Shown: positions 1 to 64,000 of the stretch, in pieces | Position numbering within the stretch: position 1 is the stretch's first letter | How the letters are laid out: each line of letters begins with the position of its first letter | NCBI GenBank assembly: GCA_964187785.1 | Contig: OZ076409.1 | Span: 44,208,001 to 44,272,000 of the forward strand | Direction of reading: 5' to 3' | Source: Amphiscolops sp. MND2022 | Taxonomy: Eukaryota | Length of the DNA: 64,000 bases | Position numbers and translations under genes: made by a program | Notes under the pieces: model-generated | The model's input: the letters and a program-made list of their open reading frames with translations, nothing else | Told to the model about the DNA's origin: nothing | Database searches by the model: none

Positions 1-44
1 GAGAATTAGGTGTGGCGCCGATTTTAGACGTTCCTGTCTTGCTA

Positions 45-593
45 TTAGTCGGCGCGCTTTCCTTTTTAGGAAAAATGCCCGACTATTACAGTGACTCCTT
101 TTTTTAGTCGGCGCGTTTTCCTTCTAAGGAAAAATGCCCGACTATTACAGTGACTCTTTTTATAGTCGGCGCTTCCTTTTAAGGAAAAATGCCCGACTAT
201 AACAGTGACTCTTACTTTTCTTCAGACAACAATCCTCACACTGATCGGTCCACTTTTTAGAAACAATCCTGAAACCACCTAAGGCCAAGGCAAACTTAGT
301 CCGAAGGGTCCCCCCTGCATTGTTTTGATGTTTTGCGACAGAATGAATAGTGAAAAACCTCAAAGGGTCCCCCCATTCAGTTTTTCGGCATTGTGAGACT
401 TTAGCGCGCCAGGGGCTCGCGCTAGCGGGACCCGGCGCGCCACTCGGTCCATTTTTTTAGTAATTTTTTCAAAAAAAAAATTCGAAAAATTTTCGATTTT
501 CGAGTACTGTAAAAGAATACTTGACACTTGGAAGTCCTTTTGCTATTTTTGAGCCTTAGATATGGCGCCGACTTGGGCCGGTCCCGGCTTGTT
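45..593 (+). mobile_element. Helentron-associated (HINE/DINE-1-like) non-autonomous element with triplicated ~58 bp 5' module
   Basis: 5' TTAGTCGGCGC, 3' GCGCCGACTT plus hairpin GCCG-GTCC-CGGC plus TTGTT; internal AAAGGGTCCCCC repeats. Confidence 0.7.
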
Positions 594-631
594 CGTCTAA
601 TATTACGTTTTCTCATACATATCCACCAATA

Positions 632-1305
632 TTTTTAGTCGGCGCTTCATGAAGTGAAACCCGACTATTATAGTGACTCTTTTTTTTTCTATCCACACGA
701 ACTGACCAAAATAGTTCTACAAGTTCTATAAAATATTATTGCATCAAAATGCACTATTTGGTCTAGCGAACTGAACCAAAAAGGTTTTTCCTGTTTTTCC
801 GCGTAACATACCATACCGGGCGAGACCAAAGACTCCCCCCTTTCATTTTTTTCGGCACTGCGAGACTTTTCGAAAAAAAAATTTTTCCCCAAAGGGTCCC
901 CCCTGCATTTTTTTTGATGTTTTGCGACAGAATGGATGTTAAAAAATCCCAAAGGGTCCCCCCTTTCAGTTTTTTTTCAGCATTGTGAGATTTTTTCCCG
1001 AGAATGAAAATTTTTGTTTTCTTCAATTTTTTCATGTTTTGCGACAGAATGGATGTTGAAAAACCTCAAAGGGTCCACCCTTTCAGTTTTTCGGCATTGT
1101 GAGACTTTAGCGCGCCAGGGGCTCGCGCTAGCGAGCCCCGGCGCGCCACTCGGTCCATTTTTTTTGAAAATGTAATTTTTTCGAAAAATTTTTTTCAAAA
1201 AATTTCGATTTTCGAGTACTGTAAAAGAGTACTTGACACTTGGAAGTCTTTTTGCTATTTTTGAGCCTTGGATATGGCGCCGACTTGGGCCGGTCCCGGC
1301 TTGTT
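632..1305 (+). mobile_element. HINE-like element
   Basis: Same subterminal inverted repeat and 3' hairpin; near-identical to 11650-12337. Confidence 0.75.
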
Positions 1306-1329
1306 TACTTTCTCAAAGAAACATAAAAC

Positions 1330-1586
1330 CGGACGTGCCTAAAGGGTCCCCTTTGGATTTTTTCCGGCACTGTGCCACTTTTTTTCGAAAATTTTTAAAT
1401 GTACCCAAAGGGTTCGAGTTTTTTTGTTATTTTACATGTTAATTAATCCACAAGGGTCCCTTTCACATTTTCCGGCACTATGCGACATTTTTCAAAAAAA
1501 AATTTCAAGTTTTTTTTTCCAAAAAAATGTTTTGCGCTTTTTGAGCCTCAGATATAGCGCCGACTTTAGAAGTTCTCGTCTTGTTT
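1330..1586 (+). mobile_element. Partial HINE-like element (3' part)
   Basis: AAAGGGTCCC motifs; ends GCGCCGACTTTAGAAGTTCTCGTCTTGTT. Confidence 0.6.
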
Positions 1587-1690
1587 TAATTTATTGAGGA
1601 ATGAAGAGTCAAAACAAGTGTATCACTTGCAAAGAAAAAACTTCAACGTCATCAGTCATAATGCGAAATGAAGTCCATAGAATACCGAAT

Positions 1691-1760
1691 CCCAGTGGCT
1701 CAGTTTGTTAATGCGCATACCTGTGACACCGGGGGGTTGAGAGTTAGACTCCCGGACAGA
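1691..1760 (+). repeat. Degenerate tRNA-like sequence (possible SINE head)
   Basis: A-box-like GTGGCTCAGTTTGTTAA and B-box-like GTTAGACTCC at tRNA spacing; cloverleaf imperfect. Confidence 0.35.
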
Positions 1761-3846
1761 TCAACTTTTCTAAGCAATTCCGAACAACAATTTTGCCTAA
1801 AATCCTGATTTTGCTAAGCAATTCTAGCCTACGGCCAGTCTCTGTGTGCTTATTAAAAATGAACGTAGTGAATAACATTCATTTGCCATTCGAACCAAGA
1901 CAGAAAAAACATTTCACACATTTGGTCGGTTTTTCTCTACCTTTTAACCCGATTATAAGAGTTTGAGTGAACGACAGAGGTTTATAGGTGCCCGTCACAA
2001 CATTTTATAGAATGGTCCGAATACTACGTTAACTAATTTTTCCCTCCAGTCCAGAGAGCTCGCATCGTATGGCACACTTTCTACAAACTTGAGTAATGAG
2101 ATGTAAAACATATGTGAACAAAAGGGTCCCCTCTGTCAACTTTTCGGCACGCACTGACATTTTTCAGATTTTGGAAAAAGCAGCCTTCTAATATTTTAAA
2201 ATAACTTTCGCATTCCACACCGTAAGTGGAGCGCCGACTTTAGATGGTCTCGTCTTTTTTTCTACCAGACAGCAGACCAGAAACTGAAAGGTCCACTTTT
2301 TATAAGACTTTCAGCCTGAAATGTAAAGCGCATTCAATTATCCAAAAAATCCACTCCAACTTTGAAGGTTGTACGTTTTTACCTCATTACAATGCAACAG
2401 CAGAGGTTTGTAGCACAAGGTCTTGTTGTGTAAGGGTATAGGGATGTTTGTATGGGTCAAGGGCTCTTGCGAAAACTGGATTTTGCCGAAAAGGGAGTTT
2501 TGGAAATATCTGACTAATTTTTTGCAAGAAAAACAAATTTCAAACCAAACACGGTACCAACAAACTGTAAAGAAAAATGTGCTTATGAATGAGCTACTGC
2601 CCAAACGATTCAGAAATTAAAAAAGGTAGACTGCTTTAAAGCGTTGCTAGGTTAATTGGGGTTATGAATATTTGAAAGAGTCATCGTGGGATTAGGCGAT
2701 ATGCTAGATTAGGCGAGCATACGTAGCCAGAAATATTGCCTCGATATATGGTCTCAGCAATGAGACCATACGAGCGAAGTAATCAAAATTCAATTAAAAA
2801 ACGATTCTTAACAAATATATTTTCTGAGAATTCAAAATATCCTATCAAGTTGATGAGAACTTCGAATCGAAAGACCACAACCAATTTGTTTGGCTATGGA
2901 ATGTTGAAAACGTTCCAAACGTATCTGATCTAACTTGGCAGATAAATGAGTCCAATGTTACGACAATCGTAGCAGAAGATACTCTTGGGTACTGCTTTTG
3001 AGTTAAGTTGACAGTTTAGAATTTTCAAATACACGATAGGTTTAATGTGCTAGCTAGCTAAGTGTACATTGAACTTCCTACGAATTGCCCGAATTAGTGT
3101 GATCTTTCATAAATTGACTGAGATCCAAGAATTAACGAAGTGTTGTTAAACTTGAGTTGAAAAAAGTATAACCAGGACTTCTAGATGTGAGATTATACAA
3201 TTAGGTCACATAGTCTGGAAGCTAGCGACTAAGACCAGGTACGGATTTTATACACAACGTAACTCATTTCAAGGAATCCTGAAGCTAGCATTGACACTGA
3301 GTCTCAAACTGTAGGAAATAAGCAATTTCCAAAATTCTAGGAGGCGCAATCCAAATGTTTCGAACGGATTGAAAGTTTCTCAAGTGCTTTCTATTTCCCA
3401 GAATCCACGCAAAATTCAAAATTATAACATTTGAAAGACACGTTCAATTTCATAAAATAATACTTGGATCTAGAAAATGCAGATAAAACCGCATATCAAA
3501 TGAACAAAAGCAATTTTAAAGACCTTTTTTTTTCAGATAATGAATCAATTCATTTTTGTTTCTCAGATACCAGAATACATTTACCTGTGAATGTTAAAAA
3601 ACTTCATTTGAAACAGTAGTAATCATCAGCGTAGAAGATCGAAGCTATATCTTCCACGCGAGTTAAGGTTCAATACTTTTTTCGATGTTGGCAGAATTGA
3701 AGACACAATTTAGTTGTGGGCTCTACATGCTTTGCATTCCAATCAGGACAAAATGTATCTTCAATTGAAGCAGGACTGAAATAACAGGAAAAGTGTGAAA
3801 TAACTATACATTTGAAATAGAGTTGCAAATTAAACGACACACTGCA

Positions 3847-3942
3847 TCAGACATCGTCGAAATTAGCAGTAGTCTTCATCATGTTGGCCTGTGCTGCTTT
3901 CATGAGGTCTTCACTTTGTAGCATAGACAAATTCCAAGTTCT
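3847..3942 (-). CDS. ECH1: ECH1-like exon 8 (RTWNLSMLQSEDLMKAAQANMMKTTANFDDV*)
   Basis: ttgcAG acceptor; WN.SMLQ..DL motif; TGA at 3849-3847. The eight exons total 924 nt, i.e. 307 aa plus stop. Confidence 0.9.
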   Translation of the reverse strand, partial: RTWNLSMLQSEDLMKAAQANMMKTTANFDDV

Positions 3943-4265
3943 CTGCAAACAAAATGAACACGTTCTTCATTAGACTACGATTGAAAGCACCATCGACTGC
4001 ATTACTTTAATCATTCAAGGTAAGCTCGAAAATGAGAAGAGTACAAATTAATAATTTTTCAGAATCTTTTCCAACTTTAGTTTACATCTTTTCCAACTAG
4101 ATCCTAAGCTTTGAATAAATTCCAATTAAGGAATCCAGTTTTTTAGATATCAGGGAAAACCAGGGAACTTTCTGACTATTTCACGACTCCAAGTTACCTG
4201 GTTCTGTCGAAAGTTTTCCGACCACATAGTCTGAATAAAAGAGGATTCACATTCAAGATGAAATA

Positions 4266-5590
4266 CAGTGGTGAACGTTTCATTACGAACACTACCCTTT
4301 TATGACAATTTCAACACAAATACTAATTTTTAACAATAAGATGAACATATATTAATAGAAGCTTCTAAACCAAAATGAATACAAAAGAAAATTCGAGAAT
4401 CTCAATATTTAGTAAGACCTCCTCGGTTTTTGATTACTTCTGTTATTCTGTCTGGCATCGACATGACTAATATCTCACAATATTCGGGTGTTATAACACT
4501 ATCCCATGCTAATGAAATTTTTCTTACGAGATCGTCTTGTCCCTTGAGGAGCATTTGCCCGACTTTCCGCTTCAGAATAAACCATGCAAATTCTATATAT
4601 TTATATAGTGTTTATAATCCGGACTGTCTCCTGGCCAATCCAATACCTGAATATTTTCCGCTTGGAAAAATCTGGAAACTCTACTCGCTGTATGACAAGG
4701 AGCATTGTCATGCATAAATATATAAGCCTGATGTTGTAACATTTCGTTTTGAAGCCTCTCCCGTAATAAACGCTCATATATTCCTCCATTTACATGTACC
4801 CCAGTTTCGTAAATTTTCAATTGAGTACGACCATTCCTGCTGATACAGCCCCATATCATAATGGAAACTGGATGCTTGACGGTTTTCAATACATATTGTT
4901 GTAGGTATCTTGTACCTGGCGGTCTTCGAACAATTACCAGTTGGTAAAACACGTATCATGGTTTCATCGGAAAAGAAAACTTTTGCCCAATCTTCCCAGG
5001 AAAACGCCGCGTACGGTTTTGCAAATTGCAGCCTCCTGCGACGCATAGATTTGGTTAAAAGTGGTTTTCTGGCTGCTCGATAACCATTTAGGTTGAATTT
5101 CTCACGTAGGATTTGTCGAATATGCCCAGCGGAATAAACCATCCCATATGGTTCAAGGTACTTTTTAAGGTCACTGGAAGATGCAAATGGATTACGTTTA
5201 ATTTTTCGAAGCAAAAGGCGCAAAGTCCGTTCAGAATTCTTTGATCTTTTTTGGAAGGTTTCTCTGGGTTTTTTGAGACCCGATGATGCATTTTCTTTCC
5301 ATTTTTTGCAACAGGAAGTGGCTGAAATGTTCAATACTTGGGCAATTTTTCGGTATAACACCAAGTTTGATAAGCATTATTACTCTCTCTGTAATCTCTA
5401 AGGGATGGTCTTTTCTGCGCCCCATTTAGTAAATTTATGTTGGAACGTAAATGTATGTTGAATTCTAAATGTTTTAATAACGTTTTCAATGTTTTCGAAA
5501 ACCGGATGTGAAGTGTGAAAGCAAAATGTGTGAATAAACGTTTCCTATAACATGAAATTGTTAAAGTTCGTAATGATACGTTTACCACTG
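4266..5590 (-). mobile_element. Tc1/mariner (Tc1-like) transposon in ECH1 intron 7
   Basis: 25 bp TIRs CAGTGGTGAACGTTTCATTACGAAC / GTTCGTAATGATACGTTTACCACTG (2 mismatches); TA on both sides (4264-65, 5591-92). Confidence 0.95.
4402..5425 (-). pseudogene. Frameshifted Tc1 transposase
   Basis: Split over ORFs 5231-5425, 4774-5364 and 4593-4952: MGRRK, ARKPLL, FSDET, IWGCIS, DNAPCH, WPGDSPD, C-terminal GGLTKY*. Confidence 0.92.
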
Positions 5591-5607
5591 TACGTCTTCC
5601 AACTCAC

Positions 5608-5830
5608 CACTTGATCTAATCCAGTTTGAACAGGATGATCTCTTGCATACACAAGTGCTCGCTTGGTTCCCTGAACTGCAACCGGACTTTTAGATGCAAT
5701 CAGCTCAGCAACTTTCACAGCCTCTTCCACCATTTTATCTTTGTCCTCCAAAACCTTGGATACCATGCCTATTGAAAGAGCTTCATCGGAATCCACTTTT
5801 CTAGCTGTGTACGCAATTTCTCGCAGTGCA
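5608..5830 (-). CDS. ECH1: ECH1-like exon 7 (ALREIAYTARK...SKSPVAVQGTKRALVYARDH...DQV)
   Basis: gacAG acceptor, GTGAGT donor; lies within ORF 5545-5973. Confidence 0.95.
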
Positions 5831-5851
5831 CTGTCAACGACACTCACCATT

Positions 5852-6228
5852 AAAAAAACAAGCCGGGAACGGCCCAAGTCGGTGCCATATCTAAGGCTCA
5901 AAAATAGCAAAAGGACTTCAAGTGTCGAAGTATTCTCTTCTACGGTACCCAAAAAACCCAAAAATTGGACCAAATTGGCGCGCCAGGGGGGACTCTTTTA
6001 CATTTTCCATCCATTCTGTCGCAAATCATCAAAAATTGAAGGGGGACCGACCCTTTGGTGAAAATGCAAAAAAGCTAAAAGGGGACCCTTTAGTCTCGTC
6101 CAGTTTTGTATGTTATTATAAAAAAGGAACAACTCTTATAGTTCAGTTCTATTTTGGACACTTTCAGAGTGTCGAAAAAAAAACAAAAAAAATACTGACG
6201 AAAAGTCATGACTATAGTCGCCGACTAA
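5852..6228 (-). mobile_element. HINE-like element about 20 nt from the exon 7 acceptor
   Basis: Reverse complement of family termini: AACAAGCCGGGAACGGCCCAAGTCGGTGCC ... CGCCGACTAA. Confidence 0.7.
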
Positions 6229-7121
6229 AACGAACTTTTCCTCAGAAAAACTTTCCAGCGATTTTCAATACAAGGTCGTATTTGAAACCCGTATACAGCA
6301 GCAAAAATCAGCAAATAGCCCCCTGAGTTGAGCACTGAAAATGAAGAAAATCGACATCTTCGGATCTCAATATTTCCGCAACTGTAGAATATTTTCCAAC
6401 ACCGAAAAAGTATGTATATCAGTTTCACACTTCTTTTGGGATAAAATCTAATTTGCAGATATTAATTATAACTCAGGGTAAATTCCAAAAAACGTCCAAA
6501 TCCGAAACTATAAATGTTGTTACTTGATTTGAGAACAATCAATAATCCTGTAACGTGAACAATAATATTACAAGTGAAGTCTAAGTGATTAATTATTTAA
6601 GTCTTAAGTCAACACTCGATCGCCCATTGCCAACAAAATTCAGCTAGCCTAATGCTAAAACAAATCAAGAGGAGCAGTGGCACTGCTACATTTTTGGTAT
6701 ACTGTTACATCAAAGCATTTCTGATGGGGGGCTTAAGGCTTTCTTCCGAAAAAAAAGTATTCGAAATTACCCTACCCAAAAGTTGTGACCCTCCAGGCTA
6801 GAAACACGTTTTATAAACTGAAAACATCGGAAAAAACCGGAGCAACGAACTTCTAGCAAAAAAATCGTAAAAAGTTGTAGAGCCGAAAAAGCGTTTTCCA
6901 CAATTATTGAAAAAACACTTATCAGTCCCAGAGACGTCACCCTTCAGACTCGAAAAACTTTTACTTAACAGAAAATCTCAAAAAAGGAAAAATTGAATGA
7001 AAAAATATCCTATGTTTCACAGTTCCGAATTGCTCGAATGTGGCCTCTATGTTTGCAAATACTAAAAAAACAGTACGACAAACACAACCAAAACAGTATT
7101 CAATGAAAATGTTCAAAATAC

Positions 7122-7257
7122 CTGTCGTTTGCCATCGATTTTGGGAGACGTTGCAATGCGCCCACATCTGCCGCGATACCAATGTCAACTTCCTTCAACT
7201 GGAACCACGCGTCTTTGCTGCAATACCGAATATCACATGCTGCTATCAAATTCAAGC
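7122..7257 (-). CDS. ECH1: ECH1-like exon 6 (LNLIAACDIRYCSKDAWFQLKEVDIGIAADVGALQRLPK)
   Basis: Retains the acidic active-site motifs CDIRY, KEVD and AADVG of dienoyl-CoA isomerase; AG/GT boundaries. Confidence 0.95.
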
Positions 7258-8398
7258 CTGAAATATTTCTCCAGTCAAACACTTCAAATTCTCGCGTTTT
7301 GACACTTTAAATGAGCTTCTTTTACATCACATTCATTTCGAGTGTTTCTATGAAGCTAGATATCAGAAAGATTAAAAACTGAGCTTTCTGGTGCCATTGA
7401 ATACCCACCACGACACAAGATTTCAAAATGACACATTAGTTCTTTTCCAAACACATTAGTCAATTGAAAAATGGAACAGAACCAAAATCAAGGGAATTTG
7501 AATCAGAATGCAAATTTTATTTCAAACACGTCGCAAGGAACACGATTTATCCCGTGATTTGTGGGACTTCCTACAGGAGTTCAATAATTATGAATCTTTA
7601 AATGGTCGTAAATTGTACCATTCTTTCCAAAGAAAGTAAACTTGAGTCCAAGATGAAAAACGCCAGTATAAGCTATCTACCCAACTTTTGAACGTGGAAA
7701 AGAGATAATGTAGTTTTTTATACTGTAAAAGGAAAACGAACATTTCATTGTATGGCATCCATGAAGTTTAAGAGACCTCAAACTAACAATGGTGACATTC
7801 ATGGTGAAGTCATCTGTTCCATCTGCAGCACTTGCATAATTCTATGGCTGCATGTAGAAAAATAAAAAAACATCTATCATCTTTCATATCAGAAAAAGCA
7901 TCTATCAAATGAAAGTTTCAACAAAAAATACACTGTACAATAGCAGTCAACACTTGGTCGGCTCTTTGAAAAACAGGTAGTCGAAGTAGTGAATATCTCC
8001 TTTCAAGAACACACATAATCATTCATTTATGACAATTTGAAATCTTTCCACGCTGATAGAACAGTCTACATGATGTCCCATGGAAATACTTCCAATAAGT
8101 GTTTGAAGACTTTTGATGAAATTAAAGATGGAACAACCGCGTGGCTTCCTCAATCAAAAAATTGTCCAGAGATTTTTTAACATTCCATCATTTTACGCTT
8201 GACCGAAGTCATAAAAAGCAAAAGATGCATTTAAATTTCCTAAATTTGAAGTAAAATATGAATTGGCATCAAACATGAAAAAAATCGAAGTTGGCTGGCT
8301 ATTCTGGTGAATTAGTGTGGTTTTAGAAGCAATGGTAGCCAAGCATGAGCCAGAGCAGAACGGAGATTCCTTATTAGGTAATAATCACAATTTCTCAC

Positions 8399-8447
8399 CT
8401 CCTCCGATGCATCCATTGTGTACAGCAGCTATGACAGGTTTATCGCA
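8399..8447 (-). CDS. ECH1: ECH1-like exon 5 (CDKPVIAAVHNGCIGGG)
   Basis: tttttcAG acceptor, GTGAG donor; crotonase KPVIAAVH.GCIGGG signature. Confidence 0.95.
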
Positions 8448-8858
8448 CTGAAAAAGAAATGCAGAATAGGAGATGAATTATTGAAAATTAAAGCAAAGGC
8501 TTATCAAGCAAGCTAGAAAAAAGGCGACCAGGCCACACACTTAATATCACCTGTCTGCTCAGCCAAAATATACTCTTGCTGAACTAAAGACGGACAATGC
8601 GAGTGGTTGATCAATAATTTCGTTTACAGAAAGCACCACTCAAGTCCTATTCAAAGTAGTATAGAACGCTTCGCTTATATCACGTTTATTCACTTCCAAA
8701 ACCAGAGAATACTCTCTGAAGTATACGAAATATAATTTCCATGGATTCACACCCACGTGCATGATATTGTTTCCAGGGAAGACTACATTTTAGAGCTATT
8801 CGACGACAATTTAAAGTAGTTGAAAAAAGGGAAAATTCAGGGAAAAATTTTTGCATAC

Positions 8859-8989
8859 TATTTCGATGGCAGTGAAGTCGTTTTGATAGCGTTCCACGAG
8901 GCGATCAATTAGGAAACTTCGTCTCCCAACATCTGACTCTTTCGCCACTGACTCCCCGAAGCTCTGCATGAAGTCAACCAAATCAATTC
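8859..8989 (-). CDS. ECH1: ECH1-like exon 4 (IDLVDFMQSF...RYQNDFTAIEI)
   Basis: AG/GT boundaries; in frame; GIDL and RYQ..F..IE motifs. Confidence 0.9.
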
Positions 8990-10050
8990 CTGACTAAACA
9001 CATTTTTGTAACAATTTATTGAGAAATGAGATTTATATATTCATTCGCTGGAAAGGGAACATGACCATATGCAGTTGGAATGCTTCCAAACCATGGAGTT
9101 TTGATGGAACTAATCATTTTGCAGACACGATAAATAAAGTTAGACCAATTCAGATGAAAAGGATATTTTAAAAAATGAAGGAGGACAAAAAACATATGCA
9201 TCTGGCGGAAACAGCTATATCAAGACATACTTAAGAGAGGCCTTCACAAGTTTCCCTCTGCTACGAAACAAGAGAACACATTTTAACACTGTTTTGCATG
9301 ATGGCGCCATGCGACGGGCTGCTGCATAATTTAGCCAAGAATTGAAGCACAGTCTATTTAACAGTCGAAAAGATTCGTGTGAAATGGAATGAAAGCATTG
9401 GCAGGGGACTTTCTTCTAATCCACCCATTAGCATCGCATAGCAACAGACGGCGGATTTTAATTGACAGTTCAATTAGGAAGAATTTGTGCCATTCCGGAG
9501 AGGCGGAATAATTCTTGTTATTCTTGTCCCCTTTTATTTTTAGAGCATAGCGGACGAACGTGTTAGCTACTACTCCGTACAATAACTCCAGTACTGGTAT
9601 TACTACCACACTTCCAGGATACCCTGCATTCGCAATACATTACATGCACTCAGGTATACAATTCTACCTCTCACACAATTGTCACTACTTTGTAGGCAGA
9701 CATTGAGATAAGGGGCGCTGCAAGAATAATGGCATTGCGGTATCTATTATTTCAAAAGTAAGACATTTTGCAAAATCTGTTCATCATTAAGTCTGGGGCA
9801 GACACACCATACCAACTATATTCAGCACCAGAAATATTTTCATTCACTTTCTCAAACACGTGGAATTGTATGTTTTCATACCTGTTGGATCACGCCTCAA
9901 ACTTATTAAGTTATTATTATACATAAATGCATTTGAACTTTTAAGGCATGCTTGCATTATATCTGAAATTTTTAGACTGAATCATATTTGAAAGAAGTAA
10001 TAAAAACGTTTTGAATATTCTAAGAAGCTGATTGAAGTCAACTGAAAAAA

Positions 10051-10124
10051 CATAAAAGAAGCTGTAAGTGAATAAACATAAAAGAAGCTGTAAGTGAATA
10101 AACATAAAAGAAGCTGTAAGTGAA
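10051..10124. repeat. 26 bp minisatellite x~3
   Basis: CATAAAAGAAGCTGTAAGTGAATAAA repeated head to tail. Confidence 0.9.
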
Positions 10125-10146
10125 TGAGTTCAATAAGCGAACACAC

Positions 10147-10235
10147 CTGCACAAAAGTGTTTGCCATTTCCTGAGAGTATGATAGAACGGCATTCCCGAT
10201 ATGTAGACAGGAAACGGAAACAGTCGCCCACTTCC
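10147..10235 (-). CDS. ECH1: ECH1-like exon 3 (EVGDCFRFLSTYRECRSIILSGNGKHFCAG)
   Basis: ttttcAG and GT boundaries; phases fit exons 2 and 4; resembles CRAVVISGAGKMFTAG of ECH1. Confidence 0.9.
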
Positions 10236-11149
10236 CTGAAAAACATCAGGCATCTTCATCCAACATTATCAGCCATGACGAGAAAAGATTAAAGGCGCTA
10301 TCAAGGAAAAACTTTTCATGATAAAAGGTTATAAAAGCAAGATGCTTCAATTTATTTTAAATGAGCGTACGTATATCTCACATATCTTGCAGACTTGTGC
10401 ATTGATTTAAAACCCTTTGTGTTTTGATTAGAAGCTTCAAAGCGACATCAATTCCCATAAGTCTCCTCCTTCCTCACACTTCAAAGGCTTTGTTGTAGGT
10501 GATAGAGGAATTTTATAGCCGAGCAGTCTTGAGCCAATACTGGAAACTAGAATAACATTTCTCGTGATTGGAAATGAACCAATTCTCAAAACGCTATTTT
10601 TTCACAACTTGCTGAACAGCTAATTCCAAAATTGCTGAACAGAAGTGTTACAAACTGTTGGAAGGTACTTGAAGTTCGCTACAGAATGGAATGGACTGAG
10701 AAGCGTTTAATTGAATTAACAATAGAACTTGCATATCTCATGAGCCACTAACCACTCAATCGTTTACCCACAAATTCACTTGATTAGCGATGTCAAATAG
10801 TGCATTAAGTGAGTCGCTTCCCACGAATCGAATGAAAAAAGATCGAAAAACGAATGAGAAAATTCAATTGGAATGAATAGGGAGAATTTTTTATTCAAAT
10901 ACTTTTCTATACAGAAACCCCGAGTATAGGTTAGATAGCAAATGTTCGAATCCTTGTTAAAGAAAGGGCAAGTCGGAAAGGGTGTCAGAATCGCCGCAAG
11001 CGGCTGAAAATCTTTAGTGTCAGTCCCGAAAAAAGAAATCCGAAAATACCGGCATAATTGTGGAAAATTTATAAAATACAGCACAGAATTGTCGAGGTGA
11101 AAAAAAGATTAGCAAAAATTGGCTAGTATTTGAGCCTTCTCTGGTTTTC

Positions 11150-12470
11150 CTGGTACTTGTAAACTTCTTTGACATTTTGGGGATGTTCAAACGTAAGGGT
11201 GAAAAACATTGACGTCAAAGAAAGTGCTATTCAAACGAAAATGGTTGCCCTTCATCTCTATCCTGACCTCGTCTTCAGTGGTAGTCGCTTTGGTTCAGAG
11301 GGATTCGCATCTTAACGGCAGTAGTTTTAGCTCTATCTCTACAAACGTCCCGCAGGAGTATCGCAAAAATCTCTCGGATTTCGTTGTCATCCGCATTCAG
11401 CACAATACAGGGCATGAAAGAGTCTGGAAGCCTCACACTAGAGGGATACGGATAGGTTTTTCGGTTCTCACCCGTACCTGATCAGTAGACACGCTACGAA
11501 ACTCTGTTTCAGTCAGCAAGAAGCCATATTGTTGTATAGACAGGGCGTTGAGCCAATTCGACGATCCTTTCTCTGAAGCTAACCGCAGAGCATACAATTC
11601 TTGATAGGTAGAATTTTCTTCAAGAGTTTCCAGCTTAGTATATACTTCGTTTTTAGTCGGCGCTTCATGAAGTGAAACGCGACTATTATAGTGACTCTTT
11701 TTTTTTCTATCCACACGAACTGACCAAAATAGTTCTACAAAAGTTCTACAAAATATTATTGCACCAAAATGCACTATTTGGTCTAGCGAACTGAACCAAA
11801 ATGGTTTTACCTGTTTTTCCGCGTAACATACCAAACCGGGCGAGACCAAAGAGTCCCCCCTTTCAATTTTTTTCGGCACTGCGAGACATTTTTTTTCGGA
11901 ATTTTTTTTCGAAATTTTTTTCCCCAAAGGGTCCCCCCTGCATTTTTTTGATGTTTTGCGACAGAATGGATGTTGAAAAACCTCAAAGGGTCCCCCTTTC
12001 AGTTTTTTTCGGCATTGTGAGATTTTTTTCCCGAAAATGAAAAAAAAATTTTCTTCAATTTTTTCATGTTTTGCGACAGAATGGATGTTGAAAAACCTCA
12101 AAGGGTCCCCCCTTTCAGTTTTTCGGCATTGTGAGACTTTAGCGCGCCAGGGGCTCGCGCTAGCGAGCCCCGGCGCGCCACTCGGTCCATTTTTTTAGTA
12201 TGTAATTTTTTCAAAAAAAAAATTTTCGAAAAATTTTCGATTTTCGAGTACTGTAAAAGAATACTTGACACTTGGAAGTCTTTTTGCTATTTTTGAGCCT
12301 TGGATATGGCGCCGACTTGGGCCGGTCCCGGCTTGTTTTTTCTTTCATGATACTCTTCAAGATTCCGTTTCGCGAATGTCCAGCAGTCGGTGAGTCGTTG
12401 CTGCTGATACAATCTCTGGAGACTCGAGACGATCTTCAGGTATGAACGCCATTGTTACTGGACGGTAATG
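11150..12470 (-). mobile_element. CRE-like (RLE) non-LTR retroposon fragment interrupted by a HINE-like element
   Basis: EKGSSNWLNAL, EFR and EDEVRID motifs; sequence continues on the far side of the 11650-12337 insert. Confidence 0.65.
11650..12337 (+). mobile_element. HINE-like element inserted in a T run
   Basis: TTTTTAGTCGGCGC ... GCGCCGACTTGGGCCGGTCCCGGCTTGTTTTTT; no target duplication. Confidence 0.75.
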
Positions 12471-12934
12471 TCACTGTATTCTGTAATCTGCTGCCAGGTC
12501 CCAAAACGCGATAACCGTCCAGAAAACCTACATTTTCCGTTCCGAAAATTCTTGACTTTGCCAATGAAATCGAGTTTTGTGATGATGTTAAAGTAATAAA
12601 GTAGTAAAGATCAGCGTTGTTGAAATTCAAACACCTTATACCTAGAAATATTGGGCCCTGGCTGCTACGCTATTGAAATGGAATTCAGAAGAAAAAACGA
12701 CTAAAGGCTTTTATGATTGTCAGTCTATAATATTTAGCATGACGCCGACTAAATGAGCGCAACGATATTTCACACCTAGTATTTCAATTAGGCTATGAAA
12801 CGGGAGTACGCCTCGGGAATTGAAATCACCAAAAACCCTGAAAAATAGGCGAGCTAAATTGGTCGAAAGTCGTTGAAAAATTGACTTCTGGGAGATTTTC
12901 CTGGACCAAAGTTGATATTTTAACTTTTTCATTT

Positions 12935-15900
12935 CGATTCGTACTGAAAGGAGCTTGCTGTTAACAGGACGAGCCGGAAAAAAAGTTGAAGAGGGTGTCG
13001 TATACGCTGCAGAGCCTCCTTGGAGTGTCACTAGCGGTCCCATTAAAATAGATATTGTTACCTCGGTAAGTGCTGCATTATAAATTACTGCATTAATATC
13101 ACAATGCTAGACATTGATCGTTGTAAAGTGGTGGTAAACACGAGTGAGTTAAAGGAGCTGTTTTTGATTTCGACTATTCGTTGCTCGTACTTCAATCGTT
13201 TTTGAGCATCATGAAGTTTATAGGCTTCCTTGACCTTTCTGGGGTAAAAGTTTGCGAGAGTATCGAAAATTTTCAAATCAAAAACGTACGATTGAATCTC
13301 GTTTCCCATAGACCATTTGCTTTGATATCCAACCTGGCCTCGTCTTCAGTGGTTGTTGTTCTGTTATCGAAGGACTCGACTTCTAACGACTGAATCTTTG
13401 GTTCAAGTTCTACATCGAAACAAACATCTTTCATGAGATTTGCAAAAGTGCCGCGGATTTCGCTATGTCTCATAGTGTGTACCCACCTTTAGCACAGTAC
13501 ATTGCGTGCGCTAGATTGAAAATTTCTCCACAGGGATATGATGCTGGGATATTCCTTGATTCTCATGCATATCGAATTGCAAGACCGTCGCGGAACTCCG
13601 TCTTCGTTAATGAGAAACCGTATCTCTTGAGGGGTAAGGCGTTGAGCAAACTGGATGCTCCGACGCCAGTTACAGGGCATAGATCTAATCTTCCGTTGCG
13701 CCTTGCTTCCCATTTGTCTATTTTTTTTTGCGTCAACATTCTCTTTTCTTCTCTTATAACGCGCTTAATCCTATGTTGCGAGTTTTCAGCTCACATAGGA
13801 ACGGCGTTATACAGACAGTCACCGAGGGAGTTGGACCATCTGAGGTATTTTTTCCTTCCGGAAGCGTGATGTTGAGACCTCCTTTTCTCACGGGTAGGGA
13901 AAACAAACTTCTATCAGTAGTCGTTAAAGTTTTCCTGTCAATGATGAAATTAGATTTTCTGATAAGTTTCTCGGGCTTTTGCAGATACTCTTCCATGTCC
14001 AGCGTTGTTCTAGTTTACAAGACAATTTGGTTTGCATGCCTTTGGTATACGCTTGATATACATTGGCGTGCTGTGAGAATTTTGAAAGTCTTTGCGTTCT
14101 CTGACACTATTTTTGCTTAGAAATCGTGACAGGCGATTCGTACTGAAAGGAGCTTGCTGTTAACAGGACGAGCCGGAAAAAAAGTTGAAGAGGGTGTCGT
14201 ATACGCTGCAGAGCCTCCTTGGAGTGTCACTAGCGGTCCCATTAAAATAGATATTGTTACCTCGGTAAGTGCTGCATTATAAATTACTGCATTAATATCA
14301 CAATGCTAGACATTGATCGTTGTAAAGTGGTGGTAAACACGAGTGAGTTAAAGGAGCTGTTTTTGATTTCGACTATTCGTTGCTCGTACTTCAATCGTTT
14401 TTGAGCATCATGAAGTTTATAGGCTTCCTTGACCTTTCTGGGGTAAAAGTTTGCGAGAGTATCGAAAATTTTCAAATCAAAAACGTACGATTGAATCTCG
14501 TTTCCCATAGACCATTTGCTTTGATATCCAACCTGGCCTCGTCTTCAGTGGTTGTTGTTCTGTTATCGAAGGACTCGACTTCTAACGACTGAATCTTTGG
14601 TTCAAGTTCTACATCGAAACAAACATCTTTCATGAGATTTGCAAAAGTGCCGCGGATTTCGCTATGTCTCATAGTGTGTACCCACCTTTAGCACAGTACA
14701 TTGCGTGCGCTAGATTGAAAATTTCTCCACAGGGATATGATGCTGGGATATTCCTTGATTCTCATGCATATCGAATTGCAAGACCGTCGCGGAACTCCGT
14801 CTTCGTTAATGAGAAACCGTATCTCTTGAGGGGTAAGGCGTTGAGCAAACTGGATGCTCCGACGCCAGTTACAGGGCATAGATCTAATCTTCCGTTGCGC
14901 CTTGCTTCCCATTTGTCTATTTTTTTTGCGTCAACATTCTCTTTTCTTCTCTTATAACGCGCTTAATCCTATGTTGCGAGTTTTCAGCTCACATAGGAAC
15001 GGCGTTATACAGACAGTCACCGAGGGAGTTGGACCATCTGAGGTATTTTTTCCTTCCGGAAGCGTGATGTTGAGACCTCCTTTTCTCACGGGTAGGGAAA
15101 ACAAACTTCTATCAGTAGTCGTTAAAGTTTTCCTGTCAATGATGAAATTAGATTTTCTGATAAGTTTCTCGGGCTTTTGCAGATACTCTTCCATGTCCAG
15201 CGTTGTTCTAGTTTACAAGACAATTTGGTTTGCATGCCTTTGGTATACGCTTGATATACATTGGCGTGCTGTGAGAATTTTGAAAGTCTTTGCGTTCTCT
15301 GACACTATTTTTGCTTAGAAATCGTGACAGGCGATTCGTACTGAAAGGAGCTTGCTGTTAACAGGACGAGCCGGAAAAAAAGTTGAAGAGGGTGTCGTAT
15401 ACGCTGCAGAGCCTCCTTGGAGTGTCACTAGCGGTCCCATTAAAATAGATATTGTTACCTCGGTAAGTGCTGCATTATAAATTACTGCATTAATATCACA
15501 ATGCTAGACATTGATCGTTGTAAAGTGGTGGTAAACACGAGTGAGTTAAAGGAGCTGTTTTTGATTTCGACTATTCGTTGCTCGTACTTCAATCGTTTTT
15601 GAGCATCATGAAGTTTATAGGCTTCCTTGACCTTTCTGGGGTAAAAGTTTGCGAGAGTATCGAAAATTTTCAAATCAAAAACGTACGATTGAATCTCGTT
15701 TCCCATAGACCATTTGCTTTGATATCCAACCTGGCCTCGTCTTCAGTGGTTGTTGTTCTGTTATCGAAGGACTCGACTTCTAACGACTGAATCTTTGGTT
15801 CAAGTTCTACATCGAAACAAACATCTTTCATGAGATTTGCAAAAGTGCCGCGGATTTCGCTATGTCTCATAGTGTGTACCCACCTTTAGCACAGTACATT

Positions 15901-16533
15901 GCGTGCGCTAGATTGAAAATTTCTCCACAGGGATATGATGCTGGGATATTCCTTGATTCTCATGCATATCGAATTGCAAGACCGTCGCGGAACTCCGTCT
16001 TCGTTAATGAGAAACCGTATCTCTTGAGGGGTAAGGCGTTGAGCAAACTGGATGCTCCGACGCCAGTTACAGGGCATAGATCTAATCTTCCGTTGCGCCT
16101 TGCTTCCCATTTGTCTATTTTTTTTGCGTCAACATTCTCTTTTCTTCTCTTATAACGCGCTTAATCCTATGTTGCGAGTTTTCAGCTCACATAGGAACGG
16201 CGTTATACAGACAGTCACCGAGGGAGTTGGACCATCTGAGGTATTTTTTCCTTCCGGAAGCGTGATGTTGAGACCTCCTTTTCTCACGGGTAGGGAAAAC
16301 AAACTTCTATCAGTAGTCGTTAAAGTTTTCCTGTCAATGATGAAATTAGATTTTCTGATAAGTTTCTCGGGCTTTTGCAGATACTCTTCCATGTCCAGCG
16401 TTGTTCTAGTTTACAAGACAATTTGGTTTGCATGCCTTTGGTATACGCTTGATATACATTGGCGTGCTGTGAGAATTTTGAAAGTCTTTGCGTTCTCTGA
16501 CACTATTTTTGCTTAGAAATCGTGACAGGCGAT
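12935..16533. repeat. Tandem triplication of a 1198-1199 bp unit
   Basis: Units start at 12935, 14134 and 15332; identical ORF sets; CGAT at every junction. Confidence 0.95.
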
Positions 16534-16915
16534 GCGCTGCAGGTGACCGATCCGACTACTCGAAGTCCTTCCAGGATGCCAACAAGAGGATCTCAACTCT
16601 TCGAATTTTCTTTGATGATGTTTTCTAGGTGATTCTTTTTTGCTATAATGTAGCACTTGGAAAAGTGGTATCCAAACGCTGGGCGGTGTTCGGCTAGAGC
16701 CTCGTGAAGTGTATGCAGATTTTTCAGTTCTCCTATCGCGTTTCCGTCGTCGGCGTGCCACGTCTTGACTATATCGGTGTTCTCCAGTAACTTCACAAGT
16801 GGCAAAAGGGCAACTACATACAATGCCATTGCAAGAGGATCACCTTGAGTCGTGCTTTCTTGTGAAAGAATCACTTTACCGTTGACGAATAGGTAGCAAG
16901 GCGATGTAAAAAAAT
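13119..16915 (-). mobile_element. Decayed CRE-like RLE non-LTR retroposon (3' part triplicated)
   Basis: RT motifs TTQGDPLAMALY and WHADD (16593-16874); SLPVRKGGL; RH..IR..F; RLE-like EDEARLDIKANGLW. Confidence 0.8.
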
Positions 16916-17502
16916 TCTTCAGAGGGATGAGACTTTTAAAGATTTTGGAAATATTTTAAAGCTTCCAGAAGGTCCCCTTCAATTTCTAAAATATTTTGCA
17001 ACAAACTGGATTTTCAAAAAGCCCATTATCGGCACTAAGAGCTTTTCCAAAATGGATAATTTTAGGTTTCATTAGGTTTTCTCAGTGGCCCAGCACCCTT
17101 CATTCAAACTTTTGACGTTATATCCGAAATAAGACGTTTCTTAATAAGGTGGTCGAGGTTCGAAAATATTGCGGCGCTATATCCAAATTTTGATCTTTGA
17201 ACTGTTGATATTTGCTTAATGTGAACTAATGGTATAGTTTATGTACAAATATTTAATATTTCGAAAAAGCTAGTATATTTGGTTCTATCGCTTTTTGCGG
17301 TTCGCTCCCTGAAACCGAGGGTTGACTTGTTAACTGAAGTTTTAACCACTACCGTTGTTCACTTTATAACACTATGTCACTTTTTTCTAATTTGTTTTTA
17401 TCGAAGGCCACCCTCGATGTTTACTAGAAACCAAAGGCGAGCACAGGGGACTTCTTCGAGTTTTTGGCTTCGTGGAAATGCCACAGGGAGAAACTCCCGT
17501 AA

Positions 17503-18240
17503 TTAAATCAAGGGGTTAGCACGACATGGTTCACATAGGCACACAAAAATCCAAGTACACGGATTGTTGTCTGCCCAATAATATTTAAGATACTTCCACA
17601 TTAAAGTAAGCAGTCTCTGTTTCAGGTTAAGTTGGTTGAAAAAGTCAAGGTGCTTCTGTATTATATTGATTCTGAATTCAGTTCGGTACAAGAAGTTTTG
17701 ACGTTGTGCTTCGTAAAAGGTAGTCGGTAATATGATTCTCGCCTGTCTTCCTTCACGCTTGATTTCATAGTGCTCGGTAAGGTCAACTGTATAGTAGTCG
17801 TTAATGATGTTACTGTACAACAAGAAGTCTTTGAGAACCTTGTAATAAAGTGGTGGCAATAAGTTCGTCGAAATTAGCGAGTCAATGTAGTTCATGTTGC
17901 CACAGATCCATTTGAGGGCTTTGGCGTCGAAATTTTCGATTAATTTGTGCACAGCCTTTTTCAGTTCCCAGCATTCAGAACCAAACAACAGTATCGGATT
18001 TATGATAGCTCTGTAAAGGTGTACTTTTGCCGCTATGGTGAGTGATTGATGGGTGTTTCTCTTCAGAAGAAATAAACATTTTAAGGCTTTTGATATACGA
18101 TACTCCACGTGTTCTTTCCAGCTTAGTGATTCATTGATGATGAGTCCGTCTTTGGAGGACGTTTTTTGCTTCATGATTTCATTTCCCAGTAGTAAGGCAA
18201 CGTTTGTTTTTCTCTTGTTTTTTCCAGGCACGAATTCGAT
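17503..18240 (-). mobile_element. 3' fragment of a CR1/L2-like LINE ORF2
   Basis: LSWKEHV, LYRAIINPILLFGSECW, C-terminal CTW..CLC..CR; homologous to the end of the 23050-26621 LINE. Confidence 0.75.
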
Positions 18241-18289
18241 TTACATTTTTGAATCTTGGGCGGGGCGTGCAAAGATCGATTTGACCGAC

Positions 18290-18588
18290 TTGAGCAAAGG
18301 GTCCCTGGTTTAGATTTTTTGGCACTGTGCGAGTTTATGGCGGAAAAGTTTCATATTCGTTTTTTTTTCGGATGTTTCAGGTGAGAAAAGAAAAAACTTT
18401 GGTTTTCTGATGTTTCTGGAGAAAATAAAAGCAAAAACGTATGCTTAAGCCAAAAGGGCCCCTTTGGGTTTTTTCTCTGTAGTGTGAAATTGAGAATTCA
18501 TTCAAAAGGGAATCCTCGACGCTTTGAAGTACTTTTGGTGTTTTTAAGTCTGCAACGGGGCACCGATTCATGCCGTTCCCGGTTTGTT
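18290..18588 (+). mobile_element. Degenerate partial HINE-like element
   Basis: AAAGGGTCCC motifs; ends GCACCGATTCATGCCGTTCCCGGTTTGTT. Confidence 0.5.
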
Positions 18589-18879
18589 GGAATAACTTTT
18601 TCAAAAGAAGAATGTAGATCCTATGCAGTTCGATCGGAGGATACAAAGAACAGATTTGCAAACAAACAGTGCCAATACATGAACATTTCAATTCAAATTT
18701 CTTTCATATTTTCATTAAGTTATGAAAGTGAGTGAGACAACTTATATCACGGTTTCTCCCAATTAAAGGTTGTTATATTCTCTAAATTTAATGTTTCCAC
18801 CATACATGAATCTACTACAATAAGTCTTTACTACAAGAAAGATTTTTCAAAATGGATCTGAAGTTATCAATCAACTAAC

Positions 18880-19030
18880 TTCCATAGATCCCTATTCAAC
18901 GCATTGCTTTTGTTGGGGCGATTCAACTCCAGATGATATACGTAGTCACTGGGTTTGAACACATTCAGATATTCATACTCTGGAACTGATGAAAGGTATC
19001 GTCGCGGAAGGGTTTTAAACGCACTGCAAC
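18880..19030 (-). CDS. ECH1: ECH1-like exon 2 (GCSAFKTLPRRYLSS...YHLELNRPNKSNALNRDLWK)
   Basis: tttacAG acceptor, GTTAGT donor; crotonase LNRP..NA motif. Confidence 0.9.
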
Positions 19031-19099
19031 CTGTAAAACATACACTTTGAGTCTTCATCCTCAAGATTTTTCCGAAGAGGTTAAAATATTAACACTTAC

Positions 19100-19148
19100 C
19101 AAAATGTTGCCCCAGATCACGAAGAAGAATTTTGTTCACCCTTGCCAT
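19100..19148 (-). CDS. ECH1: ECH1-like dienoyl-CoA isomerase exon 1 (MARVNKILLRDLGQHF; putative mitochondrial presequence)
   Basis: ATG at 19148-19146; GTAAGT donor; phase 1 joins exon 2 in frame. Not conserved, so the start is inferred. Confidence 0.7.
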
Positions 19149-19868
19149 GTTATGGAAATCAGAAATAATCAGTCGAAGGCTCACACTCACAGCGCGTTTC
19201 TGAAACAAATTTGAGGGTGATGAGTATTAGTAAAATTAATGAATCAAACTTTATGATTAATGAGATACAGTTGGGTCATCTTAATGATAGCAAAAGTACA
19301 AATTAAAAAAAATACAGAAGCATAAATAAATGGTCTAAGTGATTGCGTAATAGCATCAACAGAGATAATAATTACGCTGACAATGGTGAAAAACAATTAC
19401 TATTCCGCTAAGAAAATTCCGCTAACAATTGCTATTCATTATTCCGAAAATAAAATTTCGGATTCTTCATTCCGAATGAGTAAATGTTATTTGAGGGACG
19501 AAAGCTATAGTAAATAAAACTGGTCATATGAATGGGCCATCCACTTTCCAGTCAAAAACCAGTCGCCGGACTAGCAATGGCACACCGCTCCGTTTCGCTC
19601 CTGTATTTTGGGCAGTTGATGTATGTGAATAGAGTCACAGCTGGTTACCTCACCTTAATTCAGTTGGACTTTGAACAGTTCACCGATTCATTCGATTCAA
19701 TACTCTTCTATATTAAAATTCAATCTATGGTCTGATGAAATTTTAGCATATTCTTCAGATGTTAAACACCTGAGATGTCAACGTGGGGGAAACAATCAGG
19801 GAAAAATCAAAACAAAACTCATTACTCATGCCATCTAATAGGTAGACCGACAGAAAAAAACTAATGAA

Positions 19869-20262
19869 TAGCAAGCCAGGAACGGCCAAAGTCGGCTTAA
19901 AAAGCGCAAGTTGAAAATTGTGAAAGGGGGACCCTTTGAGCTTTTTCAAACTACATTTTAACATCCATTCTGTTGCAGATTATCAAAAAATTCGAGTGGG
20001 ACCATTTGGATACATCGAAAAAATTTCGAAAAAGTCTAACAAAGCCGAAAGAGGGGAACTCTCTGTGCCGAAAAAAGTGGAAAGGGGGACCTTCTGCTTT
20101 GGAATGGTTTTGTATTTCATGCTAGAGGCTTTGAATGCGTTCAAAATCAACTACTCAGTACTTATGGTAAAAGTGCACAGTGCAGAAAAAACCGATCGCG
20201 TTGAACTGACGAAAAAAAACTAGCCACTGTAAGAGTCGTGCTTTTTTTGAAAAGGCCAACTA
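19869..20262 (-). mobile_element. Degenerate HINE-like element upstream of ECH1
   Basis: CAAGCCAGGAACGGCCAAAGTCGGC terminus and GGGGACCC motifs in reverse orientation. Confidence 0.55.
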
Positions 20263-20537
20263 GAATTCATCAGAAGCCCATGAAATCTAGCAGAGCATTC
20301 AACAGTGATTTGTTTTTTCATTAGTTCAATTCATTTTTTCACTATCAGATATCATGGATCTTCGTCATCAATCAAGTGCCATGTGTGTCATCATGTTGGG
20401 GGGAGAAGACACACACCCGTGGTCTATGACGACAGCAGGAAACCCCATACCAGCCACTTTTCCAGTAGACCTGTGGCAACAAAAACGAACCAACATATTA
20501 CACATACCAGCCACTATCCCAGTCGACCGGTAGAAAT

Positions 20538-20623
20538 TGCAATGATGAATGGGTTTTCGAAGAAAGCTGCAATGATGAATGGGTTTTCGAAGAAAGCTGC
20601 AATGATAAATGGGTTTTCAAGAA
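20538..20623. repeat. 30 bp minisatellite x~3
   Basis: TGCAATGATGAATGGGTTTTCGAAGAAAGC repeated. Confidence 0.85.
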
Positions 20624-21491
20624 ATTATAACTATAATAAATTTCTTCAAAAGTATCCCTGTTGCTCGAAGTTCCTAGAACGGGGCAGGGACGTTCGTCAC
20701 CAGCCATTTGGGCGACAAAAATTTCAGCCCATTTCGGCGACAATAATGTCGCCCAAATGTCTCGTAGACTAAATGGCCAAAAATGTTCACAAACCCCTAG
20801 TGCCCTAAATGCAGGAGCGAAGCGAAGCAGAGCGACGTGCCATATGGCCATGCCTCAATGTTGCTACTTGGCGAAGGGAGCGAAGCGACCGAGCCATACA
20901 ACAAATATGCAAACTTCTTCAAATATATCAGTTAATTGATCAATTTGATCAACCCATTTGGTCGACACTCTCGTCGCCCATGTGACCGACGCAATATTGT
21001 CGCCGATATGGCTGGTCTAAATGTACGTCTAAATTAGGCCCCTATTTGCGGGCGAATGAAATTTCAGGCTCAACATATATTCTCGCAGTCGGTAAGTGTA
21101 ACCGAGGCGGGCCAATCTCTTCATCCGAACTTGAATCTGGTCTGTAGTCCTCAAATGTGCAATAAGTGTCACTCATTACTCAATCGGAAATTGCTTAAAA
21201 CTATTAAGCAATATGTCCACAAAATTAAGCAATATGGCATTAAGAAAACACATCCATATTGCGTAAAAATTATTAGGCAATATGTCCACAAAATTAAGCA
21301 ATATGGCATTAAGCAATATGGAATTAAGCAATATGTCTTGTACCCAGGTTAAGAGTTTACAGGCTAAGGGGTCTGTCAAGTACATGCTTTAATCAACCAG
21401 CTCTTTTGGAAAAAATGACAAAACGGTACGCGAAGGGCTTTCCAATGTGTGTAACGTGAACTTCGACGAAATTTCGGGTACTCAGCTGGTC

Positions 21492-21731
21492 GGGTGGGCG
21501 GAAACATGTCGAAGGAACGGGATCGAAAATCAGAGTTAGTCCTCAGGTCGACATACCAAATTTTGAATGGGATCGAAACAACTCGGATCGAAATTTTTAT
21601 AACATTGTCAGATATGTTCACATACAACAAATACAAAAAAGTTCGACATTCCATTCGATCCCTGCAATTCGATCAAAAGGTTCGACCTCTGTCCTTTCGA
21701 CCAGAAAAATTCGACCTATTTACAGCCACCC
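21492..21731. mobile_element. MITE with imperfect TIRs and 9 bp TSD (MULE- or Merlin-like)
   Basis: GGGTGGGCGGAAACATGTCGAA ... TTCGACCTATTTACAGCCACCC; CAGCTGGTC on both sides; longer copy at 22536-22884. Confidence 0.85.
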
Positions 21732-22485
21732 CAGCTGGTCTTGGGGTTTCATCAGCATCATTATTAGAACTTCTCGCCTTTTTGGCCTCAGCTTTTGGTG
21801 CGAGTGATTTTCCCACGACGATTTTCTCGGAAACATTCGAAGATGTGTCGTTTACAAAAGTGCTTGAGGAATGGTTGAGTTTGCCGAATGAACAGGAGAG
21901 TCCTCTCGATGGAACTCACAAAAAATGGACACAACCTGTCTTCGTCAAAACCGCCCAAGATTTGTTTTCTAGAATGGATGACAAACATCGGAAAGTTTTA
22001 AACGTTCATCAGGGCATGTTTAGGTCTCAATGGCTGAACGTCGTTCCTTGCGAGAAGCTAGGCCTGAAACTTAATTATCAGCAGCTTCGGATTTCAATTG
22101 GTTGGCTTCTCGGAGCCAACATCTGTGTTGCGCATACGTGCCACAGTGGTGAGAGTTGAACGAGACAGTTTACACGGTCTTTCTTGCACCAAGAGTGCTG
22201 GTCGCTTCTCACGTCATGCTACTCTCAATTCGGTATATGCACAGTTTGCCGAAACCCAGTTTGCCGGACACCAATTTGCCGAATCCGAGGGACAGTTTGC
22301 CGATTTTTTTTCGGCAAACTGGGCAATGTAGGGACAATTTGCCGAATTCGGCAAACTGTGTTTCGGCAAACTCCCAAATTCCTCAATTCTTTCATAAAGC
22401 AGACGTTGGGATCTCTCGACTTGCCTTCAGTGCTCGAACCACGCGGACTGTACCGAACCGATGGCAAACGCACAGACGGTGTTAT
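21732..22485 (+). mobile_element. CRE-like retroposon fragment (RT C-terminus, Cys/His motif, RLE)
   Basis: QWLNVVPC..LGLKL, HGLSCTKSAGRFSRH, EPRGLYRTDGKRTDG. Confidence 0.75.
22232..22381. mobile_element. 150 bp MITE with 8 bp TSD
   Basis: CTCAATTC at 22224-31 and 22382-89; inverted GTTTGCCGAAAC arms; interrupts the CRE reading frame. Confidence 0.8.
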
Positions 22486-23049
22486 ATATAGGGGCAGGGA
22501 CATTTCGTCACCAGCCATTTGAGCGACAAAAATTTGGGTGGGCGGAAACATGTCGAATGAACGGGATCGAAAATCAGAGTTAGTCCTCAAGTCGACATAC
22601 CAAATTTTTGAATGGGATCAAAACAACTCGGATCGAAATTTTTATAACGTAGTCAGATATGTTCACATAACCTTAGTGCCCTGAATGCAGGAGCGAAGCG
22701 AAGCGGAGCGACGTGCCATATGGCCATGCCTCAATGTTGCTACTTGGCGAAGGGAGCGAAGCGACCGAGCCATACAACAAATACGATAAAAATCGACCGC
22801 ATTCCATTCGATTCCTGCAATTCGATCAAAAGGTTCGACCTCTGTCCTTTCGACCAGAAAAATTCGACCTATTTACAGCCACCCGTATTTGACCCCCTAG
22901 AACACAGGCAGCATTGCCAATCTGAAGATCCATTCAGATCCTATTAATCAAAAACTTGCCAGCTCGTTCATTGTCGTGCGAACGAAAGATCATTTCACGG
23001 AAACACGTGATGAAAAGGGGGAGCATAATTGTTGTGATAGACTTAAATA

Positions 23050-26000
23050 GTTTCCAGAAAAATGACAAACAAAACATCTACGTCGGCATCCAAGTGTGGA
23101 TCCTGCAAGAAAATGGTGAAGGATGAAGACCTGTCTGACATTGTTTGTGATTCTTGTGGTGTTTGAAATCATGGCTGCAAATGTGCTGGCTTCTCTCAAG
23201 ATGATGTCACTGTGATGGGCAGAATGAGAGGGTGTCTCTGGATTTGTAGTGTCTGCACAACGATGATGTCTTCACATCAGAAGCTAAGTTGAATTCTTTG
23301 ATTGCTACGAAAGAATTTACATTTCCGGCCAAATCAAATCCGGCCAAATCGAGTGACTTTCATTCCTCTTTTGAAGCTGATGACTTTAGGTTGGAAGAAG
23401 TCTTCCAACAAATTGGTGAACTTGGACGTCCTCAGCGTGATTCAAAAAGATCCAAGCCCATGCTTGTACGTTTTACCTCTGAATGGGCTGCTCGCAAAAT
23501 TTTATCGAAATCTTACAAGCTGAAATCATACCCTGTTTTACTCTACTTTTCAAAATTGCTAAAAAAGAAGACCAAGCAACGAGACGTAAACTGTTAGAAA
23601 AAAAAATCAAATGATTAACAATGAAAACGTCTTCATAGAAGAACTGAGAATTAAAGGTCTGAAACTCATGAGAAATGGTTTTGAGGTTACCTTGTAAAAC
23701 TGACTGCAAGTCAAATCTTGCCTTATCAATGTCCAAAGCCTTATTGATGTTTCGCAACGCCTCAATCTTCTGAATTATCTCAGTCTTCATTCCCCACAGA
23801 TCATCTTTCTAACTGAAATTGGTCTCTATCCATCTATCAATGATTCTGAATTTTTTCCACTAAAAAGCAATTATACAACAATCTCCAGACAAGATCGAAT
23901 AACTGGGGAAGATGGTGGGGTTTTGGTAGCTACCAAAGAAGAATTTCAATTTAACCAATCAGAAGTTTCAAAGCTAAACGATTACTCAACAGCCATCTAC
24001 CTATTTCACGAATACAGCTCTCACATGTTTCCACTGAAATATAACCTGCCCACAAATTCTCCATACCGTATTCAAGAAGACTGACTAGTAGACTGCATTT
24101 CTTCATACTTCAATGACGATCTTGTTTTTTCGAATTCTCTCACAGTTCTTGGTGACATCAACTTGGTGGATGTCCGCTGGGCAACAATCACTGCACACTC
24201 TGATTACTCTGAAGCAATATTGGAAAAAGTCGAAAATTCAAATCTCCTGGTAATTGTTTTCGAACCAATTTACAAGTCCGGAAGCATACTAGATATCATA
24301 TAGACCTCAACTCCAGAACTTTTTACGGTTTGTGCGAATGATAGTCTGTACTCGGATCACTTTGCTGTTTTTGCATGGTTTCACTTACCTAAGTCCTTGT
24401 CCAACCAAAGTTCTCAAAGAACATCAAAGTATTCAGCATCTTCTTTCGCCACTCACTGCTTCAACCGAAATCTGTCTTCTCGCTACTCTGATCTTCTGAG
24501 CTTCCCCTCCAGTTTTCTTCAATTTTTTTGATGATTATGTTGCCTTCGGGTATCAAGTAATTATGAATGCAATCAATGCATCTTGTCATCGCAAAACTAA
24601 CAGGAGACTTGATATTCTATATTTCAATTCCTCTCACTCCATACATATGATTAATAGGCTCCGCACTGCTGCCAAAAACAATTATGAACCAACATATCAA
24701 AAGAAGTTGAAGGATGACATACAAAACTTTATTAAACTGGACAGAACGATCTTGATTGACTGTCTATCACCCAATTCGACTTGCTCTTGCTTCAAATACC
24801 TGCGCTCATTCTCTTTTAATCATATACCCAACCAGATGCATTGGAAACATATCAAAGCTAGCACCATTATTCATATCGTTAACCTCCTCAATTTCCAATT
24901 CAGCTCTGTATACCAAACAATCAATGCAACATTCTTACCAAAAGCTGGAAATCCACATGTGTTTTTGCAGGATATGACAAAACAACTTTCAACAACTTTT
25001 GATGGTTGAAATTTTACTTTCCAGTGCATCCTCTAATTGTTCGAGCTCTGATCCCAATCCCACATTCGTTTTTAACTCCTGTCTAGGGCTACTAGGACCT
25101 CTTGTCACCCAGTTTCTTAATACCCTTATACCCTTATCAAATCAAAACAGTGGCCAGATTTCTGGAAATGTTCTACCATAAAGCCATTTCTCAAATCTGG
25201 TAACATCGAAAATGTGGAAAATTATCGTCCATTTAGCAATATGCCTCAATTATCCCTAATTTTCGAAAAAAATATGTTTCATTTCATTTATCCTCAAATA
25301 CGACCCTTGATTTGCGACCAACAACATGGTTTCTTACAAAATCGTTCAACAGTTACGCAATTACTCCCTTATCTTGACCAATTGTATCTTCAACTTGATG
25401 TGGATGGACCCAGCTTCTCAATGTATTTTGATTTTTCCAAAGCCTTTGATCTGGTTTCTCATCACAAACTCTTACAGAAATTGGCTCCGAATTTTTGGTG
25501 TTTTTCAAATCCTATCTTAATGAAAGATCTCAAAAGGTGTTCGTAAATGGGTCTGTTTCTGATTCTGCAATAGTTACAACTGGTGTTCCTCAGAGGAGCG
25601 CTCGACCCCCTTCTATTTATAATGTTTTTTAACGATCTACCCAAAACAGTGCTAACATCCTCGAGTTACATGTTTCCCGATCACAGTAAGCTTCACTCAG
25701 TCTTGACAACTTCTGATATGCAGCACGATATCAACGGTTTTCTTTACTGGTCTGTCAAAAACCTAATGAGATTCAATATTGACAAATGCAACGTTATCTC
25801 CTTTAAAAATAGAGAACCAATAGGCCCGTTCTTTTTGGATGGCAACGAACTACCAGTTGTAAATGCTATCAAGGACTTGGGTATAATGGTTTCTGACAAC
25901 TTATCCTGGGACAAGCATATTCAGACTAAATTGATTGCAGCCAGGAATTTTTTCCAGTTTTTGAAACGAAACCTGCCTCGAATTGTTTGTACCCGTACAA

Positions 26001-26621
26001 AGATACTTTATTATCGTCTTTGTGTACTGAGTGTCTTGCTATATGGTTCTTAAATATGGTACCCTTCATTGATTTACAGACGTGAATTGGAAGTATTCAA
26101 CATGAATTGCCTGAAATGGGTTACTGGATCTAACTATCTTGAACAACTTGCTGCAACACATACACTTCCAATTTTGTTCTATCTTGTTTTTCAAGACATG
26201 CTTTTTCTAATAAGACCATCCTTGGCAAGTATGACCTAAATATTAAAGACTTTGTATGTTTTAGCCATCCTGCTAAATATCTCAGAAGCTCCAAATTCAT
26301 CCATCTTTCCCCAGTAGAGCCCAGCCACAATTTTGAAACCCAGGAATCTTACTTCCAGAGATATTGCTGCTACTCTAACTACTTATCAGTAATCAAAATT
26401 TCGGTCTTCGACAACTTCAACTGCTCCAGAAGGGACCTTTCTGTTTACCTTCATAATCGAGTGTCTTCCTTCGACATAAATCGTTCATGCACTTGGTTTA
26501 TGAAGTGCTCTAGCAGCATCTGTCGTGCTTGAAATTTTACTTTTTATCCAGTAAAAGTAATTTATACCGCCTTTTATTACAAAGGGAATTAAGTCTTTCA
26601 GTAGTAGGAGTAGTAGCAGTA
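23050..26621 (+). mobile_element. Near full-length decayed CR1/L2-like LINE (PHD ORF1; APE plus RT ORF2)
   Basis: CDSC..H..C...WICSVC; PMLVRF ORF1 motif; APE GDINL and SDHF; RT ENYRPFS, DFSKAFD, GVPQ, FPDHSK; (AGT)n-like tail near 26598-26621; many stops and frameshifts. Confidence 0.85.
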
Positions 26622-26649
26622 GAAAAATTCACTGCTCTAGCCCAAAGAA

Positions 26650-27880
26650 GCTCTTACTTCCATAGCGACCGTTTGGAAAAAATTTACCATTTTATTGTCA
26701 TTTGGCAAAATTTCTCAAATGTACGTGTTTCAGCCTCGGTGGCAATGGTTGCCTCCGAGGTTGGATAAGGAGCCTTGATTCAGGTGAATGGATGTAAGAG
26801 CATCCACAACCGTGATTCCACACGAGGTGTTTAACTATTTCCCAAGAAATCATGACAACACCAACCGGTTAGCCATCACTCCGGACAGTCCACACAATTC
26901 GAGTTTTGCTATTCAAACCTGCACTAGAGTTGTTGGTGAACGACAAGAGAGCCTTGTGCACGAAGAAATTCGAGGTTAAAAAACAGTCGATATCTGTGGG
27001 GTCCTAAACGCAGCAAAATTTCTTCTGCGGTCTGCGGATGTTTCAGCTTGAGGGACACGTAGTGGTCGACTGTGAAATATGCAATCTTAATGTCGCCTAC
27101 TGTCGTCCTGAATCCGGCCTTAACATTACTTTCGTCTAAGTGCATTCGTCGATTTGAGTCGCTTTCCTGTCGCGGGTCGGTTTTTTCTCAAGGACACCAT
27201 CCCGACTACGCTTCTTCATAATTGCTCTGAGTGAGGATCCCTAGCGCTTACCATCTCGGGGTTTCCCGAAATACAACTTTAGGAGAAAAGTATTACCCAC
27301 AACAAGACAACATATGACGGGGTTTCACAAATACCAAAAAATTTGGGTGTCAAGTTTTATCTAGGGTGATTCGTGAATTTTTAGGACCTCTTTTTACGTC
27401 AACAACGCCTAAATTGAAAAAGGTGTCTGGTGGCATCCCACACCAGCTGTTTTACCCAATTACTAAGGACTCGTGGTAACACCGTCTGGGTGTTGGTCAT
27501 TAGTTCGGTATAGTCCACGCGGCCCGAGAATTTATGGCAATCTTGAACGCCTGCTTGTTGAGAAAAGTGAGTGTAGCATGACGTGCGAAGCAACCAGAAC
27601 TCTTGGTGTAAAAAAATCATGTGAACCGTATTGTTCGACTCTTTTACCACAGCGGCACGTATATGCAAACAGATGTCGGCTCCGAGAGAACAACCAACCG
27701 AAGTTCCATTACATCTTCCAGTTCATTAAGTTCCTTCTCTAAAACGTTTGTCTGCGATTTCGGGCCGAGCAGTAAACGAAAAATGAATAGTTCGTCTTTC
27801 GTTGGGTTTTTGAACACGGGGCAGATTTTTAGAAAAGTTACTACAAGTATCATTCGTTGTTTTTAATTGATATCACCGAA
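26650..27880 (-). mobile_element. Decayed CRE-like retroposon 5' fragment
   Basis: SNVKAGFRTTVGD, LKLKHP; paralogous to 28100-29100. Confidence 0.55.
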
Positions 27881-28099
27881 GAAAAACTTGCTTTTCGTGG
27901 GTTTACGTTCGACTCCCACCGCTTTTTTGCGTCAAACCGTTCGTTTGAGATCTTTCAGAACAGTTTCGTTATCATCGCTCAAACTTCCTCCTTCGAGGTA
28001 CCCTCAGGTTGTTTTTGACTCCAAACTGTCAATCAGACCCTGAATGGAATCCGAGAAAAACGCCAGTCACTCAGGATCTTCTTACTGGGTCCCCTCACA

Positions 28100-29100
28100 A
28101 GATTTGACTATAAAATCACCGTAAAAAGGAGAATTGGATGACTGTACACCGCAAGTGAGTGCTTATCACCTTCAGGGTGTACACAGAAAGTTTTCTCGAG
28201 TATGAATTGTCAGTTTATTAAATAGCAAGCGATTTCGAAGTCACTTTTCAAAAAACCCTTTTCTTTAGGCTGCGAGATTTCTTCCAGACAACTGAAAACA
28301 TGTTAGGCCAAATCAGCGCTCTTTTTGTTCCTACACTTGCTTGTCGACTTCGATATTTTGCTTGACGTGATTCCGAGACATTCCGAGACAGATTGCGGAC
28401 AACCGGCGGAAAGTATTGCCTGTCGGACGAAGTCCTCCATCGGGTTTCTTTAGCGTACTTAATTCCGAATCAGAGGTACTTTTTCTTCGAGGATCACATT
28501 CACAAGATTTGTTAAGGTTGTTGAAATTCGGTTCAAATTGTCCGTTTGACTTGGCAGTCAAAATCTTTCAAAATTGTGGCGAAATGCTAAACAAACCTGC
28601 ACTAGACGTTTCAACTTGAGAGGCGCGTATTTGTCGACCGTGAAATCTGCAATCCTATAGTTGCCAACTGATATTCGGATTCCGGCCCTAACATTATCTT
28701 GGGCTGAGTTAGTGCAAAAGGAACGCATTTGTCGATCTAACTCGCTTTTCTGTTGCGGTTCTCGGTTTTTTCCAATGCAACCATCCAAATACGCTTGTTC
28801 ATAATTGCTCTGAGTGATGACCTCTGACGTTTACCTTCTCGGGTGTTCACAAAAAATCACTTTGAGAGGAAAGCAATAAGCATCACGAGGCAATATTTGT
28901 CGGGATTGCACAAACACCAATAGTTTTGGGTGTCAATTTTCGGCTTGGGGGATCCGTGATTTGTAGGAACTCTTTTCAAGTGAACAACACATGAATTTAA
29001 AAAGGAGTCTGGTCTAAATTTATCATTATGACCTTGAGGGCCAGTGATCACTGAAGCGCACCTGGAACATTTATGTTCGGCAAAACTCCGGGCATCCATT
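28100..29100 (-). mobile_element. Decayed CRE-like retroposon fragment (RT N-terminus)
   Basis: HLKRVP, DNVRAGIRISVG, LKKPDGGLRPTGNTFRRLSA. Confidence 0.7.
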
Positions 29101-30054
29101 CTTGATAAACTGGATCCATCCAGTACAAAACCTGCAATATACCAACTCTATCTAATTTCAGGCTTCAAAAACGTCAGAGCGTTGAAGGTTTCGTTGTTTT
29201 TTTGTCAAAACTCAACCCTGAAAACAAATCAATTGCAGGAATACCCCTATTGTGTGTGTTGCAATCTTCCCGAAAACAACCACCACTGTGAAACAATCAT
29301 TACAAGAAACAAATCCTGGAATTGATAAAATGAAATATAAATGGAAATGTCTCACCGGTGTGTAATCGTTCTTTCAGCCAAGTGTAGCGAAAAACCAACA
29401 AAACAGCGTAAGAAATGTCAACTTATCTCAAATTCAAATTGTTATCATCTCTGGAGCTATTCAATTCTGGTACAAAGTTGTTATGAAACTAGCTGCTTTC
29501 ACCTCAAGAAGACTGTACACAAAGTTTTTTATAAGCGATGTATTATAAGTCTAGAATTTGTAAAGAAAGATGTTTTTAGGCAATATGTAATATCTAGAAT
29601 TGTAAATTACCTTTGGCAACCGCTAAGTAATCCCAACTTCGAGTAAATTTTTATAACTGAGTTTAACACAGCATGAGTACTTCTACCCCATCGAAGTGAT
29701 CTGGGGATTTGTAATCAACTCGTTTGTCATCAAAATCGACTTTGTATTTGATTTTTTTCTGTTTCATAATGTACGTTGCTACATGCACATGTAGAACAAT
29801 GTAGTCTGGAACATCTAGTCTAGAACAAAGTAAGCTAAGCAACGTTGAAGCTAAGCATTTCTTGAGCAGATTGTAGGGCGGCTAAATTTCAATTTAGTTC
29901 GAGCATTCCTTAAGCAAGCTAGGCTAGAGTCAGTCCTAATTGGCTCATTAGAGAACTGGGTGTAATTCCGGGCCACCAACTGGAGAATGGTATGTATTTT
30001 TGGTAAGTATTATAAAATCCTCAAATTGCGGGCGGATGACTTTCGAATAGTTTG

Positions 30055-30683
30055 TTAGTCGGCGCTTTTCTAGGGAAAAGTGCCCGACTCTTACAGTGGC
30101 TAGTTTTTTTTCTTTTTTTTTTATTCGTCAGACTACAATCTCACTCTGATTGGGCCAGTTTTCTTACAATCGAAACTACTAAAACTACTAGCATAAGAGG
30201 CCAAGTCCGGTCAGCGGAAATTAGTGCAAAAGGGTCCCCCCTTTCATTTTTTACCTTTTTTACGTAACCTACAAAACCGGAAGAGACCAAAGGGTCCCCC
30301 CTTTCAATTTTTTTCGGCACTGTGCGAAATTTTTTTCGAAAATATTTTAAGGTCTCAAAAGAGTCCCCCCTTCGAGTTTTTTGATATTTTGCAACAAAAT
30401 GTATGTTAATAAATCCCAAAGGGTCCCCCCTTTTCATTTTTCGGCACTATGCGACATTTTCGAAGTTTTTTCAAAAAAAAATTTTCCAAAAAATTTTCAA
30501 ATTTTATTTTGTTCCGAGTCGGGAAACAGTGATTTTCCAGTCATATAGAGCATGAAAGGCACACTTTGGGTGTCTCCAAAGTGTTTTCAAAGCTTTTCAT
30601 GAATACGTCCTGAGCATATTTAGAAAACTTTGCGCTTCTTGAGCCTTAGATATAGCGCCGACTTCGGACGTTCCCGTCTTGTT
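30055..30683 (+). mobile_element. HINE-like element, divergent subfamily
   Basis: TTAGTCGGCGC ... GCGCCGACTTCGGACGTTCCCGTCTTGTT. Confidence 0.7.
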
Positions 30684-31140
30684 AACGTTGGTAAATGCTA
30701 AGTTAGACTTTCAAGGTACGAAATTTTTTCTTCAATTTTTTCTCCTCTCAGGTGACATATCGTCGTCCATATTCGATTGCCGTTTACGTTATCACTTAAA
30801 GGGGCGGAGATGAAACACACCCGTCGTCTGCCAACGAAAGGAAACGAATAAAATGATGAAGCACTACTACTATTCATGCCAGCTACTATCCCAGTTGACC
30901 TACAAAACCAAAATAATGAAAACAGACCTTTGAAAAAAATGACCACTCAGGCTGATTGTCAAATTGGAAAGATTGAAAGCAGTCTCAACAAACAGTACTA
31001 CATCTAAAAAATGTCTTGAAAAGAGTCTCTGTCGCACACTGTTCCTAGAACACATGTCGCATCGCAGATTTGTAGAGCTTTTGACATGGGTTGCTTCGCT
31101 TACGTACCAGTTGAAGAATGTTAGGTGAGTATTTGCGATG

Positions 31141-34100
31141 TGTGATAATCCTCTTCTGAAGCTATTATTTCGCCTTCTAAGTTCAGTTCGTTTTGGTACA
31201 ATGATTTGGCTGGATGTCTTAAGACTTTCATTTTTGAAGCTCTGAGAGGATTATCGTTGTTTTCTGATTCTGGATTTTTGTTATTAGATGCGCGAACTCC
31301 TATAGACCTCTCATTTTTGGATCCCGAATGTCTTTTTCAATATCACTTGTCTCCTGTTTCTTCTTTTCCCATCTATGCTCAACAGAAAATAGGTTATGGC
31401 TTTTTGGGGAAGAATTTGAATTGTCTTGAAGTATTCCAAATTCCAAAAGATGTTCCAAAGAAACGGTACAAAATGTGGTTTTCTGTTTTTTTTTGTGTTT
31501 GATTATTTGGTTTTCGGGTTTCTTTTTGGGTTTCTGTAGTAACTAAATCATTATCATGTGTTTGTTGGGTGATTTAAACGACATATTTTGTGTTGGGTTC
31601 AGTGGGTTGATCCACTGGGCTCCCCACCACTGTTTTTTGAAATGATGAAGGTGAGAGGGTGGTTGTTTTTGCGTGAAACAGTAGTGGATACGAGTTCTTT
31701 TTTCCCAGTTTTTCCATTGCTATAGCAATTTGATTGACTGGATCGAGTGGTCTTGTTGTCGAATTTGACAAACTTTGGTCTACGTGGGATCCTATTGTGT
31801 CGTTTGGGTTTTGGGAACTTTGTCTATGGAGTTGTCAGTTGGCTCCTGTCACCATGTGATAATCCTCTACTATATCAGACTCTTCGTCTGAATTTATAGT
31901 TACGTCTACATCAGATCTGCTCTGGAATAGCGGTTTTGCAGGATGCTTTAGGTCTTTCATTTTTGAAGCTCTGAGAGGATTATCGTCGTTTTCTGATTCT
32001 GGATTTTTGTTATTAGATGCGCGAAGTCCTATAGACATCTCATTTTTGGATCCCGAATGTCTTTTTCAATATCACTTGTCTCCTGTTTCTTCTTTTCCCA
32101 TCTTTGCTCAACAGAAAATAGGTTCTGGCTTTTTGGGGAAGAATTTGAATTGTCTTGAAGTATTCCAAATTCCAAAAGATGTTCCAAAGAAACGGTACAA
32201 ATGTTGAAAGAAACTGCTTTTACAGTTTAGTTAGAGTTATGATTATAGCAACTGATCACGTTGAGGGTCAAAATTGGTATGAATTTCTATGCTAAAGTTA
32301 TTTTACTTCAGAAAATTGGGAGCATGACACTCCTTTTTACAGGAATCACGCTAGCCTGGGAAACAAAAAAAGAATCGCATCATCATTACGTCAGGGTATT
32401 TATATCGCACTCAAAACTGATGAATAGGTCCAATAAAACCCTGGAAAACTTCATTAGAGATTGTCAAGCGCGTACTCGGAAATATAATTGAAATGTATAA
32501 CGTCACAGCACATTTTGAATGGTTATCTTGCTAAAAACGCATACTGACGCAAACTCATCTTTATTCGATCCGCATACTGCCGCATACTCTTCATCTGTAA
32601 TCCGCATACTGCCGCATACTCTTCATCGGTAATCCGCATACTGCCGCATACTCGTCTTTACTCGATCCGCATACTGCCGTATAGTCGTCACACCTCGATC
32701 CGCATAGTAACGTATAGTCGTCACATCTCGATCCGCATAGTGACGTATAATTTGTTCAAGTTCCACATATTTGCATAAATTTAGCTCTCACAAACTGTGT
32801 GAACAAGAATTATGTGTCAGATCAGTATTTAGTGATGAATGAAATTTACGCTTCTAATACTTCAAATGTATAATAATGTAAAAAAGAACTCAGTTTGAAA
32901 TAAGGACAACAAATATGAAATTACATGACTAAGTTATGATGTTAGGGGGATTAGTTTATAGTCCTTGTTGAACAAGTAAAGTTGATAATCTGCTAAAAAC
33001 CGGGTTTAGCAGTTTCTAGTTTCCTTACGAATTGCCCCATGGCTCCAACACAACAGTGGGGTTGTGACAGTCCCGTACTTTCAAAGGAAAATAGAGCTGC
33101 AACAAACCCGTCGACCGAGGATCTGGACCTTCCATTCATGTCCCAGACTGTCGCCCCGTCGTAGGTAGTTGAGATGGGACGTTTGCCACAGTGCTTCCAT
33201 TCTTTTACAAGGGTCCCGCACTTGAAAAGTGCGTTATTAGTTCGATTCCTTTTGATTCTTTATTGCAGTATAGTATTGAAGTAAATTATTATTATTATGT
33301 GGAAATTTTTCAATTCTGAGGAAATCCAGCTGAGCTTGAAAATTCAAGAAGAAATTTATCGTCGTGGGGTTACAAATCACCGAAGAAGACATCACTTGCG
33401 GTGTTCGGATCGGTTTCGGTTGGGTCATTTCCAATTTTGACAATTTTCTGTCATAAATTTTCGTTTGCCCGGTTTTTTGAAGTGTTTGGTTTTTTGACTA
33501 GTCATTGATTTTAATGCTAAGCTGGCCAGGCTAGCATTGGAGATGTCCTAATTTGATACAAACGACATCCTGGTTTCTTTTGGAGTATTTTCATACTCCC
33601 GACTTTAATTTGAAGCATTTTTCAACGCTTCGGGATTCTTGTGGAAGCACTTTCCAATACTTGCGGTATGAAGTAATTTCAGGCTTCCGAATTTCATTTG
33701 TCATTTCTGTTTTTGCACAAGAAATGAACTAATTTTGTTTCAGTTGAACTCGGTTGAGGTATCGTCAGGACGTTCTCCCACTAGATTTTTTGCTCTTTTT
33801 ACAAACTGTATCAAAAAATCCACATTTTATTGAGTCCGACATATTGTTTCATCTAATCCGTCAAAACGAAGCAAGGAAAGTCAGAGAAGTTGAATTTGTG
33901 TCAGAGTTGTTTTTCAAGTTGTAGAAGTTTGAGAACGTTGGGTTGGAATTAGGGCGTAAATCCTATTTGTGACGTGTTTTTTATGGGTTCTTGTTGCGAT
34001 GGTTAAGTTTGTGGTTTTCTGTTTTTTTGTGTTTTTTTATTTGGTTTTCGGGTTTCTTTTTGGGTTTCTGAAGTAACTAAATCATTATCATGTGTTTGGT

Positions 34101-35603
34101 GGGTGATTTAAACGACATATTTTGTGTTGGGTTCAGTGGGTTGATCCACTGGGCTCCCCACCACTGTTTTTTGAAATGATGAAGGTGAGAGGGTGGTTGT
34201 TTGTGCGTGAAACAGTAGTGGATACGAATTCTTTTTTCCCAGTTTTTCCATTGCTATAGCAATTTGATTGACTGGATCGAGTGGTCTTGTTGTCGAATTT
34301 GACAAACTTTGGTCTACGTGGGATCCTATTGTGTCGTTTGGGTTTTGGGAACTTTGTCTATGGAGTTGTCAGTTGGCTCCTGTCACCATGTGATAATCCT
34401 CTACTATATCAGACTCTTCGTCTGAATTTATAGTTACGTCTACATCAGATCTGCTCTGGAATAGCGGTTTTGCAGGATGCTTTAGGTCTTTCATTTTTGA
34501 AGCTCTGAGAGGATTATCGTCGTTTTCTGATTCTGGATTTTTGTTATTAGATGCGCGAAGTCCTATAGACATCTCATTTTTGGATCCCAAATGTCTTTTT
34601 CAATATCACTTGTGTCCTGTTTCTCCTTTTCCCATCTTTGCTCAACAGAAAATAGGTTCTGGCTTTTTGGGGAAGAATTTGAATTGTCTTGAAGTATTCC
34701 AAATTCCAAAAGATGTTCCAAAGAAACTTTACAAATGTTGAAAGAAACTGCTTTTACAGTTTAGTTAGAGTTATGATTATAGCAACTGATCACGTTGAGG
34801 GTCAAAATTGGTATGAATATCTATGCTAAAGTTATTTTACTTCAGAAAATTGGGAGCATGACACTCCTTTTTACAGGAATCACGCTAGCCTGGGAAGCAA
34901 AAAAAGAATAGCATCATCATTACGTCAGGGTATTTATATCGCACTCAAAACTGATGAATAGGTCCAATAAAACCCTGGAAAACTTCATTAGAGATTGTCA
35001 AGCGCGTACTCGGAAATATAATTGAAATGTATAACGTCACAGCACATTTTGAATGGTTATCTTGCTAAAAACGCATACTGACGCAAACTCGTCTTTATTC
35101 GATCCGCATACTGCCGCATACTCTTCATCTGTAATCCGCATACTGCCGCATACTCTTCATCTGTAATCCGCATACTGCCGCATACTCGTCTTTACTCGAT
35201 CCGCATACTGCCGTATAGTCGTCACACCTCGATCCGCATAGTAACGTATAGTCGTCACATCTCGATCCGCATAGTGACGTATAATTTGTTCAAGTTCCAC
35301 ATATTTGCATAAATTTAGCTCTCACAAACTGTGTGAACAAGAATTATGTGTCAGATCAGTATTTAGGGCTGAATGAAATTTACGCTTCTAATACTTCAAA
35401 TGTATAATAATGTGAAACAGAACTCAGTTTGAAATAAGGACAACAAATATGAAATTACATGACTAAGTTATGATGTTAGGGGGATTAGTTTATAGTCCTT
35501 GTTGAACAAGTAAAGTTGATAATCTGCTAAAAACCGGGTTTGGCAGTTTCTAGTTTCCTTACGAATTGCCCCATGGCTCCAACACAACAGTGGGGTTGTG
35601 ACA
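31141..35603 (-). mobile_element. Non-autonomous tandem LTR element: 1215 bp LTRs at 34389-35603 and 31855-33069 plus a partial LTR at 31141-31474
   Basis: TG...CA LTRs; PBS-like TGGTGACAGGAGCC after both full LTRs; 5 bp TSD CGATG (31136-40, 35604-08); no RT seen inside. Confidence 0.85.
32540..32750. repeat. ~31 bp degenerate tandem repeat inside the LTR (also 35070-35285)
   Basis: ATCCGCATACTGCCGCATACTC... units. Confidence 0.85.
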
Positions 35604-35608
35604 CGATG

Positions 35609-37508
35609 TAAACCTCAATTTGTTCGACGATTTCAAAACCCGACAGTTCACAACCATATGACAAAATAACGAAAATGTCTAGGTAACAGAAACGGCCAAA
35701 CGTTGAATGAAAGTATCATCATTTGTTTTATCTTTAACTTTCCTAACCTTACCTGGAAAGAGAATCGTATACTTAGTTTTTTCATATTCGATTACATCCT
35801 ATTCAATTCAGAATACCTAATAGTTTCATCACAAGCTTTCTGCATGTCACCCAACATTTTTGCTGAAATGTTTAATGTCGTCGGCGTACAGTAGTACAAA
35901 CATTTGCTGGAAAGTTCTTGTTTCTTCCTGGTGATTTGAATCAAAAAAAAGTTTCCACCAGCAATCTGGTCAGCTACATAATTGTAAAAGTCTTTCAGAA
36001 TCTTTTAAAGAGCAATGGTGACAGTGAATCACCTTGTCTCACCACTATCACACAGTCAAAGACATATTTCTGTAAATACCTCATTGACTCTGACACACGC
36101 CTTCGTTTTCTCGTATAGGTTCCTGATTACTTGATGCACATTGCCGTTAACGTAAAAGGCATGTAGTTTATGCCACAGTATTGAGTGGTTTATCCTGTCA
36201 AAAGCTGTTCAGCAATTAATGAAAGTGAACAAACGTCTTTCAAACAATCGAGTATAATTGAAAAGCAGTGTCTTTTCAGCTGGAGTTCTTACTGGACCCA
36301 TGATAACGCTACAATCAAGATCACAATATATCCGCTTTGATAGTTGAGAGGTAAACTGTTTGCACAGACAGCTCGCTATAAAACATTTTGTTGAAAAAAA
36401 ATATGAAGAAACAACTTAAGAAGTATGATGAGTTGAATGAACTTTCGTTGAGTTGGCATAGCTTTTGTCAGGTTAGGGAATTAAAGCCCTTGAAATTTGT
36501 GGGTTTGAGTTTGAAAGAACAGTTCAACTTGGGTTTGAACTTAAGGCCACACCTGTCCAAGGGTTTGAGTTTGAGTTTGACTGAATATCCAATGGTTTCG
36601 CCGTTTACTTCTTTTGAAGAACAACAAGTTTGAAAGGTTTCAAATTTGAAATCAAACCAACTTGTTCAAAGAAGCGTATAAACAGTTACAAGTTATATCA
36701 ACAAACACTTTTTTCGAAAAGCAACGTTAAGATCCTGATTGGTTGAAGACAAACGGTTTTGCAGGAAATTCTGCGGCGAAACAACAAGCTCTGTAGCTTC
36801 GACGTAGGCTTGATTTTTTAACCAAAGTTTTACAATCAAACTCCACAGTTAATTCCGTGGCAACAAATGAAAAAATGCGACCAGCGGAGTTATAATTGTT
36901 TTCACGAGAGAAAGCCTGGACAATTTGACAATGCAAAGTCTTGAAAGTGTCGTAAATGTCTTCATGTTTATATGATTGCTTGCAATAACTTTAACAATCC
37001 AGTCATCCTGCTTAAAAGTATTTCTTAATTGGCGAATTGAAAGCTGGTTGTTTGGAAGTCAAATGCTGGAAAAACTTAAATACCCTGTCATTGCCGCTCC
37101 TGTCCCTTGATTCTGCAAGTATTTCGGTACAATATTGTCAGACTGATTTCAAATCTAAAAACCGCCCTGGTCTTGATTAAACTGAACTGCATTTGGCTTA
37201 ATTCTCTGTTATATTTCGAAGCTCCGATGACTATGCGATGCGGACTATTTCAGTTCGGTATCATTTAAAAATACTTTGTATCAGTGTTCAAATAAGAAAA
37301 ATCATTGGTCAAATAAGAAACTCACCTCGTCTAAAACTATTGGTTATTCCGAACGAATAATGTTGGCGATGTGTCCCACTTTCTGTGAAATTGAATCAAA
37401 GAACATTTTACGAAGGCTTGGCAAAACAAAGACGGATTTTAACAGAACTCCAACTGCGCTCATATCGTTAATGAAACCAATGACCGTTAGAAAAGCGCTC
37501 TCTGAAGC
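35609..37508 (-). mobile_element. Old decayed LINE ORF2 (RT), host of the nested LTR insertions; probably continues at 55635-56700 and 30960-31135
   Basis: Minus-strand RQGDSLSPLLF (~36010-36040), LLYADD (~35877-35895), AFDRINHSILWHKL (~36165-36210). Confidence 0.7.
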
Positions 37509-39111
37509 ACCCATGTGATAATCGGTTTCCTGTCTGTTTTCGTTCATTTTAATTGTATCATCTATGGTCTCATTTACAACTCCAAAAGGAGTTGACGGCT
37601 GCCTTAGTTCATATATTTCTGAAGACTGAAAGCGATTATCGTGATTTGTGTCTTTATCGATTTCATTATTTGATGCGTGTTTTCTCCTGAGAGACTTGTT
37701 TTTTTTTGAATTTGAAGTAGTATGTCTATTGTTCTCAGCATCCTCTTCACCATTTGCTAAATTGCTGCCTCTATTTGTGCTGATTTCTTTGAGTATCTCT
37801 TCGAATTTACTATTCAGCTGTTGTTCAATTTGTGTCATTTTTTGGCTGTTTGGCTCAGACAATCTCTGGGTTATTGCCTTTATCTCATTACTGACTTGCG
37901 AAGTTTCTGTTAGTTCGCTACCTGTCAAAAATGTTATTACCATTTTCAGAAACATCAACTAAAATCGCATTACCTTGAGTGAATTATGTTTCTGAAGCAT
38001 TTTCGTCTCTGTCTGATTACTGAGATTCTACTCTCCTTGACGGTCTATTTCTCCTGTTTCCCATGATGAAATCAGTGCTGAGTGCGAAAATCTTTGAATT
38101 ACAAAGGTAATTGGGTGAAATGAAATCTAGATGTTGTCTTTACATTGAAAGAAAACTGCAGAGCTCAGGGAATGTGGGTTGTTTGTGAAATTGAGTCACT
38201 GCGCTGTATGTGTGTTTTTTGTTGAATGATCGTTCGAAAATGGTTTTTAAGGGTCTCTCCTCAAATGATTCCATTGGGTGAGATTTGTAGTAGCATGACC
38301 ATCAATTTTATCCAAATCAACTCAACGTCTTATTTCAAGCGTCAGAAGTTAAGAATACATCATTTCGTCATGCCCCTAGAAAGTGTAAATATAGCACTGC
38401 AATAACGGCGGATTAATGCGGCATAAAATGCAATTTATTCTGTTTGTTGTTATAATTCCGCATATACTGTCTAATGAAAAGAGCATATTGCAGTATAAAG
38501 GACTAGCGTCACCTTACAGATTTCCGTTATGCTGATCTCACTCTTAATCATCATACTGTTTTGCTGATGTTTCTGCATAGGCCACATAATACATCATAAT
38601 ATGCTGGCACCAGTGTGAGTGATCATTATGCTGTTTTCGATAAAGGTCATCATGCTGTTATGGTAGAATTTCCGCATACTATAACTTAGAGTGTATGCAT
38701 GACTTCACCTGCAGATGTTATGCTGTTTTTCAATGCAAATCGCATAATGCAGTATAATTTGTAAGCACAATGTATGTGACTTTGTTATGCTTCATCCTGA
38801 GTGTATCATTATACTGTTTTCAAGCGTTTTCCGCATAATTGCGGTATGTGTGTTCTATTACTACAAGGGAAATACAAATGCACCAAATGTGTCTTTATAT
38901 CGCTAATTTCTGCAATAAAACAAGGATTGGGTTCGTTTCGGGCAACGGTTTTGTTGCTCTTTTGTTGTTTTTAATTGATTCACGCACTTTTCCTTTTCCA
39001 AGGTTTTTAACAACAAGAAAGGCAACAAAGTTAACACAAAGAAGAACCTCAACATTTACAAATGCTATCAAAATCGTTGGCTCCTAATGACGACAAAGAA
39101 TACAATATTCA

Positions 39112-39884
39112 TGTAACGGCAAGCTCTGGTACAGCAATATCAACCGATTTTGCAACTTTGACATGTTCAGAAATTTTGTCAAAAATTCTAACCCGATGTG
39201 TGACGTGGCACTGAGCATGTGATTGCTCTTTTCGCTGTTTCCACGAAATTGGCAGGTACTTCGAATACAAAGAGCAAGAACGAGCAAAAATACGGGCGCG
39301 CCGCCATGACAGAAGCCAGAGACGGCAAGAACATCCAAAAATAGACTCTTTTTGAGGTGCTAACACCGGTTTTATCGATTTTCAGCATTATGCTACCCTA
39401 TGTAGCGGAAACCGTAAAAATGAGTCTTTTCGCCTAAAGATCCTTGTTTGGTGCTTGGAGCCCCTGCGCCCCAGCTTTTTAGCTGTGTGGTTTGCCATAT
39501 TCGTGCCTGTTTTCATGTATTTTCAGTGATTTTGGCTGTATTCAGTAGCGTTAGCGCTAGTTTAGATCTTATTCCCCAATTTTAGATCTTATTCACATGT
39601 CACCCTGGAACTGGAAATTTACCTTATTCTTGGCATTGTTTTTATATGCTAGTTAAGCGGTGGTCTTTAGAGAGTCAGAAAGATGCCCGTTACTATTAGC
39701 AATCAAAGACTAGGACCGGTTGGACAGTATTCGTCGAAGCACCCGCGACCCCGGGACGTATTTCACCCCTGGAGGCAAAATGGATCTGTGGCGATGGGCG
39801 CCTGTCCCGAGCGATTCACCCATTCCTGCAGGTTCCTCCACCTCTGTTAACGCGTTAAGCGACCAATAACTGCTTGCCGTTACA
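39112..39884 (+). repeat. 5' LTR
   Basis: 13 bp terminal inverted repeat TGTAACGGCAAGC...GCTTGCCGTTACA; about 9 substitutions against the 3' LTR by eye. Confidence 0.97.
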
Positions 39885-39899
39885 TGAGACCTCATTTTT

Positions 39900-39916
39900 T
39901 GGCGACCACAGAGGGA
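39900..39916 (+). promoter_or_regulatory. Primer-binding site, probably tRNA-Arg(TCG)
   Basis: TGGCGACCACAGAGGGA resembles the complement of the 3' end of animal tRNA-Arg-TCG (from recall). Confidence 0.65.
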
Positions 39917-42900
39917 TCGCTTCCGATTACTGCCCTATTATATGGTTTTAAAATTTCCGACCCCCTGGTATTGGACGCCAAGAACGATTGGACTCTGGAA
40001 GGAGACGTTTACCCAGAGTTTTTCCAACTTTTTTAGATTATATGACGTTACATTTTGGTATTTTTCCTGTATTTCGGGGGATTTTTCCGAGTACCTTTGG
40101 TATGTTTTGATAACAGGTATTTGTTGACAGGTATCGTCTAAAATTGCACGTTCCCATCAGCGGGTACCTTTGTAATGGCTTAGCGAATCGCTAGAAAGCC
40201 GTTACGCATGTTGTAACAGGTGTTTTACAGCTCATTTCAGCGTTTTTGGCTATGTACGAGAGGTGAAGTTGATGGTTGAACCATATTCCATCCGACTGAT
40301 AGATGAGCTGAAACGAGTGTTCCCGACTCTCCTTTCCCATTTCTCGTGGAGGCGTGCTAGAGTGATGGTTTTTGGTGGAAAAGTAGAACAAGTGCTGACG
40401 TTGCCGACGGTCCAAACTGTTTCTCTCTAGCTGGTCTGGGTGTTGAGAAAAAAGACGACGAAAGTACCACCCCTCATTCCAGAAGTATCAGTTTTTCGGA
40501 GTATGGTATGAAAAAATTTTTAGATTGTGTATTTTTTGACGGGGAATCCTTTGTGCATGCTAGTTTTACCCTGTTGCAACTAAGTGTGTGCTTTTGCACC
40601 TGTTTTCATTGAAAAAAGTGCGATTTTTAGTGCAAAAGTCGCAAAAACGTGATTTTTGGCATTTTTGAGTACTTTTCTTGGTACGAGCGCGAGCGCTCGA
40701 AGTATTAGCCACAGCAGTTGCAAAAATGAATAGAAAGCAGCCCAAAACCTTGAGGGTTATGCTACATAATGTAACGACAACCAGAAAGGCCGTTGGAGAC
40801 CTTTTTGAGACACATTTTGCATGAAAAAACCCGGTTTTTGGCGAAATTGGCAAAAAACCACTATGAAATGCCACTGGGAGAGTGCTGGATTGTGATGTAA
40901 TTGCCTCTTCCGTGCTGCTATTAGTTTGGGGCACACTAAACAGTACCGAAAATAGGATTTAAGAGAGTTTGTAACGTTTTCTTGGTGAGAACAGGTCGAA
41001 AAACCTTGATTTTTGGCCAGTTTCAGGAGTGCCAGAGTGCACCATTAAAACCTCTGGGGCACTCAGTGTTTTCGAGACCTGGGAGCCCGCGCGCTCTCAT
41101 TTTCTGTTTTTATAGTAAAAATAACGCATTGTGGTGAAAACCGCGTGCAAAAATTCTTTTTCAGTGCTGAGGGAAAAAGTGGAAAAACGCACTGGATTTG
41201 ATCAATTTTCCACAAAACCGGACTGTCTCTGAGCTAGGGTCGGGTCATCGATTCCTGAACCCTAGCCAAAAAGTGGTTGCATTTTCGTAACCACCACAAA
41301 AGTTAACGTTAGTGCCGAAAATTTGGTGAGCGTATCGGTCACCAAAGTCGAGAAAAGCTTTCTGACGTTTCGACTTCAGAGAAGCGTAAAAGGACCAAAA
41401 AAATCCAAAACTGCAGGACTGTCAGTGCCTTATACCCAACGGGCACAACCAATCGAGGGTTTATCCCAGTGCTACAGATAGTGGGGCAACACGTTGGTCC
41501 CATTTTGCCTGCTGTATCACTTTCTGAGGTGATCCTCTTGGTCAATTTGTGAAAAAAGTCGTCAAAAACAGTGTTTTTTCGTGTACAACGTACACAGTAG
41601 GTCGAAACCTCAAATAAGCGCTCGCGCTTCAAATCGACCATCTCAGTGGCATTGTAGGTGCCCACTGGCATAGACTACTAAGTTTGGTGCCGATCTGTGT
41701 GATACTTGTTGAGAAAATAGGAAAAACGTGGCTTCCAAAAAGGTGCTCAAACAGGCAGTTTTTTCTTAATTTTTCCGAGTAACCCGGGCACCTTAGCCGA
41801 TATTGCAGCCCACCATCGTAACCTGTGCTAGCTCCGACGTTGCTGCAGAGAATTTGAGCTTGCTAGCTCGTTCCAGTGGACCGCAATCTTGAAAAAGACG
41901 TGAAAAACAGTGTATTTTGGTACATTGTGGTACCGCAAGTCTATACCTAGGTGAAACTGTGTAGAAGGGGCGCAGCTCAATTCTGTGTTCATTTTCGTAA
42001 ACCTACTTGTACCTAAGATCTGCTGGTCAATTTTGGGCTGGATACGGCGCTTCCAGTGCACACACGAGCCTCTGGAGAGTTGTTGTGCGATTTTTGGAAA
42101 ATCCAAAAATTCTTTGAAATTCTTCCTGTGGGTGACTGGAGACTTCTTGCCCCAAACCAGGTTGATTTTCTGGCCCAGTGTGCTTGTGGGAAAGCGCTGT
42201 GCAAATTTGAACAGCCTACGAGCCTTAGAACGTCTTTTGAAAAATCTTGGACGTTGAAAAACATCAATTTTCTCAAGTCCTCACCGAGACGAGCAGAGGG
42301 CCAAATCCTTGAGAAGACCCCCTGCAAGCCTACCACCGTCTATTTCACTACTCTAACAGCGTGATTGGTGCCTACTGACAGCGTTTGCCAAGTTTGGTGT
42401 CAATTAGTACTGTATCTGTTGAGAAATTGAGTAAAACAAACTGCACAAGAAGGTGCGCAAGAAGGCGAATTCTACGAAGTCTGGTGGGATTGCCTGAACA
42501 CCTTATTCAAAGAGTGGGGCCAAATTGCTGCCCACTATCGTAATCAGTGCAAATTTATCGTATTGTTGCCGAAAAAACGAGCTTGGGAACTCTTTGCTGT
42601 TTGCCGGAATCTGAGTTGACACGTGAAGAACACTGCATATTGGAACACGGTGATACCGAACGTCTGTACTGTGTTGAAACTTCACCTAGTCATCTCAGCA
42701 CAAATCAGCTATTATTTTCCTTGTACCTCAACTTACGTGGGACTGTGTGGTTGATTTTGAAGCCGATCCTGCGTTTCTAGCGTTAGCGCTAGCCTCTGGA
42801 GTTTTTTCAAGTAAAGCTGAAAAACCCAAAAAACATCTGAAAAACATCTGACCTGTGACTGGATCCTAATACCCCAATTCTGGACTCAATTTTTGGGTCA

Positions 42901-44394
42901 GTGCATCAATCCGGAAATGCTGTATACCTTCCAGCACGCTACAACCCTGGGAACTTATTTCGACGCTTCTCGGACGTGCATATTCATTGTGTCTGTTAGA
43001 GGTCTCACCGAGACGAAAACAGGGAAAGTGAGAAAAAGTCATTTCTACGTGTTGGAAACCTGCGGAAACCCCTAGTTTGAACTCCCAGCAGTTAGTTCAT
43101 TGCTGTGCGTGTGATATTTGATCAGTATCGAGTGGGCTGCCTTGCTGGATCATAGCATTTTGTTACTTGAAGTTGTGATATCCTGTGTATGGTAACGAAT
43201 TGGATCATTTTTTCGGAGTTGTCGGCGCACCTTATTGGGAAGTTGGGATTACATTGCCCTGGACTATTCTTATTAGTGTCATTTGGTGCACCGTTGCTGA
43301 AAAAGTGAGCTCGAGAGCTCAACACTGTGGACGAGAGTCTTTGATTGCATGTGAAAAATAGTGTCAATCGAAACACGGTGATACGGAACGTCCGTACCAG
43401 ATCTAAATCTCACCCGGTGGTCTGAATTCTCATTGGTTGCTACTGTAGTGTAGCTGGCTATACGTGTGATCGCGTGACCAATTTTGAGCCCGATACCACG
43501 TTTCCAGCACTTGTAAAAGCCATCTGAGTGATTTTCGAAAAAAGTTGAAAAATCCTAAAATAGTTGAAAAAGGCTCTAGCTTAGAGCTGGAGGTAATTAT
43601 CAGCTACGGAAGGTTATTTTTCTGACTTATGTGGCTGACAAATTGTGCTGTGTCATTTTGTACCCAGTACGATTGATAAAACCGAATTTGACTCTGTTCA
43701 GACACACGTCTTGAACAAAATTCAAAAAAACGCCAGAAAAACTATCAGTGTAAACTTTCAAGACTTCCGCTGTACAGGAGGCAAACCCAAAAAGCCTTCT
43801 TTTTCCAACGGAAGGGACCCAATAGACCTTCCTGGGTGCAAACGAGGCAAATCCCACGGTTCAAAAAAATTGCCGGCAGGGGTCATAAATTTTGGACTCC
43901 TCTGGAACTTTGAAATTTGATCCTGAACAGTTCAAGGCAGCAGTTTCAAGTGCCTGCGAGGCGCTCTGGACTACACTTTTCCAAACGAAAATCTCTAGGA
44001 GTTACCTTGAGCAGGGTTTTCGATATCCAAAAGAGACCCTGAGTGTTCCGACTTAGCCAAAATCACGAAATTGTGAGAGGAGCAACTTCCTAGTGACAAT
44101 AATTTGACCGGATTGCCCGAGCGTATCACCTTTTTGAACGCTCTGGTGCCTCATTTTGGTGTTATTCCGCTGTATCGAGTAGCATCAACGCCGAATATTA
44201 CGCCAAATTTGCAGAGAACTCTTTTGGGCAATTGCAAAATACCCAAATCTCTTGAGGTTGAGAGGTCGACAAACCGCTCGACTGTCTGTTCGGTGCGCAC
44301 TATCCAACTTGGCTGCAGTAATTTGCTCTAGAGCAAAATTTTCTAGTCCACTGAGCAGCCTGCAAAGTGTTGAGCAGTTTTCAGCACGCTGTGA

Positions 44395-46119
44395 TTGCTA
44401 GAAATTCTCTTGACTTTGACCCTGACACTGAACTTGGGTACACAGGTTGGTCTGGCGATGCAGTTCGGAACCTCTAAAGCTAAAATTAAACATGGGAAAT
44501 TCTCCCGCCGCCTCCGTTCCTTTTTTAAAGGGGAAAGGAGTGTCAGTGCAGCACAACCAATGGATGTTCATGATGTTCAACCTCAAAATGAATCCCAAAT
44601 GGTAGATGAACATGACCGATCGACGAAGTCAGAGGATTTGAACTTGAAAGATTGGCCTTTGGAGGATAGTTTCAAACCTGTCTCCAATTTTCTAGACACA
44701 ATGCCATCTAACTCTCAGGATACCGAGCCGGAGAGGAGCATGAGGACTCCCAGTCCTAGTTCAGTATGGTCGTCAAAAGGATCTCTCCATGAAACCAGTA
44801 TTCAGATTTATCAGAAACAGGACCAAAAATTAGAGGCCCTGGAGCAGCAGATGGATGAGATGTCAATCTTTTTGGCACAAGGCACACTTCGCAGGGAGAA
44901 ACTGCTAGCACAAATGCAGTCGATAAATGCAGAAGTACAGGCACACCTCACAAATGCCGATATCAATGTTTCAAACGACGTCAAATCAGAACCATTGACA
45001 CCGCCATTAAAAGACATGGAGGTGGACCCAATATCTTTGGACACTACAACCATGGGTATTGCTGACACTTTGCCTGAATATCACGCCGATGATAATGGGT
45101 TGCGCGAGCGCAACCTCTACTCAAGTGATACGAAGAATGAACGAATATCTCTCTCATCCTCCATTTCCTTATCGCAGGATTCTTTAAGCAACTCTCACTT
45201 CTCTGGAACAAAGTCCCTAATATCAACTACGAAGTTGCTACCGAGTTTGCTGAAAGACTCCTTTGAGCCACATTCTGCTACATCTAACGCTGGAATGAAA
45301 CCTTCGGAAAAATTCCAACGCCACTGCTTCCTTTTGAAGGGGGGAGAGGGCACCAGCGCAGCACAACCAATCGATGAACCGGCCTCGATATCTTCGAACA
45401 ACGCAACCATGGGCATGGCTCACACGTTGCCAGAGGATCACGTTGTTCGAGGCAGGTTGCTCGAGAGCAATCATGGTACTGATGACCCAAAAGATGAATT
45501 GATATCTCCAGAAAAATTGAAATTCACGGAGGCGATATTCAAAGCCATGGCTAAAGAGTTGGCTCCCTTGATTGCCAATCGTGATCAAACCGCTGTTCGA
45601 CCAACCTTATACAGAGGTTCGAAAGACGGGACTGTTGAAGAGTGGTTGCTCGTGATGAAACGGTATTTGGAGCGAGTTTATTCCAATGCTTCTCCTGTCG
45701 ACAAGGCCTGGGCGATAATCGATCACTTAGGTGATGATGCTCGGAGTTTTATAATCAACAAACCGGAGTCCGAACGGGATTCTCAGGAGAAGGTGACTAC
45801 CTTGCTCTCCAGCAGATTTGGGACTGGGAGTAGCCGCTGGCCAGTGAGGCAGGCTTTCAGGTTGCGAAATCAACTTGAAAGAGAGGATCTGATGCAATAT
45901 CTAGATGCATTGGAGGTTCTGAGGAGTCAGGGTTTCCCTGATGAGCCTATCACTACCCGACGCTATGAAATCTTGCATCGGTTCATGGACGGGGTCAGCG
46001 ATCCCGTGTTGCAACGAGAACTGACGGTGGTGTTTGCGACAGAGGCGTATTTAGCCGACCCACCTACCGTGGAGTCACTTCGATTCACAGTACAGGAACT
46101 CCAAAGGAGTCGTCACTAA
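44395..46119 (+). CDS. Gypsy Gag-like ORF (likely start ATG 44458)
   Basis: Capsid-like YRGSKDGTVEEWL...AFRLRNQ...RFMDG; same frame as pol, separated by one TAA. Confidence 0.85.
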   Translation: MLEILLTLTLTLNLGTQVGLAMQFGTSKAKIKHGKFSRRLRSFFKGERSVSAAQPMDVHDVQPQNESQMVDEHDRSTKSEDLNLKDWPLEDSFKPVSNFLDTMPSNSQDTEPERSMRTPSPSSVWSSKGSLHETSIQIYQKQDQKLEALEQQMDEMSIFLAQGTLRREKLLAQMQSINAEVQAHLTNADINVSNDVKSEPLTPPLKDMEVDPISLDTTTMGIADTLPEYHADDNGLRERNLYSSDTKNERISLSSSISLSQDSLSNSHFSGTKSLISTTKLLPSLLKDSFEPHSATSNAGMKPSEKFQRHCFLLKGGEGTSAAQPIDEPASISSNNATMGMAHTLPEDHVVRGRLLESNHGTDDPKDELISPEKLKFTEAIFKAMAKELAPLIANRDQTAVRPTLYRGSKDGTVEEWLLVMKRYLERVYSNASPVDKAWAIIDHLGDDARSFIINKPESERDSQEKVTTLLSSRFGTGSSRWPVRQAFRLRNQLEREDLMQYLDALEVLRSQGFPDEPITTRRYEILHRFMDGVSDPVLQRELTVVFATEAYLADPPTVESLRFTVQELQRSRH

Positions 46120-46182
46120 CAACAGCCTCGTGACCCAGGGTGCACCGAGACTGTACCTTACCAGTGCCTACAGAGCGACCAA

Positions 46183-49100
46183 ATGCCGGGGTCACCAATG
46201 GCTCCGCAGTATGAATCGCTGCCACCCCTTGCACGCCGGTCGGCGCGATTGCCGATGCCGGCTGCGTCAGTACACACAACCCCTGAATACAGACAGACAG
46301 CAACCTTAGAGCAATCCGCGCGCTGCTTGCAGAGTGCTTGCGCGAGACGCAAGCTGGTGGTGCATCGCCCGGAGCATATTCTTGACCCACATGGTGAGTT
46401 CCAGCAAGGTGCTGCAGCAGCGGTTCCAGCGCCTGCTGTCCCAGTGAAATCGTGCACAACTGAGGTGTCTGCAGGTTGTCCAACATTATCAATCCAGTCA
46501 GAAACTTCCAGCCCTAGGGCTGAAGAAAAGAAGAAAACGGATGCAACGCAAACCCTGTCTACTGCCTCTGGCAGGGTATTAATGCTACGTCCAGCTGACC
46601 AAGCCACCGTAAATGCTCCATTGACTGTCACCTGTGGCACAAAGCAGGTGCAGACAGGTTTGGAGTCCACAACGTTTGACCCTAGTGGCCGGATTTTTTT
46701 GTCTGTACACCTAGTGCTGGCCTCGGAGCAACAAATACGCCCAGATTTGACTTTGGAAAAATTGAAGCTGGAGTTAGCTAGCAACCCGGCTGTTAAGAGG
46801 ATCTCTTTGCCACTGCCAAAGGAATGGTACACTGAAGGCGAAGCTAGCACATGCACGGCATACTCGCCAGTTCCTCTGCATGCCAACGTAGATGGCGTGG
46901 ACATGAAATTTGATGCTAGCGTGGTAGTAGATGTGTTCCCTCAAGGAGTGTGTCTAGGGCCACATGAATTACGCTGCTATAGCATCAGCAAGCAAGAGCC
47001 CACAGGTGAGGCCCGCATAGATGAGCGTGCGTCGCTCGTAGTATCTTTTGCAGTGCCAGATGCCAACCCTATTCCACTGAGAGGAATGGTCGACACGGGG
47101 TCAGGCGTAACAATCATGAGTTTCTCAGCCTTCAACCGTGTAGCCTTGCGGACAGGTGTAGCGCTACAACCTTATCGAATCGACTTGTATGCTGCTAATG
47201 GGAAGACGATGAAAACATTTGGAATAGCGGAGCGTGTGCGCTTCCAACTTGGTGGATATGAACTCGAAACAAATTTTGTGGTCGTTGATGACGCACATGG
47301 CTTGGGAGATTTCTTGCTGGGTCGGAATTTCCTGAGAGCATATAACGTGCTCGTAGATCTGACCGCCATGAAAATAGTGGTGCGAGCCCCGGCTAAGCAC
47401 GTGTGGCATCACGCACACGCCCAGACGAGTGACGAAGCTTTATCCAGTAAAGTAGTTTTGGATCAAGACGTAGTGCTCCAGCCATTTGAACGTGCTGTTT
47501 TACGAGCTAAGTTGGTCACTTCGAACTTGGAAGCTTTTGCTTTCAGTAATCTTGTGATTAACTTTGCAACACCGAACCGATTGCTGAAGAACACTATATT
47601 CGTGGAAGACACTATAGCCACTGTTGGAGAGACAGGTTCGTTCTATGTCTCTGATGGCAATCTGACAAGCAATGCCCAGAAAGTGAAGTGCGGAACCATG
47701 CTTGGTACTGCTGCGCCAGTACGCCTAGTCTACCATGCAGTCCCCCAATGTGCGCTAGCGCACAAAGGCGAGAGTGACAAAAAACCGGACTCCCCAAATG
47801 AGTTCGTCAACAGGGTCTATTCTGAAATGGACCTGAACTCGCATTCAAAATGTTCGTCGTCGTCGGAGTTCGAGTTTCTCTCCTCTACAGACCCATCGGA
47901 GGAGGGGTTGTCAGAGCGCGAGATCAGAAAGCGCACTGACCCTGATCTCTTGGCCCCTATTCCTGGACCCGAATCTCAGTTAGAGGAGGTACAGAAGTTG
48001 TGGGGACAGACTGCCCGCGACTCGCTGAACAACATCCTAACGGAATTTGATGACCTATTCATGAAGCACAAAGCAGACATTGGTCGCTGCACAATAGCCA
48101 AGCATCCTGTTGAGTTGGAGCCTGGGGCTGTACCGCATCGTGAAGGTGCTCGTAGAATGTCTCCTGACAAGGCGGAGCGTGCCAATCAGGAGGTACGCAA
48201 TCTCTTGACTTTGGGCATGATCCAACCTTCGCTGTCACCTTGGGCGAGTGGAATTGTGATGGTAAAAAAGAAAAATGGGGAGTTGCGGTTCTGCTGCGAC
48301 TTTCGCCCCCTCAACGCTGTCACAATAAAGGACGCGTATCCCCTCCCACGCATCGATGAAAGCCTTTCACGCTTGGGTAAGGCCAAGATTTACACTAGCA
48401 TTGATTTGTCCTGGGCTTTCTGGCAGATACCAGTGCGCAAAGCAGATAGGCAGAAAACGGCCTTTGCTTGCGAGCTGGGTTTGTTTGAATGGAGACGTAT
48501 GCCCTTTGGGATGTGTAACGCTTCAGCTACTTTCCAGCGAGCCATAGCGCGAGCGCTACGGAAAATTGTGAACCGGGAAGGAAGCACGGTGATGGCGTAC
48601 ATTGACGACATCGTCATTGCTACCGAGACAGTCGAGGACCACATGGTACGCTTACGCGAGGTATTTGAATGTCTGCGCGAAGCTGGCTTCAAAATGAGAG
48701 TCGCTAAGTGCGACTTTATGAAGTCGGAAATCAAGTACCTGGGACGTGTGGTCTCTGCCGAAGGTATCAAACCTGATACTAAAGCAGTGGCAAAACTACG
48801 CGATTGGGAAGTACCGAGGAACAAAACAGAGATGCAAAGCTTTTTGGGCTTCGCCAACTATTATCGAGAGTTCATTCCTTGGCATGCCAAGCTTGTGGCC
48901 CCCTTGCATGCTATTACTGGCCTGGGCGTAACTTTCGCCTGGGGGGATGAGCAGCAACAGGCTTTCAACGCCGTCAAATTGGCTTTGATTGAGGCAACTG
49001 CCTTGGCGCAACCGGACTCGGAGGGCGAATTTGTGCTGGACACTGATGCCAGTGCTGTTGCAATTTCCGGCATTTTGCATCAGTGGCAGGGTCCTCCGGG

Positions 49101-49464
49101 CGAAAGGCGCCTGAGACCAATTGTGTATGGTAGCAAGAAGTTGAATGCCACTCAAGCGAAGTATGGCGCTCCCAAGCTTGAAATGTACGCAGCTTATTAT
49201 TTCATCTTGAAGAATCACAGTTATCTCTGCTCAAGAAAGTTCATCCTTCGGGTTGACAATCAAGCTCTCTCTTGGCTCAAAACGTATTCCATTGATCAGG
49301 CCTTAATTGGACGATGGATTATGGCACTCGAGAAGTACCATTTCAAAGTGGAGCATCGTCCTAGGACACAGCATAGGAATGCTGATGGTCTCAGTAAACG
49401 AACCAATGATTATCGGTGGCGAGAGAAGCAGCTCGAGAAGCTGCCAGCTGTAACGGACAAATAG
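46183..49464 (+). CDS. Gypsy Pol: protease, RT, RNase H
   Basis: VDTGSG (47092), SPWAS, CDFR, MPFG, YIDD (48598), DTDAS, NADGLS. Confidence 0.95.
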   Translation: MPGSPMAPQYESLPPLARRSARLPMPAASVHTTPEYRQTATLEQSARCLQSACARRKLVVHRPEHILDPHGEFQQGAAAAVPAPAVPVKSCTTEVSAGCPTLSIQSETSSPRAEEKKKTDATQTLSTASGRVLMLRPADQATVNAPLTVTCGTKQVQTGLESTTFDPSGRIFLSVHLVLASEQQIRPDLTLEKLKLELASNPAVKRISLPLPKEWYTEGEASTCTAYSPVPLHANVDGVDMKFDASVVVDVFPQGVCLGPHELRCYSISKQEPTGEARIDERASLVVSFAVPDANPIPLRGMVDTGSGVTIMSFSAFNRVALRTGVALQPYRIDLYAANGKTMKTFGIAERVRFQLGGYELETNFVVVDDAHGLGDFLLGRNFLRAYNVLVDLTAMKIVVRAPAKHVWHHAHAQTSDEALSSKVVLDQDVVLQPFERAVLRAKLVTSNLEAFAFSNLVINFATPNRLLKNTIFVEDTIATVGETGSFYVSDGNLTSNAQKVKCGTMLGTAAPVRLVYHAVPQCALAHKGESDKKPDSPNEFVNRVYSEMDLNSHSKCSSSSEFEFLSSTDPSEEGLSEREIRKRTDPDLLAPIPGPESQLEEVQKLWGQTARDSLNNILTEFDDLFMKHKADIGRCTIAKHPVELEPGAVPHREGARRMSPDKAERANQEVRNLLTLGMIQPSLSPWASGIVMVKKKNGELRFCCDFRPLNAVTIKDAYPLPRIDESLSRLGKAKIYTSIDLSWAFWQIPVRKADRQKTAFACELGLFEWRRMPFGMCNASATFQRAIARALRKIVNREGSTVMAYIDDIVIATETVEDHMVRLREVFECLREAGFKMRVAKCDFMKSEIKYLGRVVSAEGIKPDTKAVAKLRDWEVPRNKTEMQSFLGFANYYREFIPWHAKLVAPLHAITGLGVTFAWGDEQQQAFNAVKLALIEATALAQPDSEGEFVLDTDASAVAISGILHQWQGPPGERRLRPIVYGSKKLNATQAKYGAPKLEMYAAYYFILKNHSYLCSRKFILRVDNQALSWLKTYSIDQALIGRWIMALEKYHFKVEHRPRTQHRNADGLSKRTNDYRWREKQLEKLPAVTDK

Positions 49465-49518
49465 AATTTCCTCTCACAGGAGGAGTTTGACCAGCTGCCC
49501 GTTGCACCTTGATTCGAT

Positions 49519-51204
49519 TTGCATGGTCGGGTGATACCCAATCACCCCCAATTGCCCGCTCACTTGCGGAACACTAAACCAGACCCCACAAATGCAGTTT
49601 GTCGTGTTGCACGACGGCGTAAGCGCCGTCAGGCCGCTGAGGAAAGGGAGAGGGCGCTACGCGCTCCTCTACCTGAGGCACCAGTGCCAACATTGCAAAC
49701 TCACGAAGACTTCTATCCAGATTATCCTGAGGACTGGATTGACGTCACTGAAGAGGCTAGGCAAGATTACTTGCTGCCTACACATGTGGCAAATATCCCC
49801 TCACGCATGACATATGCCCTTGACGAAACAGTGGAGCAAGCCATGGCTTCCGCTCCAATGGTGGTTAGGCAAGCTGCCCTAGCCATCAAAGACTTAGACA
49901 CGGAACTTCATGAACATGCCAACACGGTGCATGGCATCAAGGATCTGCTTTTGGCACAGAATCGTGATGTGCATGTGCTAGCCATAAAGAAGTTGGTAGC
50001 ACAAGAGTCTATTGATCATGACATTTTTCCTGAAGACGTGGCTGCGTTCGCACGTAACTATTACAAGCAGAAAAAAGATCTCCTGTTTGTGAACCAAAAT
50101 GGAATTCTTTGTGTTGAGTATCCACCTCAGCAACGTCCACTGCACGAACGTCCGTGCATGATTGTAATGCCACAATTGTACCAGCATGAAATTTTGTTTC
50201 GTGCTCATGATGCCATGGGCCACCAAGGCATTGCAAAGGTGGTTTCGCGAATCCAAGAACGCCACACCTGGCCAGGTATTCGCCGCAGTGTTGGTCAGTA
50301 CGTGAGTCAGTGCCTCACGTGCCAGCAAGTACGTGACAGGCCGGGTGACGTTCGATTTCACTTGAAAAATATCCAAAGTGGGTATTTCAATGAGTTAGTC
50401 CAGTATGACCATCTAAAAATATGCCCCTCCGATAACAATAACACCGGCATATTGGTGATAATTGACCATTTCTCCAAGTTTGCGGAGGCTGTACCCTGCA
50501 GCCATGAGGATTACGATGCAGTGACCACGTCTAGGTTGCTTTTGCAGAAATGGTTTGCCAGACACGGGACGCCTACGCGGATGCAATCAGACAATGCCCC
50601 CAACTTGACTGCAGAGGTATCCAATGAGTTCATGAGGGCATCTCAGGTCACAAAAGTTACCTCTACGGCGGGTCATCCGCGCACCCAAGGCCTGGTTGAA
50701 CGACAAAATCGGACTTTGCTGACTTTGTTGCGGGTATTTTGCTCGCGTCGCATGAGAGATTGGGACCAGCATTTGGATGAAGTCATGGGAGCGTATAACT
50801 CAACGCGCCATGCCACGACTGGGTTTTCACCCTACATGCTGACCCGAGGGACCGAAAAGGCTATTCCTCTCACCTATCTGTATCCGGAGTTCGCAGCCAG
50901 ATCATTTGAATCGCATGGAGCTTATGTGGAGCATGTTCTTGCTCGCCAGCAAGAGATTCATGACTTGGTGCGTAGAAACACGCATCAGGCGCAACAACGT
51001 CAGAAGCTAAAGTACGATCGAGCTATTCGTGCAAACGCATACAATGTGGGAGACCCCGTTTGGGTATTCTGCCGCTATGTGCCTCAAAAGGGATCACCGA
51101 AGTTGATGAGAGCTTGGCATGGTCCGCACAAGGTTGTCCATGTACTACAAGATGGCCGCGTGTATATCCTGGACTCAGGAAAAAAGTGCACTTTGAGCGG
51201 CTGA
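49519..51204 (+). CDS. Gypsy integrase
   Basis: H-x4-H...CLTC zinc motif; YDH, SDNA and VER catalytic D,D,E; WHGPH (GPY/F-like). Same frame as pol after stops at 49462 and 49510. Confidence 0.95.
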   Translation: MHGRVIPNHPQLPAHLRNTKPDPTNAVCRVARRRKRRQAAEERERALRAPLPEAPVPTLQTHEDFYPDYPEDWIDVTEEARQDYLLPTHVANIPSRMTYALDETVEQAMASAPMVVRQAALAIKDLDTELHEHANTVHGIKDLLLAQNRDVHVLAIKKLVAQESIDHDIFPEDVAAFARNYYKQKKDLLFVNQNGILCVEYPPQQRPLHERPCMIVMPQLYQHEILFRAHDAMGHQGIAKVVSRIQERHTWPGIRRSVGQYVSQCLTCQQVRDRPGDVRFHLKNIQSGYFNELVQYDHLKICPSDNNNTGILVIIDHFSKFAEAVPCSHEDYDAVTTSRLLLQKWFARHGTPTRMQSDNAPNLTAEVSNEFMRASQVTKVTSTAGHPRTQGLVERQNRTLLTLLRVFCSRRMRDWDQHLDEVMGAYNSTRHATTGFSPYMLTRGTEKAIPLTYLYPEFAARSFESHGAYVEHVLARQQEIHDLVRRNTHQAQQRQKLKYDRAIRANAYNVGDPVWVFCRYVPQKGSPKLMRAWHGPHKVVHVLQDGRVYILDSGKKCTLSG

Positions 51205-53555
51205 AACCTCATCATGGTGGCCCTACGGAGTTTGTTGCGCTTCCCTCGGGGAGTGGCGAAGTGGTTGTCGTCATGGATCCTGAGCCTGAGCACTCTGCTG
51301 AGGAGATCCGAGATGACTGCTCACAACCCTCGTATCGCGAGGAAGAACCGCTCTCTGAAGCATCAGATGTATCGCTACCATCAAGGAGACGCCACTGGAT
51401 GGACACCAGGTTGCGTACTAGAATGCGAGCTGGAGGCAGTCGTCTCCACTATCAGCAATTTGACTGTTCCAGTTCCGACCCAGAGCGTTCGCGCTCTGAC
51501 GACTTGCTGTCAGATGCCCGAGATCATTCCCAGGCAGAACCTCCGGCGCTATTCGAAGCTTCAATGCCTCCCGATGAACAACCTCGGTCATTTGAACCTG
51601 CCAATGACTACGAGCTTCCATTTTTATCCGAATCCGAAGTTATTCCGGAAATACCTCAATCGCAAGATAATCCCGTTGCAACTGGAGAAGCCGAAGTATC
51701 ACTAGCGGGTACATCTGCTCCTCTGTTGACGAATCCTACATTGACGGATGTGCCAATTAGTATTCCCCAATTGCCGAATGGTACCTCCAACCTCCAAAAC
51801 ACTGAAACCCGTGACACCGAGTTATCCAACACCAACGAGCCAACTGCTCGGAACAATGTCCCTAGCAAGCGTGGCAGGGGCAGATCGCGAGCTGCTTTAT
51901 CTCGTTGTTCGACACGAGCACCAAATTCCCGGTCGCAGAACGTGAGCGTGCGCGCTCAAAGGACTCCCAGTCGCAGAGGACGTCCACGAGGACGACCTCC
52001 TCGGAGGCCACGAGGACACACTATTTCTTCACGGCAAACAGCTCGTGAAATTGACACACAGCCATCAATTACATCGGATTCTGACTCTGATGCGCCCACC
52101 GCGCAGCTTACAACCGATGTTGACCAAGGCGCAACGCAGGTTAACCCACACTATGGCTTACGCCGGAATCGAGTACCTCGATATCGATGTGGAACCTGTG
52201 GGTTCCGCGATTGCACTTGTGTCATGGCTCTGAACAAATCGCCCACTATCCCACTTGGACCTGTGAAAGCTCCGGTGGATCCAAAGCCTCAACCTTTTAT
52301 CCACAATGGTAAGCTTCTTGTCAGTCGCGTTGTCATCCGCGCAGAGAAGACATACACCGGACTAGAAAGAGAACGTATCTTCCCTGTAGACGTCGTGCTG
52401 GAAGAATTATCTAAATCCAAGATTGCTGAGGAACCTTGTCCCCGCTTCAAGGAGTGGACAAGCGATCTCCGTGGATTGGAATTCACACTTGCCGTCACAG
52501 TGCCTCCTGTCACTCCTAACATTGTATTTGGACCTTTCAATTATGGGAGGGAACCCATCCAAATGGTCCGCTGTATCACCGCTGACCTCCTATCTGACAA
52601 ATACGGCATCACCTGTCAGCCTGGTGAAGTGTATCGCCCAACCCAATATTGGTGGTTGCTTGTAACTGCCCCACATGCTCACTCTTTGGTCCAGCCTGAC
52701 AGCTTGCGGAGCTGTCTAGAGAGTTTACGGACTGTTGTCACTGAGGAACTCATTTTGTGCTTCCACATCGTCGATCTTTATCGTGGAAAACTACGGTTCC
52801 GATGGTGGCCAGAGCTGATTATCACTTTGTTCGCCAGCTTCCCTCGTATCCGCCTTTTGGATGATTGGACCCATTCCTTCACCGAGCCTGTAACGATCCA
52901 CACTGCACTTGGTATCCTGGATTCATGGTCAACAGCAAATGTGGATAATCAGTCCCTGTCGAGGTCCGTATGGCAGGATCTATCTGCTATTCGTGGACAG
53001 AACCATATAGACCCAGCTGATGAAAAAGGTCCCGGACGTCAGATTGTGTTTCCTGGTGCCCTACGACCAAATTTGGTCGACTACATTGTTTACGACCAAA
53101 CTGATATCTTGCAGGTGCAGGGCCACGTAGCAATTTGCTGCCCTGCAGACCTTGATACCAATTCTGCTGCCTTGCGCTACATTCTTCGCGAGTGTGGCAG
53201 CGACAAAATATTCCAACTTCGCCCAACAGTTGGTGAAGTCCTAACTATCCCATCCTCATTGTCTTTTATGGATAATCAAGTTATTCACCTAATGATAACA
53301 CGCCCCTCCCAGCGTTCACCACAAATCACCGATGACTTTGTCTTATGCTTGGAGCACTTGAAAGCTTCACTATTGTCCAACGAAACCCCTGATATTCATT
53401 TCCCCATAGTGGACCCTGAACGCCCACTTCGCAGTTTGGACAATTTTTATCATAGTGTCATGGACGTTTTTGCAGGAACTGATATCACTGTATTTCTGCA
53501 TGATCGCGTCTATGTCTCCATTGCCAGTATTGAACAATTTCCTGGCATCACTTAG
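51060..53555 (+). CDS. Frameshifted integrase C-terminal extension: low-complexity linker, CxxC-x4-CxC motif, two TARG1/OARD1-like macrodomains
   Basis: KVHFERLK continues integrase in the -1 frame at the A6 run 51180-85; macro-like blocks at ~52518-52860 and ~53082-53504. Confidence 0.75.
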   Translation: MGILPLCASKGITEVDESLAWSAQGCPCTTRWPRVYPGLRKKVHFERLKPHHGGPTEFVALPSGSGEVVVVMDPEPEHSAEEIRDDCSQPSYREEEPLSEASDVSLPSRRRHWMDTRLRTRMRAGGSRLHYQQFDCSSSDPERSRSDDLLSDARDHSQAEPPALFEASMPPDEQPRSFEPANDYELPFLSESEVIPEIPQSQDNPVATGEAEVSLAGTSAPLLTNPTLTDVPISIPQLPNGTSNLQNTETRDTELSNTNEPTARNNVPSKRGRGRSRAALSRCSTRAPNSRSQNVSVRAQRTPSRRGRPRGRPPRRPRGHTISSRQTAREIDTQPSITSDSDSDAPTAQLTTDVDQGATQVNPHYGLRRNRVPRYRCGTCGFRDCTCVMALNKSPTIPLGPVKAPVDPKPQPFIHNGKLLVSRVVIRAEKTYTGLERERIFPVDVVLEELSKSKIAEEPCPRFKEWTSDLRGLEFTLAVTVPPVTPNIVFGPFNYGREPIQMVRCITADLLSDKYGITCQPGEVYRPTQYWWLLVTAPHAHSLVQPDSLRSCLESLRTVVTEELILCFHIVDLYRGKLRFRWWPELIITLFASFPRIRLLDDWTHSFTEPVTIHTALGILDSWSTANVDNQSLSRSVWQDLSAIRGQNHIDPADEKGPGRQIVFPGALRPNLVDYIVYDQTDILQVQGHVAICCPADLDTNSAALRYILRECGSDKIFQLRPTVGEVLTIPSSLSFMDNQVIHLMITRPSQRSPQITDDFVLCLEHLKASLLSNETPDIHFPIVDPERPLRSLDNFYHSVMDVFAGTDITVFLHDRVYVSIASIEQFPGIT

Positions 53556-54670
53556 CTTCAACGTAAAATTCTTTTGGTTAATTTTCTATTTGCTATCCTG
53601 ATATCTCATGCTTGATACGCGTTGCTTGTTACTTTCTGGTAGCATGCGTTGAAATCCATTGCCAGAACCACACTCCACTTCTTTTCAAGGGGGAAGGGAT
53701 GTCTTCAACGCCCAATCCATCCTCTCGCATTTTCTTCGCATTTTTGTTAGCCATTGCTATCTTTATATTATTGAAGGTGCTCAACGGTTAAAGCCCGGGG
53801 AGTCCCAGTGCAATAAATAACCCAAAAACTCTACATGTATTGCTACGCCCGAAAGGTGCTATTTTTGTTTTTGTTTTTCCAAGATTTCCAGAAATTTCCT
53901 CCAGATTCCAATGTGATATCCAGAGAAAAAAGGAGCGCGCGCGCTCCTGATCTGCAAATGGCAAGATTTGATCTACCTTTGTCTGCTTTACTCCAGTGCT
54001 TACTCTTACGAGCAGTTCGTAGTTTGCTTCTGATGCGCTCCTTGACAGATGCTACTGAACTCTATACAGGTATGGAGCTGCATATCAGTGCGTGTTGCCC
54101 AAACCAAGCCGAACTGTAAAAAAAAAGTATCAAAGAAACAGCTTGTCTTCCTTTTAAACAGTGGTTTTACTGCTGAAAAGAACTTTTAGCGAAAAGAACT
54201 TTTAACTGTGCTGTAAACTGAAATTTTATTGCCGTGGAAAAGATGTTTTTGCTGAAGACCACGTGCGCTTTGGAACGTTAGCGCTCCGTAAAAGAAATTT
54301 TAGACGTCCAAAAATCAAAGTGCTAGCAGTATCCTATTCAGACTTTTGCAGAAAACTCGTGTTAAAAAAGTGGTGCTTTTCATTGATGTATGGAATCTTG
54401 GATTTGATTATTTTCAAGGTGCATTTTTGAGTACTGGTTTTCTAGCTCTCGAGCTAGCTCTGTTTCAACAGTTTCTGGACGATGCAGGTTCTCTGGATGG
54501 CAGGAAGCAAGACCTCATAGTTGCCCAATCAGCAAAAGATGACAGTGCCACTGGACCGTTGCAACATCACCAGTTTGAGACCCCCGTGGATTGCACTCGT
54601 GATGTGGCGATGTATTCAATGCCAGCCTCTCCACATGACAGGGACGTCATGCATAAAGCCCGGGGAGTGA

Positions 54671-55443
54671 TGTAACGGCAAGCTCTGGTACAGCAATATC
54701 AACCGATTTTGCAACTTTGACATGTTCAGAAATTTTGTCAAAAATTCTAATCCGATGTGTGACGTGGCACTGAGCATCTGATTGCTATTTTCGCTGTTTC
54801 CACGAAATTGGCAGGTACTTCGACAACAAAGAGCAAGAACGAGCAAAAACACGGGCGCGCCGCCATGACAGAAGCCAGAGACGGCAAGAACATCCGAAAA
54901 TAGACTCTTTTTGAGGTGCTAACACCGGTTTTATCGATTTTCAGCATTATGCTACCCTATGTAGCGGAAACCGTAAAAATGAGTCTTTTCGCCTAAAGAT
55001 CCTTGTTTGGTGCTTGGAGCCCCTGCGCCCCAGCTTTTTAGCTGTGTGGTTTGCCATATTCGTGCCTGTTTTCATGTATTTTCAGTGATTTTGGCTGTAT
55101 TCAGTAGCGTTAGCGCTAGTTTAGATCTTATTCCCCAATTTTAGATCTTATTCACATGTCACCCTGGAACTGGAAATTTACCTTATTCTTGGCATTGTTT
55201 TTATATACTAGTTAAGCGGTGGTCTTTAGAGAGTCAGAAAGATGCCCGTTACTATTAGCAATCAAAGACTAGGACCGGTTGGACAGTATTCGTCGAAGCA
55301 CCCGCGACCCCGGGACGTATTTCACCCCTGGAGGCAAAATGGATCTGTGGCGATGGGCGCCTGTCCCGAGCGATTCACCCATTCCTGCAGGTTCCTCCAC
55401 CTCTGTTAACGCGTTAAGCGACCGATAACTGCTTGCCGTTACA
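54671..55443 (+). repeat. 3' LTR
   Basis: Direct copy of 39112-39884; preceded by GGGGAGTGA. Confidence 0.97.
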
Positions 55444-58400
55444 TCAACTAAACACATTTATAAAATGCGCATAAAAGTTTGTGAAAACGTTTGAAAGTTC
55501 ACAATCTTTGAAACATGAGGATTAGCTTCTGTGTACCCCTGGGCTTAGGTACCTCATGATTAGGTGCAGGAAGTTGATCTGCTCACCTGTGCTGCACCCC
55601 GGACATCTCGCAAGGGTAGCTTGCCGACAACCCATGTTAAAAGTGTTCAAGCCTAAAGGATATAAACGTCCTGAAAAGCCTTCTGTCCTTTTTGCAAGAT
55701 GCATCAGTTGAGGACAAAATAACTTTCCGCGGCCAAAACTTTCAAATGGTGAACCTCAACTGTCAGCACATTAGATAGGGTGCTTTTTTACTTTGTCAAT
55801 GTGAAAATTTGAAGAGAAAAGTAAATAGAGAATAATGTTTTGCTGAGGTGGACTAAGAAGCCCATGGATTGTGCGAATAGTTTTCAAGGTTTATCAGAAA
55901 TTTTTCAAACTTGAAAAACCTTTTTTTGAAATTTATTGTGAAATAACTATATTTTTTCGCGGGAAAACCTTCTTGTTCATCTTTCGAAGGGTTTATGAGT
56001 CTGTAGAATGCATCGGACTCCCTTGTCAATCGATCATTCGAAAAATTTGACAATATTGCTGAAGGCTTTCTTTACAGTTAAGCTTTCTAAATTTGCAGTT
56101 TGAAAGATTCTGGAGGATTCACTGAATATTTTGTGTTTTAAGTACACTCAGTGTAAAAACCTCCAAGACAAGTTTCATGAAGGTACACATTCATGACGTG
56201 ACAAGTTTCCTGTCAGGGTTGAGCATATTTGACAACTGTAAAGGTATGGTTCTTCATTGACCTCGGTGTTCAGTTTGCGTCGATTTAATCTGTTACGAAA
56301 TTGTCTGCAGCTTCTGCTGCTGTTCATCATAATTTCCGCTAAGGGGAGCCACTCCCGAAAAAAAGTTTTCCCGATTTCCGCTGCATGTCTTTCTTCGTAG
56401 CTAACTTACCACACGATTTTTTCAATGGCACATTTTCATCTTCGAGGGTTTTTGTCAGAAAAAACACTTGTAATTCTAATGATAACTCGTTAGGTCGAAC
56501 TACTTTTCGGAGCCTTTTCGAGTTGAGAGGCTTATAAAATTGATTTTAGCATATTTGAGTTAGCATCGTCCATTGAAGTAATATAAGCTTAAACTAAACT
56601 TTCTTTCTCAACCGTATCGCTGTGAGTCAGGTCTTGGCACCAAAATTCTTTTCTTGCGTAGAAAGGTTTTATAGTTTCAATTGTAATAACAATAGTAACA
56701 GTATTTAAAAATTTTATAGTAACGATCTCTGATGCTGCCTTATTAGTTGCAAGACTGCAATATGTTTACTATTGTTTTTAAATGCAGAATTTGAAATGTT
56801 TTTTTCTTTTTTTTTGTTTGATGAAAGTCTCCATTCATCCAGCTGCATCGGATAGTTGATAAGGTATTAAAAAAAACAAAGTTTTCACTGGTATGTCGGC
56901 GGCATTGAGTGTTGATTGACAAATTGCAGTGATGTGTCCAATTACCGTCTTTTAAAGAGGCACCAAAAATTGCCTGTAACCTTTTTTACGAAAAAAATAT
57001 GCTGAAAATTATGGTTTTGACAAACAGGACATATGCCACAGTTGTTTCAACATTATTGTCCGTTTTCACAACAATTTTTGAAAAATCCGAGATTAGTTGA
57101 ATTGTTTTTCGTCTTAAAGCGTTGGCTTCATTGAAATGTAGGTACAAGAACTTATGACTTACGTATTCGGTACGTCTTTGATAATGAACGCTCTCTTAAG
57201 TTTTTTTTAAAAGTTCTGTTTCTTCAATGTTGCTTTTGCGAACAGACTTTGTGGTTTGGAACCAGAGGCCTATCCTTGGCTGAGCAACAACAAAATTTTT
57301 TGCTACGTCTTGTGGCGAGACAATATTTGGTTTGTGATACAGGATCGACATACGAAATAGGTAGGGGATATTTTGAGACCCACGGTTAATAACAAGGCTT
57401 GAGACTTCAACGGCCTTGAATATTATCAAACAGTCGCAAAATGCTTCTACTTTGAATTGCAAAACAGTCCGTTGAACGAGGATTGAACTTTATCATAACA
57501 TAAAATAAACATTGAAAACTATTTTTTAAATAATAATTTGCAGTTCAGTTAAGCTAGTCTATACACCAACGAGTAGAATAATGGTTGGTAATACAGGATA
57601 CAGTTAGATGATTTGATTGTTGATAATTTGGAATGTTATTCATCAAAGAATTCATAAATGAAATTCTGAGTACATACACACAGCAAAGTACTAAGACCAA
57701 TATTTCGAAAGGTCTCCGATAAGCCAATCAAATTGCACTCCTTCATTCATCCAGACTGGAGAAACTGAAATTATTTCACTGCACAAAAACAATGTAGCTA
57801 TATTAGAAGTTTGATATAGCGAAATTTTCTTCCCATTAATTTAAAGTTATGAAATCAAACTAAAAGAACGAAGTTGTGAATGTAATTCTGAAACATTTAG
57901 CATTGATGGTCTCTCCTTTTTCATGCCAAAAAACTACTGCATTGAGTTCCTTAGTTTCTGGCGTTTTTATTCGCATTTATGATGGATAACGTCGTTTCTT
58001 TAGGATGTCTTGGACCATTTTTTGCAGCATTTTAATTGTGAAAGTTATTGGTGAAAAAATTCCGAGACGAGAGTTTCATAACACCAATCAAATTGAGTTG
58101 TTATCTCTTGACTTTGGTTCAGTATTATATCAAGACAAATACTTGATGCATGCTTTGAATCAATTGGTTCAAATTCGGGGAATGTCAATTTTTCGACCTG
58201 AAGTCATGGAAATGGGTACACTAGGATCGGTAACTTAATTAAAGTTAATTCAATTATTTAATTTTACTAATTTAAGATCTTTTAATATGCAGCTATTGCC
58301 AGCTTCATAGTAACTGTTGTTTCGGTCGATTTCATGCTATTTTGCAATTCACTTGTCCAGAGTTTCTTGCAAGAGGCAAAACACGAGTTGCTTTCATAGG

Positions 58401-60328
58401 CAATCACATAAACGGAATAAAATTGCCAAAAATTGTACCTGAGAATGAATGACAGATCCTTAATTTTTACAAATCTGCGTTTTTATGGTTTTTGAGTCAT
58501 GGCTCAGAATGAAATTAGAAGGGATGAGTGCTCAGAACCGCTGAATCACCAACAATCATCCTTCTTGGTTTGCAAAAGACGTGAATGAAAACAAGGTTAC
58601 TCTACAATTTTTACGAAATAAGCCGGGAACGGTACTAAAAGATGGCCCGCCTGAGTCATTAAAGAACTGTTTTTTTACCGAAACTCAATCTCATCAAGTA
58701 AACAACAATCAAAAAGGGAAATTCCTTGCGCTTGAAAAAAACTTGATTTCGTTTTTCACGAGTTCTAAATTGCCTAAATTGCTGTTTGAGGAAAACATGT
58801 AGCCTCACAGTGATAAGTGCTGTTCTCTCAATGGAAATTTCATGGGTGGAACAGCAAGTCATAAAGTGCCATAAATGAACCCAAAAACGCAGGAAATTCG
58901 AATATACATATTTTAGGACGTGGGAACCCTTGAAATCACATTGACAAACTGTAAAAACTTTATTGTCATTTCGTCCGGATGCAAAAAAAGAAAAATCACT
59001 TTTTTCACTGTTGTTACCTCTTTTCAAGGTCACCTGTGATTACCATCATGACTTGTAATATTTGGGATGAAAATATTCAGTATGAATGGTATTCTCAAAC
59101 ATAACATGATTGGACAAAAAGTAAAACTCTGAAAATGGAAACACGCGACAAAAAGACGGACAAAATATTCAGGAGGAGGAGAAGAAACCAACTTAGAGAG
59201 AGATAAAATGAGAATGGTAAAGATCTCAAATATATCTCTTGAAGTATAAATCAACGTTCATCCAATATATTCTCATTGTGTAAAAGTGAATATCAAGAGG
59301 TGAATTGAAGCTAACGCTTTCGCCTAGAAACCACTGTGCGCTACTATAAAAAAGTCCTCATTGATAGTTTCATCAACTTCACCAACGCAACAAAAATAAT
59401 CGATTTTGTTGAAATTCAACGATCTCAAAGACTTATTCCATTAATAATGCAACGGAAAAGATCCACGATCGATCAACAACTATAGGAATTGTCGTTTAAC
59501 CACACCGCACAAGCGGAAAACTGAATCAAGAATTTGAATCGTAAAAACGGTTTGTGGCGTAGTTCATGTTGTAGTTTTGTTTTTGGTTTTACCAGAAGAC
59601 AACGTTTTATGCAAACAAGTATATTGATGAAAGACAAAACCTTTTGTTTCCTGGGAGTAAATTTCGACGCGACGCACCACACCAGATTATTCATCAGCTC
59701 GTTCACTACGGCATGGCAACAATTGGAAACCGTTTTAATAGACTTCAAGCCAATTTTGGACAAAAATAGAGAGTGCATACACACATTTGAAGAAGTACTT
59801 GAGTCTGTAGGAAAGTACTTTGATCCCAGTTATATTTTTTTGAAACGTAACCCTTGAAATTCAACGTTCAAAAAAGAATTTATTGTTTAAATTCAATCTG
59901 CAACATTTGTTGAAGTTGTTTTTTGAGCAATACGAGTGGTTTTCGCATAAAAATGTATTCTATTTTGCAACCATATATCCACAACGTTATTTCTGCTTTA
60001 GTAGTTTTTCACTGAAGCAATATCTATGTTTCCTCGTTTTTTAAACAACCAGACAACCGTAGAAACCCAACCAATGCGGTCTTACAGCCCAAAGAGTCAT
60101 GTATATTGGATACAAAGGCCTCCAGAGCAACATTAACAACAACCTCGAGACACCGGTCGTAACATATTTTATCTCCTAACGTATCTTCGGGGCTCAACAT
60201 CTCGCCACCGTGTGCGAACTTCGCATATCTGACTAAAATTTTGAGATCGGAAACAAATCAAACAAATTCGTATATCAACAGTACATTTCGAAATATACAA
60301 ACAACCAAGCGCAAGCAAGAAATTTTTC

Positions 60329-61470
60329 ATGCGAACACTCGTTACAACCGTCGAGTGGAAAACGGAAGAAAAACAATTTTCATCTGCAAAAAGAATTACT
60401 ATAACGATACACAACAGCAGATGGAGAGGACACATTGGTATAACTCGCACTACCGCAAAATTTCGGAAACGTTTCTATTTTCCTAATTTCACCGAAAATT
60501 TCACTGATTATATCACGAACTGTCTCACATGTTTACAAACGAAAGAAGCCAAGCAAGTGTCTCTCAAACCTCCTTTACAACCCGTAGCTTCGGAGAGAAA
60601 TTTCCCAGCAGACACGATGCAAATCGACTTGGTGGGAAAACTACAAGCATCTCCTCATACCTTTGAGTTGACTGCAATAGATGTGTTTTCTCGATACTTG
60701 TTTGCCGTAGCTTTGACAAAAGGAGAATCAGACATTGTTGCCAAAGCCTTGATCAGTATCTTCCTGAGACACGCTTACATTCCACAGATGATTATTTGCG
60801 ATTTGGGAACAACTTTTACTTCCACTCTGATGACTGCTTTGACAGCACAGCTTGACGTCCAGTTAGAATATTGCACTTTGAAGCATGTTCAGTCCATCGG
60901 CTCAGTGGAAAGGAGTCATGGACCATTGAAACACATTCTCAAATTGAATTCAAACGAGAGCTTCACAAATTGGCATAAAGGTTTGGATTTCGCTGTTTTT
61001 TTTTCACAATACAACCTATAATCCATCTATTGGGTACACGCCCTCTAATCTTTTCCATGGACGCCCGCTGAATACTCCATTGGATTTACGATTCCAAAAC
61101 GCAAAAATGAGAACCGCACAAGGAAACTTCGAAGTTTTGCGGGAATTGCAAGATGCAGCCGCTGCATCATTCGAACAGGCTATAGAATCGATGATTGCGG
61201 TTATCATAACTATAGACAATATTACGACAGGAAAGCGAACGCTACACCCTTAGCTCTTCATTCTCACTGCCTAATTCTCGAACCGAAAAGTGTCACACAT
61301 AATGATCCTTTGAGCAAGGGGAAACCGAAATGGCTACCGCTTTATCGTGTTGAAAACGTTCTCACCAACTCGAACTACATTGTCCGCAAAGTTGTCACCA
61401 ACGAAACTCAATGCTTGCACCGAATGCGTCTTAGACCTTGCCAACCTCAATTTGATGTCGAAGACTAGCC
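60329..61470 (+). pseudogene. Decayed integrase of a second gypsy family
   Basis: HNSRWRGH...CLTC, IDLVG, CDLGT, VERSH; frameshifted continuation GYTPSNLFHGR...SNYIVRKV...HRMRLRP. Confidence 0.9.
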
Positions 61471-61857
61471 GTGTATTAATGAGCAAAATTTCGCTCCGGA
61501 TGGCCCTTTGACGAATGAAAATACAGAAACTGAGTTTTTTGACAATGCAATAGTTCAACATATCTTCCAGCAACGGAAGACAGCTTCTGATCCAGGAATT
61601 AACAAAAACAGTCAATTTTCCTCGGAACGTAGTGTCATCACCTTCCAACCTGATTCTTTACCAACAAATCCTATCGAAACAACATCAGAACCAACCCTTC
61701 ACGACTCCATTGACCGTGAATCTTTTGTGGTGGAAGGACATGTCCCAACTCTGATGGAAGACGGCCCGAAGTCATCGACACTACCGATTATCGTATTGAC
61801 AACCCGGACGAAACTTCTTCCGATGATGCGAGATATGGCGCCACTCTGAGGTACGCG

Positions 61858-62757
61858 TTGCGACGCGACGATCGTTTCGCCCTAGCAAGACAGTTCTCAA
61901 TGTATATCTCTATCAGTCACCTGCAGCAACATTTGGAGTCAACATGCAACCCAACGTTTGAGACTGTCTTTTGCATATCGCAATGTTTAGCATTGGAGCA
62001 ACTTCTTCGAATAACCAACACCACACAACCTATTGCATTACTTGAAACCATCAGAAGGGCAGACGTAGGCGACACAATCGTTCGCACCATAGAAGGCAAT
62101 TCCATTATTTCCATTTTAGTAAGGAAGCATGAGCTGTACGGTTTCTCGCTTCTTGCCTCCAGACAAGGGTTGAAGGATGTGAAGACATTTTTGCACCAAC
62201 AAACGAAGAAGCAAGTTGCAAAACAGATGGAACAGTTCCTGAAAACGATTGTCCCAGAAGCATTGAAGATCATTCAATCTGTTTTCGATAATGACACGGA
62301 AGTTCTGTTGGTTCATGGTGAAATACACGCTATCAACGAGCAAGAAGAGGAAGTATCAGTCATACTTCACTTTCCGAACGATGTCGTTGACATAAACCAA
62401 CCTATCGACCCGGATTCAGATTCCGAAATTGAATTCGAGACACTTTTTGACGCAAATGATACTGACAACTTTTCGGACGCCAGTACACTGCCAGCGAACG
62501 ACAGTGATGCAAACGAAGAACAAACGACATTTTTTCACTTCCGAAGCCTGAGGAATTCTATTTCCGACTACTCGAGTTCCAACGAACAACCTTCAATAAG
62601 TCGATCTCCATCTCCACCCCGGAGAATCGTATCTCCAACACAGCTTACCAGCCAAATCAGACAACAGACATTACCGCAAAACACTAGAACAAACAAAAGA
62701 CGGATAGTGCCTTTACTTTTACATCAGAAACTTTACGAATTTGAGTCAACACCCTAG
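61858..62757 (+). CDS. Post-integrase ORF of the second gypsy: degenerate TARG1-like macrodomain plus acidic tail
   Basis: VFCISQCL, VGDTIV, IISILVRK, QGLKDVK, IIQSVF..TEVLLV in macrodomain order. Confidence 0.5.
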   Translation: MRRDDRFALARQFSMYISISHLQQHLESTCNPTFETVFCISQCLALEQLLRITNTTQPIALLETIRRADVGDTIVRTIEGNSIISILVRKHELYGFSLLASRQGLKDVKTFLHQQTKKQVAKQMEQFLKTIVPEALKIIQSVFDNDTEVLLVHGEIHAINEQEEEVSVILHFPNDVVDINQPIDPDSDSEIEFETLFDANDTDNFSDASTLPANDSDANEEQTTFFHFRSLRNSISDYSSSNEQPSISRSPSPPRRIVSPTQLTSQIRQQTLPQNTRTNKRRIVPLLLHQKLYEFESTP

Positions 62758-64000
62758 TTACAATAGTAGAAGCGATTGAGCATTATTATTATACATTGTG
62801 TCCTTAATCAAATGCTCAATGCACTCATGTTGAAAGCGCAAAATAAATGAAACCATTCTTTCAGTTGCATAAGCGATTGAGAGCTTTACTCAAGCATTGC
62901 TTCAATAATCAATCGTGCTCTGTGTTTAGTCTTCATTTTGCTGAAAAAACATGCCTTCGAACATATCCACTGGATCTTTTGGTCGCGAAAGCGATTGGAT
63001 GCAATCTTATGTCATTGCTGCCTAATCCATCGTGCGCCCTCCTCGCTTTGGTTAACAAATAAAAACAATTTCCCTTCATTCCACGAACTTCTTGCTTCTT
63101 CACGAACAACAAACACGATTCTTGCATTCTGAACTTTAAATTTTCAAACCCTTTATCTATCTTTTCCACTTACATATTTAACCACATTTCATTAAAATTC
63201 TTGGGTTCTAATTCATTTTATTATTCAATACACTTGATAAAATCTCATTTCTTTCATTAGTGTTGTTACATAAACAACTTCTATTAAACTACTCATTACC
63301 TTACAACTTTTTACAAATGACCATTCACAACTTCATTTCAACTATTTGCCTCACAATACTTTTACCGCTTAAACGTATTGAAAATTCCACTCAATCCTTC
63401 ATTGATTCGAATTAAACAATATTCGTTGTACTTTATTTCTTTGTGTATTCTTGACACCTTTTGAAATGCATCTCACAAAGACCCCTTTTCCAATGAACTG
63501 GAATTGTCTATATAACGAGACCGTTTATGCCATCAGAAGTATTCGCCTACTCAACCAAAATATCGAACTCACATTACATAACGCCCAAGTAGTAGACTTT
63601 TAATATATGAGCCCACGTTGGATCGAATTCACTTTGTATTTGCATTCAACTAACTTCCGCAAACCAGCCTTCAACATGTGGGTAGAAGTCCGCTTTCAAA
63701 CTTTCCAGTTTGAGCTCATGAAAATGTATTAAGCCCCAACTAATTTTATCCGTGCTGCACAATCCGGGACCGAATAAAATGAGCGAGTGCTCACCCCGCC
63801 CTGCTGTGGCATCCCTGGCTAGACCCAATGAAAGAATAGTCAGGCTCGAAACCAATTTTACACGAAAGGGTAAAAATTACTTTAATAATTACAGCCCGCC
63901 TCATACTACAAATACTCCCAACCGCCAGTACTAACTCCCAGACAGCCGAAACGAAACAGGGTGTCATCTTCAACTTGGAACAACAAATATTGCTCACCGA

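Follow-up and report, generated by a model that had tools for sequence, protein, structure and literature searches.

Macrodomains are an established means by which viruses counter PARP immunity. In mobile elements, the intact form of such a domain may already be familiar to curators, since some insect retrotransposon proteins are annotated in CDD with Poa1p-like macrodomains. Macro-domain ORFs have been described in teleost epsilon-like endogenous retroviruses (Basta et al. 2009, cited in a passage of PMC4977317), which bears out the suspicion, voiced in a preliminary description of the locus studied here, that macrodomains in some retroelements might already have been reported. These fish ORFs also represent capture by an LTR element, but one of the Retroviridae rather than of the Gypsy group. 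In coronavirus nsp3, macrodomains likewise occur in tandem within a polyprotein as Mac1 and the SUD (Mac2/Mac3), and the two macrodomains of the SUD have lost ADP-ribose binding and bind G-quadruplexes (PMC2674928, in part); tandem viral macrodomains of which only the first is active are also known (passages of PMC10221186). Chromoviruses carry an extra folded domain behind the integrase and its GPY/F-like motif, as does the element described below, but in their case the fold is a chromodomain, for which targeting has been demonstrated in MAGGY (bioRxiv 2021.11.30.470311, in part). The relevant passages of that source cover fusions of elements to chromodomains and PHD and contain no fusion to a macrodomain. 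Searches of the open-access literature returned no report of Gypsy macrodomains, and a term search for macrodomain in PMC4299795, PMC4120745, PMC5408684 and PMC12440569 returned no mention.

The locus lies in a window of 64,000 nucleotides from an Amphiscolops genome, this window being the whole stretch of DNA that was analysed. It holds a Gypsy-type LTR retrotransposon of 16.3 kb, all of whose features lie on the forward strand. The element is flanked by a 3-bp target-site duplication (TCA at 39109..39111 and again at 55444..55446) and bounded by paired TG..CA LTRs that are 98.8% identical, namely a 773-bp 5' LTR (39112..39884) followed by a putative primer-binding site and a 3' LTR (54671..55443) preceded by a polypurine tract. 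A frame at 44395..46119 was assigned as gag-like by position; a Pfam scan of it gave no match, and a CCHC knuckle was not found in the gag of the window subfamily. Protease, reverse transcriptase (RT) and RNase H follow at 46120..49464 (Pfam RVT_1 E 1.7e-36, RT_RNaseH_2 1.5e-22, gag-asp_proteas 1.7e-8), and then a spacer and the H2C2 and core regions of an integrase (49513..51204) whose GPY/F-like motif lies at 51109-51129, an order of domains that is the Gypsy one. Pfam scans of this copy and of an intact copy detected no chromodomain after the integrase. Next comes a C-terminal extension of the polyprotein (51192..53555), which lies within the single open frame 50976-53555, and the 788 codons counted from the last integrase motif to the stop agree with the roughly 780 noted previously. 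After a low-complexity linker, this extension contains a basic motif with an RGRP core (51972..52007), which we take to be AT-hook-like, a conserved four-cysteine motif, C-x2-C-x4-C-x-C (52188..52220), that is a possible zinc site, and two domains with predicted macro folds, a shortened one termed M1 (52509..52865) and a full-length one termed M2 (53076..53507), separated by a conserved and partly helical segment (52923..52982; dN/dS 0-0.22).

In the window copy, the coding region is interrupted by in-frame stops (ending at 46119, 49464 and 49512) and by a frame change near 51180, and the extension is out of frame with the integrase. Fusion of the integrase to M1 and M2 is instead established by other, intact copies, in which the three are contiguous; the earlier description of a polyprotein ending in tandem macrodomains had left this frame break unmentioned. 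With M2 as the query, 3,561 candidates were retrieved from the 1.07-Gb genome, and the 150 that were scored are 95-100% identical, many of them in open frames of 2,750-3,060 codons, indicating that the family is large and young. One copy encodes protease, RT, RNase H, integrase, M1 and M2 in a single frame of 3,052 codons. Further subfamilies were exposed by a search with a distant relative, and in ten copies from four subfamilies gag-pol and both domains occupy one frame of 3,030-3,330 codons, of which 3,028-3,302 fell within the 10-kb stretches examined, and which ends, in all ten, with M1 and M2. The GPY/F-like motif (W-x-G-P after the integrase core, identified by eye), the RGRP motif and the four-cysteine motif precede M1 in all four subfamilies. 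Copies of the family were found on all 13 large contigs, and a second ORF present in the sister subfamilies had no Pfam or PDB match.

Pfam returned no Macro match for M1 or M2. Among PDB sequences, five of the seven phmmer matches to M2 were OARD1/C6orf130 (E about 1), profiles of the M2 family reached OARD1 at E 0.006 and then 1.7e-4, and an ESM Atlas score of 0.90 between M2 and a Macro cluster was taken as a lead only. In a two-domain AlphaFold2 model (20 rows, mean pLDDT 67), the predicted M2 matches TARG1 with a Foldseek E of 2.4e-11 and a VIA Z of 16.6 (rmsd 3.3, 140 aligned). M1 was modelled alone (52 rows, pLDDT 86), and TARG1 is again the top match (Foldseek E 1.6e-6; Z 11.8, rmsd 2.9, 116 aligned), followed by DarG, BT1257-type 2AFC and Poa1p, all within about one Z unit; by alignment, M1 is about 25 residues shorter and largely lacks the helical region that follows the second strand. 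When trimmed alignments were compared by hhalign, M2 and M1 matched the profile of the intact TARG1-like domains described below with E 6e-10 and 3.5e-5, respectively, and each other with E 4e-7, the motif D-x-x-R being common to both. In a macrodomain tree with long branches, a split supported at 100/100 separates M1 and M2 together from 15 intact domains. Collectively, the models and profiles confirm a TARG1/OARD1-class macrodomain as the predicted fold of both domains, and they uphold the preliminary description, which had read the last 140 or so residues as TARG1/OARD1-like, had seen a more degenerate copy before them and had proposed the AlphaFold and Foldseek searches that place TARG1 first for both peptides.

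Human TARG1/OARD1/C6orf130 (PDB 4J5R, 2LGR), a minimal macro fold of the ALC1-like class, is approximately 16-20% identical to M1 and M2, which differ from it in the loss of Lys84 and Asp125, the replacement or deletion of the glycine loops, the truncation of M1 and the tandem fusion within a polyprotein. Relative to coronavirus nsp3, M1 and M2 belong to the TARG1 rather than the MacroD class, reside behind the integrase of a retrotransposon and lack basic surfaces, and their likeness to the SUD chains (Z about 7) is convergent. With TARG1 numbering taken as chain numbering plus six, as inferred from Lys84, the Lys84 position of M2 is Arg in 34 of 37 rows, Gly in two and Lys in one (53295-53306 in the window copy), and the loop aligned to G121-C-G123-L-D125 reads D33-P26-E26-R30-P23 (D-P-E-R-P at 53412-53426), which puts Glu at the Gly123 position in 26 of the 37 rows and Pro in place of Asp125; the catalytic Lys is replaced and the GCGLD motif absent, just as first described. 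Where TARG1 has the G41-I44 loop, M2 shows mostly N/Y-S-A-A. In M1, the Lys84 position is Ala (39) or Ser (11) among 52 rows, the loop reads D44-x-Y39-R42-G47 (D-x-Y-R-G-K in the window copy) with Tyr at the Gly123 position, and the G41-I44 loop is absent, most of the first loop and helix being deleted. Because the rows are related and partly fragmentary, these counts are descriptive rather than independent observations.

In TARG1, the substitutions G123E, G43E and I44E each abolish ADP-ribose binding and activity (PMC5928194, in part), and the catalytic pair consists of Lys84 and an acidic residue at position 125, which the relevant passage of PMC7050489 writes as Glu125 where the PDB chain has Asp. 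M1 and M2 possess neither this pair nor the glycine-rich loops around G43/I44 and G123, and judging from their sequences ADP-ribose binding has probably been lost in both. Some capacity to bind nucleotide may nevertheless persist: the adenine-side Asp is kept in 29 of the 33 M2 rows with a residue there, and a related group of proteins from outside this genome mostly has D/E-P-G-R-G, with Gly still at the 123 position.

Despite these losses, both domains are kept. We calculated pairwise Nei-Gojobori dN/dS for 12 pairs of natural copies picked for open frames, three of which share copies; one within-subfamily pair was uninformative owing to almost no synonymous change, and five between-subfamily pairs were excluded from the ratios because dS was saturated. 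Values for M1 were 0.050, 0.083, 0.077, 0.072 and 0.117 in five pairs, and those for M2 were 0.063, 0.124, 0.129, 0.123 and 0.062, plus 0.214 in a pair with six changes, compared to 0.14-0.42 for the linker and 0.01-0.19 for RT. The region is thus maintained by purifying selection at a dN/dS of about 0.05-0.2 rather than evolving neutrally, which answers the copy comparison first suggested as a check, and dead M2 carries a natural equivalent of the binding-null G123E mutation under such selection. Between subfamilies, identity is 44-70% for M1, 44-57% for M2, 47-67% for gag and 81-96% for RT; with divergence that is gag-like and ratios well below 1, we found no arms-race signal.

Relatives outside the genome provide a second view of the dead domain. 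A phmmer scan of 1.84 billion representative proteins returned 276 matches at E up to 0.001, many of them probably from the genome studied or a close one. Fifteen proteins around P0170 are absent from this genome, where their best matches are 35-37% identical, and they form the group mentioned above; it bridges M2 to intact TARG1-like profiles at E 9e-13, whereas shuffled controls reached at most 0.3 bits. A cluster member from outside the genome, P0257, has an integrase whose best integrase match is Ty3 and which is 50-54% identical to that of the M1-M2 lineage and 23-35% to others, although the integrase tree groups them at 82/69 only. Downstream of that integrase, the protein has an intact TARG1-like domain at residues 391-534 (Lys and Asp present; E 6e-25 to OARD1) followed, after a further 500 residues, by a dead M2 at 1031-1177; M1 was not detected in it. 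Such an order, live domain first and dead domain after, is reminiscent of Mac1 and the SUD in coronaviruses, and the persistence of the dead domain beside a live one argues that the dead one performs a separate job.

To account for these observations, we propose that the lineage descends from a Gypsy element in which a TARG1/OARD1 macrodomain had been captured behind the integrase, that the catalytic Lys/Asp pair and the glycine-rich diphosphate loop disappeared from one copy, which gained the conserved D-x-x-R loop, and that the dead copy was later duplicated into M1 and M2 in the branch of this genome. M1 and M2 would then be pocket-less pseudo-macrodomains whose folded surfaces bind a host or element partner rather than ADP-ribose, and the integrase tail, with its AT-hook-like and four-cysteine motifs, would help to tether the integration complex, or to escort it, within the nucleus, filling the slot in which chromoviruses have a chromodomain. 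We hold this reading of a captured TARG1 repurposed as an interaction module tentatively, and would place its likelihood somewhat short of even. The insertions themselves give no positive sign of targeting, the 26 duplicated target triplets being AT-rich only and copies being spread over the 13 large contigs. A protein partner is weakly favoured over a nucleic-acid one by charge, since the predicted pI of M1 and M2 in the four subfamilies is 4.8-7.0, compared to 8.6-10 for 12 of 15 intact domains.

The same charges bear on the possibility that the dead domains, like the SUD, act in packaging, in translation or in reverse transcription by binding element RNA or structured nucleic acid. The SUD itself is a precedent (PMC2674928, in part), RNA binding by TARG1 does not depend on its pocket (PMC5928194, in part), and both the live-plus-dead layout of P0257 and the missing gag knuckle of the window subfamily would fit such a role. 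TARG1, however, uses basic patches to bind RNA, whereas M1 and M2 are acidic to neutral, and subfamilies that do have knuckles also keep the domains. For these reasons we consider an RNA-binding module unlikely.

A pocket-less interaction module must also be weighed against a role in counter-defence, and here other elements of the same genome are informative. When the genome was searched with Pfam Macro, there were 24 matches among the 150 scored, and 20 of these 24 translate as TARG1-like domains in retroelement frames; another search yielded 117 matches. The intact domain lies after the integrase in L078 and L080, between RNase H and integrase in L081, L181 and L182, and between protease and RT in L079, L183 and L185, while L082 is a gag-protease-macro family with no RT in frame. 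An RT-RNase H tree of 14 rows, built from unnamed elements with two short rows dropped, resolves four lineages that are 24-35% identical, with a long-branch warning for two. Judged by sequence, other Gypsy families in the genome commonly carry intact TARG1-like domains, which occur in three further RT lineages and at three polyprotein positions, and the macrodomain tree fits either independent captures or moves within elements. A candidate for the host's own TARG1 gene is L180, whose 315 codons preserve the motifs intact and which is the sole long frame in 9 kb. This distribution suggests real ADP-ribosylation pressure, under which dead folds might mimic TARG1 or macro readers, sequester partners or PAR and blunt the ADP-ribosylation response, in keeping with the tandem viral macrodomains of which only the first is active (PMC10221186, in part). 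Such decoys would nevertheless be expected to show an excess of amino-acid change that is not seen here, their roughly 20% identity to TARG1 makes surface mimicry doubtful, and their acidic loop residues would repel PAR, making this function rather unlikely.

The preliminary description had proposed a non-catalytic reader or decoy of ADP-ribose that serves either anti-PARP counter-defence or, in the version weighed here, the targeting of integration to ADP-ribosylated chromatin. Its premise that the catalytic residues are lost stands, and the fold, the position behind the integrase, the chromodomain precedent (bioRxiv 2021.11.30.470311, in part) and the adenine-side Asp and near-invariant Arg of M2 all speak for it. 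Reading itself is doubtful given the natural Glu at Gly123 and the Asp and Pro across the diphosphate loop of M2, and the Tyr at the 123 position and deleted first loop of M1. We regard the reader as improbable. A still-active hydrolase with an altered chemistry based on the conserved Arg and Asp has a parallel in SCO6735, which lacks both catalytic residues and is still a hydrolase (PMC7050489, in part), and the new residues are highly conserved; with the substrate-binding glycine loops replaced and an intact copy present beside the dead one in P0257, it is very improbable. That the domains are neutral passengers retained only through lying in the reading frame, as the absence of M2 from all four 6-8 kb derivatives examined might suggest, is largely refuted and scarcely tenable, since dN/dS lies below that of the linker at a C-terminal site where stops cost nothing and the domains are kept across synonymous-saturated subfamilies and in the outside group.

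The M1-M2 lineage is also unusual in its target duplications. Using LTR pairs inferred from proximity, with unpaired LTRs left out, we found a 3-bp duplication in 16 of 19 testable junction sets of the window subfamily (one had 4 bp and two had none) and in all 10 from the other three subfamilies, or 26 of 29 overall, together with TG..CA ends in all four subfamilies; one clear control element of another family has a 5-bp duplication. LTR elements other than Troyka make duplications of 4-6 bp (Kojima 2025, PMC12440569, in part), the usual range for Gypsy from which this lineage departs. Troyka shares the 3-bp duplication and a single gag-pol frame, but membership was rejected because Troyka elements terminate in CG..CG and lack a GPF/Y motif, whereas the M1-M2 lineage has TG..CA ends and a GPY/F-like motif. 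Where its subfamilies have a knuckle, it is the standard CX2CX4HX4C rather than CX2CX8-10HX4C, and its LTRs span 712-773 bp as opposed to 100-400 bp in Troyka (passages of PMC12440569). The combination of a 3-bp duplication with TG..CA ends is thus a separate exception to a rule used for classifying and finding LTR elements.

The coexistence of intact-looking copies with dead ones kept by selection hints that mobile DNA and ADP-ribose signalling are linked in a way not yet studied. A more far-reaching reading, which we think possible and on balance unlikely, is that ADP-ribosylation is an unrecognised defence against LTR retrotransposons, answered by repeated capture of TARG1 between protease and RT, between RNase H and integrase and after the integrase, and that a lineage set apart from other TG..CA elements by its 3-bp stagger built an nsp3-like array of live and dead domains whose dead copies became a new integrase-tethering module. 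The genome supplies small, expressible domains in matched states (the putative host TARG1, the intact element copies from three positions and the dead ones) with which to ask what a macrodomain without a pocket binds and whether those of the elements remove ADP-ribose.

Two further proteins came to light during these searches. A second element in the window has a post-integrase domain (61870-62330) that looks macro-like by eye and scores 0.90 in the Atlas to a cluster with 11% Macro members; phmmer, hhalign and a local profile found no macro match. P0211, from another source, joins a PHD to a Macro domain and has an end that we take to resemble LINE ORF1.

The main lineage, the Gypsy-type retrotransposons whose polyprotein ends in the dead TARG1-class macrodomains M1 and M2, is delimited by TG..CA termini with a 3-bp target-site duplication in 26 of 29 cases (L105-L179), and in the window copy this duplication lies at 39109-39111 and 55444-55446. 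A 4.5-kb leader (39885-44394) separates the 5' LTR of this copy from gag; it contains no sense frames of 150 codons and harbors an internal repeat near 40983-41207. Short derivatives of 6-8 kb (L115/L119, L123/L124, L125/L126 and L118/L130) have the LTRs and the final 860 bp in common and lack M2. On host contig C1, at least five window-family copies occur at a spacing of ~14 kb (34.03-34.11 Mb), which suggests that whole elements are arrayed there in tandem.

In subfamilies B, C and D of this lineage, a second ORF, ~1,430 codons long, lies downstream of the polyprotein and ahead of the 3' LTR (L166:80-4369 and L168:40-4335; also L164, L170, L172 and L179); it is absent from the window subfamily. 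Its B and D versions share 29% identity, and searches for Pfam and PDB matches returned none; by eye, the ORF looks SGNH/GDSL-like. The gag of these three subfamilies has one clear CCHC knuckle and a second C-x2-C motif, and that of the window subfamily (window 44395-46119; L055) is missing the CCHC zinc knuckle. The window subfamily amplified with open frames despite its knuckle-less gag.

A second Gypsy family, unrelated to the main lineage, lies on the forward strand at 60245-62757, also comprises L087-L096 and L101, and has a pol of 1,812 codons. RT grouping places the L078 and L080 families as its sisters (support 100/100). After integrase it has a stretch of putative macro-like fold, in the slot that holds intact TARG1-like domains in L078 and L080; this stretch is possibly a product of independent decay.

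Intact TARG1-like domains are also found in abundant gag-protease-macrodomain elements represented by L082 (G000:C8:38063000-38072999), which have 1.94-kb LTRs, a 5-bp duplication and a frame of ~835 codons from which RT is absent; in the related L185, the frame runs on into RT. A candidate host TARG1 gene occupies a 315-codon frame on the reverse strand (L180:4057-5001), with an N-terminal part of unknown kind. P0211, a protein from another source, combines a PHD with an intact TARG1-like macrodomain and resembles a non-LTR ORF1.

Elsewhere in the window, a ~1.2-kb unit is present as three near-identical tandem copies (12935-16516), which may reflect recent duplication or an assembly artefact.
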